This document shows positions 1 to 64,000 of a DNA stretch of 64,000 nt, piece after piece. Position 1 is the stretch's first letter, and every line of letters starts with the position of its first letter. The position numbers were made by a program, and so were the translations under genes. Origin of the DNA: an uncultured bacterium (GTDB taxonomy: Bacteria > Zixibacteria > MSB-5A5 > SM1-73); assembly GCA_965369445.1 (NCBI GenBank), contig CBDUQU010000001.1, positions 1,614 through 65,613 of the forward strand, in the 5' to 3' direction. The notes under the pieces were generated by a model. That model had not been told where the DNA came from. It saw only the letters and a list, made by a program, of their open reading frames with translations, and made no database searches.

Positions 1-657
1 AAGTCTTTCGGATTCCTTCAGAACGTCTAAGGTGGTCTTCCTCGCAGTGTTCTTGATGGCGACAAGCTCACCTATCGCCTGTACAAAAGCGTGGCAGTGG
101 TACACGCCATTACGCAGCTCGGGATCGGCATCGCCCGCGATGAACTCAACGGCTAGGGAGGGCCACCAGACCTTTAGGGGAACGTATTCTTCTTTTGCGC
201 GACGATGGCCGGCAGTTCGAACGACTGCCGACACCTTTAACCATTGATCCTCGAATTGCCCTTTACTCTCCTCGTGCGGGAGCTCTCCAAGAGCCCGTTT
301 CATATCATAGGAAGCCTTTTCCCAGAGGATCTTGTTCTTAACAGAGAAGACTTGTCTAAAATCTGCATTCGGATCCAGGATCACACATCGGGCTTTCGTT
401 CGAATGAGGATCTCCTCAACAATCCTACCCAGGAAAAACGATTTGCCAGACCCCGATTGGGCAAAAAGGACGGTGTGTGTTCCCATGGCGTTGGCTGGAA
501 CCGTAACCAAATCTTCATCGCTCTGCGCTCCTGCGGTGGGTTTCTGACCAGTGGCCTCATCTTCCGAAGCCAGCCAGTAACGAGGGTCCATCTTGCGCGT
601 CACCTGCCAGCCTAGGACCAACCTTGGGCTGTGAATTGGTGATTTCGATGGACTCAT
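1..657 (-). CDS. HerA/FtsK-like P-loop ATPase (DUF87-type), N-terminal part only; gene continues beyond window start
   Basis: Minus-strand ORF absent from the supplied track because it has no in-window stop. ATG at 657 is preceded by GGAGG (rc of 663-667). My translation reads MSPSKSPIHSPRLVLGWQVTRKMDPRYWLASEDEATGQKPTAGAQSDEDLVTVPANAMGTHTVLFAQSGSGKSFFLGRIVEEILIRTKARCVILDPNADF... This gives a Walker A GSGKS followed by a hydrophobic strand plus DPxxD/E, as in HerA/FtsK-family ATPases. The plus-strand ORF 244..615 is its antisense shadow. Confidence 0.5.
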   Translation of the reverse strand, partial: MSPSKSPIHSPRLVLGWQVTRKMDPRYWLASEDEATGQKPTAGAQSDEDLVTVPANAMGTHTVLFAQSGSGKSFFLGRIVEEILIRTKARCVILDPNADFRQVFSVKNKILWEKASYDMKRALGELPHEESKGQFEDQWLKVSAVVRTAGHRRAKEEYVPLKVWWPSLAVEFIAGDADPELRNGVYHCHAFVQAIGELVAIKNTARKTTLDVLKESERL

Positions 658-796
658 TCTGCCTCCTTCTGTAGATTTTGCATCAGTCGAGTGGTCCGGC
701 TGTCAGTTTGTAGGTCAAGCATCCCCAGGGGTGGTTGACAATGCTCTTTGCCAAGCAGTCGCCCGGATCGGGTTACAAGCCGTGTTGCGTATCATA

Positions 797-1327
797 TTAG
801 CTCTGTCCAACTCTTCCTCTGTCCTCGTTGCTGTCGCCAGATGTTTTCTCCTCCTTCACCGCATCTCTCGCTTCCTGCACTAAAGGAAGCACCAAGTGAT
901 CGAATGCCGTACGAATGTCACGAAACTCCTCGAAAGCCCACCGGAGGGCTAGGAAACATACAATGACCAATGCCAGACTCCCTCCCGTCAAAACCGCCAT
1001 GTCACGAGAAGGAAGAACAAAAAGAAGCACGGCAAAAGCAGCAAGGAAGACGACGAGCGCGATTGCCAATCGAGCAATCTTGAAGGAGAACCATGCGGAG
1101 GCTATAACCGGGTCAGGTTTGAACGCCAGATGAACTGTTATTGTGCCCGTGAGATATCCTTTGTCGAATTCTCTCTTTAGGTAAGCCTCCCTGCCACGTA
1201 CCACTAGTCTGTATACTAGCCGAAGACACCTGAGAAGCCAAAGAGCCAAGATACTTCCAACAGCACCGAGAAAAATCAGACCCGGCACAGTATTCCTCAA
1301 CCACCCCTCTATAGCAGCCAGATCCAT
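797..1327 (-). CDS. small integral membrane protein, hypothetical
   Basis: 176-aa ORF with two to three long hydrophobic segments (GLIFLGAVGSILALWLL; LAIALVVFLAAFAVLLFVL; LALVIVCFLAL). It lies directly upstream, on the same strand, of the HerA-like ATPase. Confidence 0.4.
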   Translation of the reverse strand: MDLAAIEGWLRNTVPGLIFLGAVGSILALWLLRCLRLVYRLVVRGREAYLKREFDKGYLTGTITVHLAFKPDPVIASAWFSFKIARLAIALVVFLAAFAVLLFVLPSRDMAVLTGGSLALVIVCFLALRWAFEEFRDIRTAFDHLVLPLVQEARDAVKEEKTSGDSNEDRGRVGQS

Positions 1328-1483
1328 ATCTGAACCAACCTCTCTGTAGCGTCTCTTTACTCGTTACTGTCTGCGATCATAGCTCTCACCCAACAAAACC
1401 CATCTCAAGTTAGTGGATAGGCACTGCCAATATAAGTACAAAAAAGCCGATAATCAAGCGAAATCTTGGTTCCGTGCCACCCC

Positions 1484-2389
1484 CTAGGAAATCCTGACAG
1501 TACGCAGTACACCCTGAGCGACCAACTGCGCGGCCACGCTTCCCAGATGAGCCAGTGTGGCACGGCCAACTTCTCCTTTGCTTCCGGTCGAGAATGCAAA
1601 AACCGCATCCCCGTCAAAGGGGGTGTAGGCAGGGTAAATGGTTCTGGCTATGCCGGCGCTGGCCATGCGGGCGAGAACGGTTAGCTGCACGCTGTCGAGT
1701 GGAGCGTTCGTCACCACACAAACAAGAGTGGTATTGCCTGTCCAGTCAGCGCCAATCTTGGGAGGTTGCAGGTGAGCCTTTGGGTCGCCTGCGATCCACC
1801 TTCCGGTTTCAGGGTCTCTAATCGAGCCTATAGCGTTAACGACGGCTAACGCCCCAATCACATATTCACCAGCATCCTGCGCCACACTGCCCAGGCCGCC
1901 GGGAATACGATCACCACCCCACTTGGCCACGGTCGCACCTGCTCCCGCCCCAACGCGCCCTTCCTGAACCGGCTCGTCGCTCGCAGCAACAGCGGCTAGC
2001 CGCCCTGACTCTGCATTGGGCCGGGTCTTGGCCGTAGCCAGATCGAAGATGATGGCCGCCGGAACGATCGGAACCTTGCCATGGCCGGAATCAAAGCCGA
2101 TCCCTTTTGACTCCAAAAATTCAACCACCCCGTCCGCCGCGCTCAAGCCAAAAGCCGAGCCACCAGAAAGACACATCCCGTGCACTTTCCCGGAGATATG
2201 AGCCGGATCGAAGACTCCCATCTGCCGCGCGCCCGAGGCCGATCCGAGTTGCACTGCTCCGCAGTGTGCTCCGTCAGGGAAGAGCAATACAGTCGTTCCT
2301 GTGCTCTTGGCCTTGTCGGTCCAATGGCCCACCAATACGCCGGGAACGCGAGTGAGCGTCCAGTTTTCGTCAGAAGTGTCTTTATTCAT
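1484..2389 (-). CDS. DmpA/OAT-fold L-aminopeptidase/D-esterase (peptidase S58 family)
   Basis: 301 aa. The N-terminal GVLVGHWTD...GTTVLL motif and the Gly/Ala-rich body match the DmpA family layout. Confidence 0.7.
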   Translation of the reverse strand: MNKDTSDENWTLTRVPGVLVGHWTDKAKSTGTTVLLFPDGAHCGAVQLGSASGARQMGVFDPAHISGKVHGMCLSGGSAFGLSAADGVVEFLESKGIGFDSGHGKVPIVPAAIIFDLATAKTRPNAESGRLAAVAASDEPVQEGRVGAGAGATVAKWGGDRIPGGLGSVAQDAGEYVIGALAVVNAIGSIRDPETGRWIAGDPKAHLQPPKIGADWTGNTTLVCVVTNAPLDSVQLTVLARMASAGIARTIYPAYTPFDGDAVFAFSTGSKGEVGRATLAHLGSVAAQLVAQGVLRTVRIS

Positions 2390-2520
2390 TTGCCTTCACG
2401 CTTTCGCCCTTTATGTCAAGCAGTCCTCCGGATTCATCCTGATCCCGCCTTTGGTCTTCGACCCTGAGGGCTCAGACCCGAAGGGCGGGAGAAGGACATG
2501 CTTGACCTACAACTCATCGT

Positions 2521-3342
2521 CTAGAACCCCGACACGCGTAAGTCGCCATTGCCCAGGCTCAAAGCTATCACGCCCTGCCCGTCCCCAAACGTTCCTGTCA
2601 GGGAAGTGGCAGTGCTTACGGGGTCCTTCAGGGCGAGATCGGAAATGCTAATTGTGCCATTCAGCACAGATGCCATGAACCTGGCCGAGGTGCTCTCAGG
2701 AATGTCAAGATCGACATCTCCATTCGCCGTGGCCATATCGATTGTGTCGAATGCCTCATCGGTGGGCAGAGTCACCTCAGCCTGAATGTCACCATTGATC
2801 AGGCTGACAAAAACGCCGCCGAAAATCTCATTCAGCACGACCTGGCCGTTCACATTCCCAACAGAGACAAATCTGTTGTTGGAATCTACGGTCACGCTTC
2901 CGTTGACGTTGCCAACCACCACCCACAGGTTTTGCGGCAGAGTGATGTCATAATCAACCACGTAACTCCTACCGTGCGTTTCGTCGGGTTGTATGGTTTT
3001 CACGCATACCTCGTGTGCCACCGGTGTCACGCTGACCTCTAGATCCTGCATGTGAGCCTCGGCGTCTTGGATACTCTCTGAACCAACCCGCTTTTCACCG
3101 GTGATAATAACCGAATCCGCCCCGGGCAGCCCGGTAATGGTCACGTTGCCGTTGATGCCCTCGAGCCTCAGTTTGGTGTGACTCGCAACCTCTACTTCAA
3201 AGGAGAAAGACTCACTTGCCACGAAATCCGTATTGCTCACGTTGTCATCCGAACCGGTGGACTTGTCGCTCCCACAGCCAATCCAGCAAACACATGCAGC
3301 CAACGAGACCAATACAGCAAGCTTCAAAACGATACTCTTCAT
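2521..3342 (-). CDS. lipoprotein with repetitive beta-solenoid (DUF4097-like putative adhesin) domain
   Basis: Signal peptide plus lipobox (LAACVCWIGCGSD). The body has repeated GNVNGxV/GDV beta-strand units. Its start overlaps the next gene's stop (3339-3342). Confidence 0.5.
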   Translation of the reverse strand: MKSIVLKLAVLVSLAACVCWIGCGSDKSTGSDDNVSNTDFVASESFSFEVEVASHTKLRLEGINGNVTITGLPGADSVIITGEKRVGSESIQDAEAHMQDLEVSVTPVAHEVCVKTIQPDETHGRSYVVDYDITLPQNLWVVVGNVNGSVTVDSNNRFVSVGNVNGQVVLNEIFGGVFVSLINGDIQAEVTLPTDEAFDTIDMATANGDVDLDIPESTSARFMASVLNGTISISDLALKDPVSTATSLTGTFGDGQGVIALSLGNGDLRVSGF

Positions 3343-3866
3343 TCGTGCCCTCCTTTCGAAATCGTATTTTCACGAGATTGCGAGTAAACAAAGTAATTGA
3401 TATCACCACGCGTCCACTCTTTTTCTCGCACCATTCCCATCTTCTCCGCCACCCGCATGGAGGCCGGATTGTCAGGCCGGATGAGACTGATGACCCGCTG
3501 CAGACGGAGCTGATGAAACGCATAATCGCGCACGGCGCTCGCCGCCTCGGTCGCAAGGCCGCGGCCCCAGTATGAGCTGAGGAAATCGTATCCGATCTCG
3601 ACCTCGGGCATCCCGTCAACTTCCATATGCTCCAGGCCGCAGTCACCCACCAGCTCGCCGCTCTCCTTAAGGATGACGGAGAACAGACCGTACCCGTATC
3701 GATCCTGGTGGTCAAGGTTGCGCCGTATCCATTTTTCCATCTTCGTGCGATCGAACAGACCCCCCCCGAACGATTCCATGACCTTAGGGTCGGAGAAGAT
3801 CAGAAGCAAATCGTCCAGATCGTCGATGGTCATCTTCCGCAGAATGAGTCGCTTGGTTTCGATCAT
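3339..3866 (-). CDS. GNAT family N-acetyltransferase (RimJ/RimL-like)
   Basis: 175 aa with the GNAT core (LVGDCGL...YDFLSSYWGRGLATEA, the Q/RxxGxG/A acetyl-CoA loop). 4-bp overlap with the downstream lipoprotein gene. Confidence 0.75.
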   Translation of the reverse strand: MIETKRLILRKMTIDDLDDLLLIFSDPKVMESFGGGLFDRTKMEKWIRRNLDHQDRYGYGLFSVILKESGELVGDCGLEHMEVDGMPEVEIGYDFLSSYWGRGLATEAASAVRDYAFHQLRLQRVISLIRPDNPASMRVAEKMGMVREKEWTRGDINYFVYSQSRENTISKGGHE

Positions 3867-4005
3867 GTTGTCCGCCTGATTGCTAGTTGTGTCAGGTCTT
3901 GCTTATGGTCTGCCATAAGTGTGAACTGACACTTTTGCGGGTGTCAGTTCACACCCGCTAACGCTGCGCCCGTCTGGGCGGCCAAGACCTGACAGAACGG
4001 AACAC

Positions 4006-5478
4006 CTACATCGATTCCAGCATCTGCGCAGCCTTATGCCTCATGAAGGCATAGTTGAGGCTGTTAAGAGCATTCCACCCCGCAGCCTTCTCACAAAGCT
4101 CCTTTGCTTTTTCCATGTCTTCCTTGCCCTGGAAGGCCAGCGCCATTCTATACCAGTTGTAAGGATTCTGCAGGCTGGCTTTTTGGAGTTCTTCAAGTGC
4201 CCGGCCGTACTCTTTTTCCTCCAGGGCAATCATGCCGGCCAGTTGGTGGGCCAGCTTAACCTGAAACGGGTTTCTCACCGCCTCGACCCGCTCACGATAT
4301 TCGTCGGCTTGGGCCTTGGCCGTCTCGAGATCTCCCTTCTTTAAAGCGGCGCGTGCAGCGTTGAAGAAATAGCCCCGTCTGAAATTGTCTTTCACCTCCT
4401 CAGAAAGATCAGATGCTTCGGCAACCTCCACTGCCTTCTCGTACTTAGCCTGAGCTTCATCAATCCTTTCAGCCTCAAGAAGAATGTTGCCCATCACGAT
4501 CAGATCTCCGGCCATTGCGGCAGCATCGTTGATCTTCTCTGCCAGGGCGTATGCCTTATCCTGTTCCTCTAACGCGGCATCACAATTCCCCTCGTCAACG
4601 TAAGAAACCGAGATGGCAAAGTGAGCCGCCCGGCGTTCGCCATCGTTGCGAGCCATGTCATACAACACCTGAAGCTGCTCCCTTGCCTCCTGGTGATTGT
4701 CCTTGAAGTTTGAGTTCGTGGCTATACCGATATGCGACGGAACGAAATTGGGGTCGGACGTCAGAGCTTTCTTGTACTGTTCTATGGACTCATCGTACCT
4801 ACCCATCTTCATGAGTAATTCGGCGTAGGAATCATAGGGATTGGGATCGTCCGGTATCAGTTCGATGTAGGTCCTAAAGGCTTTCTCCGCCTCGTCGAAG
4901 TTCTCCATGAATCTGTGGGCATAGCCAAGTTGATTATAGGGCTGCGAGAAGTCCGGATTGATACCGGTTGCCTTGTGGTATTCTCTTATGGCCAGTTCAT
5001 ACTCCTCCTGACCGAAGTAGTGGTTGCCCAGCAGATTGTGAGCCCGTTCGTCCTCTGGAAAAGTCTCCACCAGTTCCCTGTACAACTCTCTCTGCTTCAT
5101 CGCATAAGCATGAGCTCCCGCCTCTACCCCCAGAATCCACAATCGCTCTCCCTGGGAGACCTTGTCCGCTAATGCTCTTGCCTTATCCAGATTCGCCCAG
5201 AATCCTTTGGCGCTGGGGGTAACAAAGGACAGATTCAAATAGGCCATGGCGAAATCCGGATCTTCTGCGATGGCGTTCTCGAAGAACCGAATGGATTCCT
5301 GAAAGCGGAGCTTTTCCCAAAGATCACGCCCCTGCAAGTAGTGTTCACGCGCCTTTTCAGATTTGGTTGTGATGGGGATCTTGCCATCTTCTTTGGGTGC
5401 GGCGCAGCCGATCATCATGAGCAGAAGAGCACTCACAGCAAGCATCAAGATCCAACTCATCGCGCTATGCTTTTTCAT
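4006..5478 (-). CDS. TPR-repeat lipoprotein
   Basis: Signal peptide with lipobox (LLMMIGCAAP). The whole body is degenerate 34-aa TPR helices (Y/F..G.....A. periodicity). Confidence 0.7.
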   Translation of the reverse strand: MKKHSAMSWILMLAVSALLLMMIGCAAPKEDGKIPITTKSEKAREHYLQGRDLWEKLRFQESIRFFENAIAEDPDFAMAYLNLSFVTPSAKGFWANLDKARALADKVSQGERLWILGVEAGAHAYAMKQRELYRELVETFPEDERAHNLLGNHYFGQEEYELAIREYHKATGINPDFSQPYNQLGYAHRFMENFDEAEKAFRTYIELIPDDPNPYDSYAELLMKMGRYDESIEQYKKALTSDPNFVPSHIGIATNSNFKDNHQEAREQLQVLYDMARNDGERRAAHFAISVSYVDEGNCDAALEEQDKAYALAEKINDAAAMAGDLIVMGNILLEAERIDEAQAKYEKAVEVAEASDLSEEVKDNFRRGYFFNAARAALKKGDLETAKAQADEYRERVEAVRNPFQVKLAHQLAGMIALEEKEYGRALEELQKASLQNPYNWYRMALAFQGKEDMEKAKELCEKAAGWNALNSLNYAFMRHKAAQMLESM

Positions 5479-5513
5479 CGCCTACTCCTTTCTTGATTAA
5501 AGGGTTAAACGAA

Positions 5514-5834
5514 TCAGTCTATTCTCTCCACTTTGAAGATCACCGGCCTGAACCAGTCCGTACAACCGACGATCAGAGTGCCGCGCTGTTTCATCCCGGG
5601 CATGTTGCCACCGTATGCAAGAATCAGCAGGTCATAGCGGATATCTGCCCAGGCCCAGTTACAGAAACCCTCTGGTGCTTGGTAGTAACGATCCAGTATG
5701 AACTCCTGGCCGTCCTTGAAAAGCTCACAGGGTTTCATAGCCTTATTTTCATCGTCTAAGTACTCATCGATCAGATCCTGGTTGATGGTCCTCTTAAGTA
5801 CTGTGATCTTGCACTCAGGCATCTTGCTGGGCAT
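5514..5834 (-). CDS. small conserved hypothetical protein (possibly TIGR04076-like)
   Basis: Start trimmed to ATG at 5834, which has a strong AAGGAGGTG upstream. Product MPSKMPECKITVLKRT...CNWAWADIRYDLL...; the family name is recollection only. The track's longer N-terminus lacks an RBS. Confidence 0.4.
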   Translation of the reverse strand: MPSKMPECKITVLKRTINQDLIDEYLDDENKAMKPCELFKDGQEFILDRYYQAPEGFCNWAWADIRYDLLILAYGGNMPGMKQRGTLIVGCTDWFRPVIFKVERID

Positions 5835-6105
5835 CTCACCACCTCCTTTTTCCGGATTCTTGGAACCTACAGAGAACCTTCCTGCTGGAGGTTTATCCGG
5901 TTGATCATATATGTCCCACGGCCCAAGAGAAACTACTAACCTAAGTAACCAGCGCATAGAAGTTCGTGAGAATTATAACTCAAGAATGGAAGAAATCAAG
6001 AAAAAACGACGCGGATCAAATCACTTTTGCAGGTTAACCATCTTCCTCAAGGCCCGAGTATGCTCCGGCGTTGTCCCACAGCACCCCCCGATACCTCTGC
6101 TGCCG

Positions 6106-7389
6106 TTACTTTGCGGCTGGGGTTTCGGCAATTTGGCGTTTGCTTTGCAGTATGACATACCAATATAGACCGGCCAAGAGCAGAGAATTAGAGAATAACA
6201 GGCAGCCGTGTCGACTATAAGTTGACCAATGAGGCAACAGGTTGAAGAATACGACGCTAGATAGCACTACTGACGGCAAAAGCAGGGCAAGAAACGGCAC
6301 CCGCTTGAATGATTTGTTTCCGCCACGAAGAATAGTCCAAACTAAGACCACCTGGCAGAACGGTAAATAGACAAAATAGTGAGGCCATGCGGTGGTAACA
6401 ACAAAGGGAATTGAGAGAAAGAGAAAAGAAAAGGCGAGGTACGTCTCATTACTTATTTTCCTCTTTCTCAGCACCCACACACAAAAAAGGTTCAATAGGA
6501 ATACAACGAATCCAATTGAGCGCAACGCTTGATACCAGATCTCATGCGAGTCGAGGTTGAATAATCGAACGATGACATGGGGGAAGAATTGTGAGTTGAT
6601 AATGTGTCTGATAGAGAAGCTCACGCTGGTAATATCCTCATATACAAGTCGATGAAAGCGTATGCTTTCACCGGGGCCGATTAACACGGACGGTATCAGT
6701 ACCAGCAAGATAATCGTTGAAACGAGAAATGATGCGATTACAGGCTTGTCTTTCCTGATCACGAAGTAAAGGATGAAGATCGCCGGATAGAGTTTTATGG
6801 ATGTAGCAAGGCCCAGAAGAAAACCTGCAATTAGCTGATGATTCCTGCGGTATGAGAAGAGTGCGCACAGAATGCAGAGGGTTATAAGACTGCTCACCTG
6901 CCCCCAATTCAGATTGTGCAAGACAGGCAAAGAAGTGACGAACAGCACGATATAACTGAAATAAGACAGCTTCAGCCCAGATTCACGCCAAAGGAAATAG
7001 GCCGGGATGAAGCAGAGAAGAAGCACTGCTATCCCTTGTAGCAAACCCCAAAGCCAGACAGCAGTTTGGAACGAGAATGCTCCAAAAACAGTCATTACCA
7101 CGGCGAAGAAAGCAGAGTAGAAAAACCCGCTGACAGGAACCTTGGTTGCGAATAGAACCTCTCCCATCGGATAGTAGCGGTCTATGAAATCACCGAACAG
7201 ATACTTTGAATCATCGATGGCCGAGACAAAAGCAGGAACCGTCTTCCACGTTGCATAGTAGTAGGCGAACGTGGCAGCAAACACCGCAACGGTGAACACA
7301 ACCAGCGACGGATTTCTACCGATGACACGGGTGAATTGGCGAACCGGCTTACTGGTCAAAGCGGAGATTCTGTTTCGAATTGATGACAT
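6106..7389 (-). CDS. polytopic membrane protein, GT-C-like (DUF2029/glycosyltransferase 87-like)
   Basis: 427 aa with at least 10 hydrophobic helices and short loops; no soluble domain. The family call is by architecture only. Confidence 0.45.
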   Translation of the reverse strand: MSSIRNRISALTSKPVRQFTRVIGRNPSLVVFTVAVFAATFAYYYATWKTVPAFVSAIDDSKYLFGDFIDRYYPMGEVLFATKVPVSGFFYSAFFAVVMTVFGAFSFQTAVWLWGLLQGIAVLLLCFIPAYFLWRESGLKLSYFSYIVLFVTSLPVLHNLNWGQVSSLITLCILCALFSYRRNHQLIAGFLLGLATSIKLYPAIFILYFVIRKDKPVIASFLVSTIILLVLIPSVLIGPGESIRFHRLVYEDITSVSFSIRHIINSQFFPHVIVRLFNLDSHEIWYQALRSIGFVVFLLNLFCVWVLRKRKISNETYLAFSFLFLSIPFVVTTAWPHYFVYLPFCQVVLVWTILRGGNKSFKRVPFLALLLPSVVLSSVVFFNLLPHWSTYSRHGCLLFSNSLLLAGLYWYVILQSKRQIAETPAAK

Positions 7390-7501
7390 GACGATTGACC
7401 CACACCCCAGAGTGTCTCTCGGTCCTTTGCACAGCCTAGCTGCGCATTACGCGGCCCCGGCGCATGATCTCACGCGAATGATAGCCAAAGGATGGGGGAA
7501 A

Positions 7502-8416
7502 TCAAGATAATTCCCTGTCTTGAGGGGATCGCCTCTGCCGGTCAACAGTCCTCCTCAAAGCTCTAATATGCTCCGGAGTCGTCCCGCAGCAGCCCCCAAT
7601 GATTGACACGCCCAATGAGACAAGCTCTTTGGCTTTCTCCGCCATAAACTCAGGCGTCTCAGGCCAGGCAGGTCTATCGCCCCGCATTTCCGGAATACCT
7701 GCGTTGGATTGGATGATGATTGGGAGCTTGCTGTACTTCTTAAACTCTTTGGCAATCTCTATCATATTCTCAATGCCGTTGCCGCAATTCGAACCTATGA
7801 TATCGGCTCCTGCCTCTTCCAGCCCTCGCGCGGCCTCTTGGATGCTTGTGCCCATCACTGTGAAGAAACCTTTCGGCGTCAGGTCAAAGGTCATTGCCGC
7901 CATAACAGGAGTCGACGGTGAAACCGTCTTTGCCGCTCTGGTGGCGAGTGTTGCCTCCGTTAAATCGGTCATGGTCTCTATGGAGATAGCATCAACTCCG
8001 GCGCTGATGAGAGCCTTCATCTGCCTTTCAAAACTACTGTATATCTCCTCAGGCTCAGTGTCCCCATAGGGTTTTAAGAGCTTTCCACTCGGCCCGCAGG
8101 AAGCGGAGATGTAAGCACGATCCCCCACGACCTTTCTCACCGCCAGGACGGCATTTCTGTTTATCTTTTCTGTTTTGCCGTCCAACGAATGGAGCGCAAG
8201 CCGCAAAGGCGAAGCGCCGAAGGTATTGGTCTGGATTATGTCCGCTCCTGCTTCCAGATAGAGACGGGCGATTTCCTCGAGCACCTCGGGACGGGTGAGA
8301 TTAAAAGACTCCGGCGGCTCACCTGGCTTGAGACCGTGATCCATCAGCATAGTCCCCATGGCGCCGTCGGCGACCAGTATCTCGCCGTCTTTTAACCGCT
8401 CAAGCAGATTTTTCAT
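7502..8416 (-). CDS. homocysteine S-methyltransferase domain protein (MetH N-terminal Hcy-binding module, stand-alone)
   Basis: Starts MKNLLERLKDGEILVADGAMGTMLM. Cys ligands in ...SASCGP... and GGCCGTTPEHI are typical of the zinc site in Pfam S-methyl_trans. I took the ATG at 8416; the track's longer ORF uses an upstream GTG inside a repeat element. Confidence 0.75.
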   Translation of the reverse strand: MKNLLERLKDGEILVADGAMGTMLMDHGLKPGEPPESFNLTRPEVLEEIARLYLEAGADIIQTNTFGASPLRLALHSLDGKTEKINRNAVLAVRKVVGDRAYISASCGPSGKLLKPYGDTEPEEIYSSFERQMKALISAGVDAISIETMTDLTEATLATRAAKTVSPSTPVMAAMTFDLTPKGFFTVMGTSIQEAARGLEEAGADIIGSNCGNGIENMIEIAKEFKKYSKLPIIIQSNAGIPEMRGDRPAWPETPEFMAEKAKELVSLGVSIIGGCCGTTPEHIRALRRTVDRQRRSPQDRELS

Positions 8417-8728
8417 TTCATGTCTTCTTTGAAGGGATCTTTGAGAAACTGCGCAGGGCTGGAAACCCCGCCTACGGCGACTTCTCACCCCTCACCCCCG
8501 CCTCTGGTGGTTCGACTTCGTTTATCCTGAACGAAGTTGAAGGGCTCACCACCCTGTCTTCGACCCCGCACTTCGTCCTGAGACTCAGTGTCGAAGGAAG
8601 GTCGCTCAGACTCGAGGAGAGCTCGTCGAAGGGCGGGATTTTCAACCTGACCCTCTCCCCCAGAGGAGAGAAAACTTGGTCTTCCCTCCCTTGACGGGAG
8701 GGAATAAAAGGGAGGGTGATTATGTCAA

Positions 8729-9376
8729 TTAATCTGACTCGTTTGCCTTTGTCAGTTTCTTGACACACTCCACTGCGTTAGTGCTGTCGTAACCGTACCC
8801 GTCGGCTCCTATCTGTCGCGCGAATTCCTCCGATACGGGCGCTCCACCGATTATTGTTCTAATCTTGCCTGTCAGACCTTTTTCCTTTAATAGCTCTAAG
8901 GTTCGCTTCATAACCGGCATAGTCGTCGTGAGAAGAGCAGACATCCCGATAATGGAAGCGCCCTCTGTCCTGGCAGCCTCCACAAATTTCTCAGGCGAAA
9001 CGTCGTTGCCCAGGTCGATGACTTCAAAGCCTGCGCCTTTCAGCATGATTCCCACCAGATTCTTACCTATGTCGTGCAGATCACCCTGAACCGAGCCAAT
9101 TACCACCTTCCCTACAGTGGGTATCCCCTCCTTGAGGAACAGCGGCCTGAGCACGTCCATCCCTGCATACATCGCCTTTGCAGCAAGCAGTACCTGCGGA
9201 AGGAAGATCTCGTGAGCCTTGTACCTCTCCCCTATTATGTTCATGCCTCCAATCAGGCCCTCATCCAGTATTTCCTTCGGCGGTACTTTTTGTTCTACTG
9301 CCTGTCTGGTCAGCTCAGATACTTTTTCGCCATCGCCTTGCTGTAACCGTTCGGAAATCTCGTTTAGTATCTCCAT
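8729..9376 (-). CDS. corrinoid (cobalamin)-binding protein, B12-binding_2 cap plus Rossmann B12 domain
   Basis: The DxHxxG cobalamin-ligand motif is present (VQGDLHDIGKNLV), and the Rossmann fold follows (GFEVIDLG...). The start overlaps the upstream gene's stop as TAATG (translational coupling). Confidence 0.8.
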   Translation of the reverse strand: MEILNEISERLQQGDGEKVSELTRQAVEQKVPPKEILDEGLIGGMNIIGERYKAHEIFLPQVLLAAKAMYAGMDVLRPLFLKEGIPTVGKVVIGSVQGDLHDIGKNLVGIMLKGAGFEVIDLGNDVSPEKFVEAARTEGASIIGMSALLTTTMPVMKRTLELLKEKGLTGKIRTIIGGAPVSEEFARQIGADGYGYDSTNAVECVKKLTKANESD

Positions 9377-10119
9377 TAGACTACACCTTTCTTCCTATTG
9401 GATCTCGATTCCCCAAACAGCGCCTTTATCCTTTCCTGGCAGGAGCGTGACTTGCAGACGCTGCAGAAGGGATAGGAATCGTCGAAGAGAAAAATCTCCT
9501 TGTCTCCGGCTACCAATACACCCGATATCGATTTCAAAGGTTTCATCAGAAAACTCTCAAGCAGTGCGATTCCAATATCTTCAGGACGAAGAAACTCGAA
9601 GAGTCTCTTTTGCCCGCTCATGTGCCAGCCGCAGTAACCGGGGCTGAATCTCAATACGCCTTTTGACGGGGTGATTTCTCCTTTTTCTGAGAGCAGATCG
9701 AAATACCTGCTCTCTACCCTGCCGGCTGCCTTATCAGTCCCGGCCGAGGCAACGGAGTCCAGCATACTCCCCAGCGCAAAATCATTTGCTTTGAACAGCC
9801 GGTCTATCTTTTCCGTGACCGTCTCCCCTACTGTAACGGCGAAGAGGGCGAGGTTGTCGGCTTTCGTGATGATCTCATCCAGCGGTGTGTCCTGTTCATT
9901 TAATCCTTCGCCTTTGTAGCGAGCTTTGAATTCAGGAATGGCTATGTCCGAGATGACAGCTCTGGGTTTAGAGAATTCGAGAAAAAGGTCCATTGCCTTC
10001 CCGAGAAGCGTCTTCACGTCCCCAGTTAGCTCTTGGCCGGAAGGGATGCCCTGAGTTTCCAGGACGCTATCCTGGTCTGGCTTTGCTTCGTCGAGAGGAA
10101 TTTCGAGTATCCTTCTCAT
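9376..10119 (-). CDS. methionine synthase activation-domain-like protein (Met_synt_B12-like, stand-alone)
   Basis: LRFSPGYCGWHMS...LLESFLMKPLKSISGV resembles the RPAPGYPACPEH...LTESFAMWPGASVSG segment of the E. coli MetH activation domain. It sits between the MttB-like gene (ATGA overlap) and the corrinoid protein. Confidence 0.5.
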   Translation of the reverse strand: MRRILEIPLDEAKPDQDSVLETQGIPSGQELTGDVKTLLGKAMDLFLEFSKPRAVISDIAIPEFKARYKGEGLNEQDTPLDEIITKADNLALFAVTVGETVTEKIDRLFKANDFALGSMLDSVASAGTDKAAGRVESRYFDLLSEKGEITPSKGVLRFSPGYCGWHMSGQKRLFEFLRPEDIGIALLESFLMKPLKSISGVLVAGDKEIFLFDDSYPFCSVCKSRSCQERIKALFGESRSNRKKGVV

Positions 10120-11576
10120 AAATCTTTATGAGGCAAGCTCTCCATACCGCAGCGACGAGCCTCTCCCTCCATTAGTTTCGTCAACTCCTTCTTTGTATCG
10201 TCGGGCAGCCTGGAAGGCTCATATTTCCTGATCAGTTTTTCCACCTCGCTGTGTGCTCTCTCTAAGAGCGTCTTGCCGCCCTCCTCCAGCCATCTGGCTC
10301 TGCTCGCCCGATCAATAACCGATCCCGGCAGATGGAACTCTTGCTTGAGATATCGAAGCGTATGTTTCGATATGAGCAGGTGTTTTTCCTTGAGCAGTTC
10401 CTCGAATCTGGGGAGTGACGGAAAATCCTCTTTAGGCTCGATGCCTTTTATCATGCGAAGGGTCATCCCGCAAATTTCGTTGTCCAAGACGAGCTTCTCC
10501 AAGCTCTGGCAGCTTTCGAAATCAAGCATTCCGGGGCCGGATATGTTATTGATACCGGAGAGGGCCGCCAGCGTTGCTCCCATCGAGGATTCCAGACCGG
10601 CCTGGGCGTCAAGCTGTTTGGCATCACTGAGTGATATGTAGGCCTGCGTGGGCATACCCAGGTGTTTTCCGATCTCGTTGTACGCGCAGTCTATCATCTG
10701 CGTCTCCACCGCGCCCATGGGCGTGGTCTCGTATCGAACGTCGAATATGGCCGGCGAGCCGCCGTAAAGAACGGGCGCGCCCGGATTGGCGAGCTGGCTT
10801 ATCACCACGCCGCTTAAGGTCTCGGCGGTATGCTGTACCAAAGTTCCCACCAGGGTGACCGGCGCCATGAATCCCGATAAGGGCATGGAGACGAACTCCA
10901 CGGGGATTGAATACTGCGCGCAGTCGACAAGATTTTGAGAGGTTACATCGCTCCATTTCAAAGGGGAAGTCGGGCAGCAGGAAAATATGGTCAGCGGTTT
11001 GGCGGCAAGCTCCTCTTTGGATCCGCGGACGGCAAGCTGCAAGTCCCTCATTATGTTGAATGCCTCGATGGTAAATGCCCCGGTGACCACCGGCTTTTCA
11101 CAGAAAAGAAGCGAAAGGTAAAGCCGGTAGCTGTCTGATATCTTCTCGTGCACGTCGGCGGGTATGAAGGCCGTGCTCTGGGAGGCGATGTGATCGAGCC
11201 GGCTAACGAGCCTGGCATATCTGACATAATCAGCCGTTGTGGGTCTGCGAATCTTCCCTGTGCCAGAGTCTAAGATATTCAACGCCGCAGAACCGGGTGT
11301 GAAATAGACGTTGTACTCCGAGAAATCGTGCGTTTCCTTGCCCAGGACGTCGAAGAGTTTGAAGGACTCAGGAACCGTCTGCAAGGCTCGATCGATGATC
11401 TCATCCGTGAAAAGGACGTGGTATCCGTCCATCTCTACCTTTGCCCCATGCTCCTGCAGCATTGAGAGAATATTCTTGTTGTGAATCTCCACGCCGAGCT
11501 TGCACAGGACCTCCCTCGCTTCCGAGATTATCCTATCCCTTAGCTCATCATTTAAGAATCTCACCACCGGCCTCAT
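10116..11576 (-). CDS. MttB-superfamily (trimethylamine/quaternary-amine):corrinoid methyltransferase, non-pyrrolysine type
   Basis: 486 aa from the ATG at 11576, which has AAGGAG 6 nt upstream. The size, the hydrophobic Gly-rich C-terminal half (ISGPGMLDFES...LDNEICG) and the corrinoid neighbours fit the family. There is no in-frame amber codon. Confidence 0.6.
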   Translation of the reverse strand: MRPVVRFLNDELRDRIISEAREVLCKLGVEIHNKNILSMLQEHGAKVEMDGYHVLFTDEIIDRALQTVPESFKLFDVLGKETHDFSEYNVYFTPGSAALNILDSGTGKIRRPTTADYVRYARLVSRLDHIASQSTAFIPADVHEKISDSYRLYLSLLFCEKPVVTGAFTIEAFNIMRDLQLAVRGSKEELAAKPLTIFSCCPTSPLKWSDVTSQNLVDCAQYSIPVEFVSMPLSGFMAPVTLVGTLVQHTAETLSGVVISQLANPGAPVLYGGSPAIFDVRYETTPMGAVETQMIDCAYNEIGKHLGMPTQAYISLSDAKQLDAQAGLESSMGATLAALSGINNISGPGMLDFESCQSLEKLVLDNEICGMTLRMIKGIEPKEDFPSLPRFEELLKEKHLLISKHTLRYLKQEFHLPGSVIDRASRARWLEEGGKTLLERAHSEVEKLIRKYEPSRLPDDTKKELTKLMEGEARRCGMESLPHKDL

Positions 11577-11689
11577 CACATGCTCCTTTCGGATTCGCAA
11601 AGGTTCGCCATATCTTACATCAAAGCTTCGAGAATTGCAAGAGAATATCATGCCCGGTTCGAAGGTTCGGGAAAAATGTAACTTTTCTG

Positions 11690-11718
11690 TTGACAGTACG
11701 TAAGTACTTACGTAAATT
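11690..11718 (+). promoter_or_regulatory. sigma-70-like promoter (TTGACA-N17-TAAATT) with an embedded 16-bp perfect palindrome ACGTAAGTACTTACGT (11698-11713); putative MarR operator
   Basis: Read directly in the 185-bp divergent spacer between the MttB operon and the MarR-GNAT gene. Confidence 0.4.
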
Positions 11719-11761
11719 GAAAGAAGTTGAACACCGGTATAGAGATGATGGAGGTTCATTC

Positions 11762-12730
11762 GTGGATTTACTAAAGCAACTGGGACCCTTGGCCCTGGCC
11801 AGTCGATTCAGGCGGCTGGCCGACTGGCTGTACAAGGACGGACCCCGCATTTACCGGGAGCGGTCGGCCGATTTCGAGCCCCGCTGGTTTCCCCTCTTCT
11901 ACCTTCTCAAGGAATCGGGTTCAGTCTCGGTGACGGCTGCGGCATCGGCGCTGGGATACAGCCATCCGGCGGTCAACCAGATTGCAGGTGAGATGGCCGT
12001 GCGAGGGTTTCTCGAATCGATCAAGGATAAGAAAGACGAGCGTAAGCGTCTCTTGCGCCTGACCAGAAAAGGGAAAGCTGCCGTATCGCGGTTGGAACCG
12101 GTGTGGGCGGATATCGAAGCTGCCGCCGGCGAGCTTGTGACTGAGGCCGGTACTGATTTCTTGGCCGCCGTCGGGCGGCTGGAAGATGCCCTGGAAGAAA
12201 CCGGGGTATACGAGCGGGTGATGCGCCGGGTCAAAAAGCGCCAACTGGAGAGAGTGGAAATCATCGACTACAAGCCGCAGTTCAAACGGTATTTCAAGTC
12301 GCTCAACCTCGAATGGCTCAAGAAGTACTTCGTTGTCGAGGATGAGGACGAGCAACTGCTCTCCGATCCGTATGGGAGAATCATCAAGGCGGGAGGGTTT
12401 GTTCTATTCGCCCGCCTTGACGGCAAAATAGTGGGTACGACAGCCCTGCTCAAGCATGACAAACATACCTACGAATTGACCAAGATGGCTGTTGCCAGGC
12501 GAGCGCAGGGCCGCCAGGTGGGACGCAAACTTGCACTTGCGGCGATCGAAAGGGCAAAGAAGGCAGGCGCAAAGCGGCTGGTTTTACTTACCAGCCCCCC
12601 ATTGACCGCAGCGTGCAACCTCTATCGCTCCCTGGGTTTCGTGGAGGTATCGCTTGCACAGCCCTGGGCAACTGCCTACAAGCGTGAATCAACTGCGATG
12701 AGTCTGGATTTGAAGAGAAAAAAACCTTAA
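11762..12730 (+). CDS. MarR-family winged-helix regulator fused to a C-terminal GNAT acetyltransferase domain
   Basis: GTG start at 11762 with GGAGG 6 nt upstream; the track's longer ORF overlaps the MttB start. The N-terminus carries a wHTH (SVSVTAAASALGYSHPAVNQIAGEMAVRGFLESIKDKKDERKRLLRLTRKG). The C-terminus carries the GNAT core (LFARLDGKIVGTTAL...RRAQGRQVGRKL). Confidence 0.6.
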   Translation: MDLLKQLGPLALASRFRRLADWLYKDGPRIYRERSADFEPRWFPLFYLLKESGSVSVTAAASALGYSHPAVNQIAGEMAVRGFLESIKDKKDERKRLLRLTRKGKAAVSRLEPVWADIEAAAGELVTEAGTDFLAAVGRLEDALEETGVYERVMRRVKKRQLERVEIIDYKPQFKRYFKSLNLEWLKKYFVVEDEDEQLLSDPYGRIIKAGGFVLFARLDGKIVGTTALLKHDKHTYELTKMAVARRAQGRQVGRKLALAAIERAKKAGAKRLVLLTSPPLTAACNLYRSLGFVEVSLAQPWATAYKRESTAMSLDLKRKKP

Positions 12731-12750
12731 AACATTAACCAGGAGGCGTT

Positions 12751-14145
12751 ATGAAAAGAGTGTCGATATCCTCGACCTCACGAGCCGGACTGTTGATGAG
12801 AGCACAGTTGTGCGCATTGCTGATCCTGCTGCTGATACCGGCGGGGCTGCTCTCCACATCTGCCAGGGCACAGTCGGCCGGGCAGGAGCGCCCAGACAGG
12901 GTGATCGATGCCCGGATGCAGGCAGAGATCATCGACAGTGTAACCCGGTCATTGAACGAAATCTATGTCTTCCCCGACATGGCTAAGAAAATGGAGAAAC
13001 ACCTTCGCAAGCAGTACAAGAAGAAAGCATACAAAGACATCACCAGCTTGACCGAATTCACCCAGAAGCTGACCGAAGATTTGGGGGAGATAAGTCACGA
13101 TAGACATCTGTGGGTAAGATTCGTGCCCGATGAGATGATGTCTATGTTTGAGGGTGACACCCTCACCGATGAGCAAAAGCAGCGCGAATTGGAGGAAAAG
13201 CGCAGAGACAACTTCTGCTTCAAGGAGATTAAGTTGCTGGAAGGTAACATTGGCTATGTCGACCTTCGCTGCTTTGCCGGGGCCGCCGATGCCGGGCCCA
13301 CGGCCATTGCTACGATGAATTTCTTAGCTTATACTGATGCCATTATATTCGATTTGCGGCAGAACGGCGGCGGCTCACCCAGCATGATCCAGCTCATCTC
13401 CAGCTACTTCTTCCCCGAGCGGGTTCATTTGAACAGCTTCTATATCCGCAAATCCGATTCGACGAAACAGTTCTGGACCCAAGCCCATGTGCAGGGACCC
13501 AGAATGAGCGACGTGGATCTCTATGTGCTGACGAGCAACTATACCTTCTCCGCCGCGGAGGAGTTCACATACAACCTCAAGAGCATGGAGCGGGCCACGA
13601 TAATAGGAGATACCACTGGGGGCGGGGCTCACCCCATCGAGGTAAAGCCGTTTGCCCACCTGAGTATCGGAATGTCATTGCCGTTTGGCCGCGCCGTGAA
13701 CCCGGTCACCGGAACCAACTGGGAGGGCACGGGAATCGCTCCCCATATCGCCGTACCCCAGGAGCAGGCGCTGGACGTGGGACATCTGGAGGCTCTGAAG
13801 AAACTGTTAGAAAAGACCGAAGATGCCGACCGAAAGAACCAGCTTGAGTGGGCCATTGATGGCAAGAACGTAAAACTCAATCCGGTTACGGTCGAGGCGA
13901 GCCAGTTGCAGAAATACGCGGGCCAATTCGGCCCCAGAAAGTTTTGGGTTGAAGACGGCGCGCTGCACTATCAGCGTGAGGACAGGCCCGTATACAAGCT
14001 CATACCTATGGGCGATCACAAGTTCATGCTGGACGGCCTCGACTATTTCAGGATTCAATTCGTGGAAGCTCCCACCGGCGAGTTCAACGAGATGATCGGG
14101 CAGTATGACAACGGCCGTACTGACGGCAACAAGAGAGACAAGTAG
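12751..14145 (+). CDS. S41 family C-terminal processing peptidase, secreted
   Basis: Signal peptide. The S41 signatures are present: IIFDLRQNGGG and the nucleophile block LTSNYTFSAAEEF. Confidence 0.85.
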   Translation: MKRVSISSTSRAGLLMRAQLCALLILLLIPAGLLSTSARAQSAGQERPDRVIDARMQAEIIDSVTRSLNEIYVFPDMAKKMEKHLRKQYKKKAYKDITSLTEFTQKLTEDLGEISHDRHLWVRFVPDEMMSMFEGDTLTDEQKQRELEEKRRDNFCFKEIKLLEGNIGYVDLRCFAGAADAGPTAIATMNFLAYTDAIIFDLRQNGGGSPSMIQLISSYFFPERVHLNSFYIRKSDSTKQFWTQAHVQGPRMSDVDLYVLTSNYTFSAAEEFTYNLKSMERATIIGDTTGGGAHPIEVKPFAHLSIGMSLPFGRAVNPVTGTNWEGTGIAPHIAVPQEQALDVGHLEALKKLLEKTEDADRKNQLEWAIDGKNVKLNPVTVEASQLQKYAGQFGPRKFWVEDGALHYQREDRPVYKLIPMGDHKFMLDGLDYFRIQFVEAPTGEFNEMIGQYDNGRTDGNKRDK

Positions 14146-14194
14146 CACTCGTGGGTTGGAGGCCTCGTGCGCCCGACACCATCAAACCCTCTAA

Positions 14195-14258
14195 ACTCAC
14201 CCCCCTTAATCCCCCTCTCTTCTTAAGAGAGGGGGCACGGGGGTGAGTTCTCTGCTTA
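14195..14258 (+). terminator. nested GC-rich hairpin (ACTCACCCCC...GGGGGTGAGT around CCCTCTC/GAGAGGG) followed by TTCTCTGCTT
   Basis: Inverted repeats read in the sequence immediately after the S41 peptidase stop. Confidence 0.4.
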
Positions 14259-14391
14259 GGATAGCGGTTGCCCAGACGCCCGGACGGGCCCGTCTGGGGG
14301 CACGTCCGCGCATCCCTACCCTTTTTCTCCGGGCAAGAGTGCAACTCCTGCCCGAGCTCAGAACTTGTGTAACCCTGAAGAGGAGGAAATC

Positions 14392-15870
14392 ATGAAGTAC
14401 AGTTCTTTAATTAGGAGTTTGTTTTTGCTGCTGTTTGTACTTATGCCCTTTTCCTTATATGCATCTGTCGATTTTCCTGAAACGCCGGCAGGAAATCGGG
14501 CAAAGGAGATACTGGAGCTCTTAAACGGAACCAGTTCACATTCTCCTGAAGACTATGTCAAAAATGACTATACGCCGAGTTTTAGGGACGCTTTCCCCAT
14601 GGCATCTCATGTAGCTATTTTCTCGACCACTCAGGGAATTTTCAACAAACTGCAACTTGTCGAAATTCCGGAATCTTCGCCTCACCGAATCACTGCCATT
14701 CTCAAGTCTGCTGCCCGTGAAGCTTATTTGAAACTCGAATTAGATGTGGAGCCCGAAGAACCGCATAGAATTGCGTCAATGGGAATCTCACCTGCCGGTA
14801 AACCTGCAAATGCTGAAGAGACAGAAAAAGAAGAAAAGGCAGGAGGTGAACCTCAAAAAAGCAGAGAACCCAAAGAGGTAGATTTAGATGACTTGCACAA
14901 TCAGCTTTCTGAAAAAGCTGAAAATAATGAGTTCTCGGGCGTCGTGCTGATCGCAAAAGATGGCAACAAGATTTTCCATGAGGCTTACGGATATGCTTCA
15001 AAAGAGTTTAAGGTAAAGAACGCTTTGGATACAAAATTCAACCTTGGCTCCATCAACAAGCTATTCACCTCAATCGGCATTACTCAGCTTATGGAAAAGG
15101 GAAAATTGTCCATCGATGACCCGATCGGGAAATATCTGGATATCTTTTCGCAGGAAATTGCCGGCAAGGTTACGGTAAAGCATTTATTGCAAATGCGGGC
15201 AGGCTGGGGGGATTATTGGGGCAATGAGTATTATCTTGCCCATCGGAATGAGCTTCGGAAGGTATCGGATTATATGGAGTTCATTAAGGACATTCCCCTT
15301 GATTTTGAACCCGGGACAAACTTCCAGCATTGTAATACGTGCTTTGAGGTGCTTGGAGCTTTAATCGAAGCAATAACCGGTATAGATTACTATGATTACG
15401 TAAAAGACAATATCTATAAACCAGCGGGAATGGAAAACACCGATTGCTATGACAAAGACGGCCCTGTTGAGAATATTGCTGTGGGATACACAAATATGAA
15501 TCCCGACGCACCCGGTGAAAACGAGTACAGATGGAATAACCTGTATATGATGCCTCCAAAGGGATCACCCACAGGAGGGGGTTTTTCCACTGTCGAGGAT
15601 CTGCTCAAGCTCGATATCGCTTTGAGAAACTTCAAACTGTTGAATCGTGACTATACTCACTATTTATCCCGGCAGTTTAACGGTTCGCCAAAGGATCCTT
15701 TTGAGCCTCCCGGCAGAGTCTCGCTTAGTGCAGGAGGAGCGCCGGGGGTAAGCGCAGTTTTTGCCCGCGATCTTGATTTCGGTTATACAATAATTGTGTT
15801 GTCCAATTACGACTATCCTGTCGCAATGGATGCGGCAAGCGAGATCATAGAAATGTATGGATTAGAATAG
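14392..15870 (+). CDS. serine hydrolase of the beta-lactamase/penicillin-binding fold (class C-like), secreted, with an N-terminal extension
   Basis: Signal peptide, an E/K-rich linker, then the SxxK active-site motif (FNLGSINKLF) and a YxN-like region. Start taken at MKYSSLIR. Confidence 0.7.
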   Translation: MKYSSLIRSLFLLLFVLMPFSLYASVDFPETPAGNRAKEILELLNGTSSHSPEDYVKNDYTPSFRDAFPMASHVAIFSTTQGIFNKLQLVEIPESSPHRITAILKSAAREAYLKLELDVEPEEPHRIASMGISPAGKPANAEETEKEEKAGGEPQKSREPKEVDLDDLHNQLSEKAENNEFSGVVLIAKDGNKIFHEAYGYASKEFKVKNALDTKFNLGSINKLFTSIGITQLMEKGKLSIDDPIGKYLDIFSQEIAGKVTVKHLLQMRAGWGDYWGNEYYLAHRNELRKVSDYMEFIKDIPLDFEPGTNFQHCNTCFEVLGALIEAITGIDYYDYVKDNIYKPAGMENTDCYDKDGPVENIAVGYTNMNPDAPGENEYRWNNLYMMPPKGSPTGGGFSTVEDLLKLDIALRNFKLLNRDYTHYLSRQFNGSPKDPFEPPGRVSLSAGGAPGVSAVFARDLDFGYTIIVLSNYDYPVAMDAASEIIEMYGLE

Positions 15871-15961
15871 AAGTCGAAGAGCTTCTGTGCCTGCCAGGTT
15901 CCTTGATCTGGTCCCGCATTTTGCGGGATCGGGTCGGGGGACCCGACGGGCACGCAACATT

Positions 15962-16153
15962 TCATATAGAATCCAGTTCTACATATGCATCTTCTTTGCC
16001 TTTTTCTCTATCTTTTCGTGCTTGCTTGAGATCTTCGATGGCCTTCTTATCAAGATCTAATCCTAACAGCTCTTCTATTTCTTTATACTCCTTCCAGGGA
16101 ATAATCACTTCGGTTGGCTTGCCTTTTTCATTTACCACAATTTTCTTGTGCAC
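15962..16153 (-). CDS. small Phd/YefM-like antitoxin-type protein
   Basis: 63 aa, KPTEVIIPWKEYKEIEELLG...AIEDLKQARKDREKGK, in the Phd/YefM pattern (beta-strand then EEY..LEE). Very low GC. Confidence 0.45.
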   Translation of the reverse strand: MHKKIVVNEKGKPTEVIIPWKEYKEIEELLGLDLDKKAIEDLKQARKDREKGKEDAYVELDSI

Positions 16154-16193
16154 CGTAACCGTAGCTTCACCTCTTTTCTTTTTAATTATACCT

Positions 16194-17013
16194 AACGTTT
16201 GAACTCAGCGGTTTAAAAGCATTAGCTTTTAATCCGCTGAAGCGAATTGTTATTTGGTTTCTTTGATATTCCTAGTTTTTTGCAAATCCATTTTTCATAT
16301 TTTTTATCAATTGAAATTATACATCTATCCCAATGATCTTTTTCATCAATTTCTAAAGCTTCGTCATATTTTCTGATAAAATCTGATATAGAAATGTTGT
16401 CTGCTAGTACTTTTGCTTTAGTGCGTACCTGTGATGGCAGTTCGCTAAAGCTAATTGTTGACTTTTCAAGAATTATTCGGAAATATATTTTCTCTGCCTC
16501 AGAAACATTTTGCAGATTGGCGGATAATCTTTCCTCTACGGAATAATATCGTTTAGGAAGTTCCTTTTCTAGCTTTGATGGCAATTCATCAATGTTTTTA
16601 TATCTTATTTGTACTAGACCTGATAAATTAGACGGAAGATGTTTTTGATAGCTCCCCTTTTTGGTTTCTCGAATAAGCAATATTACATTTAATTGCTTAG
16701 CCAGGGCATACCCTAGCTCGATGTGGACATTTCGATTTTGGGATTTTGTTTCGAAGACGCAAAAAGCGCTTCTGTCCATTTGTTTTATCAACTCTTCCCA
16801 TAGCCACTTACCTGCATCAACAAATGGGGTTATTTCCATATTCTGTTTTGCTAAAAATTGTTTTACTTTCTTGTATAGTTTTTGGCCGCGAGAGTTTTTT
16901 TTAAATTCATGTCCATAGAAACATTTATGGTAATCTTTTAAATTTGTCTTTTTTGGTGAAAGCATTTCTTGTTCCTTTCAATTTTATTCTCACACAACGC
17001 TTGAACTGAGCGG
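16194..17013. repeat. 18-bp imperfect direct repeats (AACGTTTGAACTCAGCGG at 16194-16211; AACGCTTGAACTGAGCGG at 16996-17013) bracketing the TIR/NDT-like gene
   Basis: Read directly; 16/18 identical and in the same orientation. Confidence 0.6.
16222..16965 (-). CDS. TIR-like / nucleoside 2-deoxyribosyltransferase-like domain protein with an uncharacterised C-terminal half
   Basis: 247 aa at about 33% GC. The N-terminal 120 aa follow the flavodoxin-like TIR/NDT pattern (FYGHEF...FVDAGKWLWEELIKQMDRSAFCVFETKS...NVHIELGYALAKQLNVILLI, with an ELGYA motif as in the NDT family). The C-terminal 120 aa have no recognisable family. Confidence 0.45.
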   Translation of the reverse strand: MLSPKKTNLKDYHKCFYGHEFKKNSRGQKLYKKVKQFLAKQNMEITPFVDAGKWLWEELIKQMDRSAFCVFETKSQNRNVHIELGYALAKQLNVILLIRETKKGSYQKHLPSNLSGLVQIRYKNIDELPSKLEKELPKRYYSVEERLSANLQNVSEAEKIYFRIILEKSTISFSELPSQVRTKAKVLADNISISDFIRKYDEALEIDEKDHWDRCIISIDKKYEKWICKKLGISKKPNNNSLQRIKS

Positions 17014-17230
17014 CGACGGGTGGCCCGGCCTGTTCATCAGGCCGGGTTTATCATCGTCCTCACTCGACAGACCAGCGTCAGGGGCACAGGGCCCCAGATC
17101 TACCACTTCGGCCGACCCCAGGAAATGGACCGACAATCAAATCTACAGTTGACCCTCCCTAATGTCAAGTTATTTTGAGCAGGTTTAGCGTCAGTATCGA
17201 CGAACTGGCGCTGGGATATGCCGACCTCAC

Positions 17231-17395
17231 CTAAGCCCCTTTCTTCATCATTGTTAGAAATGAAGACCGGAGCGTATCGCTCATAAGGGCCTTTTTCACC
17301 GGCGGCAGTTTCAGGAATCCGCCGATGAAGCCGCGCATGAACGAGTGAGTGATGCTCTGCGGAATTCCCTTAGGTGGGAAGGGGAAGGGTTTATA
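17231..17395 (-). pseudogene. 3' relic (last ~54 codons plus stop) of a paralog of the 4Fe-4S protein gene at 32232..33488
   Basis: About 85% nucleotide identity to 32235-32360. In-frame translation gives ...PQSITHSFMRGFIGGFLKLPPVKKALMSDTLRSSFLTMMKKGA*, against ...PQSITHSFMRGFIGGFLRLAPVKKALMSDVLRSSFLGMMNKGA* in the intact gene. There is no start codon; an in-frame TGA lies immediately upstream, at the edge of an 11-bp-stem hairpin. Confidence 0.6.
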
Positions 17396-17478
17396 TCAGA
17401 AGGGAACCAGAACCCTTCCCCTTGGTTTGGGGGGCACTTTTTTAACGCGTCTACTACTCCACTTGCTCAGGGCTCAGG

Positions 17479-18654
17479 TCACGATTCGACCCGCAGAACC
17501 CTGTCGGGAATCCTGACCCTCTCGGGCTTAGAACCTTCTTCCGGATGCTCAAAGATGGGCAAATACCGCACTGCCATAGCGAAGATGAAGAATCCGGTGG
17601 CTACCAGAGCCAGGGTGACGGCGATCTCCATCCATGACGGAAAGTAGTTGACCCCGGACGAAGCCACGAAACCGGTCGTGGACACGTTTAATCTGTTCAG
17701 CAAAAACCCGACGATGGTGCACACCGCCGCTATGTAAAGTCCCCTGGTGGAGAGCCTTATCTTTCGTATCGAGAGCAGGACGATGGGAACGATTATTCCT
17801 GCTAAGATCTCCAACCAGAAGAGCCCGGTCTCCATGCGGAGGAGGAAGAGTTCCGACCAAACACCTCGCATGAAGAAATCATAAATCTTCATAAGCAGGT
17901 AAATCACCAAAACCACCAGAAGGATTCTTCCAATGTCCGCCAGCACGTCCTGCTTCAGGCGGTGACCGAAAGCTCTAAAGCTCAGGTGTGATTCAAAAAT
18001 GACCATGGCGCATCCTGCCGCAATCGCGGAGACGTAGAACAGCAGAGGCAGAGACGCCGAGTACCAGAGCGTGTATAGCCTGTGAGGCACGATCAAGAAC
18101 AACGAACCCAAAGAGGACTGGTGCATGGTGGAAAGGACGACTCCCAGTATGACCAGGGGAACCGTTATCCTGCCTATCCATCTCTTGGGCCCGCTCCAGC
18201 CCAAACGTTCGAAGAGGTTCGGACTGAATTCGAAAAACAACACCCCGGTGTATAACATGACGCACATGGCTACCTCAAACAACGGGGAATGGAAGTTGCC
18301 CATAAAGAGAGGATTGTATAGCTTGTCCGGGCGTCCCACGTCAAAGAGAAGACCTACGATCACCAGAAGGTACCCCAAAAAAGCGGTTAAGATGGCGGGT
18401 TTCAGAACGGGATAGAACCGCTTAACGTGAAACACGTAAACTGCCGCCGCCAGGGTAAACCCGCCGGCGGCCAACCCCACTCCCGATATGACGTCGAAAC
18501 CAACCCACAGCCCCCAGGGAAACCTATCACTCAAATTAGTAGCTGCCCCCAGGCCGCCGGTGAAACGGACAATGGTCGCTATAAGGCCAGCCACCCAGGT
18601 CAGAAGCAGGACTACTTTCCAGAAAGTTATCTTGAACGGTAATTTGATACTCAC
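17479..18654 (-). CDS. NrfD/PsrC-family polytopic membrane subunit of a quinone-interacting redox complex
   Basis: 391 aa with 8-10 TM helices and no cofactor motifs. It sits immediately downstream of a 4Fe-4S NrfC/HybA-type partner. Confidence 0.65.
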   Translation of the reverse strand: MSIKLPFKITFWKVVLLLTWVAGLIATIVRFTGGLGAATNLSDRFPWGLWVGFDVISGVGLAAGGFTLAAAVYVFHVKRFYPVLKPAILTAFLGYLLVIVGLLFDVGRPDKLYNPLFMGNFHSPLFEVAMCVMLYTGVLFFEFSPNLFERLGWSGPKRWIGRITVPLVILGVVLSTMHQSSLGSLFLIVPHRLYTLWYSASLPLLFYVSAIAAGCAMVIFESHLSFRAFGHRLKQDVLADIGRILLVVLVIYLLMKIYDFFMRGVWSELFLLRMETGLFWLEILAGIIVPIVLLSIRKIRLSTRGLYIAAVCTIVGFLLNRLNVSTTGFVASSGVNYFPSWMEIAVTLALVATGFFIFAMAVRYLPIFEHPEEGSKPERVRIPDRVLRVES

Positions 18655-18712
18655 CTTGATCTCCTTCTCGTTATCAGCCTTCGATCGCTTTGCAGCTGCA
18701 CGTTTGTATCTT

Positions 18713-19468
18713 CTATTTCAACTCAGAGTCCTGCTGCTTGTTTTTGTATTCGGCCAACTCCATCCTGCGGTCGATAATCCACCATACCCCGTAAAGGAAT
18801 GCACCGCCGAAGATGGCTATGCTGGGAACACTTTTGAGCGCTGCCCAGGTAAGCTCAGGCAGGGGACGATCCCCAAGGTTGCCGGGGAAGCCGAGCGTCT
18901 CAAGTGGAACGCTGGACAGGATCAAAACAGACGTTCCACCAATTTCCTTCTCGCCGTATATGTGGTCCACATACAGATCCGGATTTTCTTCTATGCGTTT
19001 CCGCGCCACCCTGATCAGCTCATCTCGATCTCCGAATATGGTGGCCTCGGTGGGACATGCTTCGGCGCAGGCGCTAATCTTTCCTTCCTTCTGCCTCTCG
19101 TAGCACATGGTGCATTTTCTCACCTTGGGCGCACGTTTGTCCCATTCATAAGTCGGGACGGTGAAGGGACAGGCCTGCATGCAGTAGCGACACCCTATGC
19201 ATTTGTGTGCGTGATATATTACCGCACCCTCCGGAGTCTTCTCGAATGCCCCTACCGGGCATACTGAGGCACAGGAGGGGTCGTTACAGTGCATGCACAG
19301 TTGACGATAATAGACGCTGTCCTTTTCCTTCACCACGGTATAGGCTGTGGAGGAGAGCTCCTTTTCTTCCTCCCCTGGAAGGCCATTGGCCTCCTTGCAG
19401 GCTAAAGCGCAAAGCTGACACCCGATACACTTGGTGATATCTATCAGAAGCGCTTTGGGTTTTGTCAT
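18713..19468 (-). CDS. 4Fe-4S ferredoxin-type iron-sulfur subunit (NrfC/HybA/DsrO-like) with a C-terminal membrane anchor
   Basis: Four CxxCxxCxxxCP-type clusters (CIGCQLCALAC; CMHCNDPSCASVCP; CIGCRYCMQACP; CTMCYER...CAEACP) and a C-terminal helix (SIAIFGGAFLYGVWWII). Confidence 0.8.
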   Translation of the reverse strand: MTKPKALLIDITKCIGCQLCALACKEANGLPGEEEKELSSTAYTVVKEKDSVYYRQLCMHCNDPSCASVCPVGAFEKTPEGAVIYHAHKCIGCRYCMQACPFTVPTYEWDKRAPKVRKCTMCYERQKEGKISACAEACPTEATIFGDRDELIRVARKRIEENPDLYVDHIYGEKEIGGTSVLILSSVPLETLGFPGNLGDRPLPELTWAALKSVPSIAIFGGAFLYGVWWIIDRRMELAEYKNKQQDSELK

Positions 19469-19573
19469 TTGATGACTCCTTGTTATTTCTCTTCTATCGT
19501 CTTCTTGTTGCTGGCTGAACCATTGGAATCCGCATGTCTTGCCTTTTGTGCTCTGTTCGCAAACACCATTGGG

Positions 19574-20185
19574 TTAGCTCGCTGCTTCCGGTGCAGCGTC
19601 CGCCGCGGCACGTTTCGATCTCGAGGCCACCGTCCCTTTTTCAACCAGCCGATCGAGCACCAGGTCTGCCGGAACGGCTTGACCCTTGGCCAGGGCTCTC
19701 ATCATGGCGTCGGATAGCTCCTCCGGGGTGAATGGCTTGGGCACGTAATCGGATACCCCGGCCCTCATGGCTTTGATCGAGGTTTCGACCGAGGGATAGC
19801 CGGTAATCAGAATGACCGCCATGTTAGGATTTTCCTTCTTTATTCTTCTGGCTACTTCAATCCCATCGATCTCCGGCATCTTCCAGTCAGCGATCAACAC
19901 GTCGAATTCACTGCTCTTGGCCTTGCTCAAGGCCTCCTCTCCGGACAAAGCCACATCCACCTTGTAGCCTTCCCGGGTCAGGATCTTCTTGCAACTGTTG
20001 CACACAGTCTGCTCGTCGTCCACCACCAGGACGCTGGCGGCCGATCTGGCGGTGGCAGCAAGCGCAACAGCAGGTCGGGCAGAAGCGGTCATCTCCACCC
20101 TCTCCTCTACCCTCTTACCTCGTCTGACCAGAACATCGATCAATATGGCCGCTATGAACGTGAACACTACCAACAAAGCTACCAT
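19574..20185 (-). CDS. membrane-anchored single-domain response-regulator receiver (REC) protein
   Basis: N-terminal TM helix, then a CheY-like REC domain (VLVVDDE...DVLIADWKMPEIDG...ITGYPSVE...KPF). Confidence 0.65.
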   Translation of the reverse strand: MVALLVVFTFIAAILIDVLVRRGKRVEERVEMTASARPAVALAATARSAASVLVVDDEQTVCNSCKKILTREGYKVDVALSGEEALSKAKSSEFDVLIADWKMPEIDGIEVARRIKKENPNMAVILITGYPSVETSIKAMRAGVSDYVPKPFTPEELSDAMMRALAKGQAVPADLVLDRLVEKGTVASRSKRAAADAAPEAAS

Positions 20186-20221
20186 TTCTCACTCCTTTTG
20201 TTTTGGCTGTCATTTGCTGAA

Positions 20222-20890
20222 TCAGTCCAGGGGTCTTTTCCCGGCAAGCGCTTTGACAATGCCAGCGAACACGGTGAAAATCACTATCGGACCCAGGGCG
20301 ATGAAGAATAGCCTGGAAAAAACCGGGGCTAAGACGGATTTGAAGACGAACTTTATCGGACCGACCTTAGGCTCTTCTGCAGGCATAGGAGCCACCGCCG
20401 GAGCGGTCACGGCTTCTTCCCTGACCACCTCTGCCACCATGGGCTTAGCCTTCGGGCTTACCACCCCTTTTTCGATCAACCGATCCAGCACCAAATCTGT
20501 CGGTACAGCCTGACCTTTGGCCAGGGCTCTGATCATGGCGTCGGACAGCTCTTCCGGGGTGAAGGGCTTCGGCACATAGTCGGATACCCCGGACCTGATG
20601 GCTTCAATCGAGGTCTCCACCGAGGGATAGCCGGTGATCAATATCACCGCAATCTCGGGATTCTCCCTCTTGATTCTTCTGGCCACCTCCATTCCATCCA
20701 TCTCCGGCATCTTCCAATCCGAGATGACCACGTCGAATCCGTTTCTTTTGATCTTGCTCAACGCCTCCTCGCCGGACAAAGCCACATCCACGTTGTAGCC
20801 TTCCCGGATCAGGATCTTCCTGCAGCTGGAGCAGACGGTCTTTTCGTCATCCACCACCAGGACATTCGGTTTACGTTTCATTTTAATCAC
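20222..20890 (-). CDS. REC-domain protein with a C-terminal membrane anchor
   Basis: Paralog of the preceding gene (VLVVDDE...VVISDWKMPEMDG...). The C-terminal hydrophobic tail is FSRLFFIALGPIVIFTVFAGIV. Confidence 0.65.
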   Translation of the reverse strand: MIKMKRKPNVLVVDDEKTVCSSCRKILIREGYNVDVALSGEEALSKIKRNGFDVVISDWKMPEMDGMEVARRIKRENPEIAVILITGYPSVETSIEAIRSGVSDYVPKPFTPEELSDAMIRALAKGQAVPTDLVLDRLIEKGVVSPKAKPMVAEVVREEAVTAPAVAPMPAEEPKVGPIKFVFKSVLAPVFSRLFFIALGPIVIFTVFAGIVKALAGKRPLD

Positions 20891-20895
20891 TCCCT

Positions 20896-21912
20896 TCAGT
20901 CAGCCCCCTGGGGGCTAACATGACAAAATAGAGGTTTCACCACCGCGCCCAGGATAATGGGCAACAAAGCCGGGAAGAAAAGCCGAGAGGCCAAAGCAGA
21001 CAGGAAGAGCTTTCCTATGGGGACCTTAGCCTGGTGATGCTCTTTCCCCAACCTTCCGGTTGGTTCCGGCTCTGGTTTTTCCTTTATCTCCAGTTCTGTT
21101 TTGACGCTTAGTCCTAAACCCGGGGGAATCACTCTATGTTCAGAATTCAGTTCATGTCTCGCCTGGTCTGACGGAATGGAGACATTGCCTGACCAGTTTT
21201 TTAGATCCTCTTCTAAGTAGAAAGGTTCCAGTTGAACGATCCATCCCTTTCCGAATGGATCTTTGTTGATCAAGTCGGTATTGAAGTTGATCTCATAGTT
21301 GATTTTGACCAGCCGGCCACGAACGGGCACGAGAAGTTTGTGCATCTGCTTGTCGGAAGCCAGTATCCTGATAAACAGTCTTCCTTGTTCGACCCTGCTC
21401 TGGTGACAGGGTAAGTCGACGTAAAGGATGTCGCCCACCGATTCCCTGAACAGGTTGTTTACCCCCACCTTGACAGTGCCGTTCTCCTCTATCTTGGCCC
21501 AGATATACTTCTGATAATGCAGCAGGTCTGTCCTTCCGCTCTTTCGCTCCTGCAGGGCCTTTCTTAGCACTTGCGTTAATTGATCAGGGCTGAGAGGCTT
21601 GGGAACGTAGTTGGAAACGCCCAATCTCATCGCCTGGACCGCGGATTCCACTGACGGATATCCGGTTATCATTATCACCACCATATCCGGATGATTCTTT
21701 TTCACGATCCTCAGGACCTCCATCCCGTCGATCTCCGGCATTTTCCAGTCGGCGATGAGCACGTCATATTTATCCTCTTCCACTTTCTTGAGGGCTTCTC
21801 GTCCGTTCAGAGCAATTTGCACATTGTGTCCTGCTCGGCTCAATATCTTCCGGCAGCTATTGCAAACTATCTCCTCATCATCCACCACTAATACATTTGC
21901 TCGGTACGGCAT
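20896..21912 (-). CDS. REC domain, GcvH-like (glycine-cleavage H / lipoyl-like) domain, then a C-terminal membrane anchor
   Basis: REC domain at the N-terminus. The central KYIWAKIEENGTVKVGVNNLFRESVGDILYVDLP...LINKDPFGKGWIVQL matches the GcvH pattern (E.G...VGITD.A...LGDIVFVELP ... DPYGEGWL). The C-terminal tail is ASRLFFPALLPIILGAVV. Confidence 0.6.
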   Translation of the reverse strand: MPYRANVLVVDDEEIVCNSCRKILSRAGHNVQIALNGREALKKVEEDKYDVLIADWKMPEIDGMEVLRIVKKNHPDMVVIMITGYPSVESAVQAMRLGVSNYVPKPLSPDQLTQVLRKALQERKSGRTDLLHYQKYIWAKIEENGTVKVGVNNLFRESVGDILYVDLPCHQSRVEQGRLFIRILASDKQMHKLLVPVRGRLVKINYEINFNTDLINKDPFGKGWIVQLEPFYLEEDLKNWSGNVSIPSDQARHELNSEHRVIPPGLGLSVKTELEIKEKPEPEPTGRLGKEHHQAKVPIGKLFLSALASRLFFPALLPIILGAVVKPLFCHVSPQGAD

Positions 21913-23048
21913 CTCCTATCACCTGCCTTTCTGTTCTTTCCGCTTCTCCTATAGCGCAAGAGATGTGCCGATTGTGACTTTTTTCACAAAGATTCGCCAA
22001 GCCTTTCAGTTAATGGCTTGAAATATAAGAGCTTATGTTTCGTGCCGAAGAACGAGGATGGGTGTATTCTGCAGATTCAGCCGAGTTGGTGCATGTCAAA
22101 GTTATGCACCGAAATCAGAGGGTTTTGTTGAGATACAAAGACTTAGGAGGAATTCGCGGTGTATAGGAAAAATATATAGTGAATACGTTTCATATACGTT
22201 TTTAGCACGTAGGTCCGAAATCCTCCGCCTCGGGCAGCGATTTCAGACATGATAAACTTCCCTCCCTCGATGGTTCGACAAGCTCACCACAAGTGGGAGG
22301 GAATAAAAGGGAGGGTGAAATGAGGTATTCTCTCGTTGGTAACGGACACCTTGTCCGTTACCCTTCAACTTCGTTCCCTTCGGGTCTGCCCAGACGGATC
22401 CGTAGGACAGCCTGCTTGACAGTTTCTCTTGTAGCCGCAGACTTCAGTCTGCGGGGGCGGATGGCGGGGGGCTCACAGGGTGATTGTCGGGCACCCCAAC
22501 GGCCCTTCGACAAGCTCAGGGCGGGATCGCCCTACAGGCCCATCCGGGCACCCCAACCCGCAAGTCTGGACTTGCTGGACATACTGGACTTGCTGGACTT
22601 TGTTTTTGGTTTTTTTTATGGTTCGAAGTCCGGGGTCGAGATAGAAGATCGTTATCCCGGAGGGGGGCGTTGGCCCCTGGCTGGGTTTTGGTGTTTGTGA
22701 ACCCGACGGCGGAGAGGGACCGACCCACCGGGTGACAAGTGAGCCGGTTTTCTTTGGAGTTGGTATGAAGCAGATGATTCATATGATTCTTATCCTCCCG
22801 AAAGTTACGGCTCATACAATAAACAATCGTCTCCTCAATAATACTGGAGCAATCTCTTTCACCATCAAAGTTCTTTTGAATTTGGTCTTTGTGGTAAGAG
22901 AGACACGCATTGGCGGTCTTTTTGTCCCCCTGAGAAGGGGTTCACCCTGAAGGGGGAAATCGAAGATCCGTAGAACAGGGGGTTATTGTATTTCTCCCCC
23001 TGATAAGGGGGACACAGGGGGTTCCATGTTGATTTCGTACCATTTTCC

Positions 23049-23077
23049 TTGACTTCTACAGGTCTGCGAGCTATAAT
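23049..23077 (+). promoter_or_regulatory. consensus sigma-70 promoter TTGACT-N17-TATAAT upstream of hsdM
   Basis: TTGACT at 23049-23054, a 17-nt spacer, TATAAT at 23072-23077; about 180 nt upstream of the hsdM ATG. Confidence 0.6.
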
Positions 23078-23257
23078 ATTCGTTGTCAAGAGAGCTTATA
23101 TCTGCAGGAGGCAGGGCTGGGCATACCGGCTCTGGGCTTGGACTACACGGGCCACAGTCATTCGTCACTCACGGCGCTCAAAGCCATGTTCAGACTGCTA
23201 TACGGATCAAAATAAACATAGTCAGCCACCAAGAGTGACGCAAACGTAGGGAAACAC

Positions 23258-24712
23258 ATGTTCGAGCAGACCTTCAAAAACATCGACGATGTGCTCTGGA
23301 AGGAGGCGGGGTGTTCGTCCGAGCTGGACTATACGGAACAATCCTCCTGGATGCTGTTCCTCAAATACCTCGATGACCTGGAGCAGGAACGGGCCATGCG
23401 CGCGAAATTGCGAGGCAAGTCCTACGAGTTCCTCCTGGAAAAACGCTTCCGGTGGTCCAGTTGGGCCGCGCCAAAAAACCGCGCCGGAGAGTTTGACCAC
23501 GACAAGGCGCTTACCGGCGACGACCTCATCGACTTCGTCAACCGTGAGCTCTTTCCCTACCTCCAGGGCTTCAAGCAGCGCGCCGCCAGCCCCGACACCA
23601 TCGAGTACAAGATTGGCGAGATCTTTGGCGAGATCAAGAGCAAATTCCAGAGCGGCTACAGCCTGCGGGACACGCTGGAACTGATGGACGCCCTGCGCTT
23701 CCGTTCGCAGAAGGAAAAGCACGAGCTGTCCCACCTTTACGAAGCCAAGATCAGGAACATGGGCAATGCCGGCCGCAACGGCGGCGAGTACTACACCCCC
23801 CGTCCGCTGATTCGCGCTATGGTCCGGGTGATCAAACCCAAGATCGGCGAGCGGATATATGACGGGGCTTGCGGTTCGGCGGGCTTCCTGTGCGAGTCCC
23901 ACGACTACCTGCGCAAGGGCAAACTGACCACCAGCCAACTCAAGAAACTCCAGACCAAGACCTTCTATGGAAAAGAGAAGAAGAGCCTGGCCTACGTCAT
24001 CGCCATCATGAACATGATCCTGCACGGCATCGACGCTCCCAACATCCTCCACACCAACACCCTGTCCGAGAACATCATGGACATCCAGGAGAAGGACCGC
24101 TTCAACGTCATCCTCGCCAATCCGCCCTTCGGCGGCAAAGAGCGCAAGGAAGTCCAGCAGAACTTTCCCATCAAGACCAGCGAAACCGCCTTCCTCTTCC
24201 TCCAGCACTTCATCAAATCGCTCAAGGCCGGCGGCCGCGCGGCGGTGGTCATCAAGAACACCTTCCTCTCCAACTCCGACAACGCCTCCCGCGCCCTGCG
24301 TCAGGAGCTGCTCGAAAACTGCAACCTCCATACTATTCTCGACTGCCCCGGCGGCACCTTCCTCGGGGCGGGCGTGAAGACCGTAGTGCTATTCTTCGAG
24401 AAGGGCGCGCCCACACGGAAAACATGGTACTACCAACTCAATCCCGGCCGGAGCCTGGGCAAGACCAACCCGCTCAACGACGACGACCTCAAGGAGTTCG
24501 TGAAACTGCAGGCCAAGTTCAAGGATTCTGAGCAGTCCTGGACCGTGAACATTGCCGACGTGGATCAGGAGACCTTCGACCTCTCCGTCAAGAACCCCAA
24601 CACGCCGGAGGAAGCCCCGCTTCGCGAACCACGGGAAATCGTCGAGGAGATGGCCGCGCTGGATGCCGAGAGCGCCAAGATCCTTGATGGGATTCGGGGG
24701 ATGCTGCGGTGA
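23258..24712 (+). CDS. hsdM: Type I restriction-modification system DNA methyltransferase subunit
   Basis: N6-adenine methyltransferase motif IV NPPFG (ILANPPFGGKERKE) and the SAM-binding region (IYDGACGSAGFL); operon position before hsdS/hsdR. Confidence 0.9.
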   Translation: MFEQTFKNIDDVLWKEAGCSSELDYTEQSSWMLFLKYLDDLEQERAMRAKLRGKSYEFLLEKRFRWSSWAAPKNRAGEFDHDKALTGDDLIDFVNRELFPYLQGFKQRAASPDTIEYKIGEIFGEIKSKFQSGYSLRDTLELMDALRFRSQKEKHELSHLYEAKIRNMGNAGRNGGEYYTPRPLIRAMVRVIKPKIGERIYDGACGSAGFLCESHDYLRKGKLTTSQLKKLQTKTFYGKEKKSLAYVIAIMNMILHGIDAPNILHTNTLSENIMDIQEKDRFNVILANPPFGGKERKEVQQNFPIKTSETAFLFLQHFIKSLKAGGRAAVVIKNTFLSNSDNASRALRQELLENCNLHTILDCPGGTFLGAGVKTVVLFFEKGAPTRKTWYYQLNPGRSLGKTNPLNDDDLKEFVKLQAKFKDSEQSWTVNIADVDQETFDLSVKNPNTPEEAPLREPREIVEEMAALDAESAKILDGIRGMLR

Positions 24713-26031
24713 ACTGTCAATTCTCTACAAAACCACTGCGCGACCTTATAAAGGAGAATCCCAAGTCTACGCTTAAGGTTCGAGACTCGCTTGATACGGG
24801 TCGCTTTATTTTCTTAACTAGCGGGACAAAGACTCGGTATTCGAATGATTACTTGTGTGAAGAAGAGAACCTCTTTCTTGCTACCGGAGGAACCGCTCAC
24901 GTTGGCTACTTCAATGGACCGGCCGCATATTCAACGGACTGCTATTCGATAACAACGAAAGAAGGGCTTTCAACAAAACTCCTGTATTACTTTCTTCTGA
25001 GTCAGTTAAATTACATCAATGAGTCGCTGTTCAGGGGAGCAGCGCTAAAGCACCTACAAAAGCGGGCCTTCAAAGAACTTCCCGTTCCTGTCCCGCCAGA
25101 GGTTCTTCAGGAGCGGATCGTGGCGATCCTCGACGAGGCGTTTGCTGGTATCGCTACGGCGGTCGCCAATGCCGAGAAGAACCTCCCCAACGCGCGGGAG
25201 TTGTGGGCAGGTGCATTGGCCTCGGCGTGCTCCGGGGCACTTACCAAGGGCTGGAGGCCCAAGAATAGCGAGATTGAACCGGCTAAAGACCTGTTGTTAC
25301 GCGCAATCGCTCGACGGCACGAGCAGCGTAGAACTTCCGGTAGGCCCAAAGAACCGCAACCCCCAATTGCTGCTACAAAGACAACTATCCCCGATACGTG
25401 GGTGTGGGCATCTCCCGAACAGCTTTCGACACATATTGTCGATTGTCCGCACAGTACTCCGAGGTGGGCCGATGAAGGGCCCATCTGTATCCGCACGACG
25501 AATTTCAGACCGGGATATCTCGACCTAGGTTCGGTGAGATACGTTTCGGAAGTCGCCTACACCGAACGGGCAAGGCGGTTAGAACCGAAACCAGGGGATG
25601 TCTTATACAGCCGTGAAGGCGGGATCCTAGGTATCGCTTGCACCTTTCCCGATGGACTGAAAGCGTGCTTGGGACAGAGGATGATGCTCTTTCGCCTTGA
25701 CAATTGCGCAGTGCATCCTCGCTATTTCGCTTGCGTACTGAACTCACCTCACATCTTGACGATAGTGAATCGGTTAACAGCGGGAGCCGCTGCACCACAC
25801 ATAAACATACGAGACATAAGGACATTTCCGATCCCGCTTCCGCCGTTCTCTGAACAGCAACAAATCGTCACAGTTCTTGACACTGTGTGGACATCGATCC
25901 AGCGCCTTGAGCGGATCCAATTGCGGAAGCTGGACTTCCTCGCCGAACTCAAGCAATCCATTCTCCAGAAAGCCTTCTCTGGCGAACTCACCGCCAAACC
26001 CGACAAAGCCCTCGCGGAGGCCGGACTATGA
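24709..26031 (+). CDS. hsdS: Type I restriction-modification specificity subunit with two target-recognition domains
   Basis: Two variable target-recognition domains separated by conserved central and C-terminal helices (the latter LKQSILQKAFSGELT). ATGA overlaps with hsdM and hsdR. Confidence 0.85.
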   Translation: MNCQFSTKPLRDLIKENPKSTLKVRDSLDTGRFIFLTSGTKTRYSNDYLCEEENLFLATGGTAHVGYFNGPAAYSTDCYSITTKEGLSTKLLYYFLLSQLNYINESLFRGAALKHLQKRAFKELPVPVPPEVLQERIVAILDEAFAGIATAVANAEKNLPNARELWAGALASACSGALTKGWRPKNSEIEPAKDLLLRAIARRHEQRRTSGRPKEPQPPIAATKTTIPDTWVWASPEQLSTHIVDCPHSTPRWADEGPICIRTTNFRPGYLDLGSVRYVSEVAYTERARRLEPKPGDVLYSREGGILGIACTFPDGLKACLGQRMMLFRLDNCAVHPRYFACVLNSPHILTIVNRLTAGAAAPHINIRDIRTFPIPLPPFSEQQQIVTVLDTVWTSIQRLERIQLRKLDFLAELKQSILQKAFSGELTAKPDKALAEAGL

Positions 26032-28421
26032 ACGAAGCCGAAACCCGCGCTGAACTCATTGATCCCGCCCTGAAGGCTGCCGGTTGGGGCGTGGTGGAAG
26101 GCAGCCGCGTATGCCGTGAAGTCATCACCCTCGGCCGCCTGCAAGGCGCAGGGAAGCGTGCTCAGCAGGACATTGCCGACTACGTGCTGGTCTACCGGAA
26201 CCAGAAGCTGGCCGTCATCGAGGCCAAGCGCCGTGATTTGCCCGACACCGAAGGCGTGGCCCAGGCCAAAAAGTACGCCGAAAAACTCCAAGCGCGTTTC
26301 GCTTACTCCACCAATGGCGACGGGATCTACCAGATCGACATGAAAACCGGAGCCGAGAGGTATATCCCGCACTACCCATCCCCCGCCCAACTCTGGGCCG
26401 ACACCTTTGCCGAGGAGAACGTGTGGCGCAACCGTTTTGCCGAGGTTCCCTTCGAGGATAAGGGCGGCGCCTGGGAAGCCCGCTACTACCAGCACAATGC
26501 CATCAACCGCACATTGGAAGCCATCGCGGCAGGTAAACCGCGCATCCTGCTCACCATGGCCACCGGCACCGGTAAGACCTTCATCGCCTTCCAACTCGCC
26601 TGGAAACTTTTCCACAGCCGCTGGACGCTCGCCCGCGACGCCAAACGTCGACCCCGTGTCCTGTTCCTTGCCGACCGCAACATCCTTGCCGACCAGGCCT
26701 ACAACGCCTTCTCCGCCTTTCCCGAAGATGCGCTGGTGCGCATTGCGCCGGACGAGATCCGCAAGAAGGGCCGCGTACCGAAGAACGCCAGTATCTTCTT
26801 CACCATCTTTCAGACCTTCATGACCGGCGCCGATGAAGAAGGCAACCCCAGCCCCAACTTCGGCGACTATCCCCCGGACTTCTTTGACTTCATCGTCATT
26901 GACGAATGTCACCGCGGCGGCGCCAACGACGAGAGCAACTGGCGCGGCATCATGGAGTACTTCTCTCCGGCCCTGCAACTCGGCCTTACCGCCACTCCCA
27001 AGCGCAAGACCAACGCCGACACCTATGCCTACTTCGGCAAACCTGTCTACATCTATTCCCTGAGAGACGGCACCAACGACGGCTACCTCACGCCTTTCAA
27101 AGTCAAACAGATCGCCACCACTATCGACGAATACGTCTACACATCTGACGACCATGTCATCGAGGGCGAGGTAGAGGTAGGCCGGCGCTATACCGAGGAC
27201 GACTTCAACCGGGTGATTGAGATACAGGCCCGCGAAAAGTACCGCGTGAAGGTCTTCATGGACGCCATCGACCAGAGCCAGAAGACCCTCGTCTTCTGTG
27301 CCACCCAGGACCACGCCCTGGCGGTACGCAACCTGGTGAACCAAATCAAGGCCAGCGCCGAACCAAACTACTGCGTGCGGGTGACCGCCAACGACGGCGC
27401 CTTAGGTGACCAGCACCTGCGCACCTTCCAGGACAACGAGAAAACCATCCCCACCATACTGACCACTTCCCAGAAACTATCCACCGGTGTGGATGCCCGG
27501 AACATCCGCAACATAGTCCTGATGCGTCCCATCAATTCCATGATTGAGTTCAAGCAGATCATCGGGCGCGGCACCCGGCTCTTCGACGGCAAGGACTACT
27601 TCACCATCTACGACTTCGTAGAGGCATACAAACACTTCAACGACCCCGAATGGGATGGCGAACCGGTAGAGCCGGAACCGTGTGAGCGCTGCGGCAACAG
27701 TCCGTGCACCTGTGAAGTAGAACCACCCGAACCTTGTCCTGTATGTGGCGAGATTCCCTGTGAATGTGAGAAAGAACCGCCTGAGCCTTGCCCTGTCTGT
27801 GGTCAACGCCCTTGTATCTGCAAGAAGCGGACCAGAGTTAAGGTCAAACTGGCAGACGGCAAAGAACGCAGCATCCAACACATGATGGCAACAACCTTCT
27901 GGAGTCCGGACGGCAAGCCCATGTCCGCCGCCGAGTTCATCGAACGCCTGTTTGGCGACCTGCCCGAGCTTTTCAAAGACGAAAACGAACTCCGAAAGCT
28001 GTGGAGCCGCCCCGATACCCGCAAGGCGCTCCTTCAGGGTCTTGCAGAAAGAGGCTACGGCGATGAGCAACTCGCCGAGGTTCGCTCCATGATCGATGCC
28101 GACAAGAGCGATCTCTACGACGTACTGGCTTACGTCGCCTTTGCCCGCGCCCCCATCACCCGCGAGGAGCGGGTGAACACTCACAGAAATCTTATCTTCT
28201 CCCACTATGCGGACAAGCAGCAGGAGTTCCTCGACTTCGTCCTGGGTCACTACATCCAACAAGGAATTGGCGAACTCGATCAGGACAAATTACCCCATCT
28301 TCTTGAACTCAAATACCACGCCATCAGCGACGCCGTCGCGGCCCTGGGGAACGTGACAGACATCCGCGAGGTTTTTATAGGTTTTCAAAAGCACTTGTAC
28401 GTGCAGCAGCCAGCGGCTTGA
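26028..28421 (+). CDS. hsdR: Type I restriction enzyme R subunit (EcoEI-like, with HsdR C-terminal domain)
   Basis: Canonical N-terminus MNEAETRAELIDPALKAAGW; Walker A MATGTGKT; DEAH-type DECHR; helicase motif VI QIIGRGTR; C-terminal EcoEI_R_C-like region. Confidence 0.9.
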   Translation: MNEAETRAELIDPALKAAGWGVVEGSRVCREVITLGRLQGAGKRAQQDIADYVLVYRNQKLAVIEAKRRDLPDTEGVAQAKKYAEKLQARFAYSTNGDGIYQIDMKTGAERYIPHYPSPAQLWADTFAEENVWRNRFAEVPFEDKGGAWEARYYQHNAINRTLEAIAAGKPRILLTMATGTGKTFIAFQLAWKLFHSRWTLARDAKRRPRVLFLADRNILADQAYNAFSAFPEDALVRIAPDEIRKKGRVPKNASIFFTIFQTFMTGADEEGNPSPNFGDYPPDFFDFIVIDECHRGGANDESNWRGIMEYFSPALQLGLTATPKRKTNADTYAYFGKPVYIYSLRDGTNDGYLTPFKVKQIATTIDEYVYTSDDHVIEGEVEVGRRYTEDDFNRVIEIQAREKYRVKVFMDAIDQSQKTLVFCATQDHALAVRNLVNQIKASAEPNYCVRVTANDGALGDQHLRTFQDNEKTIPTILTTSQKLSTGVDARNIRNIVLMRPINSMIEFKQIIGRGTRLFDGKDYFTIYDFVEAYKHFNDPEWDGEPVEPEPCERCGNSPCTCEVEPPEPCPVCGEIPCECEKEPPEPCPVCGQRPCICKKRTRVKVKLADGKERSIQHMMATTFWSPDGKPMSAAEFIERLFGDLPELFKDENELRKLWSRPDTRKALLQGLAERGYGDEQLAEVRSMIDADKSDLYDVLAYVAFARAPITREERVNTHRNLIFSHYADKQQEFLDFVLGHYIQQGIGELDQDKLPHLLELKYHAISDAVAALGNVTDIREVFIGFQKHLYVQQPAA

Positions 28422-28655
28422 CCGGATGCAACCCCTCTTCTAACTGCTTTATCCGTTCTATCCCTTTAATCCGTTGACAGCTTCGGATGCCCCACCGCTT
28501 GCCACGCCCCTTTAATACCTACCGCCTATCCTCTCTTTCCACAAAGAGCAAATATACCCTAACTTCAATGGTGAAGAAGATAGCTCCACAGTGTATGGGA
28601 GAACCAATGTCTTTTGCATGCACAGAACCCCGCCTTAACGGAGAAGAAGAATCTC

Positions 28656-28880
28656 ATGAACCATATATTTGATACCGAGGATGAAGAACAGAGCTCCACG
28701 CAGTTGAAGTTCCTAAAAACCTTGATCGACAAGCTCATTAAAGGACGAAAACACCCAACGGGTGCTCCGCCATCCTCTCGGACGACCAACTACTTTTATG
28801 GTAAGCTTACGAACTACACTCAGAATACAGATTTAAACGTACATAATTCTTTGCCTGATAACTGCTTGGAGGCAAAGTGA
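28656..28880 (+). CDS. hypothetical small protein (74 aa) in the AT-rich spacer downstream of hsdR
   Basis: ATG at 28656 with GGAGAAGAAG upstream; no recognisable domain. The coding call rests only on the RBS and an open frame. Confidence 0.2.
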   Translation: MNHIFDTEDEEQSSTQLKFLKTLIDKLIKGRKHPTGAPPSSRTTNYFYGKLTNYTQNTDLNVHNSLPDNCLEAK

Positions 28881-29069
28881 GAAAAAAATTAAAAATACCA
28901 CCAGATGCACCAGAAGCGCCAGTTCCACCAGTCAAACATCTCCGCTTGCGGTGAATCCTTCAGATGAATCCGTTGCAGAAAGGATTTAGGTGTTCCTCCC
29001 TAGTATTTCACTTGACCCCCTGAATCCTCGACCCCTAGAACCCTTCCTGTCACGCTAACAGATCTCGGC

Positions 29070-30467
29070 CTATTTCTCTATCCTGATATTGTATTTTCGC
29101 ATCAAAGCCTGGAAGTTGGGCCTCAGCATACCCACTTCTTTGGCTGACTTAGTGATGTTCCAGTCGTTTCTCGTCAGCGCGTCTAAGATGAACGACTTCT
29201 CGACATTGCCGACGGCAGATTCTCTCAGTCGTCTCTTAGCTTCCTTCAGCTCTTCTGAAGTCTTTGGGATGAAGGTGTCCGGATGAGCCACCTCCGATCT
29301 GACCACAAAAGGGAGATGTTCTGTAGTAATGGTGTCCCCTTCGGCCATGACGATAGCCCGCTCTATCACATTCTCCAACTGCCTTACATTCCCGGGCCAG
29401 GTGTGGTCAATTAGCATGTTCATCGCCTCGACCGAGATGCTCTTTATCTTTTTCTTCATCTCCTGCCCGTATTTCTTGAGAAAATGATAAGCTAAGAGGG
29501 GAATATCGTCTTTTCTCTCCTTCAGCAGCGGTACCCTTATGCTAACTACATTCAGACGGTAGAATAGGTCCTCCCGGAATTTCTCATCCTCGACCAGTTT
29601 TTCTAAGTCTTTATTGGTGGCTACGATAAATCTCAAGTCCACCTTTTTGGACTTGACCTCCCCCACCGGGGTGAACTCCCTTTCCTGAATCACCCTCAGT
29701 AGCTTAGACTGGAAATTCTGGCTCGTGTCCCCGATCTCGTCTAAGAAGATCGAACCGCCGTTGGCTACCTCGAACAGCCCTGGTTTGGTTACTATTGCCC
29801 CGGTGAAGGATCCTTTAACGTGGCCGAAAAGTTCGGATTCTAAGAGTTCCTGAGCTAAGACTCCGCAGTCGACCGTTACAAAGGGTTTTTGTTTTCTGGG
29901 GCTGTTGAAATGGAGGGCGCGGGCGATCAACTCCTTGCCTGTGCCGCTTTCTCCCCGGATCAGAACCGTGCTGTCTGTTGGAGCGACCTTGCGAATCAGC
30001 TTATAGACCTCCTGCATCTTGGGGCTGCTGCCAATGATGTTGTCGAAACCATATTTGGCCTCCAGCTCCTTGCGCAGGTAGATATTCTCAATTATCAGGC
30101 TTTTTTTTTCCAGAGCCTTTTCAACCACAATCAAGACTTCGTCCGGGGTAAAGGGCTTGGGAATGTAATCAAACGCCCCTAATTTCATCGCCTGGACGGC
30201 GGACTGGACGGTGGAGTAACCGGTAATCATAATCACCGCGATATCGGGGTACTTTTCCTTGACTTTTTCCAAAACCTGAATCCCGCCGATTCCCGGCATC
30301 TTCATGTCGGTGATTACGATGTCGATTGGCTCTTTTTCCAGGAGGTCAAAAGCTCCCTGACCGGAAAGGACGGTAAGAACATCGTGGCCGCCGCCTTCCA
30401 GTATCTTCCGGCAGCTCCTTAACACGATCTCCTCATCGTCCACCACCAGTATTCTGGCTTTAATCAT
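29070..30467 (-). CDS. sigma-54-dependent response regulator (NtrC/Fis family: REC, AAA+, HTH)
   Basis: REC domain (ILVVDDEE...DMKMPGIGG); Walker A GESGTGKE; the GAFTGA-type sigma-54 contact loop (KGSFTGA); C-terminal Fis HTH. Confidence 0.9.
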
Positions 30468-32057
30468 CTATATGTTCCCCTTCTTTCCAATTTCAGCGAC
30501 TTTCTCTTTTATGGGCAACTTCACTGTGAAGGTGGAGCCCTTTCCCACCCTGCTTTTCACCTCCAATTTTCCCCGGTGCCTTTCCACTATGCCGTAGCTC
30601 ACCGAAAGCCCCAGTCCGGTCCCGCTACCTTGCTCCTTGGTGGTATAAAAAGGGTCCAGTATCTTGGGCAAATTCTCTTTCGGGATTCCAACGCCGGTAT
30701 CGGTGAATCGGACAGCCACCATCTTATCTTCCCTGGCTGAAGACACGGTCAAATTTCCCCCCTCGGGCATGGCCTCGATAGCATTGAGTAGGATATTGAT
30801 GAATACCTGTTGAATCTGTCCCACATCCACTGATATCTTGGGCAAACCCGGAGCGATCTTCTTCTCAATCTTGACGTTCTGCAGGCTCGCCTGGTGAGCA
30901 ATCAGATTTGTCGATTTCTCCACCACCTCGTTTATGTCGGTCAACGTCTTTTGGGGGGCAGTTTGTCGGGCAAAGTCTAAGAGGCCCTTGACGATGTTCT
31001 TGCACCTGTTGGTTTCGTTTACGATAACCTCCAAATCCTCCCTGTCTGGGTCTCCATCTGGTTTGGCCTGGAGTAATAGTGAGGAGTAGGTCAGAATTCC
31101 GGTTAAGGGGCTATTGATCTCGTGAGCAACCCCGGCAGCCAATTTACCCAGGGAGGCAACCTTGTCCGACTTAATCAGTTGATCCTCGGTCTTTCTCAGC
31201 TCTTCCGTCCTCTCTGCCACCCTCTGCTCCAGGGTCTTCCCCCAGTCGACGAGTTTTTCATCTGCCTTTTTTAAATCTGAGGTCATCTGATTGAACGAAG
31301 AAGCCAGCTGTGCTATCTCGTCTTCGCCTTTAATCGGCGTGGAACAATTCAAGTCGCCTTCAGCGACTCTTCTGGTTCCTTTGACCAATTCTCTCACCGG
31401 ACGGGTAACATACCGGTTGATGGAGATGCTGATGGTCACCGCGATGATCAGGCAGGCAATCACGGCAAAGAAGATCATCTTATTCTGGGCGCCCTTGATA
31501 TCCCTGTCCACATCCGCCAAGGACATCCCGATGTCCAGTACCCCCAAGACCTTTTGGTCCGGAGGATGGGCATGGCAGTCCGGGGTATAGCAATCAGGTT
31601 CGTTATATATGGGAGAGATGACCCCCAATACTCTATGGCCTGCCTTGCCTTGGAAAATCCGGGAGCGGTCAGGCGTTGTGAGTCTTTCTAAGGGTTTTTC
31701 TGCGGAATGACAAGCATAGCAGGCTTCCGCTTTCTTGTCCACCATTTCTCCGATCTCGCTCTTATCAGTCGAGAACATTATCTTGCCATCTTTATTGAAA
31801 ACCCTGATCTTTTCCAGTCCCTCCTGCTCCCCGATGGTCTCGATGATCTCATGCACATCGTCACTCTGGTATCTCAGCATATCATATCGGGTGCTTCTTC
31901 TCACCGTCTCGCTTATCCTCAAAGCGCCCCGCATTACCTCACCGGTTAAGTGTTTCTTCTGAGAGGCGATGTTGAGGTAGGCATAGATTGCCATGGACGT
32001 TATCAGTATGAATCCAACCACTGAAATCAGCTTTGCTCCAATGCTCTTCCGCCACAT
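30468..32057 (-). CDS. sensor histidine kinase with a periplasmic domain carrying c-type heme-binding motifs
   Basis: Two TM helices (aa 10-30 and about 197-217) flank a roughly 165-aa periplasmic domain containing CYACH (CxxCH) and CYTPDCH (Cx4CH). HAMP, HisKA (HEINSPL) and HATPase_c (GTGLGLS) follow. 1-bp junction with the regulator gene. Confidence 0.85.
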   Translation of the reverse strand: MWRKSIGAKLISVVGFILITSMAIYAYLNIASQKKHLTGEVMRGALRISETVRRSTRYDMLRYQSDDVHEIIETIGEQEGLEKIRVFNKDGKIMFSTDKSEIGEMVDKKAEACYACHSAEKPLERLTTPDRSRIFQGKAGHRVLGVISPIYNEPDCYTPDCHAHPPDQKVLGVLDIGMSLADVDRDIKGAQNKMIFFAVIACLIIAVTISISINRYVTRPVRELVKGTRRVAEGDLNCSTPIKGEDEIAQLASSFNQMTSDLKKADEKLVDWGKTLEQRVAERTEELRKTEDQLIKSDKVASLGKLAAGVAHEINSPLTGILTYSSLLLQAKPDGDPDREDLEVIVNETNRCKNIVKGLLDFARQTAPQKTLTDINEVVEKSTNLIAHQASLQNVKIEKKIAPGLPKISVDVGQIQQVFINILLNAIEAMPEGGNLTVSSAREDKMVAVRFTDTGVGIPKENLPKILDPFYTTKEQGSGTGLGLSVSYGIVERHRGKLEVKSRVGKGSTFTVKLPIKEKVAEIGKKGNI

Positions 32058-32231
32058 AGGCGCTCCCTCAATTAGTGAATTATTTCACAAGCTTCCACCA
32101 GTTATACGGAAATTTGAAACCCAAAAGCTAACTCCAAAAGGCAACTGCTTTGTTAGGGGGTTCGCGCCACGGATGAACCGGGACGTGAAGACACCATTCG
32201 CATTTCATAATGCCTAACCCTGCTCTTGTTT

Positions 32232-33488
32232 CTAAGCCCCCTTGTTCATCATCCCGAGGAATGAGGAGCGAAGCACGTCACTCATAAGGGCCTTCTTCAC
32301 CGGCGCCAACCTCAGAAATCCGCCGATGAAACCACGCATGAACGAGTGGGTAATGCTCTGGGGGTTGTCAAACATTAGGTTTTGCAGCGTGCCTCTCTCC
32401 AGGCATTGGAGAATCACCCGTTCAAAGGTGTCCTCCGGATGGAACACTCTTTGCTTGCGCTTCACCAGTTTCAGCGCGCCGGTCGGACATTTCAGGGCAC
32501 ACACGCCGCAACCAATACACAGAGATGTGTCTATCCCTGGATTTCCTTCGGGAAGCATCCGGATGGCATCGATGGGGCAGGATTCCGCACACATCCCACA
32601 ATCTGTACATTTCTCCTCGTCACGTTCAGGGATGAAAGAGGAAGTGACGACCATACTTGTATAGCCGAACTTGCTTATACCTAACAGGACGTTGCAGCAA
32701 CACTCACAGCAGTGACAGATAAAAGAGATTCCTTGTTTCACATTATCAGCGCAGAACACCAGCCCCATCTCTTTAGAGCGGGCCAGGTTTTCCAGCATCT
32801 CCGCTTTGGAAACCTCTTTCCCCAGGTTGTGCCGGATCAGGTAATCAGCCGCGGCATCGAAAGAGGAGCAGGTCTCCAGCGGCACGTCGCACTTCTTCTC
32901 CCCCACGTGCATTTTCTCGTGACGACAGGAACAGATGCCGATGGAGAATTTCTTGGCCCCTTCGATGATCGCCGTCGCCTTTTCGTAATCTAAGACTTCA
33001 ACATATCCTGAAGTATCTATCGCATCCTCGTGTGGCAGCGTCCGCAAGGGAGAGATTTTTTCACCATGTTTGAAGTTTGCCGCATAAAACGTCGACTCAT
33101 CTTGTAGATAAGTGTGAAAAAGTCTGGCCCATTCTTTGGTGTTCAGGTTTTCACCTGTTCTCATCATGGTGAATTCAAATATTCCAACGACCAGCGGGGA
33201 AGGCATGTAGTGATATTCACCATGCATCCAGAGGTCCATCACCAGGCCCTTGGCACACAGGCCGTCCAGTAGCTTCTGCAGCTTGGAGCGGTCGTACTTG
33301 GTGATTTTCTCAATTCGATTTAGATTGGCCAGGCCGTAAGGCATCTTCACGATAACATCGGCTTCGTCTGTGGAATAGAGTTCCTTCAGAATGGAATGAA
33401 ACGTTTCATTCCACGGCGTCCTCATCGTCAAGTTATCGATCTTCTTACCGAGCTTTCGGTAGATGTCCTTCCCAACCATGTGTCCCAT
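32232..33488 (-). CDS. 4Fe-4S cluster-binding protein with a large uncharacterised N-terminal domain
   Basis: Cys-rich CSCRHEKMH, ICHCCECCCN and two ferredoxin CxxCxxCxxxCP motifs (CTDCGMCAESCP; CIGCGVCALKCP). First gene of the operon with the kinase and regulator. Confidence 0.65.
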   Translation of the reverse strand: MGHMVGKDIYRKLGKKIDNLTMRTPWNETFHSILKELYSTDEADVIVKMPYGLANLNRIEKITKYDRSKLQKLLDGLCAKGLVMDLWMHGEYHYMPSPLVVGIFEFTMMRTGENLNTKEWARLFHTYLQDESTFYAANFKHGEKISPLRTLPHEDAIDTSGYVEVLDYEKATAIIEGAKKFSIGICSCRHEKMHVGEKKCDVPLETCSSFDAAADYLIRHNLGKEVSKAEMLENLARSKEMGLVFCADNVKQGISFICHCCECCCNVLLGISKFGYTSMVVTSSFIPERDEEKCTDCGMCAESCPIDAIRMLPEGNPGIDTSLCIGCGVCALKCPTGALKLVKRKQRVFHPEDTFERVILQCLERGTLQNLMFDNPQSITHSFMRGFIGGFLRLAPVKKALMSDVLRSSFLGMMNKGA

Positions 33489-33673
33489 AATCAGGCCTTT
33501 CTTTTTTCGTTGGCCGCACCCCTACATCTTAAAAACATATTAAATACAATCATAGCAAAACACAAGGAGTTTAATTTAAGGTTTCAATTGGGTGACACAT
33601 GATTGGCCAAACTTTCTATCTCACATACAGTAAGCCCTTTGGCATACTTGCCAAAGGGCTTACTCGTTCAAAT

Positions 33674-33751
<78 letters not shown>

Positions 33752-33851
33752 ACGCTCTTGCCGCTCACGGTCCGCAGTCCACTGTCCGCGGCTCCATCTG
33801 TCGTCTTTCTGCCGTGAACTATCAACCGTGTACCGTGTACCAGCAAACGCT

Positions 33852-33925
33852 CGCGCCTAGAGGGACTCGAACCCCCAACCCTCTGATCCGAAGTCAGATG
33901 CTCTATCCAATTGAGCTATAGGCGC
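33852..33925 (-). tRNA. tRNA-Arg (anticodon TCG)
   Basis: The reverse complement GCGCCTATAGCTCAATTGGATAGAGCATCTGACTTCGGATCAGAGGGTTGGGGGTTCGAGTCCCTCTAGGCGCG has a 7-bp acceptor stem, a D-arm, anticodon loop CTTCGGA and a T-arm GGGGG/TTCGAGT/CCCTC. Confidence 0.7.
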
Positions 33926-34451
33926 ATAAGCTCCAATTTCGCAAAAGAATATACGAGCTTCGATCTATCGAGTCAACAGAAAACTTCCCTCCTAATACCA
34001 GTCACCCAAAAGATGTCAGCGTTTAATCTCAGGGTAACGATTCCCTATACGAGAGGGCTGACCCAGTGTTTGCCTGCTGTCGAGCTGGGGAGGGCTCGGA
34101 GTGTCTTAGTGGGGCACTGTCCCTAGCGGCACTCGCGGGGATCGCTTCCCGCACCCGCCCGGCCCGCTGAAAATCAACTCTTTCGCTCTTTTTTGGGAGA
34201 AACATACCGAATAACTGGCGTCCGGCGCGTACTGCGCCGATAACGAAATAGACGCTGCAGGGAGTGTCAACTAGAACCATTGCAGGCTCACGATGGTATA
34301 AGCAATATTGACGCCGCGTGTTGAGCGGTGATCACACTGACTCTTCTGTTGGCGGTGAGGTTATCCTGTCACCGTCCTGATCACGCGAAGAGAACTAAAA
34401 CCTTCACCTCTCAACGGACCTCCAGAGGATCTGTTCACCAGAAGGATCGGC

Positions 34452-34688
34452 ATGAACACGATTAAGAAGATACTTTTGATTATGGTGGTCAACACTCTGG
34501 TGATGCTCATATCCTGGGCAGGCTTGAGCGTGATCCTGCTGGGCGTTAGATTCCTTTCAGGGCCCCAGGCCGCCCTGGTGAAGATACTCTCTCTTCACTC
34601 GTTCGTCGTGGTGATGCTGTTCTATGCGTTTTATCTGATATTTGACATTTGTGAGTTCATTTCCACTGAAACTCAAGGCGAAAAGTGA
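34452..34688 (+). CDS. small two-TM membrane protein, hypothetical
   Basis: 78 aa with two hydrophobic helices; AAGGAT upstream; GTGA overlap with the next small gene. Confidence 0.35.
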   Translation: MNTIKKILLIMVVNTLVMLISWAGLSVILLGVRFLSGPQAALVKILSLHSFVVVMLFYAFYLIFDICEFISTETQGEK

Positions 34689-35008
34689 GAGACCAGATAT
34701 TAGAAAAGCTCGTCCAGGGACGTGCGGGCTTGGGCCAAATCACCCGCTTGATCTTCATTCGGGCAATCAGAGTCTTGGCCTTCAGCCTGATCTCTACCTT
34801 GATCGTCTGGCTTTTCTGGCTCGAGAACTACGCCTGGGGGGCTTTCCTTTTGGGAGCGGCTTTAGGGTTGTTGGCCTTTTTGGCTCTGAATTCCCTGAGG
34901 AAGCGGTTAAACCTTCGAAACCCGGATCAAAGTTCGGGTGTTTCAGATAGAGAAGGAGATCTGACCGACCCGGAGCACGTCAAACCTGAGGCTCCAGTCG
35001 AGAAATAA
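34685..35008 (+). CDS. small membrane protein, hypothetical
   Basis: 107 aa with a GTG start overlapping the previous stop; two TM helices, then an acidic tail. Confidence 0.35.
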   Translation: MRDQILEKLVQGRAGLGQITRLIFIRAIRVLAFSLISTLIVWLFWLENYAWGAFLLGAALGLLAFLALNSLRKRLNLRNPDQSSGVSDREGDLTDPEHVKPEAPVEK

Positions 35009-35609
35009 AGCTTGTCCCATCTTCACCATCACACGTTTCACCCTTCTCTCCTTAGACTAACAACAGCCAACTAAACGGCCTGCTTTTTTGGACCCGAATA
35101 AATAAGTGTCGTTTTGGGTTGTGACAAGATGCGGGTCAACAGGGCAACGCTGGTTCATTTCTTAATATTTCAGGCAGCCGAGGCTGCCCTGTCGCCAACT
35201 CGCCCCTCCTGAGGTTCAACAACTTTGCCACGCATCCCGCATCATGCCTTTTTTCGCCTCCAAGTTTGCCTTTGGATTGGCTTTTGAGGTAGAGTTTCCT
35301 GCAACCCCTGTGCCAATTTCTCGCCGGTTCCCGCGGAACGACATTAACCCATCAAGGTTTAACCGATTAAGGTTGAGCGGCGCTTTGGATAGTCATGGTG
35401 TGGTTTTACAAAAGACTTTCTTTGTGGGAATCATTCAACACTCTGCGGAACGCCCCCCACAAAAGGGCACTTTTCTTGCTTTGGCCTGATGGCTCAAATG
35501 GCAGACAATGAAAGCATAAATCCTTGCAGAGCGAATATGAGCCTCAGATATGTGGGAATGTCGATTCGGTTCTTGTCATTACACAGATTGAAGCCAGCCG
35601 GCTTGAACT

Positions 35610-37007
35610 CTACATCTTTCTCTTCCATTTGGTCCCCTCCGGGGTGTCCTCCAGGATGATCCCCTTCTCCTCCAAGTCCTTTCTTATCTGGTCGGCCAGC
35701 GCGAATTTCTTTTCCTTCCTGGCATCTACTCTCTTTTCGATCAGCGCCTTCACCTCTTGGTCTAAGATCAACTCCTCTCTCTTCAGCAGTCCGAGGACAG
35801 AGTCAAACTCGTTCACCACGGTTAGAACCTTGTCGGCATCAGAACTGGAGATCACTTTTTCATCCATCAATCGATTGACCTCTTTGATCAGGATAAACGT
35901 CACCCCCAGAGCTTCGGAGGTGTTCAGGTCGTCGTCCAACGCCTCCCCGAAAGCTTCCTTCGCCCTCTGCAGCACCTCGTCTATCCCTGGATTATCCTTA
36001 TCACCTTTGATTAGCTTCAGGTTATCCACAAAATCGTACAGTCTCTGCAGGGCATTCTTAGCTGCTCCCAGTCCGTCGAAAGTGAAATTGAGTTGCTGCC
36101 GGTGGTGAGTTGCCATCAGCAGGTACCTTATGACGATTGGGTTGTATCCTTTCTTCAAAAGATCCCGCAAGGTGTAATAATTGCCCAGCGATTTGGCCAT
36201 CCTTCTCCCCTCCACCATCAGATGTTCGTTGTGCAGCCAGAAGTTAACGAACTTCTCTCCGGTGGCCGCCTCGGACTGGGCGATCTCGTTTTCGTGGTGG
36301 GGGAAGATCAGATCCACTCCACCGGTGTGTATGTCAAAATGATTGCCCAGATATTTCATGCTCATGGCGGAGCACTCGATGTGCCATCCCGGCCGTCCCT
36401 TCCCCACTTCAGTCTCCCAGAAGACCTCGCCATCTTTCTCCTCCCATCTCTTCCACAAGGCGAAATCCGCCACCTGTTCTTTTTCGTATTGATCAGCGGC
36501 CACCCTGGCACCGGCCTTTAACCCGGACATGTCCATCCGGGAGAGCTTGCCGTATGGGGAGAAGGAGGCAATTCTGTAGTAGGAGGAGCCTTCGTTCTCG
36601 TACGCATGGCCCTTCTCATGCAGGCTCTTGACCAAAGCCACCATATCTTTGATATGAGCGGTAGCCTTGGAGTAGATGTGGGCTGGCTTGATGTTCAGGC
36701 TCTTAAGGTCCTCGAAGAATGCCTGCTGATATCTCTCGGTGTATTCCGCGAGAGGTATCCTCTCCTTACGTGACCCACGGATGGTGTTGTCGTCGACGTC
36801 GGTTATGTTGGTCACGTAGGTGACCTTATAACCTTTGTATTCCAGATAGCGCCGCAGAATGTCACCGAAGACATAAGCCCTGAAGTTTCCTATGTGGGCA
36901 AAGTCGTATACCGTGGGTCCGCAGGTGTACATCCGGACCTCCTCCGGATGAATGGTATAGAACTCCTCCTTCTGTCTGGTCAGAGTATTGTAAAATCGCA
37001 GCGCCAT
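35610..37007 (-). CDS. cysS: cysteine--tRNA ligase
   Basis: Class I HIGH motif (FAHIGNFRAY) and KMSKS-like motif (RRMAKSLGN); 465 aa, the typical size. Confidence 0.92.
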   Translation of the reverse strand: MALRFYNTLTRQKEEFYTIHPEEVRMYTCGPTVYDFAHIGNFRAYVFGDILRRYLEYKGYKVTYVTNITDVDDNTIRGSRKERIPLAEYTERYQQAFFEDLKSLNIKPAHIYSKATAHIKDMVALVKSLHEKGHAYENEGSSYYRIASFSPYGKLSRMDMSGLKAGARVAADQYEKEQVADFALWKRWEEKDGEVFWETEVGKGRPGWHIECSAMSMKYLGNHFDIHTGGVDLIFPHHENEIAQSEAATGEKFVNFWLHNEHLMVEGRRMAKSLGNYYTLRDLLKKGYNPIVIRYLLMATHHRQQLNFTFDGLGAAKNALQRLYDFVDNLKLIKGDKDNPGIDEVLQRAKEAFGEALDDDLNTSEALGVTFILIKEVNRLMDEKVISSSDADKVLTVVNEFDSVLGLLKREELILDQEVKALIEKRVDARKEKKFALADQIRKDLEEKGIILEDTPEGTKWKRKM

Positions 37008-37141
37008 CTTGATCCCTTGTTCTTGTGATTTCTATAGTGGTTTGACGATGGTAGTCACCCGACTTATCGGGCCCCAGTCGCTCAGTGAATTGAACAACCC
37101 CAAAACCCTCGTGCCCATTCGGTTCACAGGCGTATTATCGC

Positions 37142-37918
37142 CTAATTCTTGAAGAGACTTGAGACCATCTCCGGTAATTTCGTTAAGTCGTCTATCCGCG
37201 CATCCGGTTTTATCGGGGCCGAATAATCCCTCCCCTCGTGATACGCCAAGATGCCTTTCATCCCCACCTTCTGGGCTCCCCCCACGTCTTCGACCAATCT
37301 GTCTCCTACAAAAACCGCCTGCCCAGGATCGACGTTCAGGGCTTTCAGCGCCTTCGAAAATATCTGCGGGTGCGGCTTTCTGACTCCCACGCTGGACGAG
37401 AAGAAATGGGCGTCGAGGTAGGGAAATAACCCGAATCTTTTCAGCTCCGGAAGGTGAAATCTCTCCGGAAAGATGGTGTTGGAAACCAGTCCGATCTTCA
37501 GGTTCCCCTGCTTGAAGCAGCTCAAGATCTCCTCGGCACCCTCGATGGGGGTCAATTGATCGCTGATCGGCTGGTAATAAACCTCCAGGAAAGTCTCGCA
37601 AAGCCCGTCGGAGGTACTCAGATTGAGGAGGCGGAAGAAATTCCAGGCAACCGTTTCGGCTTTGAATTCGTTAAGGTTGTTCTCCACTTCCTTCCGGGCC
37701 CTGAGGAATTCATCATCGAGCAGTCCGGCGAACTCCTCAACCTCCGGCAGGCTGAGGTTCTTCTCTTTGAGAAACCCGTAACCTTTTTCTGTACAAACTC
37801 TTCCCAGAACGTCCCAGGTGGAGTTCTCGAATTCGATAAGGGTGCTTCCCATGTCAAACAAGACAGCTTTCAGTTCCGGTGGCTTCATTCTGATTCCTTG
37901 GGACTCTCTTAAGTTCAA
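37142..37918 (-). CDS. HAD-superfamily hydrolase (subfamily IA-like)
   Basis: Motif I DxG (VLFDMGSTL), motif III K and motif IV (VGDRLVEDVGGAQKVGMKGIL). Confidence 0.8.
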   Translation of the reverse strand: MNLRESQGIRMKPPELKAVLFDMGSTLIEFENSTWDVLGRVCTEKGYGFLKEKNLSLPEVEEFAGLLDDEFLRARKEVENNLNEFKAETVAWNFFRLLNLSTSDGLCETFLEVYYQPISDQLTPIEGAEEILSCFKQGNLKIGLVSNTIFPERFHLPELKRFGLFPYLDAHFFSSSVGVRKPHPQIFSKALKALNVDPGQAVFVGDRLVEDVGGAQKVGMKGILAYHEGRDYSAPIKPDARIDDLTKLPEMVSSLFKN

Positions 37919-38136
37919 GACGATTTCGGCTTAAACACCTTCGGTAAAGAATTACTTTACATACGCTCTCAGAAATGATTTGTTTATCTTTTTCAGAACG
38001 GCTGGCATAGCTTGCCAGCGTTGTGAAGCCGGATCACCTGTGTCAGGGGGAGAGCAACAAAAAACAGGCAGGCCTCTTAAGGCCTGCCCACTCAAAGCAG
38101 ATCGTTTACACAAAAAGGATTGCAGAACGTTATTAA

Positions 38137-38841
38137 CTACCGGCAGTCCTGCAACAACGTTTCGGAAATATTATAATAGAAGCGCAGTTGGGCCAGTTTC
38201 AAGCCGTGGTTGTCATAGTCCCAAAAGTAACCCTCGAGTGCGTCGTCAAAGAGACCCACCCGTTCAACGTCGCCATCGCCATCGATGTCAACACAGAGGG
38301 TCAGGAGATACTTGGTCGCATTTATGAACTTTGGCTGCCCATGCTTGCGCTTTAACTCAAGGTACTCACCTGAGCAAACGGTGTCGCCCTCTTCATCTAC
38401 AGCGCAGAGAGTAGTGTGACTCCATCCACCGGGTGTTCCCAGAGCCCGCGCGTAGACCACATATGCAGTGACCAGATCATCATTCGGGAAAGGGTCGGGC
38501 AACTGGAATTCGGCTCTTCCATCTGTCCCATTACAATCCAGGACCTCAAAACCCTCCCCTTCAGGTGCTTCCCTCAGCATTATCTTCGTATTGCCCCACA
38601 ATTTGACGAAAATACGGTGTCCCTGACCGCAATTCATATTAGGGTTCTTGTCCTTTTTAACCCCTATGATATTCAAATTGTAGTGAGGACCATGCGGGCC
38701 GCCATGCCCTTGAGCAAAAGCGAGCTGGCTCGGCGTTTCCGCCACACCTGATAAGACGGGGAGGTTTGGACTGAAAGCAATCATCGCCAACATCCCGATG
38801 AAAGCACTCACACAGGACAAAAAGGTAAGTCTATTCTTCAT
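38137..38841 (-). CDS. secreted hypothetical protein
   Basis: Signal peptide (MKNRLTFLSCVSAFIGMLAMIAF); Gly/Asp-rich body with four Cys; no family recognised. Confidence 0.45.
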   Translation of the reverse strand: MKNRLTFLSCVSAFIGMLAMIAFSPNLPVLSGVAETPSQLAFAQGHGGPHGPHYNLNIIGVKKDKNPNMNCGQGHRIFVKLWGNTKIMLREAPEGEGFEVLDCNGTDGRAEFQLPDPFPNDDLVTAYVVYARALGTPGGWSHTTLCAVDEEGDTVCSGEYLELKRKHGQPKFINATKYLLTLCVDIDGDGDVERVGLFDDALEGYFWDYDNHGLKLAQLRFYYNISETLLQDCR

Positions 38842-39490
38842 CTCAGCATCCTCCTTTTTTCTTCAATCCTTCGATCCGCTTTGCTAATTTTTCTATTTTG
38901 TAGTCTTGCCTGCAAAGCCTGGCCTGGTGTTGCCAGAAGCCTGGCACCCAAACTCAGAGATCGACCCATTGATTCCACAACCATGCCGCCGGATAGTCCA
39001 TACTCCATTCTTGTTTCAAAGACGAAACTCACCAGCTGACTCCCAGGGCAATATTTCCCTTCCCGATTTTCACCTCCTTTGGGGGAATTCTTTGCAGAAC
39101 TGATTCAGGTGATTACGCAAGAAGTACGTCTTGCCACTTCCTTCCTGCATACAGTCTTCTTTCCTGATAGGTTTATCAGTTTTCCGGAAGAGAGCGCTAA
39201 CCGTAGTAACGCCCTGATAGCGACTTTTGATAATTGGTTATGCCTTCCCTGGCTGGAGCCATCCCCTATCGGAACTCAACAAATCCTATTGTACGCGATG
39301 AGCTTGATACTCGCCTTCCTATGGGCTCCCCTCCTATGCAAGGAACAAACCAAACCTCTTGCCCCATGTCAAGACCTTTCTCTGCTCTCGGGCTCGGGAA
39401 ACGCAGATTGTGCAAATTTTGAGCAGGAGGCTCTGTTTCGACTGACTCCAGGACATCTCTACCAAGAGCGCGTCGAAACCACAGGGCAGG

Positions 39491-40012
39491 TCAGTCTTCG
39501 CCGAAGTAATAATCGTCCAAAAACAGCTTCACCCTCCCGGTGCTGCCCAGAACGTCGACTGTCAGCGAGCCCAAGTACTGCTCCCCCTCCGAGTAGGAGT
39601 AGAGCAGTACCTGACCACTGCTGGCCGCTGACCCGTTCGGTCTGAAAATAACGGCGGAACTGGGAAAGGTGTCGTATCCGAAATTGACGTTTCCAGGCAA
39701 CGTATTGGTCAACACGACGGAATCGGAGCCGGCATCATATGTAAAGGATGATGGGTTTGCCAGATCGTGAAAAAGGACGTACTGGTTCTCGGTGTAGTCG
39801 AAGTAGACCCCGAACTGGTCCCTTTGCGAGACAGCGCTGGATCTGGCCAGTCTCATGGACGAAAGCACGTCCCTTCCTGCCGTCTTTAGCTTCAGTCGCT
39901 CCATCACCTTTGCAAACTGTGGTATCGCCAGCGCAGAGATCACGGCAATTACCACCGCCACGATGGTGAGCTCCAGGAGGGTAAAACCTTTGGTGTTATG
40001 TTTCATCTTCAT
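39491..40012 (-). CDS. type IV pilin-like minor pilin / pseudopilin (FimT/GspH-like)
   Basis: Start trimmed to ATG at 40012 (AAGGAG upstream). The N-terminus has the prepilin cleavage and methylation motif KGFTLLELTIVAVVIAVI. Confidence 0.65.
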   Translation of the reverse strand: MKMKHNTKGFTLLELTIVAVVIAVISALAIPQFAKVMERLKLKTAGRDVLSSMRLARSSAVSQRDQFGVYFDYTENQYVLFHDLANPSSFTYDAGSDSVVLTNTLPGNVNFGYDTFPSSAVIFRPNGSAASSGQVLLYSYSEGEQYLGSLTVDVLGSTGRVKLFLDDYYFGED

Positions 40013-40028
40013 ATATCTCTCCTTTTCA

Positions 40029-41501
40029 TTACAGCTCACGCCATGTTCCGTTGACCACTTTGTAGGTGTAGATGTCAATCGTCTCACTTCCCGGCATGCC
40101 CGGCGGCAGGTTGTCGACAATCGAAGGAACGTGAAACAGATCCGGCACGTTATCAAGCTGGAAGTAGTTGGAGACCATTGCTCCAGCAAACTGGTTCTGC
40201 TTTTTGTTGGTGATCTGGTCACCGGCGAAAAATGCTCCCATGATATTCAGCTGCGCGTCGCCTTGCCCGGTCCCTATGCCCACATCATCGTACGCTATGA
40301 ATCCCAGCACATCGTCGGTGGGAAACGTCCCATTAGACAGAACGTGAGTGCTAACATTAATATCTTGTTCAGAAACCAGGGTTCCTTTACCGTCAAAGAT
40401 GACCGGAGTATGAGTAGCAGTTCCCTGTCCGGATTCAATGTCGATGTCTCCGGTTACGTAGACGATCCCGCTGATCTGCAGGTTTCCGCTGGCGTCCATG
40501 GAGATACTCCCAAAGCCGTTGGAGACGGAAGCCATGGCCACTCCCGGTTTCAGGGTCAGATTGCCGCTTATCACCAGGGCGTTGTTGTTCAGATAGTTCA
40601 TATAGGTCGGATAGGTAATTCCGCTGCTGGGGTCGGTGTACGGGTCGTCGAGACCCGGCAGGCTCATCGCGTCACCCAGGTCATAGCCTTCAGCGGTGCC
40701 GTTGTCCGAGTATACGCTGCTTTCACCTTTGTTACCGCCGTAGCTATCGGTCACGTAGGTGGCATCCAGGGTTTCCTTTATCGGAGTCCCACCGCCCGGT
40801 ACATCAGGAAAACCAGCGTTGGAGGTACCTGATATATCGACCCGCCCTTTCTTGACTCTTAACTCCGAGTCCAGCGTGCTCACCACCTCTCCATTGAAGC
40901 TGGTGGTATCCAGCGAAGGCAGGCGAGAGGAAAGGGTGGCAGTGATGCCGGTATAGTTGTTGTATATGTTGCCACCTCCGGTCATCTCCATAGCGATATC
41001 CCCGTCGTTCAAGTCGTCCCCCAGGATGTGCACCGAACCGTGCAGGTTGACGTTTCCGGCAATCGCCCCTCCGGCTTGTCCGGTTCCAGCAAAAACGATG
41101 TTATCCCATATGTTAAGGGGGCTTTTTTTCCTCTTCACCGTCACCTGCAGGGCTGCTTCCCCGTCCCGGTTCAGGCCGGTGGAGGTAAGGGTCTTGAAGG
41201 GAGACGTCCCGGCGACGCCCACGCTGAAGTTACCATCGCCAATAGCGGAACTGGCGTTAATCCAAGCCTCCAGGGTGTCGTTGTTTAGCTCATTGAAGTT
41301 GACTCTCAACACTCCTATGGCTAACTGAAGTCCCGCCTCGGCGGTGTAAAAGGCCATGGTTCTCTCTTTTTGGTTCCTGGCGATGTCCATGTCCGTGACC
41401 GAGGTGGTCACGGCTGCCGCAAAGATCAGGGTCAACATCAGCATGATCAAGAGCGCCATGAGCAGGGCTGAACCACGATCGTTACGTAGTCTCTCTATCA
41501 T
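40029..41501 (-). CDS. PilX-like type IV pilus minor pilin (PilX N-terminal domain protein)
   Basis: N-terminal RGSALLMALLIMLMLTLI is typical of the PilX_N domain; the body is large and Gly/Asn/Thr-rich. Confidence 0.6.
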   Translation of the reverse strand: MIERLRNDRGSALLMALLIMLMLTLIFAAAVTTSVTDMDIARNQKERTMAFYTAEAGLQLAIGVLRVNFNELNNDTLEAWINASSAIGDGNFSVGVAGTSPFKTLTSTGLNRDGEAALQVTVKRKKSPLNIWDNIVFAGTGQAGGAIAGNVNLHGSVHILGDDLNDGDIAMEMTGGGNIYNNYTGITATLSSRLPSLDTTSFNGEVVSTLDSELRVKKGRVDISGTSNAGFPDVPGGGTPIKETLDATYVTDSYGGNKGESSVYSDNGTAEGYDLGDAMSLPGLDDPYTDPSSGITYPTYMNYLNNNALVISGNLTLKPGVAMASVSNGFGSISMDASGNLQISGIVYVTGDIDIESGQGTATHTPVIFDGKGTLVSEQDINVSTHVLSNGTFPTDDVLGFIAYDDVGIGTGQGDAQLNIMGAFFAGDQITNKKQNQFAGAMVSNYFQLDNVPDLFHVPSIVDNLPPGMPGSETIDIYTYKVVNGTWREL

Positions 41502-41520
41502 TTTCTACCTCCGTAGGTAT

Positions 41521-42048
41521 TCACGATCCGTTCCTCAATTCGGCAGCGGCAATTAGCGTTCTGCGCCGATACCCGTCGCCGTACAACTCTGGATCTCTTC
41601 GTCCCTCGCGCGCCACCAGCGTTATGCTAACCAGATTGCCGGTTTGTGCGAATTGAATGGATTCGATATCCTCTGCAAAAACCTGAGGGCTATCCTGATT
41701 GATCTGCTTCACTAAGTTGGGGTGACCCTCGACTGCCGTGGAAACATAATACTGTATGGTATCTATCTTGGTTGAATCCCTTCGATAAACGGTCAGGGCG
41801 TTCGAGCTCACCAGAATCCTGGGATGGCCGGTTATGATCCCGTAGCCGGCGGACCTTATGTTTCTGGTCAGCTCATCCAGCAGCGCTCGCACGTTCTGCT
41901 GCATGTCCGATACGTCCGTCTGAGCCAGCCACTGATTATGCTGTGAAGCATAGAATTCCATGGCTGCACTGCCTATGACGAAGGTCATCAAGGCAGCGAT
42001 AAGAAGCTCCACTAACGTGATCCCCTTTTGTTCTCTGATTCGAGCCAT
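41521..42048 (-). CDS. PilW-like type IV minor pilin
   Basis: Prepilin N-terminus QKGITLVELLIAALMTFVIG. Confidence 0.6.
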   Translation of the reverse strand: MARIREQKGITLVELLIAALMTFVIGSAAMEFYASQHNQWLAQTDVSDMQQNVRALLDELTRNIRSAGYGIITGHPRILVSSNALTVYRRDSTKIDTIQYYVSTAVEGHPNLVKQINQDSPQVFAEDIESIQFAQTGNLVSITLVAREGRRDPELYGDGYRRRTLIAAAELRNGS

Positions 42049-42060
42049 TTTACACTCCCA

Positions 42061-42468
42061 TCAATACGGTTTTGCTTTGTAGCTAAAGTAGCTCACCGAT
42101 CTGGGCACCTCCTGCTGGTCTGTCCAGGTAACGGTGACCTCAATCTTGTACACCCCGGCCGGGATTGAAGCATCGGAGGAGCTGTCGTCTATCTGCGTTT
42201 GTCTGGTGAAGATGTTTTGCACAGTGTTCACCGTCTGAGTGTAAGGAATCGGACTGACCAGAGGCCAGGTCTCTATCTCCTCAAACCGATCCAGGGCGAT
42301 GGCGTCTGCCACCGTTACTTGATTTGAGTAAGAGTTACCGAACATGGAGACGACAAGCATCGGTGCCAGACCCAAAACGCCGAACCCCAGGATGAGCATT
42401 GAGATCATCACTTCCAGCAGGGTTATCCCCTTTTGGTTTCTGAGACGTCCAGATAGATTTCTTTTCAT
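42061..42468 (-). CDS. PilV-like type IV minor pilin
   Basis: Start trimmed to ATG at 42468 (AGGAGG 8 nt upstream). Prepilin N-terminus QKGITLLEVMISMLILGFGV. Confidence 0.6.
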   Translation of the reverse strand: MKRNLSGRLRNQKGITLLEVMISMLILGFGVLGLAPMLVVSMFGNSYSNQVTVADAIALDRFEEIETWPLVSPIPYTQTVNTVQNIFTRQTQIDDSSSDASIPAGVYKIEVTVTWTDQQEVPRSVSYFSYKAKPY

Positions 42469-43141
42469 CTTTTGAGCCTCCTGATTAAACTCTGATTCCA
42501 AGCGATGGAATAGCAACCTTCGTGCCCATACCCGCCCTATTTCATCTCCCCACGTGCGCTGCCCAACCTGTTGATCCTTAGTGGGTTGGCTGACCACTAA
42601 AGGCGTGGTCAAAACCCAGACACCCGGCTGGGTTTCTTTGTCACTCCGATCCTTGACCACAAGCAACAGGGTGTGGGGAATTTCCTATACGCCCCGGGAG
42701 GGTATGTTCTATTCGGGATTATGTGGAAGTTGAGCGATCCGACGTGATTCGGTCGAGACGGAGAACCATTACGAACTGGCTGCTGAACCTCCAGGAGGAG
42801 ATGAAATTCAGGGATTGAAAGACAGCCGGAAGGTTCTTCATAAAAAAGAGGATAGCCCGGTTGAGGCAAAGGAGGTGAGAACCGAAAGGTCCCTTGGCTC
42901 AGCCAGCTATCCTCAGCTAACGGCTTTTCTTCTACAATTTGTCTTATCGGCATATGGTGGTTCTCCTTAACCGGAGCGAATCCCGCAAAGAAGGAGCGTC
43001 CTAACCCGAGGCCTCTTCACAAAGGACAACCGCAACCCGTTTACGTAGGTTCAGTTTTAGCACATTCATCTCTCACCTCTAAAGATTGAACTTTTCGCGG
43101 TCGACACCTGTTCTGTGAGCCGAAAGGAGGTGAGAACCGGA

Positions 43142-43531
43142 ATGAGAAAGTTTTTCTATCTCTTGCTGGCCGTCTGTCTGCCCGTCCTTCTCCCCACCAG
43201 CCTTTACGCCTGGGACATGTGTGAGACTTCAGTGGAGACTCTCGACGTGGCCGGGGAAGTGACCTTCACTTCATCTTTCTGCGACTGCGTGGATGGGGAT
43301 GTGATCATCATCGAGCTCTGGCCGGCAGACCCGGGGGTGACGATCGACAGTGTGGCCTTCACCAAAGCAACGCCGCATTGGAAGAGCAACGAAAGCTGGG
43401 CGGAACAGGGTGGAGTTACCTTCTATGCAGTAGACGCCATACTCCACAAGGTGACGGAGAAGACGCACACAATCCACCTCTGGGTGTACCTCTCTACCGG
43501 GGAGCACATCGGGGTGAATGCCCACTTCTAA
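43142..43531 (+). CDS. small secreted Cys-containing protein, hypothetical
   Basis: ATG at 43142 with AAGGAGG upstream; signal peptide MRKFFYLLLAVCLPVLLPTSLYA; ends ...HIGVNAHF*. Confidence 0.5.
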   Translation: MRKFFYLLLAVCLPVLLPTSLYAWDMCETSVETLDVAGEVTFTSSFCDCVDGDVIIIELWPADPGVTIDSVAFTKATPHWKSNESWAEQGGVTFYAVDAILHKVTEKTHTIHLWVYLSTGEHIGVNAHF

Positions 43532-44520
43532 GGGGCTGACTCTTTCAAAACGACTCTTGTGGGCAAAGATTCAAACCGCCGGAATCGTGAGCAGCCTCAG
43601 GTTCCGGCGGTCCTTTCATGAGAAATGCGGCGGGCAAGAATGCCCGCCCCACGAATTCACACTTTGTGCAGCAGATACCGCCGTCGATGGAATGGGTCAA
43701 ACGAACTAGAGCACAGACAGAAACGTGACGGAGAGTAAAGTGAGGCGTGTGGGGCAGTCAGGCACTCCTGACCACTGCCAGAAAAATGCATAATCTTGGA
43801 ATATGCTGTTGTGGAGGCGCTGTGGCCAGAGCACTGTTTCTTTGACAAAGGCCACCACGCCAAACACCAAAACTCGAAAGGAGGTGATGCACGGCCCAGA
43901 AAGCAGATTCAGAGAAAGGAGGTGAGCAACGGAAAAAGAGGTTGAGTCAATTGCTCTAAATAAACGAAAACCTGTAAGCGCAGTCTAGGGAGGAGCCAAA
44001 GAATGAGTAAGAGAAATCTCATTGCGTTCGCCATGGTGTTTTGCCTGTTTTGTGCCGTCATCGCCCAGGTGCCCGCGCAAGATCCAATCACTTGTGGAGA
44101 ACTTCAGGCCATGGTGCAGACAGAGGTCGGGAATGAAGATGACAATCCGGACAGGTACAGGAATCATGGAAAATACGTCAGCACCGTTGCCAAGCTGGTT
44201 GACCCATACCTGGAATCAGGTGAGATTGATTCGGTGTGCGCATCGTGCATCGTGAGTCAGTTTGCCCGGGGTATACTAGTGGAGAATCAAGAGCTTTGCG
44301 AGTTCTGATCCTGCTCTTATCGTGCCCCCTGACGTCCTGGGCGCCTGCATCCAGCAACAAACACTCACCGGGCACACCAGGGTAAACGCCCACTTCTAAG
44401 GGGGCGACTCCTGGAAATGACTCTTGTTGGCAAAGATTCAAACCGCCGGAACCCTGAGCAGTCTCGGGTTCCGGCGGTCCTTTTATGAGAAATCCAGCGG
44501 GCAAGGACTTGCCCTGAGGG
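43508..44520 (+). repeat. duplicated ~145-nt 3'-end-plus-hairpin module (copy 1 at 43508-43655, copy 2 at 44375-44520)
   Basis: Both copies carry GCCCACTTCTAAGGGG...GACTCTTGT.GGCAAAGATTCAAACCGCCGGAA...TTCCGGCGGTCCTT..ATGAGAAAT.C.GCGGGCAAG. Copy 1 overlaps the stop of the gene ending at 43531. Copy 2 retains ...RVNAHF* but has no gene body. Confidence 0.6.
44003..44308 (+). CDS. small secreted Cys-containing protein, hypothetical
   Basis: GGGAGGAG upstream; signal peptide MSKRNLIAFAMVFCLFCAVIAQVPA; five Cys in the mature part. Confidence 0.5.
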   Translation: MSKRNLIAFAMVFCLFCAVIAQVPAQDPITCGELQAMVQTEVGNEDDNPDRYRNHGKYVSTVAKLVDPYLESGEIDSVCASCIVSQFARGILVENQELCEF

Positions 44521-44665
44521 GTTTAGCCCAAGGGTGCCCGCCCCACCAAGAAGGATGATCTTAGGTATGCGTAGGCGGGATTCACCCTGAAGGGCTCCCC
44601 CCCGTCCGGGGGATCTGTCTACGGCATGACCAGCCCCGCAAAATACAGCGGGCAGGATGCCCGCC

Positions 44666-45706
44666 TTACGAGGACTCGGGTTCGTCTCTCTTCAAGGCCA
44701 ATCTGGCGATTCTGTCAACCAGTTCGGGAAAATCGATGCCCAGAGCTTTGGCTGCCTTGGGCACCAGGCTGAGGGAGGTCATGCCGGGGAGCGTGTTTAC
44801 CTCCAGGCAGTAAAATCGGTGATCGTCGCCGTATCTGAAATCCACCCTGGCGTAACCTTCACATCCCAAAGCCTTGAAAGCCTTCAAGCTTATCGCCTGA
44901 ATCTCCTTCGTTTTTTCCTCAGAGATCTCAGCCGGACACACATAGCTGCTTTTTCCGTGGGTATATTTGCACTCGTAGTCATAAATCCCGTGTTCGGGGA
45001 TGATTTCCACCACCGGCAACGGCGTATCTCCCAGGACACCAACCGTCAGCTCCCGTCCCGTTATGTACCTCTCCACCAGAATACGGCTGGAGAACTCCCG
45101 GGCACACTCAAGGGCTTTCTTCAAATCCTCACTTTTCTCAACCACGGTAAGACCGACCGTGGAACCCTGGTTGTTGGGCTTGACCACGCAGGGAAAGCCG
45201 AGGCTGCTTTCGATTCTGTCTACGATGGGGGAAACATCGGAAAGATCGGGGTCGTCGACAAGAAACCACTCCGGCGTCGGTATCCCTTCCCGCTCGAATA
45301 TCTTCTTGGACATGGCCTTGTCCATAGCCAGCGCACTGGCCAGCACGCCGGATCCGGTGTAGGGTTTTCCGGTCAAATCCAAAAGCGCCTGGATGGTTCC
45401 GTCCTCCCCCTGTCCTCCATGAAGGGCCAGGAATACCACGTCCACCTCGGAGAAATCAAAGGAGTGGATGGCCTCCAGAGTTGCCTGCTTGCTTTTTCTC
45501 TCTAATTCGGCTACGTCCGGTGGTTTCTGCTTCACACCTCCGGGCAGGTATTTTCCATCGTTCGACAAGAGCTGCTGCCCCTGCGCCGCATCCAGGGCCA
45601 GCACCTGATGCCCGGCATCTTTTAAGGCCTGCACTATGGCCTCGCCGGAGGCCAAGGAAACGTCTCTTTCCGCCGAGGTTCCCCCCATCAAGACTAGTAT
45701 CTTCAA
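44666..45706 (-). CDS. ddl: D-alanine--D-alanine ligase
   Basis: MKILVLMGGTSAERDVSLASG...ALHGGQGEDGTIQALLDLTGKPYTGSG matches the ATP-grasp Ddl signature blocks. Confidence 0.92.
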   Translation of the reverse strand: MKILVLMGGTSAERDVSLASGEAIVQALKDAGHQVLALDAAQGQQLLSNDGKYLPGGVKQKPPDVAELERKSKQATLEAIHSFDFSEVDVVFLALHGGQGEDGTIQALLDLTGKPYTGSGVLASALAMDKAMSKKIFEREGIPTPEWFLVDDPDLSDVSPIVDRIESSLGFPCVVKPNNQGSTVGLTVVEKSEDLKKALECAREFSSRILVERYITGRELTVGVLGDTPLPVVEIIPEHGIYDYECKYTHGKSSYVCPAEISEEKTKEIQAISLKAFKALGCEGYARVDFRYGDDHRFYCLEVNTLPGMTSLSLVPKAAKALGIDFPELVDRIARLALKRDEPESS

Positions 45707-45736
45707 TTTTTCTCCTCGTGGTGTTTTGTCGCTTTT

Positions 45737-45990
45737 CCGAGGGTCGGATGTCCTACGGATCCGTTGGAAATCCGACCCCTACAAATCCCTCCCCGACCTT
45801 ATCCGCTTGATCCGTTCAGTCCGTTGACTGCTGCTGCAGGGGTGGAAGCCCTGCCTACGAGCCTGGCCTTAGATTTATCCGTTTCATCCGTTCCATCCGT
45901 TGACCCATCCGCTCAATCCGTCCGGACGGACGCCCCCAGACGGGCCCGTATGGGCGTCTGGGCGCTTCATCCGTTGACCGATTTACCTCT
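45737..45990 (+). repeat. intergenic repeat: conserved 9-bp-stem hairpin GGGTCGGATGTCCTACGGATCCGTTGGAAATCCGACCC followed by iterated ATCCGTT(G/C/T)A units; second copy at 47874-48010
   Basis: Roughly 50 nt are near-identical at the two loci, both in the 5' spacers of minus-strand genes (ddl, ispD). A shorter ATCCGTT array also occurs at 28443-28480. Confidence 0.6.
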
Positions 45991-46596
45991 GAATGTCTTC
46001 AACAGCCAGATCAGCGCTATCACCACAACTATTGCCAAGACTATCTTGTTATAAATCTGCAATATCTGAAGAATCTCCCGCCAGTTTTGCTGCACCTTGA
46101 AGGCTAAGAGAAGTATTATGCCGTTCCACAGGATAATGCTTATGGAAGTGTAGATCGTCATTTTCTTCAAACTCACGTTCCCCACGCCCGCGGCCAGCGC
46201 GACCACGGATCTCACCCCGGTGAGAAACCGGCTGAAGATCAGAACCTTCTCCCCGTACCTGGCGAACCACCTTTCCACCTTTCCCAGGTGAGCCCGATCG
46301 AAGACCCCTTTTCCCCTGGTGAGAAAGAGCTTTCTCCCTTTGCCCTTCCCCAGAAGGTAAAGGAACATCGCGCCGCTGAAGCATCCGAAACCAGCAGAGA
46401 GAAAGACCAAGGGGAAGTTAAGATGGCCGGTTCCCGCCAAGTATCCTCCTGCGAAGGTAATCACGTCTCCCGGATATGGAGGAAATATGTTATCGAAAAA
46501 ATTACTGAATAAAATGAAACCATAAAACCAGATGGCTCCGTGTGTCAGCGCCAGGTTCAGAACGTTTTCAACTTTAAACCAAACGAGTTCACTCAT
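45967..46596 (-). CDS. DedA/SNARE-associated family membrane protein
   Basis: 209 aa with the DedA core (VITFAGGYLAGTGHLNFPLVFLSAGFGCFSGAMFLYLLGKGKGRKLF). Confidence 0.8.
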   Translation of the reverse strand: MSELVWFKVENVLNLALTHGAIWFYGFILFSNFFDNIFPPYPGDVITFAGGYLAGTGHLNFPLVFLSAGFGCFSGAMFLYLLGKGKGRKLFLTRGKGVFDRAHLGKVERWFARYGEKVLIFSRFLTGVRSVVALAAGVGNVSLKKMTIYTSISIILWNGIILLLAFKVQQNWREILQILQIYNKIVLAIVVVIALIWLLKTFRGKSVNG

Positions 46597-46653
46597 ATCG
46601 AATTCAAGTGATTCGCATGTCCGAAAGTCCCCCTGATGGGGGACATTTCGGAC

Positions 46654-47136
46654 CTACGGTCGCTTTTTGTCTACAAGAACCACCGCGTAGGCGGCCATCC
46701 CCTCTTTTGCTCCCGCAAATCCCATCCCCTCCGTTGTGGTCGCCTTCACCGAGACACAATCTACGTCAATCTCTAAAGCGCCTGCGATGTTTTTTCTCAT
46801 TCTTGGGATATACCCGGCCAGCTTCGGCTCTTCAGCCACGATGGTCGAATCTATGTTCGTTATGCTGGCGTTTTCCTTCTCCGCCAGATCATTTATCATT
46901 GACAGGATTTTTAGACTCGAGATGTCTTTGTATCTTTGATCCGTGTCCGAAAAATGCGTTCCTAAATCGCCCAAGGCCAATGCGCCAAGGATGGCCTCGC
47001 CAACCGCGTGAGAGAGAACGTCTGCGTCCGAGTGCCCCAGAAGCCCCTTCTCATGTGGGACTTTTACTCCCCCCAGGACTAGATCTCTTCCTTCCGTCAA
47101 CCTGTGGGCATCGTAACCGAATCCAACTCTAAGCAT
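46654..47136 (-). CDS. ispF: 2-C-methyl-D-erythritol 2,4-cyclodiphosphate synthase
   Basis: MLRVGFGYDAHRL...LLGHSDADVLSHAVGEAILGALALGDLGTHF matches the IspF metal and substrate motifs. Confidence 0.92.
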   Translation of the reverse strand: MLRVGFGYDAHRLTEGRDLVLGGVKVPHEKGLLGHSDADVLSHAVGEAILGALALGDLGTHFSDTDQRYKDISSLKILSMINDLAEKENASITNIDSTIVAEEPKLAGYIPRMRKNIAGALEIDVDCVSVKATTTEGMGFAGAKEGMAAYAVVLVDKKRP

Positions 47137-47165
47137 CTCTTTTTACTCCCAACCGATGGTATGCC

Positions 47166-47855
47166 TTATTTCTCATACGTCCGAATGAACTTCTCAGCTA
47201 TGACCAAATCTTCCGCTGTCGTTATTTTTATGTTCCGGTATTCCCCTTCAACAACCGTGACCTCCTGTCCTAATCTTTCGACCAGCATGGCGTCATCCGT
47301 TCCTACAAAACCCTCCTCGATGGCTTTCTCATATGCATTCAGGATAAATGAGTATTCAAACACCTGCGGGGTCTGTACCAACCACAACTTTTTTCGATCG
47401 AGCGTGGTCACGACGGAATTCCCTTCAACCCTCTTTATGGTATCCTTCGCTGGAATGGCCAGAATCACCGCTTTCTTTTCCTCACACAACCTGATCGACT
47501 CCGAGATCTTCTGCGGGGAGACAAAGGGCCTGACCCCATCGTGGATGGCCACCACCTTGGTGCTGTTGGGACACGCTTTCAGGCCAAGGTAAACTGAGTC
47601 CTGCCTTTCCTTACCTCCACAGACGATCTTTTTCACCTTTTTGAAACCATATGGGTCCACGACGGCCTGCGAGCAGTACCCCAGGTAATCCTCCGGCACG
47701 ACCAGAACGATTTGATCGATCGTCTCGCATGCCTCGAATCTCTGCACGCAGTGCGCCAGGATGGGCTTGTCACCCAGGTTCAGGAATTGCTTGGGCAGCT
47801 TCCCCTCGATCCTGGTTCCCTGTCCACCTGCCACTATGACGGCAACTGCGTTCAA
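47166..47855 (-). CDS. ispD: 2-C-methyl-D-erythritol 4-phosphate cytidylyltransferase
   Basis: N-terminal VAVIVAGGQGTRIEGKLPKQF nucleotide-binding loop; size 229 aa. Confidence 0.9.
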   Translation of the reverse strand: MNAVAVIVAGGQGTRIEGKLPKQFLNLGDKPILAHCVQRFEACETIDQIVLVVPEDYLGYCSQAVVDPYGFKKVKKIVCGGKERQDSVYLGLKACPNSTKVVAIHDGVRPFVSPQKISESIRLCEEKKAVILAIPAKDTIKRVEGNSVVTTLDRKKLWLVQTPQVFEYSFILNAYEKAIEEGFVGTDDAMLVERLGQEVTVVEGEYRNIKITTAEDLVIAEKFIRTYEK

Positions 47856-48011
47856 GACTACCTCCAGGTCATTCGGGTCGGATGTCCTACGGATCCGTTG
47901 GAAATCCGACCCCTACAAATCCCTCTAAGATTCTATCCGTTGCATCTGTTTAATCCGTTGACCCATCCGTTGCATCCGTTTAATCCGTTGACCCATCCGG
48001 TGACCAACTTT

Positions 48012-49055
48012 CTAAATAATCACCATCGCATCCCCATAGCTGTAGAACCGATACTTCTCCTTAACCGCCTCCTGATAAGCTTTGAGAATCAACTCTCTTG
48101 AGGCAAGAGCAGAGACTAAAAGGAGCAGGGTCGACCGGGGAAGATGAAAATTGGTTATCAGGGAATCGACCACCTTGAACTCGTAGGGGGGGTAGATGAA
48201 CTTCTTTGTCCATCCCGATTGCGGTTCTATCCACTCAGTCTCACCATGCTTCGCTGCGGTCTCTAATGCTCTCACCGTGGTGGTCCCCACGGCTACGATT
48301 CTCCTTCCGCTCCTTTTGATCCGGTTGATCTTCTCAGCCGAGGACTGGTCGATCTTGAAGTGTTCGGATGCCAGGGTGTGCTCTTCAGGATGCTCCACTC
48401 GAACCGGCCTGAAGCTGTCCCAGCCCACGTGAAGGGTTATAGCGATTCTCTCCACACCCTTACCTGCGATCTTCTCCAGCAGCTCCGCGGTGAAATGAAG
48501 CCCCGCAGTCGGAGCCGCCACCGCTCCGGTTTCCTGGGCGTACACTGTCTGGTAGGTGTTCCTATCACCTGCTTCCGCTTCTCTCTTTATATACGGGGGG
48601 AGCGGTACCTTTCCGATTCTCTCGAGAACCTCGAAGAGGTCTCCGTTGAAATTGACCTTTGCCAGCCGGCTTCCCGACTCGGTCCGCCCCAATATCTCAC
48701 AGGCCAGGCCGTCCTGTTCAAAAGCGATCAGGGAACCTTCCGGAACTTTTTTGTGGGGCTTAACCAGAACCTCCCAGAGTTTGTCGTCTACTTCCTTCAG
48801 AAAGAAGACCTCCACCTTTCGGTCATTCTTCTGATTTATCCCGAAGACCCGGGCGGGAAAAACCCTGGTCTGGTTGATAACCAGCCCATCACCCTTCTCC
48901 AGATAATCAATCAGCTGATAGAAGAGCTTCTGGTCGATTCTCCCGCTTTTTCTATCCAGGACTAAAAGCCGGGAATGATCCCTCTTTTCCGCCGGATACT
49001 GCGCAATCAAACTTCTGGGAAGAGGGTAGTCGTAATCTTTCAGCGAAATGCTCAT
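48012..49055 (-). CDS. queA: S-adenosylmethionine:tRNA ribosyltransferase-isomerase
   Basis: The canonical QueA N-terminus LKDYDYPLPRSLIAQYPAEKRDHSRLLVL is present; 347 aa. Confidence 0.92.
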   Translation of the reverse strand: MSISLKDYDYPLPRSLIAQYPAEKRDHSRLLVLDRKSGRIDQKLFYQLIDYLEKGDGLVINQTRVFPARVFGINQKNDRKVEVFFLKEVDDKLWEVLVKPHKKVPEGSLIAFEQDGLACEILGRTESGSRLAKVNFNGDLFEVLERIGKVPLPPYIKREAEAGDRNTYQTVYAQETGAVAAPTAGLHFTAELLEKIAGKGVERIAITLHVGWDSFRPVRVEHPEEHTLASEHFKIDQSSAEKINRIKRSGRRIVAVGTTTVRALETAAKHGETEWIEPQSGWTKKFIYPPYEFKVVDSLITNFHLPRSTLLLLVSALASRELILKAYQEAVKEKYRFYSYGDAMVII

Positions 49056-49279
49056 TTCTTAGACCAGAGGAAAACTGCCGAGAGCAGAAGTGAAAGGATG
49101 ATGCTGGTAATGATACAGGTAACCACGGGGAAATGGAATTCGAAATTCTTCTTCTCGATATATATGTCTCCTGGCAGCTTTCCGAGCACGCCTGCTTTGC
49201 CAAGAACAAAGACGATCACGCCGACTAAGATCAGGAAAACTCCAACAGCGATTAGAATCTTGACAAAGGTATCGAACAT
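49052..49279 (-). CDS. DUF2905-like small membrane protein
   Basis: Trimmed to MFDTFVKILIAVGVFLILVGVIVFVLGK... (75 aa). The track's longer version overlaps queH. Confidence 0.45.
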   Translation of the reverse strand: MFDTFVKILIAVGVFLILVGVIVFVLGKAGVLGKLPGDIYIEKKNFEFHFPVVTCIITSIILSLLLSAVFLWSKK

Positions 49280-49355
49280 GGTCGTTGTTCGCAGGTTTGT
49301 TTCGGAAAGGTTGATCTGTATCGGATCACAGGCAACTGACATTCTCAGACTTTTT

Positions 49356-49901
49356 TCACTTTTCCACTTTGGCTTTGCGCAGGTACCGCTCCTTTTCGCT
49401 GAAGATGCAGCCGCAGTATTTTTGACTGTAAAGCTCCATACTTTTGGCTTCGTCCTTTCCCTCGTAGAAGCCCGGCCGGAAATCGTCATAGAAGAATTTG
49501 ATCCCTAGATCTCCCCCGATCTTCTCGCCTATCCGTTTTATCAATTCATGCTTCTGATGGGGACTGATCAAAAGCGTGGTGGTGAAGGCATCGAAGTTCT
49601 GCTCCTTGGCATAGCTGGCGGCTTTTATCAGCCTGATGGTATAGCAGAATCGACAGCGATTCTCCACATCCTGGATCGCCACCTTCAGGAACTTTTCCAG
49701 ATCATACGAATCGTTATAAAAAACCGGAAAGGATTTTTTCTGCTCCAGCGATTTTAGCGCATCCAGTCTCTTCTGGTATTCGGTGAATGGATGGATATTG
49801 GGGTTGTACCAATACCCGAATACCTGATGCCCGTTCACCGAGAGCATTTTGAAGGGATGGATGGCGCAATTGGCACAGCAGACGTGCAGTAGAATCCTCA
49901 T
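49356..49901 (-). CDS. queH: epoxyqueuosine reductase QueH (DUF208 family)
   Basis: MRILLHVCCANCAIHP... Cys-rich N-terminus and C-terminal YCGCIFSE, as in DUF208/QueH; adjacent to queA. Confidence 0.75.
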   Translation of the reverse strand: MRILLHVCCANCAIHPFKMLSVNGHQVFGYWYNPNIHPFTEYQKRLDALKSLEQKKSFPVFYNDSYDLEKFLKVAIQDVENRCRFCYTIRLIKAASYAKEQNFDAFTTTLLISPHQKHELIKRIGEKIGGDLGIKFFYDDFRPGFYEGKDEAKSMELYSQKYCGCIFSEKERYLRKAKVEK

Positions 49902-49977
49902 CCTCCCCACCTCCCACAAGTCCGCCGTCGGTTGTCCGCCGTCCGCCACTGTCTTGATTTACCTTCTGAAATCCGAG

Positions 49978-51003
49978 TCATAATAGGCTTTCCTGTGCCC
50001 CTTTCTCCCTGGTTATGCCCAAATGCTTGTATGCCAGCTCGGTGGCGGTTCTGCCCCGCGGGGTGCGATTCAAGAGACCCTCCTGAATCAGGAACGGCTC
50101 GTATACCTCCTCGATGGTCTCCCCCTCCTCACCTACGGCCACCGCCAGGGTGTTTATCCCCACCGGGCCGCCCTTGAACTTATGGATGATTACCTCCATT
50201 ATCTTCTTGTCCATGTCGTCTAAGCCCAGTTCGTCCACGTCCAGCATCAGCAAGGCGTCGTGGGCAACCTGCCGGTCTATCTTTCCCTTCGCCTTGACCT
50301 GGGCATAGTCTCTCACCCGGCGAAGAATTCGGTTGGCCACCCGGGGAGTGCCCCTGGATCTATTGGCGATCTCCCGGGCTCCCTCCTTGTCGATGCTGAC
50401 TTCTAATATCTTGGCCGATCTCAGAACGATCTTATACAGGTCCTCCGGCTGATAGAAATCCAGCCTCCCCACCACCCCGAATCTTGAGCGCAAAGGTGAG
50501 GTCAAAAGACCGGCCCTGGTGGTGGCTCCTACCAGGGTGAAGGGCTGCAGGTCGATTTTCACCGAGCGGGCAGATGGACCCTTCTCTATCATGATATCTA
50601 TCTTGAAGTCCTCCATGGCCGGATAGAGGTACTCCTCCACCACGTGGTTGAGCCGGTGAATCTCGTCAATGAACAAAACCTCCTTCTCACCTAAGTTGGT
50701 CAGAAGCCCGGCTAAGTCTGCCGGCCGATCCATCACCGGGCCGGAGGTAGACTTGATATTTGCATCCATCTCCCTGGCGATTATGTGGGCCAGCGTGGTC
50801 TTTCCCAACCCGGGAGGACCGCAAAATAAGACGTGATCCAAAGGCTCGCCTCTTTTCCTTGCTGCCTGGATGAAGATGCTCAGGTTCTCCTTGACCTTCT
50901 CCTGACCCACGAACTCGTCGAATTTCGTGGGTCTTAAGGTGACATCATATTCGAATTCATCTTCCAGCCTGTCCGGAACCGTGACCCTCTGTGGCAATGT
51001 CAA
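49978..51003 (-). CDS. ruvB: Holliday junction branch-migration ATPase
   Basis: Walker [12 protein letters not shown]; the AAA+ fold and a winged-helix C-terminus; conserved along the whole length. Confidence 0.95.
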
Positions 51004-51110
51004 CCTCTCCGTTTGTCAATCTAACTACGTTGAAGCTTTCCTCTCCGACAATTTCTTTTCATCGTCCCGCAGCGCAAATCAAAAAAAAGATGTCGCCTCA
51101 TCACTTCCTT

Positions 51111-51713
51111 TCACTTGGCATATTTCAACACCCTTTTTATCAACTCCTCCACAGGCAAAGTTTCCTTCGTCTCTTCAGTTACCTTGTCCAGCGCCCTCCT
51201 GGCATCAACTTTGGTGTAGCCGAGTGAGATCAGGGCCAAAGCTGCCTCGTCCACCGCCGGAGTTAATATGGCCTCTTCTTCCCTCAGATCCTTTCTCTCA
51301 CCTAAATCCACCTTGCTCAGTTTCTCCTTTAATTCCACGATCAACCGTTGGGCCTTTTTCTTGCCTACACCGGAGATGGCGGTCAAAACATCTAAATCCT
51401 CCTGAAGAACAGATCTCTGAAACTCTTGCACTGAAATGCAGGAAAGAATGCTTAAAGCCATTCTCGGTCCTACTCCATTCACCCCGATCAATAACTCAAA
51501 AAGTTCTTTTTCCGGCTTGGTGGAGAACCCATAAAGCTTAAGCTCATCCTCCCGCACGTGTTGATAGGTCAGAATCTTAACCATCTGGCCAGTCTCAACT
51601 AAACTACCGTAAGTTGAGACCGGGATGTTTACCGCGTACCCCACCCCGTTAACCTCCAAGATCAAGAGGGTAGGGTTTTTCTCAATTAGTTTCCCTTCCA
51701 GATAGGCGATCAA
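51111..51713 (-). CDS. ruvA: Holliday junction DNA-binding protein
   Basis: MIAYLEGKL...NGVGYAVNIP...LIGVNGVGPRMALSIL (tandem HhH motifs). Confidence 0.9.
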   Translation of the reverse strand: MIAYLEGKLIEKNPTLLILEVNGVGYAVNIPVSTYGSLVETGQMVKILTYQHVREDELKLYGFSTKPEKELFELLIGVNGVGPRMALSILSCISVQEFQRSVLQEDLDVLTAISGVGKKKAQRLIVELKEKLSKVDLGERKDLREEEAILTPAVDEAALALISLGYTKVDARRALDKVTEETKETLPVEELIKRVLKYAK

Positions 51714-52189
51714 TTTTCTGTCCTTAAATATCTTCTTTTCGTTTCAGAATTCCAAGATTAAGCAATTCAAACTGAAAAATTGATTTTTTGCTTACCAGAA
51801 CCTAACTTAAGTTAGGTTCTGGTACTACAACTTTAGGTTCTTCTCCAATTCAGTTGTCCGAATTTGGATCCATAGGACTAAAATTCTTTATAAGGAAAAG
51901 GTTCTTTTCGACTTAATGAAACTGACATCTCAAAGACCTCACCCCCTATCCCCCTCTCCATAAAATGGAGAGGGGGAACAAAGGGGGAGAGGTAAAAGAA
52001 AGCCTGTGGTTTTTTTAGTGGAAATAATATGACCTTGTGCATTAGCAACTCTTTTGGAGAAGACCTAAATTTTATAAACCGTTCAATGATAGCCACTTAT
52101 TTAGACACAAGTCAAAAAATCAGAAGAGTGTTGTCGCTACCGAATTCAAGATTTGACGTTTAACGGTTTTTGACCAAGCATAAAACATA

Positions 52190-52714
52190 TCAATCAGCAG
52201 ACACTCTGGTAGACATTATGTAATTACGTCTGATTCTCTGAGCATGACACAAGGCTACGGCCAGAGCGTCCGCGGCATCCAGCGGCTGGGGCAGCTCTTT
52301 CAATCTTAAGAGCTTCTTCACCATGAACTGCACCTGGAACTTGGATGCATTTCCGGTACCCACGACGGCGGACTTAACCTCCTTGGGAGAATACTCACCT
52401 ATGGGAAGGCCGGATTTGGAAGCGGCCAGAATGGCCACGCCCCGCGCCTGTCCCATTATCAATGCCGACCTTGCATTCTTGCTGTAGAAGGCCTGCTCGA
52501 TGGCAAACTGTTGGGGGCAATGGTCCTCTATTACTTTGAGCAGCCCTTCGAAAATCTCCTTTAGCTTCTCCGGGAGCGTGCTGTGAGTACCAGGCTCGAT
52601 GACCCCGCTTTCTATCAGGTCATTCTTGTCGCCATTCGAATTTATCAAACCGTACCCGGTGACTTTGCTGCCCGGATCCACGCCCAAGATTGTCACTCCG
52701 TCTTCTCTTCTCAT
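52190..52714 (-). CDS. ruvC: crossover junction endodeoxyribonuclease
   Basis: ILGVDPGSKVTGYGL N-terminus and the RNase H-like fold of RuvC. Confidence 0.9.
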   Translation of the reverse strand: MRREDGVTILGVDPGSKVTGYGLINSNGDKNDLIESGVIEPGTHSTLPEKLKEIFEGLLKVIEDHCPQQFAIEQAFYSKNARSALIMGQARGVAILAASKSGLPIGEYSPKEVKSAVVGTGNASKFQVQFMVKKLLRLKELPQPLDAADALAVALCHAQRIRRNYIMSTRVSAD

Positions 52715-52751
52715 TCTTCCTGTCGACTGAGAACTGCCAACTTCAAACTGA

Positions 52752-53501
52752 CTACGCGCTCATCTGCTCCATTATCTCGATGGCGATATCGAAGTTGGCA
52801 TACACCTTCTGCACGTCGTCGTGATCCTCCAGTTCCTCCATCAGCTTGAGCATCTGCTCTGCCTGTCTGCCTTCCAGTTTGATGGTGGTCTGGGGGATCA
52901 TGGTCAACTCCGCCTGGTTCATGGGTATGTTCTTTCCATCCAATGCTTTCCTGACTGCATCGAATTTCTCGAAGGGGGTTACCACCTCGAAGTAATCTTC
53001 CTCGGACGACATGTCGGAAGCGCCCGCCTCCAGCGCTATCTCCAACAGTTGATCTTCGTCCACCTTTCCCCTGTCCACCTGAATGACGCCTCTCCTCTCG
53101 AACATCCACCCCACGCATCCCACCTCTCCTAAGTTCCCCCCGTGTCTGGCGAAGATGTTCCTGACGTCGGAGACGGCGCGGTTCTTGTTGTCAGTCAAGG
53201 TCTCCACCAATACCGCCACACCGCCGGGACCGTAACCCTCGTAACTGACCTGGTCGTAGGATACACCGGGAAGTTCGCCGGTTCCCTTCTTTATGGCCTT
53301 CTCGATGTTCGTTGCCGGCATGTTTGCCGCCTTGGCGGCCTGAACGGCGCTTCTCAGGCGGGCATTCGCGTCGCGATCTCCTCCTCCTTCTCTCGCGGCC
53401 ACGGTAAGCTCCTTGATCAGCTTGGTGAATATCTTACCCCGCGCCGCGTCTGCCTTGCCTTTCTTACGTTTTATCGTGCTCCATTTAGAGTGTCCGGACA
53501 T
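52752..53501 (-). CDS. yebC: YebC/PmpR family DNA-binding transcriptional regulator
   Basis: [28 protein letters not shown] is the invariant N-terminus of this family; it sits upstream of ruvCAB as usual. Confidence 0.9.
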
Positions 53502-53877
53502 ACTGACCTCCTCATCTCTTCTGAGTTTTCTTCTCTTAGCATCCCATCAGCCCCCTCTCTTTTCACTCAAAACCGAATCCGCCTGAAGAGGGCGACTCAC
53601 AGCAGCGGACTGGTTTGTTCGTCCATTAAGTTAATACGCTCTCCGGCAAAAGGCAACACAAATCTAATCGCCTAAAAGTCGCTTGCTTGCGGGAGATTGG
53701 CATATCAGGAGGGAATATCGAGAAAACAGGTCACTCTACCAAGCAAAGCCAGAAGACAGTTGTACAAGTATTGACAAATTGGGTTTTTTACCTGATATTC
53801 AAGAGACCGGGTCGTAAGATCGAAAGTTGAAACAACTTAATCAGCAAGAGAAGTATTATGATATGGAGGAAGGCCAA

Positions 53878-54654
53878 ATGAAATCAAAAACCTATATCAT
53901 TTTCGCCCTTTTGTTTGGATGCTTATGCGCACAGACTGCATCCGCCCAGACCGACATAATTACTGCAGACTCCATCATCCACAGGGTTACCCGGACCATG
54001 AATCCGGCGCAATCTGAGGGCAAGATGCAGATGACCATAATGACCACCTCTAAAAAGACGCGCACGTTCGTTTATCTGACATACTCCAAGAATCACGGCG
54101 AGAAAACGCTGATGAAGTACTTGGAGCCCAGCCGGGTAAAGGGGCAGGCGATTCTGATGCTGAACAATGCGGACGATATCTGGGTCTACTTCCCCCGCAC
54201 GCGCAGGGTAAGGAAGCTGGCCACTCACGCCAAGAAGCAGAAGATGGAGGGGAGCGACTTCTCCTACGAAGACATGGGAGCGGGAGATGCCTTCATCGAG
54301 GAGTTTAACTCCCGCCTTGTGGGGGAAGAGAAAAAGGAGGGACGGCGCTGCTATAAGCTTGAGCTGAAGCGCAAGCCAAAAAGCACCTCCGGTTATTCGA
54401 GACTGCTGATGTGGGTGGATAAGGAGAACTTCGTCCCGCTGGTAATGGATTACTATCACGATGACGATTCCACCCTGTTGGAGAAAGAGCTGGTGCTGAG
54501 CGACATCAAGTCAATCGACGGAATACCAACACCCATGCGGATGGTGATGTTCAACAAACTGGATAGAACCCAAACCAGCATGGAGTTTCTTGAGGTAACC
54601 TACGACGTGGATTTAGAGGACGATCTCTTCTCAGAAAGGGGAATGAAGAAATGA
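53878..54654 (+). CDS. outer-membrane lipoprotein-sorting (LolA-like, PF17131-type) protein, secreted
   Basis: Signal peptide MKSKTYIIFALLFGCLCAQTASA; about 250 aa. It pairs with the MMPL exporter gene 1.4 kb downstream (separated by the DUF1302-like gene), as this family commonly does. Confidence 0.6.
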   Translation: MKSKTYIIFALLFGCLCAQTASAQTDIITADSIIHRVTRTMNPAQSEGKMQMTIMTTSKKTRTFVYLTYSKNHGEKTLMKYLEPSRVKGQAILMLNNADDIWVYFPRTRRVRKLATHAKKQKMEGSDFSYEDMGAGDAFIEEFNSRLVGEEKKEGRRCYKLELKRKPKSTSGYSRLLMWVDKENFVPLVMDYYHDDDSTLLEKELVLSDIKSIDGIPTPMRMVMFNKLDRTQTSMEFLEVTYDVDLEDDLFSERGMKK

Positions 54655-55826
54655 AAAAGTTCCTCTGCGCAACTGTTCTTTCTTTTTTGCTGATCCCCCG
54701 AGCGACTGCTCAGGACCTGGACATCTATGGATATTTTGAGCCGCAATTCAATCTGATATCTATAGACGATGACTCCTATCAGCTTCAGTCCAACAAGCTG
54801 CGGGTGGATCTGAAAAGCTATCCCGGCGAGGACATAGAGTTCGGAGCGAACTTTGACTGGATAGTCTACCACGGAAAGCGCGACTGGAATTACTGGGATT
54901 TCATTCCGGAAAGGGTCACTTCTCTGTATCATCCTCTGAGGAGGTATCGTTACCAATTCAGCTTTGACGACCGCACCTTTCTGGACAACGCTTACCTGCG
55001 CCTTTCTTTTCCTTCTTTTGATTTGATGATCGGAAAACAACAGATATCGCTGGGCACCGGTTATGCCTGGAATCCCACCGACGTTTTTAACGTCAAGGAC
55101 CTGACCGATCCGACGTACGAGCAGCCCGGTCACAATGCTATCCGCGTTGACTGGCCGTTAAGAAACGGCTTCGGCATTCTGGCATTGTATTCGCCGGAAT
55201 CTACCTGGGAAAATTCGGGAAAGCTTCTGCGTCTTAAAGGACGCCGGGGACACTTCGACTTCTCAGTCATCGGGGCGGAAACAGAATGGGGCGTGACTGA
55301 CTATGAATACCCTTCCTTCAACCTTTTCACCTCTCACAAGCGCCGGTTGCTTGGCGGCGACTTCGCCGGAGAGCTTCTCGGACTGGGCGCGTGGGGAGAG
55401 GCTGCCTATAATTTTGTTGGAGATTTCGAGGATTTTTGGGAGTTGTTGATTGGTGGTGATTATACGTTTGATTCGCAAGCTTACCTGATGCTCGAGTTTT
55501 ACCACCACTCACTCGGCAAATCTAATTACCGGGATTACGATCTAAATGATTGGCTCCGCTTTTTCTATCAGGAGCAGAAGAGCCTCACCCGGGATCAAGT
55601 CTACTGCCTGATCCAGTATCCACTAACTGACTTAATCAAAATTGGCGGATCAACGCTCCTCAGCCTCTCGGACGGCAGCATTGCTCTGGTTCCCACAGTG
55701 CTCTACAGCTTTCAGGAAAATATCGAATTCACCTTGATCGGCAACGTCAACGTCGGCCAGGAGGGCAAAGCTTACGGTAGCAGCCAGGGACATAGCCTGC
55801 TTCTGCGGGGCCGGGTCTATTTCTGA
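54651..55826 (+). CDS. outer-membrane beta-barrel protein (DUF1302-like)
   Basis: Signal peptide; alternating amphipathic beta-strand composition; C-terminal aromatic residue (YF). 4-bp overlap with the LolA-like gene. Confidence 0.5.
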   Translation: MKKFLCATVLSFLLIPRATAQDLDIYGYFEPQFNLISIDDDSYQLQSNKLRVDLKSYPGEDIEFGANFDWIVYHGKRDWNYWDFIPERVTSLYHPLRRYRYQFSFDDRTFLDNAYLRLSFPSFDLMIGKQQISLGTGYAWNPTDVFNVKDLTDPTYEQPGHNAIRVDWPLRNGFGILALYSPESTWENSGKLLRLKGRRGHFDFSVIGAETEWGVTDYEYPSFNLFTSHKRRLLGGDFAGELLGLGAWGEAAYNFVGDFEDFWELLIGGDYTFDSQAYLMLEFYHHSLGKSNYRDYDLNDWLRFFYQEQKSLTRDQVYCLIQYPLTDLIKIGGSTLLSLSDGSIALVPTVLYSFQENIEFTLIGNVNVGQEGKAYGSSQGHSLLLRGRVYF

Positions 55827-56076
55827 TACCTCACCCCCTTTTCTTCCCCCTCTGTTTTATGGAGAGGGGTTCACCCTGCCCTTCGGTCCTGCCCTTCGGT
55901 CCTGCCCTTCGGTCCTGAGACCTCAGGGTCGAAGGAAGACCTCAGGGTCGAAGGAAAGGGATTTCCCTCGATCCTGCACTTCGTCCTGAGACTCAGTGTC
56001 GAAGGAAGATCTTCGGGATCGAAGGACACCCTGAAGGGGGAACAGGGGGAGAGGTTGACGAAAGGATGAATCAAAA

Positions 56077-58770
56077 ATGAGAGACAAACTCCTTGCATCA
56101 TGGGGAAGGTTTGCGGCGACCAAACCAGGATGGGTGGTGGTCGCAATGCTTGTCCTGGCCGTTCTTGCCGCAATTTCAGCGAGCAGGCTGACGGTGACCA
56201 TGCGCTGGTCGGACCTGCTTCCCCTCGAAGACCCCATGGTGCAGGAATTCGACAGGATCATCCAGGAATACACCAACGCCTCCAACTCCATCATTGTTGT
56301 GCAGGGACCAGAACACCGGATCAAGGAGTTTGCAGAGACCATCGTGCCGGAGGTGGAAAGCCTCACCGAATATGTTGAGCGGGTGCACTACAAGATCGAC
56401 GAGGAGTTCCTGAGGCGCCACGCTTTCATGCTGGCCAAGGCAAAGGACTTGAAGAAGACAGTTAGAGTCTTCTCCGACGTGAATCTGATTCCCCTGTTGA
56501 CTCACATCAACGATAATTTCGAAGAGACTTATATCGCGGACGAGGAGGCGCTCTCCACCAAGCAGAAGGAGGATGAGGCCGTTCGCTACCTCGACGGGTT
56601 GCAGTTCTGGTTGCAAGTAATGGAGAGATATTTGAGCAACCCGGGCGGAGCAACGAGTGTGCTGGCTGATTCTGCGGTGGATCGTTTCCTGCTTGGTGAC
56701 CCCTATTTCATCTCCCAGGACAAGAACATCCTCCTGATCATGGTGGAACCCACCTTCTCCATAATGGACATCGAAGTGGCGGTAGCCTCTACGGATTCGA
56801 TACAGGCCATCCTGGACAGAACGCTATCGGAGTTTCCGGAGGTCCAAGCCGGGCTCACCGGCAACATCCCCCTGCAGCGGGACGAGATGGTCTACTCCAT
56901 GAAAGACCTGAAGATGACCTCTGTGGTGGCGCTGGTCCTGGTATTGCTGTTTTTCATCCTCTCCTTTCGGATGTGGACCGCTCCCCTGCTGGCCGGTGTC
57001 AACCTCATCCTCGCCATCATCATAGCCGCCGGCGTCGGCGCGCTTTTCCTGGAGAGTCTCAACATGATGACCTCGATGTTCGCGGTGATCCTCATCGGCC
57101 TGGGCATCGATTACTCTATTCACATCATCTCCGTCTATAACGAGCGCCGGGTCATGGGGGAGGACCCGCCAATGGCAGTGCAGCAGACCCTGCTTCGTTC
57201 AGGTGCAGGCATTATCACGGGGGGCATCACCACCTCGGCGGCATTTTTTACCCTGATGATCGCCAGTTCCCGCGGCATCAAGGAGATGGGTCTGATACTG
57301 GGCCTGGGCATCCTCAGCGCCATGATCACCACCTTAGCCGCCCTGCCCGCGTTCCTGGTCTTAAGAGAGAGGATCGTGGGACGAATCCGCCGGAGACCGC
57401 CGCGTCCGGTAAGTGTTGAGTTCAAGGTGCTGGAGAGATTTGGCGAGCTACAGGTTCGCAAGCCCGTATTGTTCTTAATCGTCGGAATACTGCTGACAGG
57501 ATTCTTCGTCTACCAGGCGCTGCATTCGAAGTATGATTACAATTATCTGAACATGGAACCTAAAGGGCTGGCTTCCGTCGAGCTGCAGGACGTCATGATC
57601 GAGGCTTTCGATCTTAGCCCCGACTTCGCCATGATGACAACCTCATCCATAGAGGAGTCAAGGGAAATCGCCGAGAAGGCCAAGAAGGTTGCGTCCATCA
57701 GCTTGGTGGAGAGCATATCCGAATACGTCCCCTCGGAGTCCCAGCAGCAGAAACGCCGCGTGCACCTAAAAAAGATTCGTCATTATCTTGAGACCAACAC
57801 CGGCAACGTCAGTCTATCGGAAGACAATCTCCCTGCGCTATTAGAACAGCTGGAACGACTCGACATGAACATCTACGAACTGGCCCAGTTGTCCTTCACA
57901 GGCGGCCAGGACAAGGTTGACGCGAAATGCAAGCAGATAATCGGCGATCCCGAGAATCCGGATGATGAGAGCTCGATTCTCCAACTGGTGGACAAGCTCA
58001 GAGATGAGCCTGAGTCTGCCATCAGCGGGTTGAACCTATTTCAAGAGCAGTACAGACAGCCCTTGAGAGAGAAGGCTTACCAGATGGCGAATCCTGAAGC
58101 CATCGCTCTGGAGACGCTGCCCCAGACGATCAAGCAGCGATTTATGAACGAGGCCGGTGACAGGTTCTTAGTCACCATGTATCCCAAAGAGATGGTGTGG
58201 GATTTCGAATTTCTGCGCGTCTTCACCACACAACTGGAACGTATCGATCCAAGGATTTCCGGAACGCCTCCCCTCATGCTGCGCTTAATCGACTACGTGG
58301 CAAGGGACGGACTCCGCGCTACCCTGCTGACCATTCTGGTAGTCCTCTTGTTTCTGTGGCTCGATTTTCGCAGCCTGAAGTTGGCACTCATGGCGATGAT
58401 ACCTCTCGTCGCCGGCGGCTTCTGGATGGTCGGCCTGATGAAGACCTTCGGCATGATGTTCACCATGGTCAACCTGATGGGCATTCCCATGATCGTAGGC
58501 ATCGGCATCGATGACGGGGTGCACCTTCTGCACCGCTACCGGATTGAAGGATTCACCAAAACCCCTATAGTTCTGAAAAGCACCGGAAAAGCCATAATGA
58601 TCACCTCGTTGACCACCATGGCGGGGTTCGGCTCCCTTATGCTGGCTGAATACCGCGGTTTTGTTAGCCTGGGTGCTCTTTTGGTGCTGGGGGTTTTCGC
58701 CTGCTTTATCACCACCGTGCTATTGCTGCCCGCAATAATCGGAATCATGACCCGTCGCGGCAAGTCGTGA
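56077..58770 (+). CDS. MMPL/RND-superfamily exporter (12 TM helices, two-halves architecture)
   Basis: 897 aa with two bundles of roughly six TM helices, each preceded by a large periplasmic loop; GLGIDYSIH and GIGIDDGVH occur at equivalent positions in the two halves. Confidence 0.85.
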   Translation: MRDKLLASWGRFAATKPGWVVVAMLVLAVLAAISASRLTVTMRWSDLLPLEDPMVQEFDRIIQEYTNASNSIIVVQGPEHRIKEFAETIVPEVESLTEYVERVHYKIDEEFLRRHAFMLAKAKDLKKTVRVFSDVNLIPLLTHINDNFEETYIADEEALSTKQKEDEAVRYLDGLQFWLQVMERYLSNPGGATSVLADSAVDRFLLGDPYFISQDKNILLIMVEPTFSIMDIEVAVASTDSIQAILDRTLSEFPEVQAGLTGNIPLQRDEMVYSMKDLKMTSVVALVLVLLFFILSFRMWTAPLLAGVNLILAIIIAAGVGALFLESLNMMTSMFAVILIGLGIDYSIHIISVYNERRVMGEDPPMAVQQTLLRSGAGIITGGITTSAAFFTLMIASSRGIKEMGLILGLGILSAMITTLAALPAFLVLRERIVGRIRRRPPRPVSVEFKVLERFGELQVRKPVLFLIVGILLTGFFVYQALHSKYDYNYLNMEPKGLASVELQDVMIEAFDLSPDFAMMTTSSIEESREIAEKAKKVASISLVESISEYVPSESQQQKRRVHLKKIRHYLETNTGNVSLSEDNLPALLEQLERLDMNIYELAQLSFTGGQDKVDAKCKQIIGDPENPDDESSILQLVDKLRDEPESAISGLNLFQEQYRQPLREKAYQMANPEAIALETLPQTIKQRFMNEAGDRFLVTMYPKEMVWDFEFLRVFTTQLERIDPRISGTPPLMLRLIDYVARDGLRATLLTILVVLLFLWLDFRSLKLALMAMIPLVAGGFWMVGLMKTFGMMFTMVNLMGIPMIVGIGIDDGVHLLHRYRIEGFTKTPIVLKSTGKAIMITSLTTMAGFGSLMLAEYRGFVSLGALLVLGVFACFITTVLLLPAIIGIMTRRGKS

Positions 58771-58949
58771 ATTGCTGTCGGGCGTCGTAGGGGCGATTCA
58801 TGAATCGCCCCTACAGCTCTGATCTTCTTTCCAACAAAAGGACGCAAACATCGAGCAAAAAACGCTTGCCTGGCAGAAGGAAACATGGTTATTTAAGGCC
58901 ATACAAAAGGGCATGACAGAATAGTCGTCCGATCATGGGGGAGGGTAAG

Positions 58950-59924
58950 ATGAACGTCTTCATTACCGGAGCTACCGGCTTCATCGGAAGTCACCTGGTG
59001 AAACGGCTGGCCGACACAGAGCACAAACTTGTCTGTTTGGCCAGACCAACCAGTGACGTTAATGAACTTGAAAAGCAGGGCGTCACTCTAATCAAAGGCG
59101 ACGTGACCGACAAAGATTCCCTGCTCGAGGGTATGACAGGCTGCCAGTGGGTGATAAACCTGGCCAATCTCTATTCTTTCTGGGAACCTGACAAACAGAT
59201 CTTTTCGGACATTAACATTGCGGGCACCCGTAACGTGATGGAGTGCGCGCTGGAAACGGGCGTTGCCAAGGTAGTGCACATAAGCACAGCCGGAATTTAC
59301 GGCAAGCCGGCGGAATGTCCTTTCTGCGAGGATAGCCCGGTCGGCCGGGTGCGGTTCAGTGAGTATTTCCGAACCAAGTATGAGGGTGATCTGATCGCCT
59401 GGGAGCTGCACGAGAAAAAGGGACTGCCCTTGCTCATGATATATCCTACGGCGGTCTTGGGTCCGGGTGATCCCAAGGCCTCCGGCCGGTATATCCAGGA
59501 TCTAATTCATCGTCGTTTGCCGGCCAGGGTTCTGGAGAATTCCGTCTTCACCTTCGTACACGTGCGGGACGTTGCCGAGGCTATTGTCAGGGCGGCGGAG
59601 AAGGAAAACAACATCGGTGAGAAATACCTCGTGGGCAAACACCAACTGCCCTGGAGAGAGATCAACCGGATGGTCAGCGAAATCTCCGGAGTCCGACTGC
59701 CGAAGATGCGTCTTCCCGACTTTCTGACCATGTTCAACGCCAGGTTTCTGACACTGGTGGCTAACGTAATAAAGAAGCCCCCCTTGTGGGGCATGGCCAT
59801 TGACCAGATCAGGACCATGAAAGAGGGTTTTGTGATCGATGGCAGCAAGGCGGAAAGGGAACTGGGTATAAGCTACACACCCGTCCGCGTTGCCCTCGAG
59901 GAAGCCATAGCGTCCTATCGGTAG
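58950..59924 (+). CDS. NAD-dependent epimerase/dehydratase (extended SDR family)
   Basis: MNVFITGATGFIGSHLV Rossmann motif and a YxxxK-type region; GGGGAGGG RBS. Confidence 0.85.
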   Translation: MNVFITGATGFIGSHLVKRLADTEHKLVCLARPTSDVNELEKQGVTLIKGDVTDKDSLLEGMTGCQWVINLANLYSFWEPDKQIFSDINIAGTRNVMECALETGVAKVVHISTAGIYGKPAECPFCEDSPVGRVRFSEYFRTKYEGDLIAWELHEKKGLPLLMIYPTAVLGPGDPKASGRYIQDLIHRRLPARVLENSVFTFVHVRDVAEAIVRAAEKENNIGEKYLVGKHQLPWREINRMVSEISGVRLPKMRLPDFLTMFNARFLTLVANVIKKPPLWGMAIDQIRTMKEGFVIDGSKAERELGISYTPVRVALEEAIASYR

Positions 59925-59973
59925 TAAAAAGGGGATTTTGAAGGCGTCAGAACATCTGCCTGGGGAAGCGAAA

Positions 59974-61854
59974 ATGGACAAGCTCACAGACCTCCACTCT
60001 CTTTACAAGCACTTAGAGAAATGTGCGACAGACTACAGGTCTTCTCACGAGATCGGAGGCTTGTTCCAAAAGCTGAGAGACCTGAAGCATAAGGAAAAGG
60101 ACTCTGACCAGACTGAAAAAGCTCAATGGGAGGTGGATTTCTTCAATTTCGTGCTGACTGACGGAGGTCTTAAGCCCACATTTACCTGGACCGATGAAAA
60201 GGGTGGAATCGTTGAATATCCAACCCTCCGCGAATTCGACGAAAGAAAATACGAATATCTGATCGGCAGGTTTCGTGCTACGTCTAACCCCTTGCTCAAG
60301 GCGCACTACGCACAGATAATCTGGTGCAGCCCCGTAAAGCACAGGAAGTACGCGAGCGCGGCTGTGGAGTCGCACCTCAAGCTTGTACAAGTGTACGAAC
60401 GAAAGGACAGGACGGACCCCCAGGGACATCACGGCCTGGACATTCTCAGCGCGATTCGGAACTCCTACTTCATCTCTCGCAAGGCAAAATGCAAACTCGC
60501 CAAGGTCAGATCGGAGGCAAAGAGACTGGTGCTCAAATTCAATTTCAAAAGTGGCTCTTCCTTTGCCATTCGAGCCAATCTCATCAGCTTGATGCTGGAA
60601 AATAGGAAGGACTTCAGCGAAAAGAGCTTCACTGGATTCGAGGAAATCTGTTGGCGAGTGGCAAATACTTTGAGAAAATCCGGAAATGTCCACGCCGCAA
60701 TAGATTTGCTTGAACTCGGCGATAGAATCGACCGGAGAAGGAGCAAGACAACGCACAATTGGCGACGGCGGATCGCTGAATTGTGGGAGGCCTTAGTCGA
60801 CGAGGCGGACAAAAACCCAATTCTAGCTGGCACCAGTTACCTGGAACGCGCGATAGAAAGCTACAAGTCCCTTGGCCACAAGAACAAAGTTGCCCTTCTG
60901 GAGAAGAAATACAGTGAGCTGAAGGCTTCCATGCATTTGACTCAGATAAGGACACCGGTGGATCTGACGGAACACGTTAAAAGATGCAGAGAGATTGCTA
61001 CGAAGATAGTAAGAAAGGAATCCGCACAGAGTTTGATAAAACTGCTGATGCTAGATAAAGGACTCTTGCCCGACCACAAGTCCGTAAAGAAGCGGAACGA
61101 GGAGAGTCGGAAGTACTCCGTGATTCCGCACCTTTTCCAGACTGAGGTCCTCGACCAATCCGGGCATGCCGCCCAGCATTTCACAGACGCAGACGAAAGG
61201 GAGTATTACGGGATTCTTGTGGAATATGGTCGGGAACTCAAATTCAAAAAGATGCATTTAATAAACGAGATATTTCTAACCGCTATTCGCAAGAACAAGT
61301 TGTCATCGCGAAGTCTCCTCACATTCCTCAAGAGACATTCCTGGCTAGGCAAGAAGATCACCAAGAAAGTGGCAAATAGAAAAGTAGAATACACGTGGTT
61401 AGGTGTGATTGCCCCCGCCATCCATGAATACTTTTTACAGATGCAGTACTATTTCGCCTATCCGGACTACTTGCCCCATTTAGTGTTGTGCATTGATTCT
61501 CTCACTCTGAAGTTTGAGGGTTTGTTCAGAGATATTTGCGAGTTCTCGGGCACACCGACCTCTTACGTTGTCAAGGACAAGAAGGGTAGGCCCGTGAGAA
61601 GAGAAAAACCTATCCATATGCTTCTATACGAAGAAGCAGTCGAGTCGCTTTTCGACGCGGACGATCTGCTGTTCTTTCGCTTCCTGTTGGTGGAGAAAGC
61701 AGGCTATAATCTTAGGCACAGAGTCGCCCACTCTCTGATGTTCTTCCAAGACTATGCGGTCCCATATATACACCTTTTGATACTGGCACTCCTTAAGCTA
61801 GGCAGGTACGATTTCGCCCGAGGACAAAACGCTAATCCTCCCGAGGCCAGATAA
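59974..61854 (+). CDS. large hypothetical protein with a C-terminal Rx4H (HEPN-like) motif
   Basis: 626 aa from MDKLTDLHSLYKHLEK. GC is about 47% against about 55% for its neighbours. It is alpha-helical and Lys/Arg-rich, and the C-terminus carries FRFLLVEKAGYNLRHRVAHSLM, i.e. an NLR...H / Rx4H motif. Confidence 0.5.
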   Translation: MDKLTDLHSLYKHLEKCATDYRSSHEIGGLFQKLRDLKHKEKDSDQTEKAQWEVDFFNFVLTDGGLKPTFTWTDEKGGIVEYPTLREFDERKYEYLIGRFRATSNPLLKAHYAQIIWCSPVKHRKYASAAVESHLKLVQVYERKDRTDPQGHHGLDILSAIRNSYFISRKAKCKLAKVRSEAKRLVLKFNFKSGSSFAIRANLISLMLENRKDFSEKSFTGFEEICWRVANTLRKSGNVHAAIDLLELGDRIDRRRSKTTHNWRRRIAELWEALVDEADKNPILAGTSYLERAIESYKSLGHKNKVALLEKKYSELKASMHLTQIRTPVDLTEHVKRCREIATKIVRKESAQSLIKLLMLDKGLLPDHKSVKKRNEESRKYSVIPHLFQTEVLDQSGHAAQHFTDADEREYYGILVEYGRELKFKKMHLINEIFLTAIRKNKLSSRSLLTFLKRHSWLGKKITKKVANRKVEYTWLGVIAPAIHEYFLQMQYYFAYPDYLPHLVLCIDSLTLKFEGLFRDICEFSGTPTSYVVKDKKGRPVRREKPIHMLLYEEAVESLFDADDLLFFRFLLVEKAGYNLRHRVAHSLMFFQDYAVPYIHLLILALLKLGRYDFARGQNANPPEAR

Positions 61855-61997
61855 AGGGACTATTCCTGGGGTGTTCTTCTGTTCAGGCAAGGGTGGTTTC
61901 GGTCCCAGGTGAAAAATTTCACAAAATCCCCTTGCGAAAGGTTCTGGGTTTTGCTATATTCTGAACGTCGCAGAATTTTCTGAAAAGGAACATCAAT

Positions 61998-63263
61998 ATG
62001 GAAATCGATTTAAAATACGGCCGGTCGCACAAGCAACTGAAGCTAAATGATAAGAACCTGATCGGCGTGTTGAAATTGAAGGAGTCTTCCGGCATCCCTG
62101 ACGTCATCGCAGCGGAAAAGGAGGCTCTTACTAATCCCATCGGATCGAAAAAGCTCTCCGAGATCGCCAAAGGCAAAAAGACCGCTTGTATCGTTGTCTC
62201 CGACTACACGCGTGGCTGTCCCTACAGCCGACTGGGCTTCAATCTTCTCCTCCCCCTCATCGACGAACTGCATGCCGGGGGAATCAAGGACGAGGATATC
62301 AAATTCCTGGTTGGAACCGGAGCACATCGAGTTCACACCAAGCAGGAGGACATCGACAACTTCGGCCAGGAGATTGTGAACAAGTACGAGGTCATCAGTC
62401 ACGACTGCGATAAGAACAACGTCTCGTTAGGGAATCTCTCCACCGGAAACGAGCTTCTCGTCGACAAGGTCTGGGTGGACGCGGAGGTGAAGGTGATGAC
62501 CGGATTGATCACCACCCATTATTTCGGCGGCTTCTCCGGCGGAAGAAAGGGAATACTTCCCGGAATCGTCGCCCGCGAGACCATCCGCAAGAACCACGCC
62601 ATGATCGTCGATCCCGAAGTGGACATCGCCAAGACCAAAGGGAATCCCATCTCCGATGAGATGGACGAAGCTGCCCGGAAGGCCGGAGTGGATTTCCTGC
62701 TGAACGTGGTGATAAACGACAAGAAGGAGATCGTGACGATCGTGGCAGGCGATTTAGACCAAGCTTATGAGGAAGGCTGGAAAGCGTGCCGGGAACTGTA
62801 TTTAGTTCCGTTCAAGGAGAAAGCCGACGTGGTCTTTGCTTGCGCCGGAGGATATCCCAAGGACGTGAGCCTGTACCAGTCGCAGAAGACCATAAACAAC
62901 GGCAAGCTGGTGCTGAAAGATGGAGGCACCATCGTCTTAATCTCCCAATGCAGCGAGGGAATCGGATCGGACACCTTTGCCAAATGGCTTGCGGAAGCCT
63001 CGTCATTGGATGAGCTATTGAATGCCGATCCGGCCAAGATCGTGGTGGGTGGGCATACTGCAGTCGGAAATGCCAAGGTGCTGAAGCGATTCAACATCCT
63101 GGTGGTCTCCAGCATCCCCAGGGAGCAGTTGGAGATGAGATTCTACGAACACGCGGAAGGAATAGACCAGGCCATAGAGTGGGTCAAGAAAGAGCATGGA
63201 GAAGATTTCAGATCATACGTGATGCCACAGGGGGGATTGATTTATCCCTGCCCGGAAGGATAG
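61998..63263 (+). CDS. LarA-family (nickel-pincer) alpha-hydroxyacid racemase/epimerase-like protein (DUF2088 N-domain)
   Basis: 421 aa: a DUF2088-like N-domain (TACIVVSDYTRG...FLVGTGAHRVHT) followed by a LarA-type C-domain; a Lys is at the expected region. Confidence 0.65.
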   Translation: MEIDLKYGRSHKQLKLNDKNLIGVLKLKESSGIPDVIAAEKEALTNPIGSKKLSEIAKGKKTACIVVSDYTRGCPYSRLGFNLLLPLIDELHAGGIKDEDIKFLVGTGAHRVHTKQEDIDNFGQEIVNKYEVISHDCDKNNVSLGNLSTGNELLVDKVWVDAEVKVMTGLITTHYFGGFSGGRKGILPGIVARETIRKNHAMIVDPEVDIAKTKGNPISDEMDEAARKAGVDFLLNVVINDKKEIVTIVAGDLDQAYEEGWKACRELYLVPFKEKADVVFACAGGYPKDVSLYQSQKTINNGKLVLKDGGTIVLISQCSEGIGSDTFAKWLAEASSLDELLNADPAKIVVGGHTAVGNAKVLKRFNILVVSSIPREQLEMRFYEHAEGIDQAIEWVKKEHGEDFRSYVMPQGGLIYPCPEG

Positions 63264-63372
63264 ATTTGCTCTGCCTGAACTCAGGGATGAGCCGGGCCGG
63301 TTTGGCCCTTATCCTGTCCATGTAAGAGAATCCAATTAACCTTTAACCTACTTTCAATGAAGGAGTGACACG

Positions 63373-64000
63373 ATGGCAGACACTTACGTAGACGACGTAA
63401 AGCTGGCCAAGTTCTGCACCGAGGTCTTTGTGAGATTGGGCGTGCCCCGCAAGGATGCCCAGGTTACCTCGGACGTTTTGGTGGCTTCGGACCTGAGGGG
63501 AATTCCCTCTCACGGCGTTGCCCGGCTGATGAGATACGTTGACGGTATCCGCAAGGGGACCATCCTTCCCAAGGTGAAGCCGAAAATCATAAAGGAGACC
63601 TCCTCCACGGCTGCGATCGATGCCAGGCACGGACTGGGTCAGCCGGCCAGCTACTTCGGAATGAATCTGGCCATAAAGAAAGCCAAGAGAGGCGGGGTGG
63701 GATTCGTGACGGTGAGAAACAGCAACCATTATGGGATCGCCGGTTACTATTCCATGATGGCGCTGAAGAATAACCTGATAGGCATCTCCATGACCAACTC
63801 GGCTCCCTTAGCCGTTCCCACGTTTGGCCGCGCCAGCATGATCGGAACCAATCCCATAAGCGTGGTAGCTCCGGCCAGTAAAACCAGGCCCTACGTGCTG
63901 GACATGGCCACCACCGTGGTCCCGCGGGGAAAGCTGGAGGTGCTGAATCGTCTGGGCAAGCCGCTGCCTTTGGGCTGGGCAGTGGATGAAAAGGGAGTCC
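63373..64000 (+). CDS. Ldh_2 family (malate / L-lactate / sulfolactate) dehydrogenase, N-terminal part; gene runs off the window end
   Basis: Not in the track because it has no in-window stop. AAGGAG precedes the ATG at 63373. The product MADTYVDDVKLAKFCTEVFVRLGVPRKDAQVTSDVLVASDLRGIPSHGVARL...SNHYGIAGYY matches Ldh_2 signature blocks. Confidence 0.7.
   Translation, partial: MADTYVDDVKLAKFCTEVFVRLGVPRKDAQVTSDVLVASDLRGIPSHGVARLMRYVDGIRKGTILPKVKPKIIKETSSTAAIDARHGLGQPASYFGMNLAIKKAKRGGVGFVTVRNSNHYGIAGYYSMMALKNNLIGISMTNSAPLAVPTFGRASMIGTNPISVVAPASKTRPYVLDMATTVVPRGKLEVLNRLGKPLPLGWAVDEKGV

What the first reader, a model, noticed from the sequence alone, without database searches (positions are those of the whole stretch)
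17231..17440. Frame-preserved 3' relic of an Fe-S protein paralog abutting the island, ending at a perfect 11-bp-stem hairpin
Region 17231-17395 (minus strand) encodes the last ~54 residues plus stop of a paralog of the 4Fe-4S gene at 32232-33488. Similarity is about 85% at the nucleotide level, and the substitutions are mostly synonymous or conservative. Homology stops abruptly at an in-frame TGA, inside the hairpin GGGGAAGGGTT...AACCCTTCCCC (about 17384-17436). Most of a gene was therefore deleted or replaced here. The relic lies just downstream of the NrfCD-like and receiver-protein block, which mirrors the way the intact paralog sits upstream of the kinase-regulator pair. Together with the adjacent AT-rich island, this marks a rearrangement hotspot. 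The hairpin may be the terminus of the inserted or excising element.
Basis: seen in the sequence. Interest (0 to 1): 0.5.

Follow-up and report, generated by a model that had tools for sequence, protein, structure and literature searches.

The report
Orphaned tail of an interrupted gene
The 132-base fragment is the original tail of the window's own Fe-S gene, cut off from it by a 15-kb block of sensor and electron-transport genes that brought a replacement tail; this is a tidy but ordinary scar of recombination.

Summary
The fragment is real. Window 17231-17362 (minus strand) matches the last 43 codons plus stop of the Fe-S gene at 32232-33488, at 81% identity with no gaps. It is not a leftover of a separate paralog. 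A related Zixibacteria contig (L174) has the uninterrupted layout: tRNA-Arg, tRNA-Glu, an intact Fe-S gene, a spacer and promoter, variable genes, then the S41 peptidase and GNAT genes. Its left part matches window 33925-32232. Its Fe-S tail and downstream flank match window 17362-17133, and its right part matches 14145-11880. In the window, 14,869 bp separate the gene body from its native tail: kinase, sigma-54 regulator, a type I R-M system, three receiver proteins, NrfC and NrfD-like genes, and the hairpin. The gene now ends in a more divergent substitute tail. A close strain (L161) keeps a longer orphan of 83 codons. The hairpin travels with the NrfCD block in relatives that lack the relic, so it is native to that block. 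Variable DNA starts 7 nt after its 3' arm. The AT-rich TIR-like gene is an independent indel. One oddity remains: relic copies differ almost only synonymously.

The parts
17231..17362 (-). Orphaned native 3' end of the Fe-S gene: codons 376-418 plus TAG. This is repeat copy 2.
   Evidence: 81.1% identical to 32232-32363. 89.4% identical to the tail of the uninterrupted Fe-S gene of L174, and the homology continues into the downstream flank.
32232..32363 (-). Substitute 3' end now completing the intact Fe-S gene. This is repeat copy 1.
   Evidence: 83.3% identical to the L174 tail, against 89.4% for the relic. It is the outlier among ten compared tails (identity matrix). At protein level it is shared exactly or nearly so with P0001, P0005 and P0008, even though the N-terminal parts of P0005 and P0008 are more divergent (86% and 81%).
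32232..33488 (-). Intact 418-aa 4Fe-4S dicluster protein gene
   Evidence: Pfam Fer4 families. The gene and its upstream region are 88.8% identical to L174 1-1687.
33674..33926 (-). tRNA-Glu and tRNA-Arg upstream of the Fe-S gene; they form the left flank shared with L174
   Evidence: ARAGORN; BLAST.
17363..32231 (-). The 14,869-bp block lying between the Fe-S gene and its orphaned tail. It holds the histidine kinase (30468-32057), sigma-54 response regulator (29070-30467), type I R-M hsdMSR (23258-28421, + strand), RR-GcvH (20896-21912), two receiver proteins (20222-20890 and 19574-20185), an NrfC/HmcB-like gene (18713-19468) and an NrfD/HmcC-like gene (17479-18654).
   Evidence: Pfam and NCBIfam. 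The block is absent from L174 between the homologous flanks. The same gene order without the R-M system is seen in L025, L093 and L168.
17379..17423 (-). Conserved hairpin at the 3' end of the NrfCD block: 13-bp arms and a 19-nt loop
   Evidence: The arms are invariant in L001-L006, L025, L161-L164 and L168. L167's contig ends inside the 3' arm.
17363..17371 (-). Junction filler AAGGGAATT between the conserved CCACCT and the relic. With the next 7 nt (CCGCAGA) it is shared with L161, where 90 further unrelated nt follow it.
   Evidence: Identity to L162-164, L168 and L002 ends at 17372 or 17361.
17133..17230 (-). Native downstream flank of the Fe-S gene: a 48-nt variable spacer and a promoter-like site, TTGACA-17-TAGATT, at 17168-17140
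   Evidence: Homologous to L174 1688-1785. The promoter-like site comes from the consensus scan. It is shared with L001, L161 and L020.
16222..16965 (-). AT-rich TIR-like gene. It is variable cargo and is not tied to the relic.
   Evidence: GC content 0.34. Only weak TIR hits. Absent from L001. Bounded by 18-nt direct repeats at 16194-16211 and 16996-17013.
11441..14145 (+). GNAT/MarR and S41 peptidase genes; they form the right flank shared with L174
   Evidence: Pfam. 90.2% identical to L174 6071-8334.

Best explanation
The relic is the original 3' end of the window's own tRNA-linked Fe-S gene. A block carrying kinase, sigma-54 regulator, receiver proteins and NrfCD became joined into that gene. 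The block is now 14.9 kb after a later R-M insertion. It was led by its own copy of an Fe-S 3' end.

Mechanism (inferred). The left join was homologous, inside the Fe-S coding region. The right join was illegitimate, placing the DNA just after the block's terminal hairpin against an internal Fe-S codon. This is the outcome expected in two known cases: a circular or linear fragment carrying a truncated Fe-S copy integrates by a single crossover, or homology-facilitated illegitimate recombination occurs. The gene stayed intact using the incoming tail. The native tail, with its own downstream spacer and promoter, was pushed 15 kb away as an orphan.

Trimming (inferred). The orphan was first longer: 83 codons, as in L161. 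In the window lineage it was trimmed to 43 codons by a 217-nt deletion between CCGCAGA and CCTCAGA.

Shown versus inferred. Shown: the two-flank collinearity with L174, the duplicated tails, the junction sequences and the longer L161 form. Inferred: the recombination mechanism and the direction of the event (insertion, as opposed to L174 being a secondary loop-out between the two tails).
For: Collinearity with L174:
- L174 1-1687 (two tRNAs plus the whole Fe-S gene) matches window 33925-32232 at 88.8%.
- L174 1556-1785 (Fe-S codon 376 through the stop and 98 nt beyond) matches window 17362-17133.
- L174 6071-8334 (S41 and GNAT) matches window 14145-11880 at 90.2%.
- L174 has no kinase or NrfCD genes between these parts.

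The two tails:
- The relic is 89.4% identical to the L174 tail, which is the orthologous level. The tail in use is 83.3% identical.
- At the 25 sites where the two window tails differ, L174 agrees with the relic at 15 and with the tail in use at 7.
- The two tails are direct repeats 15,001 bp apart.

The block:
- It is a conserved unit in other Zixibacteria. The Fe-S-kinase junction is shared with L025, L093 and L094.

The junction:
- L161 has the same post-hairpin junction, then 90 further unrelated nt, then Fe-S codons 336-418. The window form equals the L161 form minus 217 nt between 6/7-matching heptamers.

Different histories of block and flank:
- Between the window and L161, the block is about 96-97% identical. 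The relic is 87% identical, with pS of 0.42 against 0.06-0.11 for NrfC and NrfD.

Precedent and reproducibility:
- Partial duplication of the homologous locus (109-950 bp) is the documented outcome of single-crossover integration of a molecule carrying a truncated copy (PMC3240628).
- The arrangement is reproduced in independent assemblies.
Against: - Polarity is unresolved. L174 could be a secondary deletion by recombination between the two tails.
- The closest outgroup for the block (L168) and three near-identical strains (L162-164) carry a different post-hairpin flank. I could not see what lies left of their kinase genes.
- L025 and L093 have Fe-S through NrfD contiguous with no orphan tail. 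An orphan is therefore not an obligatory by-product.
- Identity between L174 and the window's Fe-S gene varies from 71% to 98% per 100 nt. The lower identity of the tail in use is only suggestive.
- The contexts of P0005 and P0008, which share the substitute tail, were not seen.
- The L161 and window relic alleles are 13% apart. The simple 'L161 form, then deletion' descent needs either later allele exchange on the right flank or two independent joins from the same donor type.
Confidence: 0.7

Rival explanations
1. One reading: a complete second Fe-S paralog once lay just downstream of NrfD, and most of it was deleted in place, leaving the last codons. A variant is that integration of a circle carrying a full-length Fe-S copy created two full copies, and the distal one then decayed from its 5' side.
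For: Two truncation lengths exist with the same left junction: 83 codons in L161 and 43 in the window and L001. This looks like progressive erosion from the 5' side. Relic alleles diverge with pN/pS of about 0.1, as if they had evolved inside working genes.
Against: No intact Fe-S gene follows NrfD in any of the 80 genome loci or the 9 further close contigs examined. The relic's 3' flank is the native flank of the single tRNA-linked gene in L174, so no extra paralogous locus is needed. The 106 nt between CCACCT and the L161 relic show no Fe-S homology.
Confidence: 0.13
2. The two tails are attL and attR of a site-specific integrative island. Such an island targets the 3' end of the Fe-S gene and carries a replacement tail, as many islands do at tRNA or protein-gene 3' ends.
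For: Direct repeats of a gene's 3' end flank a 15-kb segment, and the gene is kept intact. Independent orphan Fe-S tails exist in other lineages, L171 and L173.
Against: No integrase, recombinase or transposase family was found among the 29 block and other large ORFs scanned with Pfam between window 1484 and 54654. Small ORFs and 54.7-64 kb were not scanned. The repeats are only 81% identical, and the longest identical run is 14 nt. The relic length differs between strains, 43 against 83 codons. The block consists of conserved chromosomal regulatory and respiratory genes.
Confidence: 0.04
3. The orphan tail is not dead. Either it is expressed as a small peptide, or it is kept usable because loss of the block (by recombination between the two tails, or by exchange with block-free strains) restores it as the working gene end. 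Selection would then still act on its codons. This is compatible with the best explanation for its origin.
For: The window and L001 share the junction yet differ by 5 synonymous and 2 nonsynonymous changes. pS is 0.166 and pN is 0.020, the same as for neighbouring NrfC and NrfD. Five of the 7 changes are at third codon positions. Window against L161 gives 13 synonymous and 4 nonsynonymous changes (p = 7e-6). L171 against L173 gives 17 and 7.
Against: The shared-junction pair rests on only 7 changes (p about 0.01-0.05). In the window there is no ATG, GTG or TTG upstream of the homology, and no Shine-Dalgarno sequence before the first in-frame ATG at 17340-17338 (sequence). The larger contrasts can arise from alleles imported from intact genes. 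The longest identical run between the tails is 14 nt, which is poor substrate for RecA-mediated recombination.
Confidence: 0.12
4. A metagenome assembly chimera joined two loci through the similar 132-nt stretch.
For: The source is a metagenome-assembled contig, and repeats can mislead assemblers.
Against: The NrfD-hairpin-relic-flank join is present in four independent assemblies: the window, L169, L001 and L161. The Fe-S-kinase join is present in L025, L093 and L094. The repeats are only 81% identical.
Confidence: 0.01

Closest known systems
C-terminal displacement with orphaned 3' fragments in rhs, CDI and T6SS effector loci (Jackson et al. 2009, cited in PMC5361080; Kirchberger et al. 2017, PMC5361080)
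   Same: An incoming segment anchored by homology in a conserved gene brings a new 3' end plus downstream genes. The old 3' end, with its own downstream DNA, is shifted distally and retained as an orphan. Homology-facilitated illegitimate recombination is the proposed mechanism.
   Different: This is not a polymorphic toxin. The two tails encode nearly the same peptide (38/43 aa identical). The cargo is a 9-15 kb two-component and NrfCD-type operon rather than a toxin tip and immunity gene. There is a single orphan, not an array.
Partial duplication of the target after single-crossover integration of a molecule carrying a truncated homolog, and homology-facilitated illegitimate recombination (PMC3240628; de Vries and Wackernagel 2002 and Prudhomme et al. 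2002, as cited in PMC5361080)
   Same: There is one homologous junction and one non-homologous junction. Part of the homologous locus is duplicated on either side of the insert. The duplications of 109-950 bp seen experimentally bracket the 132 and 252 nt seen here. There is short microhomology at the illegitimate or deletion junction.
   Different: The mechanism is inferred from comparative sequence only. Donor and recipient tails differ by 19%. The insert is much larger than in the experiments.
Duplicated gene 3' ends at the att sites of integrative genomic islands
   Same: A 3'-end repeat flanks a large insert, and the interrupted gene remains intact.
   Different: There is no recombinase, no identical core, a variable repeat length, and cargo made of conserved chromosomal genes.

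Membership tests
Gene remnant (3' pseudogene fragment) | Significant in-frame homology to part of an intact gene | tested here: met
   132 nt, 81% identical, E = 5e-31, 38/43 aa identical. 40/43 aa identical to other family members.
Gene remnant (3' pseudogene fragment) | Lacks the rest of the gene and its own start signals | tested here: met
   Homology stops at 17362. Upstream are unrelated codons and a TGA. There is no ATG, GTG or TTG before the homology.
Gene remnant (3' pseudogene fragment) | Evolves without constraint on the encoded protein | tested here: inconclusive
   pN/pS is about 0.1 among relic alleles, including the shared-junction pair with only 7 changes. Import of alleles from intact genes could explain this.
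Target duplication by homologous plus illegitimate integration (single crossover or HFIR) | An uninterrupted 'empty' configuration exists whose two flanks match the two sides of the insert | tested here: met
   L174 against the window.
Target duplication by homologous plus illegitimate integration (single crossover or HFIR) | Part of the homologous locus is present on both sides of the insert, in direct orientation | tested here: met
   32232-32363 and 17231-17362. 252 nt in L161.
Target duplication by homologous plus illegitimate integration (single crossover or HFIR) | One junction is non-homologous, with at most short microhomology | tested here: met
   The join between the post-hairpin sequence and Fe-S codon 336 or 376; the CCGCAGA/CCTCAGA heptamers. 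There is no homology between the 106-nt filler and Fe-S genes.
Target duplication by homologous plus illegitimate integration (single crossover or HFIR) | Direction of the event (insertion rather than secondary deletion in the empty form) | not testable with these tools
   This needs complete genomes and a species phylogeny. The contig look-ups were exhausted.
Integrative genomic island (att-site duplication) | A tyrosine or serine recombinase encoded at one end of the insert | tested here: not met
   No such Pfam family in the block's ORFs or the other large window ORFs scanned between 1484 and 54654.
Integrative genomic island (att-site duplication) | An identical core sequence in both repeats | tested here: not met
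   The longest identical run is 14 nt within repeats that are 81% identical.
Intrinsic (rho-independent) terminator, for the hairpin | A stable G+C-rich stem-loop | tested here: met
   13-bp perfect stem, -22.8 kcal/mol, z = -3.0.
Intrinsic (rho-independent) terminator, for the hairpin | A U-tract immediately 3' of the stem on the transcribed strand | tested here: not met
   On the operon's minus strand the stem is followed by CCCACCTAAGG. The scan found T-runs only on the + strand.
   The hairpin is present with NrfD in all close relatives and in relatives at 83-89% NrfD identity, whatever follows it.
Integron-type gene cassettes, considered for the variable genes after the relic | An integron integrase and attC sites with R''/R' boxes | tested here: inconclusive
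   No integrase. Cassette-like single-gene indels have boundaries at G|TTRRRY-like sequences and imperfect palindromes. No attC model was available.

The most novel reading that the evidence does not exclude
The kinase, sigma-54 regulator, receiver and NrfCD block behaves as a recombinase-free, homology-anchored movable operon. It docks into the 3' end of the Fe-S gene and brings its own tail. The orphaned native tail is kept in working order, so that recombination between the tails or with block-free strains can remove the block and restore the gene. This would make the block a reversible module. It would explain why orphan tails in several lineages still evolve like coding sequence.
Probability: 0.12. 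Interest if true: 0.6.

Novelty: new member of a known kind. Interest (0 to 1): 0.33.

Why it matters
The result changes the annotation. There is no evidence for a lost second Fe-S paralog. The window instead holds one gene whose end was displaced by a large operon-sized block. It is a clear natural example, in an uncultivated phylum, of how whole regulatory and respiratory operons can be spliced into a chromosome by one homologous and one illegitimate join with no mobile-element machinery. It also marks the positions after the NrfD hairpin and after the Fe-S gene as strain-level hotspots where defence-type genes (R-M, TIR-like, Mrr, toxin-antitoxin) turn over. The codon-like evolution of the orphan tail is the one feature that could repay further work.

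Tried and rejected
- Searched 80 genome loci syntenic for NrfD for an intact Fe-S gene downstream. None was found; only L001 has the relic.
- Checked the roughly 1.1-kb gene between NrfD and the kinase in other phyla. It is a cysteine-rich GcvH-like protein, not an Fe-S homolog.
- Searched Rfam across the relic and leader region and across related loci. No family matched except an unrelated tRNA.
- Scanned JGI metagenomes with the relic peptide plus its junction codons. All 80 hits match only the Fe-S part and none carries the junction. None of the seven intact genes whose 3' flank I read (L081-L084, L089, L090, L105) shares the relic's downstream flank.
- Tested whether the 106-nt filler in L161 is degenerate Fe-S sequence, or is homologous to the other post-hairpin variants. 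Alignment scores were within the shuffled range.
- Looked for an integrase or transposase among the large ORFs between window 1484 and 54654. None was found.
- P0241, a 47-aa 'mini Fe-S tail', turned out to be a gene cut by a contig edge.
- Considered conversion of the relic by the intact copy 15 kb away. Rejected, because the two are only 81% identical.
- Considered the relic being more conserved than the adjacent spacer as a sign of constraint. The spacer (62% identical between the window and L001) instead looks like a separate, more divergent segment that starts at the stop codon.

Full report
**1. The observation**

A self-comparison of 17000-17600 against the whole window gives one significant match. 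Window 17231-17362 aligns to 32232-32363 on the same strand, with 107/132 identities (81.1%), no gaps and E = 5e-31. Read on the minus strand, this is the last 43 codons plus the TAG stop of the 418-aa 4Fe-4S dicluster protein gene at 32232-33488. Sixteen codons differ only synonymously and five residues differ.

- '54 residues' is the length of the open frame back to a TGA at 17396-17398. The codons of that frame at 17363-17395 are unrelated to the Fe-S gene.
- Identity is 81%, not 85%.
- The inverted repeat has 13-bp perfect arms at 17379-17391 and 17411-17423 with a 19-nt loop. Its predicted energy is -22.8 kcal/mol, z = -3.0.
- Homology ends at 17362, 16 nt short of the hairpin, not inside it.

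The arrangement is not an assembly artefact. An independent ENA assembly (L169) is 99.76% identical to window 19508-11552 and has an identical relic. L001 and L161 carry the same NrfD-hairpin-relic join.

**2. Organism and neighbourhood**

The best protein and locus matches are to Candidatus Zixiibacteriota metagenome-assembled genomes. On the minus strand the window reads, from high to low coordinates:
- tRNA-Arg and tRNA-Glu (33926-33674);
- the Fe-S gene;
- a HAMP histidine kinase (30468-32057);
- a sigma-54 response regulator (29070-30467);
- a type I R-M system on the opposite strand (23258-28421);
- a receiver-GcvH fusion and two receiver proteins (21912-19574);
- an NrfC/HmcB-like gene and an NrfD/HmcC-like gene (19468-17479);
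- the hairpin, then the relic, a 48-nt spacer and a near-consensus promoter-like site (TTGACA-17-TAGATT, 17168-17140);
- an AT-rich TIR-like gene (16965-16222) and a RelB-like antitoxin (16153-15962).

Facing these on the plus strand are a beta-lactamase-family gene, an S41 peptidase gene and a GNAT/MarR gene (15870-11441).

In relatives, the order Fe-S, kinase, regulator, RR-GcvH, receiver(s), NrfC, NrfD is contiguous (L025, L093). In more distant ones the order is kinase through NrfD (L015, L016, L023, L027, L168). The R-M system is therefore a later insertion.

**3. No relative has a second intact copy after NrfD**

Among 80 genome loci syntenic for NrfD, only L001 has any Fe-S-like sequence after NrfD, and it is the same 43-codon relic. 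The same holds for nine further contigs fetched through close NrfD homologs, except L161 and L169.

**4. The hairpin belongs to the NrfCD block**

The arms AAGGGGAAGGGT...ACCCTTCCCCTT are unchanged after NrfD in L001-L006 and L025 (83-97% NrfD identity), in L161-L164 and in L168. What follows differs in every group. L167's contig ends inside the 3' arm.

Among genomes with at least 96% NrfD identity, similarity to the window stops at 17372 (L162, L163, L164) or at 17361 (L002). L168, at 89% NrfD identity, also stops at 17372. There are three alternative continuations:
- the relic type (window, L169, L001, L161);
- an ORF6N-gene type (L162-164 and the more distant L168);
- an Rce1-like-gene type (L002).

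The hairpin is thus on the conserved side of a strain-level breakpoint. It is not the end of an inserted element. It has no U-tract on the operon strand, so it is not a textbook intrinsic terminator. Its arms show no covariation, only invariance.

**5. The decisive comparison**

P0004 is the Fe-S homolog whose C-terminus is among the most relic-like (40/43 aa identical). It lies on ENA contig L174. L174 reads: tRNA-Arg, tRNA-Glu, an intact Fe-S gene (431-1687), an Mrr-type nuclease gene, three other genes, then the S41 and GNAT genes on the opposite strand.

BLAST against the window gives three collinear pieces:
- L174 1-1687 matches window 33925-32232 (88.8%).
- L174 1556-1785 matches window 17362-17133. 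This match starts exactly at Fe-S codon 376 and runs through the stop codon into the spacer and promoter.
- L174 6071-8334 matches window 14145-11880 (90.2%).

L174 is therefore the uninterrupted form of the locus. In the window, 14,869 bp (32231-17363) lie between the gene and a second copy of its last 132 nt.

The relic is 89.4% identical to the L174 tail, which is the level seen for the rest of the locus. The tail now in use is 83.3% identical. At the 25 sites where the two window tails differ, L174 agrees with the relic at 15 and with the tail in use at 7.

The tail in use is the outlier among all tails compared. At protein level its last roughly 70 residues are identical or nearly so to P0005 and P0008, whose N-terminal parts are only 86% and 81% identical. 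The closer P0002-P0004 (93-89%) have the relic-type end. This mosaic fits replacement of the gene's end. The genomic contexts of P0005 and P0008 could not be examined.

**6. A longer orphan in a sister strain**

L161 has NrfD 97% identical and the block about 96-97% identical. After the hairpin it has the same 16 nt (AAAGGAATTCCGCAGA), then 90 further nt with no detectable homolog. Together these make the 106-nt filler. Fe-S codons 336-418 plus the stop follow. That stretch is 252 nt, 84% identical to the window's intact gene and 90.5% identical to the intact gene of L081. Then come a spacer and the same promoter.

The window and L001 form equals the L161 form minus 217 nt lying between CCGCAGA and CCTCAGA. 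This is a microhomology-type deletion and it is inferred. The L161 and window relic alleles are only 87% identical (pS 0.42), while NrfC and NrfD between the same genomes have pS of 0.06-0.11. The right-hand flank therefore has a different history from the block. Either alleles were exchanged later, or the same donor type joined independently in two backgrounds.

**7. Mechanism**

The anatomy has four elements:
- a large insert;
- a partial direct duplication of the target gene's 3' end on both sides;
- one junction inside homologous coding sequence;
- one junction joining unrelated DNA to an internal codon.

This is what single-crossover integration of a molecule carrying a truncated homolog produces. 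Duplications of 109-950 bp were seen experimentally in E. coli (PMC3240628). It also falls within the range of homology-facilitated illegitimate recombination. The closest described evolutionary pattern is C-terminal displacement in rhs, CDI and T6SS loci. There an incoming 3' end plus downstream genes shifts the old 3' end distally as an orphan (PMC5361080).

No integrase, transposase or other recombinase family was found in the block or among the other large ORFs scanned between 1484 and 54654. The repeats share at most 14 identical bases in a row. A site-specific island is therefore unlikely.

What I cannot decide is polarity. L174 may never have had the block, or it may have lost it by recombination between the two tails.

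**8. The AT-rich 'island'**

The TIR-like gene (GC content 0.34, with only weak TIR matches) is missing from L001, which has the same relic and junction. It is bounded by 18-nt direct repeats.

The whole stretch between the relic and S41 is a mosaic of single-gene indels:
- TIR-like gene in the window;
- antitoxin alone in the window, against antitoxin plus toxin in L001;
- the beta-lactamase-family gene present in the window and absent from L174;
- Mrr and others in L174.

The hotspot idea is right, but the relic and the AT-rich gene are independent.

**9. An unexpected feature**

Relic copies differ almost only synonymously:

| Comparison | Synonymous | Nonsynonymous | p |
|---|---|---|---|
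| Window vs L161 | 13 | 4 | 7e-6 |
| L001 vs L161 | 10 | 4 | 2e-4 |
| Window vs L001 (same junction) | 5 | 2 | about 0.01 |

For the window-L001 pair, pS is 0.166 and pN is 0.020. These values are indistinguishable from those of NrfC and NrfD between the same genomes. Five of the 7 changes are at third codon positions.

Two truncated Fe-S tails in another lineage (L171 and L173) have different 5' break points and a shared 3' flank. They show the same pattern, 17 synonymous and 7 nonsynonymous changes.

The larger contrasts are explained if the tails diverged inside working genes and were imported with the flank. The shared-junction pair rests on too few changes to prove continuing selection. 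The window offers no plausible start codon or ribosome-binding site for the fragment.

One reading would fit. Because the orphan regains function whenever the block is lost or exchanged with block-free strains, it is intermittently under selection. That is speculation.

**10. Verdict**

It is wrong on the origin (not a separate paralog decayed in place), on the hairpin and on the tie to the AT-rich gene. The feature is a new example of a known kind of recombination scar and is of modest interest.

Noticed in passing
window 23258-28421 (+); also L002 611-5973 and L020 3679-7600: A type I R-M system (hsdM, hsdS, hsdR) is inserted between the sigma-54 regulator and the RR-GcvH gene. These two genes are adjacent in L025, L093, L015 and L168. 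L002 has a different type I R-M at the same spot. L020 has a RelB-like toxin-antitoxin module there. This is a second strain-level hotspot inside the cluster.
   Followed up: partly
window 16222-16965 (-), with repeats at 16194-16211 and 16996-17013: A 247-aa AT-rich ORF has only sub-threshold TIR-domain matches (Pfam PF10137 5e-5; PADLOC TIR effector 7e-5). It is absent from L001 and bounded by 18-nt direct repeats, CCGCTSAGTTCAARCGTT. The right boundary reads G|TTAGGT, which is reminiscent of cassette boundaries.
   Followed up: partly
window 15962-16153 (-); L001 11598-11800: A RelB-like antitoxin gene lacks its toxin. L001 has antitoxin plus toxin, and homology to the window stops at 15959, right after the antitoxin stop codon.
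   Followed up: partly
window 14298-15957; L174 5853-6002: The beta-lactamase-family gene (14365-15870) is an indel relative to L174. The sequences flanking it in the window are only 18 nt apart in L174.
   Followed up: partly
window 16990-17168 (-); L174 1740-1950; L161 5800-5950; L002 11420-11580: A near-consensus promoter-like site is followed by a roughly 150-nt G+C-rich leader ending in ...GGCCGGGCCACC(C/A)GTC.... It precedes a different first gene in each genome: TIR-like, Mrr, Rce1-like. No Rfam family matches.
   Followed up: partly
L001 11543, L003 5619 (-), L004 4674 (-), L005 4310, L020 3749, L087 1959, L161 5941 and 6063: A conserved palindromic motif, TTATNNGGAAACCATATAA followed by TCARTAGTT, lies 20-35 nt upstream of the start codons of unrelated genes in several Zixibacteria contigs. 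There is no Rfam match. It could be an operator or a recombination site.
   Followed up: partly
L171 3401-3631; L173 1744-1932: Two further stand-alone truncated Fe-S tails (76-aa and 62-aa ORFs) occur in another lineage. They have different upstream neighbours, and the tails plus downstream flank align over 355 nt at 83% identity. Orphaned tails of this gene family are recurrent.
   Followed up: partly
proteins P0001-P0008 (Fe-S family), residues about 393-418: The C-terminal tip is mosaic relative to the rest of the protein. P0005 and P0008 share the window gene's tip essentially unchanged despite 81-86% N-terminal identity. P0002-P0004 (89-93%) carry the relic-type tip.
   Followed up: partly
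window 17372-17430 (-); L003-L006 and L025 after NrfD: The loop of the post-NrfD hairpin contains CCCTTC. This could pair with the 5' arm in place of the 3' arm. The arms and this element are sequence-invariant across relatives, while the surrounding non-coding DNA is unalignable.
   Followed up: no
L007, L010, L011, L013, L022, L028, L031, L038, between NrfD and the kinase: In more divergent Zixibacteria and in other phyla, a roughly 260-300-aa protein lies between NrfD and a kinase-regulator pair. It has an N-terminal CxWMxxG...C...C..C motif and a GcvH-like part. This parallels the receiver-GcvH fusion in the window (20896-21912).
   Followed up: no
window 7502-11759 (-): MttB-family methyltransferase, corrinoid-binding, Met_synt_B12-like and homocysteine S-methyltransferase genes form a methylamine or corrinoid methyl-transfer cluster next to the GNAT gene.
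   Followed up: no

Follow-up and report, generated by a model that had tools for sequence, protein, structure and literature searches.

A conserved Zixibacteria operon that joins membrane-anchored receiver proteins, one of them carrying a GcvH-like domain, to an NrfC/NrfD-type redox module

This locus raises the question of why three membrane-anchored receiver (REC) proteins, one of them with a GcvH-like domain, should be encoded together with an NrfC/NrfD-type redox module. The DNA analyzed, referred to below as the window, is a stretch of 64,000 nt (GCA_965369445.1, contig CBDUQU010000001.1, positions 1,614 to 65,613, forward strand). The genes form a five-gene operon on its minus strand (21912-17479), in the order REC-GcvH-like-TM, REC-TM, TM-REC, NrfC-like, and NrfD-like:

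20896..21912, minus strand: REC-GcvH-like-TM protein (REC1), 338 aa
20222..20890, minus strand: REC2, with a C-terminal membrane anchor, 222 aa
19574..20185, minus strand: REC3, with an N-terminal membrane anchor, 203 aa
18713..19468, minus strand: NrfC/HmcB/HybA-like ferredoxin, 251 aa
17479..18654, minus strand: NrfD/HmcC/HybB-like integral membrane subunit, 391 aa

The intergenic gaps are, from 5' to 3', 5, 36, 105, and 58 nt, and no minus-strand terminator-like sites were seen between the five genes. Every informative locus, across 10 Zixibacteria species, has the order REC-GcvH, zero to two REC genes, NrfC, and NrfD. A preliminary description of this DNA had placed three membrane-tethered REC proteins beside NrfC and NrfD and had tied their genes together; the five genes and predicted anchors bear out the first statement, and the linkage kept in the 10 species the second. 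That description had also considered that the REC genes might be unlinked or transcribed independently. Their linkage is conserved, and the presence of one upstream promoter and no internal terminators is evidence against their separate transcription.

The region upstream of the operon contains the following elements:

21956..21969, minus strand: sigma-54 element GGCAC-N5-TTGC, some 45 nt before the start codon (ATG, 21912)
21973..21988, minus strand: CRP-type palindrome TGTGA-N6-TCACA, abutting the -24 element and invariant in 11 loci
22089..22109, minus strand: inverted repeat GTGCAT-N9-ATGCAC, whose core TGCATA..TATGCA is conserved in 11 loci
22158..22199, minus strand: distal conserved block with GTATA/TATAC repeats, from the alignment of 11 Zixibacteria upstream regions

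The window holds four matches to the sigma-54 element, against 0.48 expected, and in the alignment of upstream regions the -24/-12 element was kept in 11 of the 11 Zixibacteria loci. Homologous operons in a deltaproteobacterial locus (L002) and in Deferrimicrobiaceae loci are also preceded by a sigma-54 promoter. The inverted repeat, located some 120-140 nt upstream of the -24/-12 element, is likely to be the upstream activating sequence of an NtrC-type activator, and the distal block is a candidate for a second activator-binding region.

A kinase and an activator of this type are encoded 7 kb upstream of the operon, at 29070-32057, with a type I restriction-modification insertion in between:

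30468..32057, minus strand: sensor histidine kinase, 529 aa (Pfam, hydropathy, and sequence)
31707-31721, minus strand: heme-c motif CYACH in the periplasmic domain of the kinase
31572-31592, minus strand: heme-c motif CYTPDCH in the same domain
29070..30467, minus strand: NtrC-type sigma-54 enhancer-binding response regulator, 465 aa (Pfam and NCBIfam)

In the related loci L001, L007, and L014 the two genes lie directly upstream of the operon, and they are likely its cognate regulators, the kinase being the one that the preliminary description had proposed to search for. That description had noted neither of these two genes, nor the sigma-54 promoter, nor, as described below, the REC-less GcvH-like proteins of other phyla and the missing Tat signal of the NrfC-like protein. 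The kinase is composed of TM1, a periplasmic domain of about 166 aa, TM2, HAMP, HisKA, and HATPase_c, and the activator of REC, AAA+, and HTH_8 domains. Both Cys-His motifs were kept in all 12 orthologous kinases examined, from Zixibacteria, Desulfobacterota, and Bacteroidota clusters. The periplasmic domain, presumably a redox or ligand sensor, matched Mcp40H-20_sensor of Pfam only weakly, at 24.4 bits, under the cut-off of 27, and a sequence search of solved structures returned no match to it. A periplasmic CxxCH sensor domain between two TM helices is also found in GSU0582 and GSU0935 of Geobacter (PMC3460858), but two motifs are present here (CxxCH and Cx2-4CH) and the output is a kinase instead of a chemoreceptor. 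The NtrBC, AtoSC, and ZraSR systems share the HAMP-HisKA-HATPase kinase, the REC-AAA+-HTH_8 activator, the -24/-12 promoter, and the upstream palindromes, whereas the system described here has two heme-c motifs in the sensor domain and seems to branch, its target operon encoding as many as three further receivers tethered to the membrane.

The explanation to which we give about an even chance is that the locus is the effector operon of this sigma-54 two-component system, in which a GcvH-like adaptor of NrfCD is under phospho-control. The periplasmic two-heme-motif kinase would phosphorylate the NtrC-type activator, which would turn on the sigma-54 promoter ahead of the five genes, and the three receivers, anchored on the cytoplasmic side of the membrane, would most likely receive phosphoryl groups from the same kinase. 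The GcvH-like domain would be a repurposed H-protein fold acting on NrfCD from the cytoplasm, as adaptor or regulatory subunit; in Zixibacteria this subunit would have been fused to REC and placed under phospho-control. One signal would set both the amount of NrfCD, by transcription, and its activity or assembly, by phosphorylation. We infer both the contact between the GcvH-like domain and NrfD, from gene linkage alone, and the physiological direction of electron flow in NrfCD.

All three receivers matched Response_reg in Pfam (E 4e-29 to 4e-32). By hydropathy, the membrane anchor of REC2, whose gene type was found in six Zixibacteria loci, comprises residues 194-212 and has in common with that of REC1 the motif SRLFF, while the anchor of REC3 comprises residues 2-20 (ILIDVLVRRGKR) and resembles that of Bacteroidota TM-GcvH-like proteins (ITIDYLVYRKKG). 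Receivers without a DNA-binding output are also known in CheY, DivK, and the REC-STAS partner-switch regulators; unlike these, the receivers described here have membrane anchors. A REC-STAS protein is itself encoded between REC-GcvH genes in a deltaproteobacterial cluster. The REC domains of the activator and REC1 are 50% identical, and near-identical in helix alpha1 (a 12-letter segment of the activator against EEIVCNSCRKIL in REC1). Since the receivers are close paralogues of the activator REC, the same kinase most likely phosphorylates them. This kinship would also suit a phosphate sink, in which the three RECs would only compete with the activator for phosphoryl groups, without acting on NrfCD directly. 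Species differ in how many plain REC genes they have (0 to 2), as would be expected of a tuning element, and, because the RECs are expressed from the promoter that the activator itself targets, such a sink would be a negative feedback. We consider it unlikely, however, as it leaves unexplained the conserved anchors with their conserved charged residues, the conserved GcvH-like domain with its class-specific H191 and F155, and the REC-less GcvH-like proteins that flank NrfCD in other phyla.

If the operon is instead an effector under phospho-control, the GcvH-like domain of REC1 would be the adaptor of NrfCD. The protein has the following parts:

21565-21894, minus strand: REC domain, residues 7-116
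21205-21513, minus strand: GcvH-like domain, residues 134-236
20926-21018, minus strand: C-terminal anchor helix, about residues 299-329 (AlphaFold2 299-329; hydropathy 311-329)

The receiver residues D11, D12, D55, T83, and K105 are intact, and across REC-GcvH proteins D55 was found in 33 of the 33 aligned and K105 in 41 of 42. Residues 134-236 matched GCV_H (PF01597) with an E-value of 2.2e-19 (70 bits, cut-off 22.2), and the PDB sequence matches included the H-protein of T. thermophilus (1onl, E 5e-16). In the AlphaFold2 model this domain had a pLDDT of about 74-89, and the Foldseek matches of the model included the E. coli apo-H-protein (3a7a_B, TM 0.82, rmsd 1.7 A). Pfam, the PDB matches, and the predicted structure thus agree on the GcvH-like central domain that had been recognized in the preliminary description. 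The linker (residues 241-298) is disordered, and the C-terminal anchor is absent in some orthologues (L001, P0073-P0084).

That description had also suggested a lipoyl, biotin, or acyl-carrier role and had proposed to check whether a lipoylatable lysine aligns. In alignment with solved H-proteins, K188 falls exactly on the lipoyl lysine, and most Zixibacteria orthologues keep it; several REC-less TM-GcvH-like proteins also keep the lysine. If K188 were lipoylated or biotinylated, the Fe-S module could be coupled to it as a redox or acyl swinging arm. A precedent is LbpA of the sHdr sulfur oxidation systems (PMC6067878), and GcvH-like domains occur fused to HdrC-like and CCG modules, whose counterparts elsewhere act on disulfides. 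Orthologues in the same operon, however, have R (P0073 and P0083) or E (P0082) at this position, and K was present in only 4 of 42 REC-GcvH cluster representatives, compared with 51 of 67 ordinary short GcvH proteins. For these reasons lipoylation of K188 is unlikely, and the domain probably lacks it. In addition, ASDK stands in place of the flanking ESVK motif, the scanned ORFs of the window included no lipoate ligase or synthase, and the ferredoxin is expected, by homology, on the opposite side of the membrane, so that we regard a swinging arm as very improbable. GcvH and LbpA share the fold of the domain, by sequence and predicted structure, and genomic ties to Fe-S or Hdr-like redox proteins are common to LbpA and the domain. 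In contrast to both, the class described here does not conserve the lipoyl lysine, has class-specific residues (H191 in 83% and F155 in 86%), bears one more helix at its C terminus, occurs in fusion with REC or membrane anchors, and has no linked gcvT, gcvP, or lipoate-ligase genes.

The redox module itself was identified by Pfam matches to Fer4_11 in the 251-aa protein and to NrfD in the 391-aa protein. The former contains 16 Cys, enough for four [4Fe-4S] clusters, and a C-terminal TM helix (residues 214-232) followed by a basic tail. The latter has 10 TM helices, with both termini predicted to be cytoplasmic, in the canonical orientation (K+R 20 against 9) also seen in relatives with and without a Tat signal. 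Of the HybB residues whose functional importance in the proton path is known (PMC8076601), Y99, E148, and H184 are invariant and R89 is K; because these residues are kept, we read NrfD as part of a proton-coupled electron-transfer module that interacts with quinone or quinol. The best NCBIfam matches were HmcB (273 bits), HmcC (333 bits), HybA, and HybB, the HmcB and HmcC scores falling short of the equivalog cut-offs (420 and 550). HybA/HybB of E. coli hydrogenase-2 and HmcB/HmcC of Desulfovibrio Hmc are likewise pairs of a four-cluster, tail-anchored ferredoxin and a 10-helix NrfD-family subunit, the latter a HybB-like quinol oxidase (PMC10924467, PMC8076601), and NrfC/NrfD would be a module of this type, serving periplasmic carriers. 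The locus differs from them in having no Tat signal, hydrogenase, HmcA cytochrome, or HmcDEF, and in co-encoding REC and GcvH-like proteins instead. The gene rrf1 encodes a receiver-type protein. It follows the hmc operon, together with the regulator gene rrf2 (PMC10924467).

As the preliminary description had stated, neither the operon nor the rest of the 64-kb window yielded a catalytic partner. It is quite possible, although somewhat short of an even chance, that the enzyme is incomplete here and that the signal-less NrfC-like protein is co-exported by Tat hitchhiking with an unlinked, Tat-bearing catalytic subunit, for example a periplasmic hydrogenase, NrfCD being the membrane anchor; this would be compatible with the effector operon that we favor. 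All 10 orthologues of the NrfC-like protein and 120 of 120 close homologues lack a Tat signal, RRxFLK signals being present in more distant cluster members, and the ferredoxin is put in the periplasm by its basic C-terminal tail as well as by the canonical orientation of NrfD. Hitchhiking on a Tat-dependent Fe-Fe hydrogenase has been proposed for a signal-less tail-anchored ferredoxin and HybB-like pair (PMC10924467). Against such a partner, no Tat-signal protein was found in or beside the operon in about 20 loci, or in the rest of the window.

The set of kinase, activator, and NrfCD recurs in Bacteroidota and Desulfobacterota, where GcvH-like proteins with a membrane anchor, but without REC, flank it. 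The cluster of Bacteroidales and other Bacteroidota reads TM-GcvH-like (or PBP-TM-GcvH-like), NrfC, NrfD, TM-GcvH-like, kinase, and sigma-54 regulator, and that of Deferrimicrobiaceae reads kinase, sigma-54 regulator, two GcvH-like genes, NrfC, NrfD, and TM-GcvH-like. No description of this multi-phylum cluster was found in the literature. The GcvH-like domain occurs after REC, after a periplasmic PBP-like domain and a TM helix, or after a Cys-rich domain, and such varied input modules would fit an output or adaptor role.

The same clusters bear on the reverse arrangement, in which NrfCD, in this case no respiratory enzyme under regulation, and the GcvH-like/REC proteins would be accessory components of the signaling pathway. 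They would report the redox state of the quinone pool or periplasm to the kinase or activator, for instance through a PspA-like sequestration of the activator at the membrane. NrfC, NrfD, the kinase, and the sigma-54 regulator are the invariant core across phyla, without a catalytic subunit, and the PBP-like-TM-GcvH architecture resembles a transmembrane signal transducer. REC-GcvH also accompanies the orthologous kinase and activator where an Hdr-like or flavoprotein module replaces NrfCD (L002), and in L092-L094 it is the sole regulator beside a kinase; the GcvH-like domain may therefore belong to the signaling side, not to NrfCD. We nevertheless regard a sensory NrfCD as quite unlikely: the sigma-54 promoter drives the NrfCD operon in Zixibacteria and Deferrimicrobiaceae, which marks NrfCD as an output, the proton-path residues of HybB are retained, and some clusters contain a gene for a periplasmic tetraheme cytochrome, as in a working electron-transfer module. 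Taken as an effector, the operon and its cluster suggest that a redox-sensing kinase may control both the synthesis and the activity of a respiratory module.

NrfCD, the kinase, and the activator also occur in a related cluster, L087, that lacks a GcvH-like gene. In the literature searched, no description was found of a GcvH-like output domain in response regulators. The fusion, called unusual in the preliminary description, is uncharacterized but not rare: among the 150 closest cluster representatives (50% identity clustering), 42 combine REC with GcvH, and REC-GcvH is a broad class of response regulators.

The operon comprises five co-oriented genes:

21912-20896, minus strand: REC1 gene, 338 aa, REC and GCV_H domains (Pfam), C-terminal membrane helix
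20890-20222, minus strand: REC2 gene, 222 aa, REC domain (Pfam), C-terminal membrane helix
20185-19574, minus strand: REC3 gene, 203 aa, REC domain (Pfam), N-terminal membrane helix
19468-18713, minus strand: NrfC-like ferredoxin gene, 251 aa, Fer4_11 (Pfam)
18654-17479, minus strand: NrfD-like gene, 391 aa, NrfD (Pfam)

The genes are separated by gaps of 5, 36, 105, and 58 nt, and no terminator-like site was found between them on the minus strand. The arrangement given in the preliminary description, three tandem membrane-anchored receiver proteins beside NrfC/NrfD genes, was recovered in full, with all five genes, their domains, and the anchors. Response_reg was matched by REC1, REC2, and REC3 at 101-111 bits, against a cut-off of 30.2 (E 4e-29 to 4e-32; Pfam), and each protein has the acidic pocket (DD), the phospho-acceptor Asp, the Thr/Ser, and the Lys of a REC domain; in REC1 these are D11, D12, D55, T83, and K105, all intact, with equivalents in the other two. 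Hydropathy indicated one membrane helix per protein, C-terminal in REC1 and REC2 and N-terminal in REC3. Because the REC3 helix is followed by the sequence RRGKR, its REC domain is placed in the cytoplasm. This anchor (...ILIDVLVRRGKR) is similar to that of the TM-GcvH-like proteins, with a GcvH-like domain behind a membrane helix, from Bacteroidota (...ITIDYLVYRKKG). In the AlphaFold2 model of REC1 (43 homologues), the pLDDT is 86-96 for the REC domain and about 74-89 for the second domain, residues 241-298 form a disordered linker, and residues 299-329 form the C-terminal helix; compared with known structures, the model matched receiver domains with a TM-score of 0.93 (Foldseek).

The middle domain of REC1 had been described as GcvH-like, and Pfam, PDB sequence matches, and Foldseek agree on this. 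GCV_H (PF01597) covers residues 134-236 (70 bits, cut-off 22.2; E 2.2e-19), the sequence also aligns with H-proteins of solved structure (1onl, E 5e-16), and the model of the domain resembles the H-protein 3a7a_B with a TM-score of 0.82 and an rmsd of 1.7 A. Against the NCBIfam GcvH models REC1 scored 62-72 bits, under their cut-offs of 116-117. The domain is internal to a 338-aa protein, whereas a stand-alone GcvH has about 130 aa, and neither gcvT nor gcvP was found in the window. The suggestion that the domain could carry lipoyl fared less well. A PDB alignment, examined for a lipoylatable lysine, did place K188 of REC1 at the lipoyl site of H-proteins; however, same-operon orthologues have R (P0073, P0083) or E (P0082) at this position, and deltaproteobacterial homologues have E or L. 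We then relied on an exhaustive HMMER search with the GcvH-like domain against 1.84 billion cluster representatives, which superseded a word-indexed search with the isolated domain that had returned just 3 proteins. The best 150 matches, classed with purpose-made REC and GcvH profiles, comprised 42 REC-GcvH, 12 TM-GcvH, and 96 other representatives, and the lipoyl position holds a lysine in 4 of the 42 REC-GcvH proteins, compared with 51 of 67 short GcvH proteins of the plain type. A conserved lipoyl lysine is therefore not a property of the REC-GcvH class, although K188 is present in REC1, and a function as lipoyl carrier is very improbable.

Other features do hold across the class. The positions of H191 and F155 are His in 83% and Phe in 86% of the REC-fused proteins, respectively, and the GcvH-like domain has an extra C-terminal helix that is common to the TM-GcvH class. 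Since the phospho-acceptor residues are kept throughout, the REC-GcvH proteins are considered genuine response regulators. The close homologues form about 88 clusters (90% identity), nearly all of them two-domain proteins, and those with a named source are from Zixibacteria. GcvH-like domains also occur behind a periplasmic PBP-like domain and a TM helix, behind a Cys-rich domain, and as three copies ahead of a FAD-oxidase/Fer4_8/CCG fusion. With upstream modules so varied, a role in output or as an adaptor is more fitting for the domain than one as cofactor carrier. These architectures are exemplified by locus L016 (7-1719) and by the homologous proteins P0307, P0243, and P0326, and the forms without a REC domain have a common C-terminal QDGG...W..F tail.

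The NrfC-like protein shares with NrfC, HybA, and HmcB the Fer4_11 match and 16 Cys, here in four cluster motifs, followed by a C-terminal TM helix and a basic tail. Its best NCBIfam scores were below the respective cut-offs, for both HmcB (273 bits; cut-off 420) and HybA (204 bits; cut-off 263). The NrfD-like protein likewise scored under the equivalog cut-offs of HmcC (333 bits) and HybB (285 bits), and has in common with NrfD, HybB, and HmcC the PF03916 domain (85 bits against 25.8), ten predicted helices, and the proton-path residues. Its K and R residues number 20 on the side of the N and C termini and 9 on the opposite side, which places both termini in the cytoplasm; in 10-helix NrfD subunits such as HybB and ActC the termini are also cytoplasmic, on the N-side (PMC8076601). 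When the protein was aligned with E. coli HybB and eight relatives, Y99, E148, and H184 of HybB were invariant (9 sequences), and R89 was replaced by K in the window protein. Substitutions at these four HybB residues reduce hydrogen oxidation and mark a proton pathway (PMC8076601). The NrfCD module (the two proteins together) therefore looks functional.

HybA, HmcB, and NrfC have their own twin-arginine signal peptide. In contrast, no Tat signal was found in the NrfC-like protein, whose first cluster motif starts from residue 14 and whose reading frame cannot extend upstream in frame. Ten orthologues likewise lack room for a signal peptide, as do 120 of 120 homologues sharing at least 57% identity, a family that reaches into Bacteroidota; an RRxFLK Tat signal is present in the ferredoxins of distant Bacteroidales and Deferrimicrobiaceae groups. 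Because the basic tail comes after the TM helix, and because the orientation of NrfD is canonical and alike in relatives with and without the signal, the Fe-S domain is placed in the periplasm. An inverted NrfD in the clade lacking the signal, as proposed for SoeC, was rejected, as the positive-inside bias is alike in both sets of relatives. According to a survey, tail-anchored ferredoxins are found paired with HybB-like subunits, and a signal-less ferredoxin was proposed there to be co-exported with an adjacently encoded Tat-dependent Fe-Fe hydrogenase (PMC10924467). By analogy, the NrfC-like ferredoxin might hitchhike on an unlinked Tat partner. We regard this as plausible, with a chance somewhat short of even: a protein with a Tat signal adjoined the NrfCD operon in none of about 20 loci, and the other genes of the window are housekeeping genes. 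Alternatively, the location of the ferredoxin may differ. A 418-aa cytoplasmic protein encoded upstream of the kinase gene described below (32232-33488, minus strand; same position in the homologous locus L007) has Cys-rich motifs and a C-terminal 2x[4Fe-4S] domain; it was considered as the Tat partner and rejected, since it has no signal peptide. For a large clade of tail-anchored ferredoxins without Tat signal, the export route or topology is a question for Tat biology.

Candidate regulators of the operon were found upstream, together with promoter elements:

30468-32057, minus strand: HAMP-HisKA-HATPase kinase, 7 kb upstream of the operon, same strand
29070-30467, minus strand: REC-AAA+-HTH_8 sigma-54 activator (NtrC type), 7 kb upstream of the operon, same strand
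23258-28421, plus strand: type I restriction-modification system (hsdM, hsdS, hsdR), between activator and operon
22089-22109, minus strand: inverted repeat GTGCAT-N9-ATGCAC, conserved in 11 Zixibacteria loci
21973-21988, minus strand: perfect CRP-type palindrome TGTGA-N6-TCACA, abutting the -24 element, invariant in 11 Zixibacteria loci
21956-21969, minus strand: sigma-54 element GGCAC-N5-TTGC, about 45 nt ahead of the start codon

In the homologous loci L001, L007, and L014 the activator gene is directly before the REC-GcvH gene, and in L007 it is about 160 nt from the promoter; nucleotide comparison with L007 showed an insertion in the window at the site of the restriction-modification system. 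Its flanks are 21970-23257 and 28422-29069, and it splits the activator from the target promoter. As the close relative L005 has other DNA here, the site is a variable insertion spot. The 1.3 kb of non-coding DNA that precede the operon gave no Rfam match. Conservation of the promoter was assessed in the aligned upstream regions of 11 Zixibacteria loci, where the -24/-12 element is invariant and a distal repeat block, further upstream, is also conserved. This predicted layout is usual for an activator-dependent sigma-54 promoter, and the palindrome suggests a second regulator. In sequence terms, the kinase, the REC-AAA+-HTH activator, and the GG-N10-GC promoter would make up a sigma-54 two-component regulon. 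GGCAC-N5-TTGC occurs 4 times in the window, against 0.48 expected. One further copy (42513-42526, minus strand) falls within the listed ORF 42061-42666, shortly ahead of an N-terminal methylation (pilin) motif at residues 76-100, and is probably the sigma-54 promoter of a type IV pilin with its true start further downstream; the two others are at 35301-35314 (minus strand) and 35466-35479 (plus strand).

The REC domains of the activator and REC1 are 50% identical and nearly identical in helix alpha1, the helix through which a receiver of a two-component system contacts its kinase. Given this likeness and the synteny with the kinase, we infer that one kinase may phosphorylate all four receivers, that of the activator and those of REC1, REC2, and REC3. 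In the first turn of helix alpha1, adjoining the acidic pocket, REC1 has a CxxC motif (VCNSC, 21853-21867), with equivalents in REC2 and REC3 and LxxC in the activator. A general redox switch of REC-GcvH proteins was rejected as its function, since the motif is Zixibacteria-specific, with its second Cys in 2 of 32 other REC-GcvH representatives, and cannot account for the class; it may serve this lineage as a thiol switch or metal site. The periplasmic domain of the kinase (residues 29-194) has no sequence relative in the PDB and contains the motifs CYACH (31707-31721) and CYTPDCH (31572-31592), both on the minus strand. As CxxCH and Cx2-4CH, both are kept in 12 of 12 orthologous kinases from three phyla. 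They may be attachment sites for covalent c-type heme, one or two in number, and the kinase would in that case sense redox state or a small ligand.

The association of these genes extends beyond the window. Scanning one genome for each GTDB species gave 10 Zixibacteria species and one deltaproteobacterium, and all Zixibacteria loci of sufficient length have the order REC-GcvH, 0-2 plain REC, NrfC, NrfD. The deltaproteobacterial locus (L002) has orthologues of the kinase (48% identity) and the activator (56%) and sigma-54 promoters, together with genes for a REC-STAS protein, a CCG (HdrB-like) protein, a 1218-aa flavoprotein, and three REC-GcvH proteins, one of them fused to an HdrC-like di-cluster domain. 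A metagenome scan with the REC-GcvH alignment, in which most matches were generic REC domains, gave three more loci, with the REC-GcvH gene immediately after the kinase gene; the contigs of three other REC-GcvH representatives were shorter than 2 kb. Where the signal-less ferredoxin family reaches into Bacteroidota, loci L085 and L086 begin with a tetraheme cytochrome c, a TM-GcvH-like protein (234 aa), NrfC, and NrfD and continue with a GcvH-like protein (207 aa), a HAMP kinase, a sigma-54 activator, and an M54 peptidase. Two more distant groups have the cluster as well. The Bacteroidales loci L016, L024, and L025 show the order TM-GcvH-like (or PBP-like-TM-GcvH-like), NrfC, NrfD, TM-GcvH-like, kinase, activator, M54 peptidase. 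The Deferrimicrobiaceae loci L030, L049, L074, and L084 start with the kinase, the M54 peptidase, and the activator, after which come two GcvH-like genes, NrfC, NrfD, and TM-GcvH-like; a TGGCAC-N5-TTGC promoter lies ahead of the first GcvH-like gene. An ORF in L030 that resembled an NrfD-GcvH fusion was rejected as a spurious high-GC ORF, its N-terminal part being off-frame from the real NrfD. What is conserved across these clusters is the set of NrfC, NrfD, heme-motif kinase, and sigma-54 activator, in most cases accompanied by GcvH-like proteins that face the cytoplasm, and in Zixibacteria the GcvH-like partner is fused to REC domains. Since locus L087 has the core of NrfCD, kinase, and activator and no GcvH-like gene, this partner is frequent and not obligatory. 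The small M54 (archaemetzincin-type) peptidase gene belongs to the Bacteroidota and Deferrimicrobiaceae versions of the cluster; it lies near the kinase and activator genes in L016, L024, L030, L049 (2004-2525), L086, and L087, and was not found near those of Zixibacteria (in the window and upstream of the L001 kinase).

All the parts belong to known families, namely REC, the GcvH fold, NrfC/NrfD, and NtrBC-type regulation. Among characterized systems, the nearest are HybAB, HmcBC with rrf1 and rrf2, and LbpA/sHdr, in which a GcvH-like protein is tied to Fe-S enzymes. The proteins of the operon depart from each specific family in at least one tested defining feature (lipoyl lysine, Tat signal, equivalog scores, or partner subunits). 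Unlike in the Hmc complex (HmcABCDEF), the multiheme cytochrome HmcA, HmcD, HmcE, and HmcF are absent from the operon and the window. REC1 differs from LbpA in that the lipoyl lysine is not conserved in its class, and neither a lipoate ligase nor shdr genes were found in the window. In the literature searched for REC-GcvH, GcvH with NrfD, and Zixibacteria with NrfD, neither the system, nor REC-GcvH regulators, nor the cluster of GcvH-like, NrfCD, kinase, and activator genes was described.

A mechanism in four steps can be proposed. The heme of the kinase would sense a redox state or ligand in the periplasm; the kinase would activate the NtrC-type regulator and switch on the sigma-54 promoter, which synteny and the promoter itself support; the operon would provide a quinone-interacting module of the HybAB/HmcBC type, as homology supports; and the kinase would also phosphorylate the three tethered receivers, which, by way of the GcvH-like domain and anchor helices, might alter NrfCD activity, proton coupling, or assembly from the cytoplasmic side. 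We give this composite scheme an even chance of being correct. That the receivers are instead a pure phosphate sink seems unlikely, and that NrfCD acts as sensory input to the signaling pathway seems slightly less likely still. A broader reading is rather doubtful. The non-lipoylated GcvH-like domain would be a new output or adaptor class, docking on the cytoplasmic face of a HybB-type NrfD, and in other lineages on Hdr-like Fe-S modules, whose proton pathway, activity, or assembly, like that of NrfD, it would gate. The quinone module of Zixibacteria would be under the control of a di-heme kinase both by transcription and, through tethered receivers, post-translationally; di-heme kinase, sigma-54 activator, NrfCD, and GcvH-like proteins would form an undescribed multi-phylum unit of redox homeostasis.

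NrfD-family modules connect quinone pools with many anaerobic respirations, and to our knowledge their activity is thought to be controlled through expression only. Direct phospho-control of such a module, if true, would add a new mode of regulation to membrane bioenergetics. Three groups of proteins are also put into context: a large uncharacterized class of REC-GcvH-like response regulators, a family of sensor kinases that carry heme-c motifs in the periplasm, and a family of membrane-anchored GcvH-like proteins. The last are currently annotated as "glycine cleavage H protein", which misleads metabolic reconstructions from metagenomes.

Some other features of the window were recorded. Just downstream of the operon, a 247-aa ORF (16222-16965, minus strand) shows weak similarity to TIR domains (Pfam CAP12-PCTIR_TIR, 23.7 bits; PADLOC TIR effector, E 7e-5); as L005, a 95%-identical relative, lacks it here, it represents a recent indel. 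A corrinoid methyl-transfer cluster occupies 7502-11759 (minus strand):

10116-11759, minus strand: MttB-family methyltransferase
9376-10119, minus strand: match to the B12-dependent methionine synthase activation domain (Met_synt_B12)
8729-9376, minus strand: B12-binding protein
7502-8488, minus strand: homocysteine S-methyltransferase

Two tRNA genes (33677-33751 and 33852-33925, minus strand) are the sole Rfam matches in the window, and a 638-aa protein (59938-61854, plus strand) matches the PADLOC candidate defense family PDC-S39 (E 6e-32) and, weakly, DUF7380.

Follow-up and report, generated by a model that had tools for sequence, protein, structure and literature searches.

The restriction subunit (HsdR) of a Type I restriction–modification system, encoded in the 64-kb stretch of DNA analysed here (the window), carries three 11-residue units with the shared pattern C-x2-C-G-x2-P-C-x-C in the tether that joins its motor to its C-terminal domain. 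Judged from the sequences of homologues, this tether is of two interchangeable forms: either an acidic, disordered linker or a run of one to five conserved Cys4 units. Our preferred reading, to which we assign a probability of about one in two, is that the units are autonomous Zn(Cys)4 beads, predicted to bind metal, that structure a dispensable tether.

A restriction subunit with three Cys4 units

The three genes of the system are arranged in the order hsdM–hsdS–hsdR, with the hsdS open reading frame (ORF) overlapping both the stop of hsdM and the start of hsdR (ORF coordinates). The features on which the analysis draws are as follows.

23258..24712, + strand: hsdM, N6-adenine methyltransferase subunit (Pfam N6_Mtase, 1.1e-64; HsdM_N, 2.6e-08)
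24709..26031, + strand: hsdS, specificity subunit (Pfam Methylase_S, 3.3e-27, in two stretches)
26028..28421, + strand: hsdR, 797 aa, EcoAI/FtnUII (Type IB) family
27660..27839, + strand: variable tether, aa 545-604, bounded by DPEWDG, where RecA-like domain 2 ends, and by a basic strand (VKVKLADGK)
27681..27713, + strand: Cys4 unit 1, CERCGNSPCTC, residues 552-562 (C552, C555, C560, C562)
27735..27767, + strand: Cys4 unit 2, CPVCGEIPCEC, residues 570-580 (C570, C573, C578, C580)
27789..27821, + strand: Cys4 unit 3, CPVCGQRPCIC, residues 588-598 (C588, C591, C596, C598)
27933..28400, + strand: EcoEI_R_C domain, aa 636-791 (Pfam PF08463, E 2.9e-31), a presumed methyltransferase-docking helical domain

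The HsdR protein scores 826.6 bits (cut-off 550) with the NCBIfam model NF046051 over aa 1-791, and a Pfam profile search places the domains HSDR_N, ResIII, Helicase_C and EcoEI_R_C along it. Its nuclease motif, PD-(D/E)xK, is represented by D51, E65 and K67; its SF2 motor has motif I at aa 178-184 (with GTGKT at aa 180-184), motif II as DECH (aa 292-295) and motif VI as QIIGRGTR (aa 510-517). By equivalog score, motifs and the adjoining hsdM and hsdS, the hsdR product is thus assigned as an EcoAI/FtnUII-family Type I restriction subunit R, in agreement with the initial annotation of this DNA, which named a Type I HsdR subunit. The hsd system as a whole looks, from its sequence, like an intact, conventional and ordinary Type IB enzyme, and as such would be of small practical consequence. 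Two long minus-strand ORFs that lie antisense under hsdR (27477-28262 and 25749-27344) have no Pfam match, and we set them aside as by-products of G+C content.

With the EcoAI and EcoEI (Type IB) subunits, the protein shares its nuclease, SF2 motor, long variable tether, EcoEI_R_C domain and operon order. A docking role for the C-terminal region of HsdR has been described in the literature (PMC2777439). In a PDB sequence search, the closest structural reference is 3h1t, a fragment of the Vibrio vulnificus HsdR (E 7.7e-132 over aa 1-547); the alignment stops at query residue 547, just before unit 1.

The translation of the hsdR frame (26028-28421, + strand) reads through the tether as ...DPEWDGEPV EPEPCERCGNSPCTCEV EPPEPCPVCGEIPCECEK EPPEPCPVCGQRPCICKK RTRVKVKLADGK... 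and bears out the claim that three tandem Cys-rich units exist, located after helicase motif VI and before EcoEI_R_C. Each has four cysteines in the order CxxC...CxC, again as first described, and the CPxCG of the first half is a canonical zinc knuckle. Two details need correction: the first repeat codon begins at 27669 rather than at 27668, and the units, described as three of 51 nt and 17 aa, are in fact 17, 18 and 18 residues long (51/54/54 nt, 27669-27827). The spacers between them are short and Glu/Pro-rich (EPPEP), and beyond unit 3 comes the basic sequence KKRTRVKVK. Of the 16 cysteines in HsdR, 12 fall within 47 residues (25% Cys). Among ORFs in all six frames of the window, the pattern C..C....C.C occurs at the three HsdR sites only, a fourth match being interrupted by a stop codon; this confinement indicates that the pattern is more than chance.

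Distribution and age of the units

Across HsdR homologues, the flanks of the tether are invariant (the conserved basic strand VKVKLADGK opens the C-terminal region) and the interior is hypervariable. In a sample biased towards relatives of our query, 165 of 202 close relatives have units at the same tether site, two to five each, and the remaining 37 have a Cys-free, acidic, Pro/Gly-rich linker; among 82 family representatives, 70 are without units and have Cys-free tether segments of this acidic, Pro/Gly-rich kind instead. The initial annotation had not taken the array for a standard HsdR feature, and this holds in part: the archetypal E. coli EcoAI-like HsdR (L083), with its Cys-free, strongly acidic tether, differs from ours in just this respect, as do most of the family representatives, whereas among near relatives the units are the prevailing form. 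An insert confined to this protein or genome, on the other hand, is not what we find, as the unit-bearing relatives span many phyla. The expectation that copy number varies among homologues was correct: one unit is present in representative P0139, and up to five are found elsewhere. On a neighbor-joining tree of the close relatives, the type of linker has switched at least 14 times, a count that is approximate because the tree is a simple one and the genes are horizontally mobile. One homologue (L045) has an intermediate tether, with two units followed by a low-complexity tail.

What is conserved is the unit itself. All 12 cysteines are invariant in 74 aligned homologues and likewise in 145 three-unit homologues. 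Conservation is also high for the Gly that follows the second Cys (86-95%) and for the Pro that precedes the third (91-98%), while in both sets the other positions inside the units vary freely. Spacing within units is fixed (x2/x4/x1), and spacing between them ranges from 1 to 10 residues. We saw no partial units in homologue linkers, where the number of cysteines is a multiple of four with occasional extras. Residues at the variable positions, in the units as well as in the spacers, are for the most part acidic or neutral and show little conservation. The mean side-chain net charge is -4.2 for Cys-free linkers versus -0.2 for Cys-rich ones; from coordination chemistry, three [Zn(Cys)4]2- centres would be expected to shift the Cys-rich linkers to about -6, and zinc loading would thus restore the acidic character.

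How old is the triplication, and could it still be changing? The proposal had been made that copy number might vary by slippage, in which case the array would be a contingency tract, with slipped-strand mispairing shifting the number of units and thereby varying HsdR function within a population. The difference in copy number among homologues (1 to 5) is what such a tract would produce. At the DNA level, however, the codon-aligned identity between whole units is 36/54, 30/54 and 27/54 in the three pairs, the unit cores are 52-61% identical with a longest shared exact word of 8 nt, and a Tandem Repeats Finder scan of 27400-28100 gives no repeat. A phase-variable tandem repeat requires near-identical head-to-tail DNA copies; the divergence of the copies and the Tandem Repeats Finder result instead indicate that the triplication is old, leaving slippage unsupported. 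In 46 other genes, unit DNA identity is similarly low (49-71%). Concerted evolution is also absent: units at the same position across orthologues are 46% alike at non-Cys positions, compared with 34% for neighboring units, which means that the triplication is ancient and has not been homogenised. We consider the contingency-tract reading effectively refuted. Additionally, every Cys codon of the units toggles between TGT and TGC across the 46 genes; with the residues invariant and their codons free to toggle, selection acts on the protein and not on the DNA.

The distribution also bears on whether the units could act as a switch, in which oxidation or loss of zinc would alter the tether and, when oxidants or DNA damage put the cell under stress, tune restriction or shut it off (restriction alleviation). 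Cys4 zinc sites serve as redox sensors in Hsp33 and RsrA, and the CxC...CxxC zinc centre of Hsp33 offers a model; moreover, motor and methyltransferase core are coupled through the joint in which the units lie, and the strict conservation of the units suggests more than the role of a spacer. Nevertheless, most of the family does without them, and the repeated swaps to Cys-free linkers among close relatives argue against an indispensable regulatory function. Unit-bearing HsdR proteins are found in anaerobes and aerobes alike, with no obvious pattern, and the unit is present in phage virion proteins (below), in which regulation of this kind makes little sense. We therefore think a redox or metal switch unlikely.

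The unit in other proteins and in databases

The 11-residue unit is not confined to restriction enzymes. It occurs in Asp/Glu/Lys-rich linkers of unrelated phage proteins, among them tape-measure proteins and a protease-capsid fusion, and most of these proteins hold a single unit. Of 122 occurrences of the unit, 70 lie in long ORFs; with a permuted pattern as control, the figure is 5 of 93. Together with the single-unit HsdR, the phage proteins suggest that a unit needs no partner unit. A word-indexed protein search with a synthetic consensus array as query gave no match, but returned only three candidates and is uninformative.

The whole unit is absent from the domain databases, solved structures and literature that we searched; its CPxCG half is already known as a zinc knuckle. 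For example, Pfam and NCBIfam searches of the HsdR tether and the phage arrays gave only sub-threshold zinc-ribbon matches: zf-FPG_IleRS to the tether at 18.3 bits (cut-off 21.3), covering the CPxCG half only, and zf-CCHC_5 to a phage array at 15 bits. In the PDB, the CPxCG half matches Nop10, L32, L37e, rubredoxin, RPA12 and C2H2 fingers; phmmer and profile searches yielded no chain matching the second half and no solved structure with the whole unit. Literature searches on zinc or cysteine in HsdR, EcoAI linkers, EcoEI_R_C, CPxCG and the spacing did not turn up the feature. Structure prediction with AlphaFold2 was poor for the full-length HsdR with 74 close homologues (mean pLDDT 61, pTM 0.40), and the tether cannot be placed in that model. 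For a 105-residue fragment, predicted with moderate confidence, the pLDDT is 66-77 over the units and 49-59 in the flanks, and the units are modelled with neither regular secondary structure nor hairpins; as a prediction, this is the pattern of small metal loops modelled without their metal. A Foldseek search of the fragment model against the PDB gave no match with E <4, a result that is not meaningful.

Several known cysteine motifs resemble parts of the array. In rubredoxin and zinc ribbons, the CPxCG knuckle aligns with the first half of the HsdR unit, but the other two ligands come from a second knuckle rather than from a nearby CxC; such sites have each knuckle on a beta-hairpin, with roughly 10-20 or more residues from one to the other. 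DnaJ (CxxCxGxG, four copies), the metallothioneins and Hsp33 also have short periodic Cys motifs, thiolate zinc, and CxC and CxxC pairs. In DnaJ, however, repeats far apart pair up to give two fixed sites in one folded domain, metallothioneins build clusters of several metals, and the lone site of Hsp33 extends over about 35 residues, whereas the HsdR units are free in copy number and each is seemingly autonomous. None of these three families was detected by profile search. We further do not assign the segment to the metallothioneins, since it lies as a linker inside a 797-aa enzyme and its units are strictly periodic and occur singly in other proteins; a DnaJ cysteine-rich domain is rejected with the motif CxxCGxxPCxC differing and no DnaJ_CXXCXGXG match. 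A 4Fe-4S site is likewise set aside, with the spacing unlike CxxCxxC...CP motifs and each unit autonomous.

These resemblances raise the question of whether metal might be shared across units or chains, such that the three units form one small domain or mediate assembly. Coordination of this type could take the form of a rubredoxin- or zinc-ribbon-like pairing of knuckles, a cluster resembling those of metallothioneins or DnaJ, or a bridge in the manner of a zinc hook that joins two HsdR subunits or links HsdR with HsdM. In phmmer alignments, two successive CPVCG knuckles are paired with both knuckles of rubrerythrin and of Rpb12; neighboring knuckles in the tether are 14 residues apart, as they are in these two proteins, a distance at which cross-coordination is sterically possible. 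The cysteine content of the 47-residue stretch is metallothionein-like, and Type I enzymes have two R subunits per complex, which would provide for a bridge between chains. Yet copy numbers of 1, 2, 3, 4 and 5 are all found, other proteins often have just one unit, and the distance between units varies while that within them does not. Self-contained units fit these observations better than a fixed multi-unit fold does, and we regard shared coordination as quite improbable.

A second question is whether the units are zinc knuckles that contact DNA while the enzyme loads, translocates or cleaves. Retroviral CCHC knuckles bind nucleic acid, and the HsdR unit has their C-x2-C followed by Gly, with the third ligand after the same four residues (C-x2-C-x4-C/H). 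Unlike the retroviral knuckle (CX2CX4HX4C, zf-CCHC), it has Cys rather than His as third ligand and reaches the fourth after one residue rather than four; with this C-x2-C-x4-C-x1-C spacing and no zf-CCHC match on the tether, we reject a CCHC zinc knuckle (PF00098). RadD and RecQ have tandem zinc fingers for which DNA binding has likewise been proposed. The HsdR motor is related to that of RadD (NCBIfam RadD, 2.5e-24; PDB, E 1.7e-14), and in E. coli RadD (PDB 6JDE and 7R7J) RecA-like domain 2 is followed immediately by a tandem pair of zinc-binding elements (PMC9049331). The two proteins would thus share tandem Cys4 zinc sites, putative in the case of HsdR, at the same position between motor and C-terminal domain. 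Those of RadD are zinc ribbons, in which two CxxC knuckles 10-40 residues apart are carried on beta-hairpins, in contrast to the 11-residue CxxC-x4-CxC units of HsdR with their variable copy number and Pro/Glu spacers. The basic KKRTRVKVK after unit 3 could also favor contact with DNA, but Cys-free relatives have this stretch too, and it is part of the C-terminal region. Furthermore, the acidic or neutral and poorly conserved variable positions leave no conserved basic or aromatic surface, and the units swap with strongly acidic linkers. A role in DNA binding is, in our judgment, a rather poor prospect.

A proposed reading: metal beads in a dispensable tether

If the units are instead autonomous beads, as we favor, each would be a self-contained tetrathiolate site for one metal ion, most likely Zn(Cys)4, with the pattern C-P/x-x-C-G-x-x-P-C-x-C. 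The CPxCG knuckle would provide two ligands, and a tight G-x-x-P turn would return the C-x-C pair as the other two. Three beads and their EPPEP spacers would then make up the tether between RecA-like domain 2 of the motor and EcoEI_R_C, the domain presumed to dock HsdR on the M2S methyltransferase. The role that we infer is a structural one: part of a tether that is otherwise disordered and acidic would be drawn together by the beads into compact knots, negatively charged and resistant to proteases, that set the effective length and stiffness of the tether, and the beads would have no part in catalytic or translocation chemistry. In evolution, units and a simple disordered linker, acidic and rich in proline, have stood in for one another. 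Speaking for this reading are the invariant cysteines and their toggling codons, the fixed spacing inside units, the knuckle matches of CPxCG, the fragment model, the linker switches, the phage occurrences, the charge balance, and the tandem zinc elements that the related SF2 protein RadD has at this topological position. Position, conservation pattern, modularity, interchangeability and presence in linkers of other proteins are observed; metal binding, a single ion per unit and the structural role are proposed.

A purely structural bead leaves the strict retention of the units in most of the clade unexplained, given that close relatives without units exist.

Should the units bind zinc as proposed, few known autonomous metal-binding modules would be as small. 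A natural experiment on tether mechanics in a DNA-translocating restriction enzyme would also be at hand, as tethers could be swapped between close relatives that have beads and others that lack them. More tentatively, and at less than even odds, CPxCGxxPCxC may be an undescribed minimal, autonomous tetrathiolate metal fold that serves bacteria and phages as a portable staple in charged disordered linkers of unrelated proteins, found singly or in arrays in the tethers of Type IB HsdR, in tape-measure proteins of phages and in protease-capsid linkers, and that would make the reach or stiffness of the HsdR tether dependent on metal and redox state. The occurrence of the unit in tape-measure proteins and capsid linkers suggests a general linker-stapling device rather than one specific to restriction.

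Position and sequence of the Cys4 array

The three Cys4 units of HsdR (11-residue cores, C-x2-C-G-x2-P-C-x-C, at residues 552–562, 570–580 and 588–598) are encoded in a compact plus-strand hsdM-hsdS-hsdR operon with overlapping stop and start codons.

Genes and features of the hsd region
23258–24712, plus strand: hsdM, in an operon with hsdS and hsdR
24709–26031, plus strand: hsdS, overlapping the hsdM stop and the hsdR start
26028–28421, plus strand: hsdR, 797 aa, start overlapping the hsdS stop
27681–27713, plus strand: Cys4 unit 1 core, C-x2-C-x4-C-x-C
27735–27767, plus strand: Cys4 unit 2 core, C-x2-C-x4-C-x-C
27789–27821, plus strand: Cys4 unit 3 core, C-x2-C-x4-C-x-C
25749–27344, minus strand: antisense ORF under hsdR, TTG start, 531 aa
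27477–28262, minus strand: antisense ORF under hsdR, TTG start, 261 aa
29070–30467, minus strand: sigma-54-dependent response regulator, downstream of hsdR
30468–32057, minus strand: HAMP histidine kinase, downstream of hsdR
32232–33488, minus strand: protein with two 4Fe-4S ferredoxin motifs, downstream of hsdR

HsdR scores 826.6 bits (cut-off 550) against the NCBIfam equivalog "EcoAI/FtnUII family type I restriction subunit R" and contains the Pfam domains HSDR_N, ResIII/DEAD, Helicase_C and a C-terminal EcoEI_R_C (aa 636–791). The nuclease motif residues D51, E65 and K67 are present in the translation, in which SF2 motifs I, II (DECH) and VI (QIIGRGTR, aa 510–517) are readable. Residues 1–547 match the N-terminal part of Vibrio vulnificus HsdR whose crystal structure is 3H1T (E 7.7e-132), an alignment that ends just ahead of the array. 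What follows is a variable tether (aa 545–604) that leads from RecA-like domain 2 of the motor to the EcoEI_R_C region; between DPEWDG (aa 539–544) and the basic strand VKVKLADGK (aa 604–612), it reads EPV-EPEPCERCGNSPCTCEV-EPPEPCPVCGEIPCECEK-EPPEPCPVCGQRPCICKK-RTR. The three Cys-rich repeats of the initial annotation are real, but they span 17, 18 and 18 residues (51, 54 and 54 nt) rather than 17 each, and the first codon is at 27669, not 27668. Twelve of the 16 HsdR cysteines fall within the array, and these are the only copies of C-x2-C-x4-C-x-C in an ORF in six frames of the 64-kb window; the sole further match holds a stop codon.

G+C content is 55–62% across the operon (23000–28000) versus ∼50% in the flanks (21000–23000 and 28000–31000), which suggests horizontal acquisition of the restriction system. 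The genes at 29070–33488 look like ordinary chromosomal genes with no relation to the Cys4 units. Minus-strand tRNA-Glu (33674–33751) and tRNA-Arg (33851–33926) genes lie ∼5 kb downstream of the operon. Neither antisense ORF has a Pfam match, and both are thus most likely not genes.

Conservation, copy number and distribution

All 12 cysteines are invariant in three-unit homologues (sets of n = 74 and n = 145). Conservation is 86–95% for the Gly following the second Cys and 91–98% for the Pro preceding the third; other unit positions vary widely. Each Cys codon is TGT in some and TGC in others of 46 three-unit genes. In the homologue linkers, spacing is fixed within units and ranges from 1 to 10 residues between them, and no partial unit was found in any linker inspected. 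Given the invariant cysteines and the fixed inner but loose outer spacing, this pattern is, in sequence terms, the signature of small self-contained units dependent on four thiols and a tight turn. A fifth Cys directly after the conserved Gly (C-x2-C-G-C-x-P-C-x-C, or CDC replacing CGx) recurs in several lineages (e.g. homologues P0031, P0048, L041, L050, L054 and L078).

Arrays of the same kind occupy the same site in nearly all of the best 120 database homologues (74–87% identical), and they also occur in many genomes of Gammaproteobacteria, Desulfobacterota, Nitrospirota, Acidobacteriota, Planctomycetota and Verrucomicrobiota (including Akkermansia muciniphila), and in Bifidobacterium, Legionella and one E. 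coli strain, ET82. In the last (L082, NZ_CP101005.1, 2155–4008), a DUF262 gene lies between hsdS and the three-unit hsdR.

As initially anticipated, copy number varies: of 202 jointly aligned relatives, 37 have 0 units, 2 have 2, 145 have 3, 17 have 4 and 1 has 5. The 37 Cys-free relatives are chiefly from cyanobacteria and Alphaproteobacteria, some nested amid close Cys-rich relatives, and their linkers are acidic, Pro/Gly-rich and low-complexity with no kinship to one another; an example is EPPIKDPPLPPEPPEPPLPPEPPEPPEPP, from a Syntrophaceae protein 80% identical to the query. A neighbour-joining tree computed after removal of the linker columns requires at least 14 switches between Cys-rich and Cys-free states. 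One relative (L045) looks like an intermediate, as its linker has two units and then a low-complexity tail. Representatives clustered at 50% identity were searched exhaustively, and in 82 the tether was readable throughout: 70 lack a unit and 12 have 1–5. Some of these arrays have Gly-rich spacers, and one protein (P0139) has a single unit. The tether of the classical E. coli EcoAI-like HsdR (L083) is long, acidic and Cys-free. Given this mixture of presence and absence, the array is neither the lineage-specific insert nor the universal conserved linker that the initial annotation had considered; on these alignments, the hypervariable tether has two common states that can stand in for each other, and the array is one of them. 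Five of the EcoAI-family representatives (P0182, P0189, P0213, P0214 and P0243) carry a longer insert of ∼100 residues at this site that is not low-complexity (e.g. ...GRVVDSESGAPLVDAVVTVQLGPNQ...), and the tether seems to be prone to insertions in general.

Is the array a contingency repeat, changing copy number by slippage? Tandem Repeats Finder reported no repeat in the array region, and the longest exact word common to units in the query gene is 8 nt. Codon-aligned whole units are identical at 36/54, 30/54 and 27/54 positions, units 2 and 3 use different codons for 9 of their 14 common residues, and the 33-nt cores within one gene average 60% identity (range 49–71%; 46 three-unit genes). 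Outside the cysteines, identity is 46% to the same-position unit in other species versus 34% to neighbours in the same protein. Since DNA identity is weak and same-position units are more alike across species, the triplication is, by these comparisons, old and without ongoing homogenisation. Slippage-driven variation was rejected on these grounds, and a contingency repeat is effectively refuted.

Putative metal sites in the tether

CPxCG is the classical zinc knuckle. When a profile of 50 units was compared with the PDB, the CPxCG half alone matched knuckles of Nop10, L32, L37e, RPA12, rubredoxins and C2H2 fingers; no solved chain matched the PCxC half. Pfam zinc-ribbon matches to the units are all sub-threshold, no Pfam or NCBIfam model spans the unit, and our literature search found no paper with this Cys spacing or with zinc/cysteine motifs in HsdR. 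An AlphaFold2 model of a 105-residue fragment (pLDDT 66–77 over the units, 49–59 in the flanks, no regular secondary structure) would fit metal loops whose metal is missing from the model; the model of the whole protein is poor, and a Foldseek search was uninformative. There is precedent for zinc elements at the joint between motor and C-terminal region: RadD, a related SF2 protein among the NCBIfam and PDB matches of HsdR, has two tandem Cys4 zinc-binding elements immediately after RecA-like domain 2 (PMC9049331), the same joint as in HsdR, although RadD's elements are ordinary zinc ribbons.

We consider the array to be a genuine variant form of the Type IB HsdR tether, one that is widespread, under strong selection and absent from current annotation, and metal binding by the units to be probable. 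Most likely, each unit would hold one Zn2+ through its four cysteines. A redox or metal switch, contact of the units with DNA, and metal coordination across units or between chains are disfavoured to differing degrees. The side-chain net charge of the tether averages −0.2 when Cys-rich versus −4.2 when Cys-free. [Zn(Cys)4]2− is standard coordination chemistry, and three such centres would add about −6 to the nearly neutral Cys-rich tether, matching the acidic Cys-free ones. Three zinc beads with EPPEP spacers would give structure to the tether that connects the motor to the C-terminal domain, the part thought to dock Type I HsdR onto the methyltransferase core (PMC2777439). The frequent swap to plain disordered linkers suggests that catalysis can do without the beads and that they modulate features of the tether such as length, stiffness and resistance to proteolysis.

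Units in phage proteins

The recurrence of the 11-residue unit in unrelated phage proteins somewhat raises the interest of the HsdR finding. A degenerate DNA pattern for CPxCGxxPCxC matched at least 120 viral contigs (L084–L203), and among the matches listed, 70 of 122 instances fall within stop-to-stop ORFs of ≥300 aa, versus 5 of 93 for a permuted pattern of the same codons (100 viral contigs).

Example viral carriers of the unit
L093, 10158–13196, minus strand
L097, 3555–7154, plus strand
L104, 4957–6852, minus strand
L156, 541–3429, minus strand
L189

Among these listed matches, the carriers are mutually unrelated (tail tape-measure proteins, large proteins of unknown function, and a protease-major-head fusion whose inter-domain linker holds the unit). 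One phage protein, of 963 aa, has four units, and a viral HsdR has two; D, E and K are enriched in the 20 residues on each side. Unrelated carriers and charged flanks together indicate, at the level of sequence, that charged linkers use the unit as a small portable module. Downstream of its units, the four-unit protein in L156 contains a true rubredoxin-like domain as well (residues 497–525; Pfam RUBY_RBDX, 4.4e-09).
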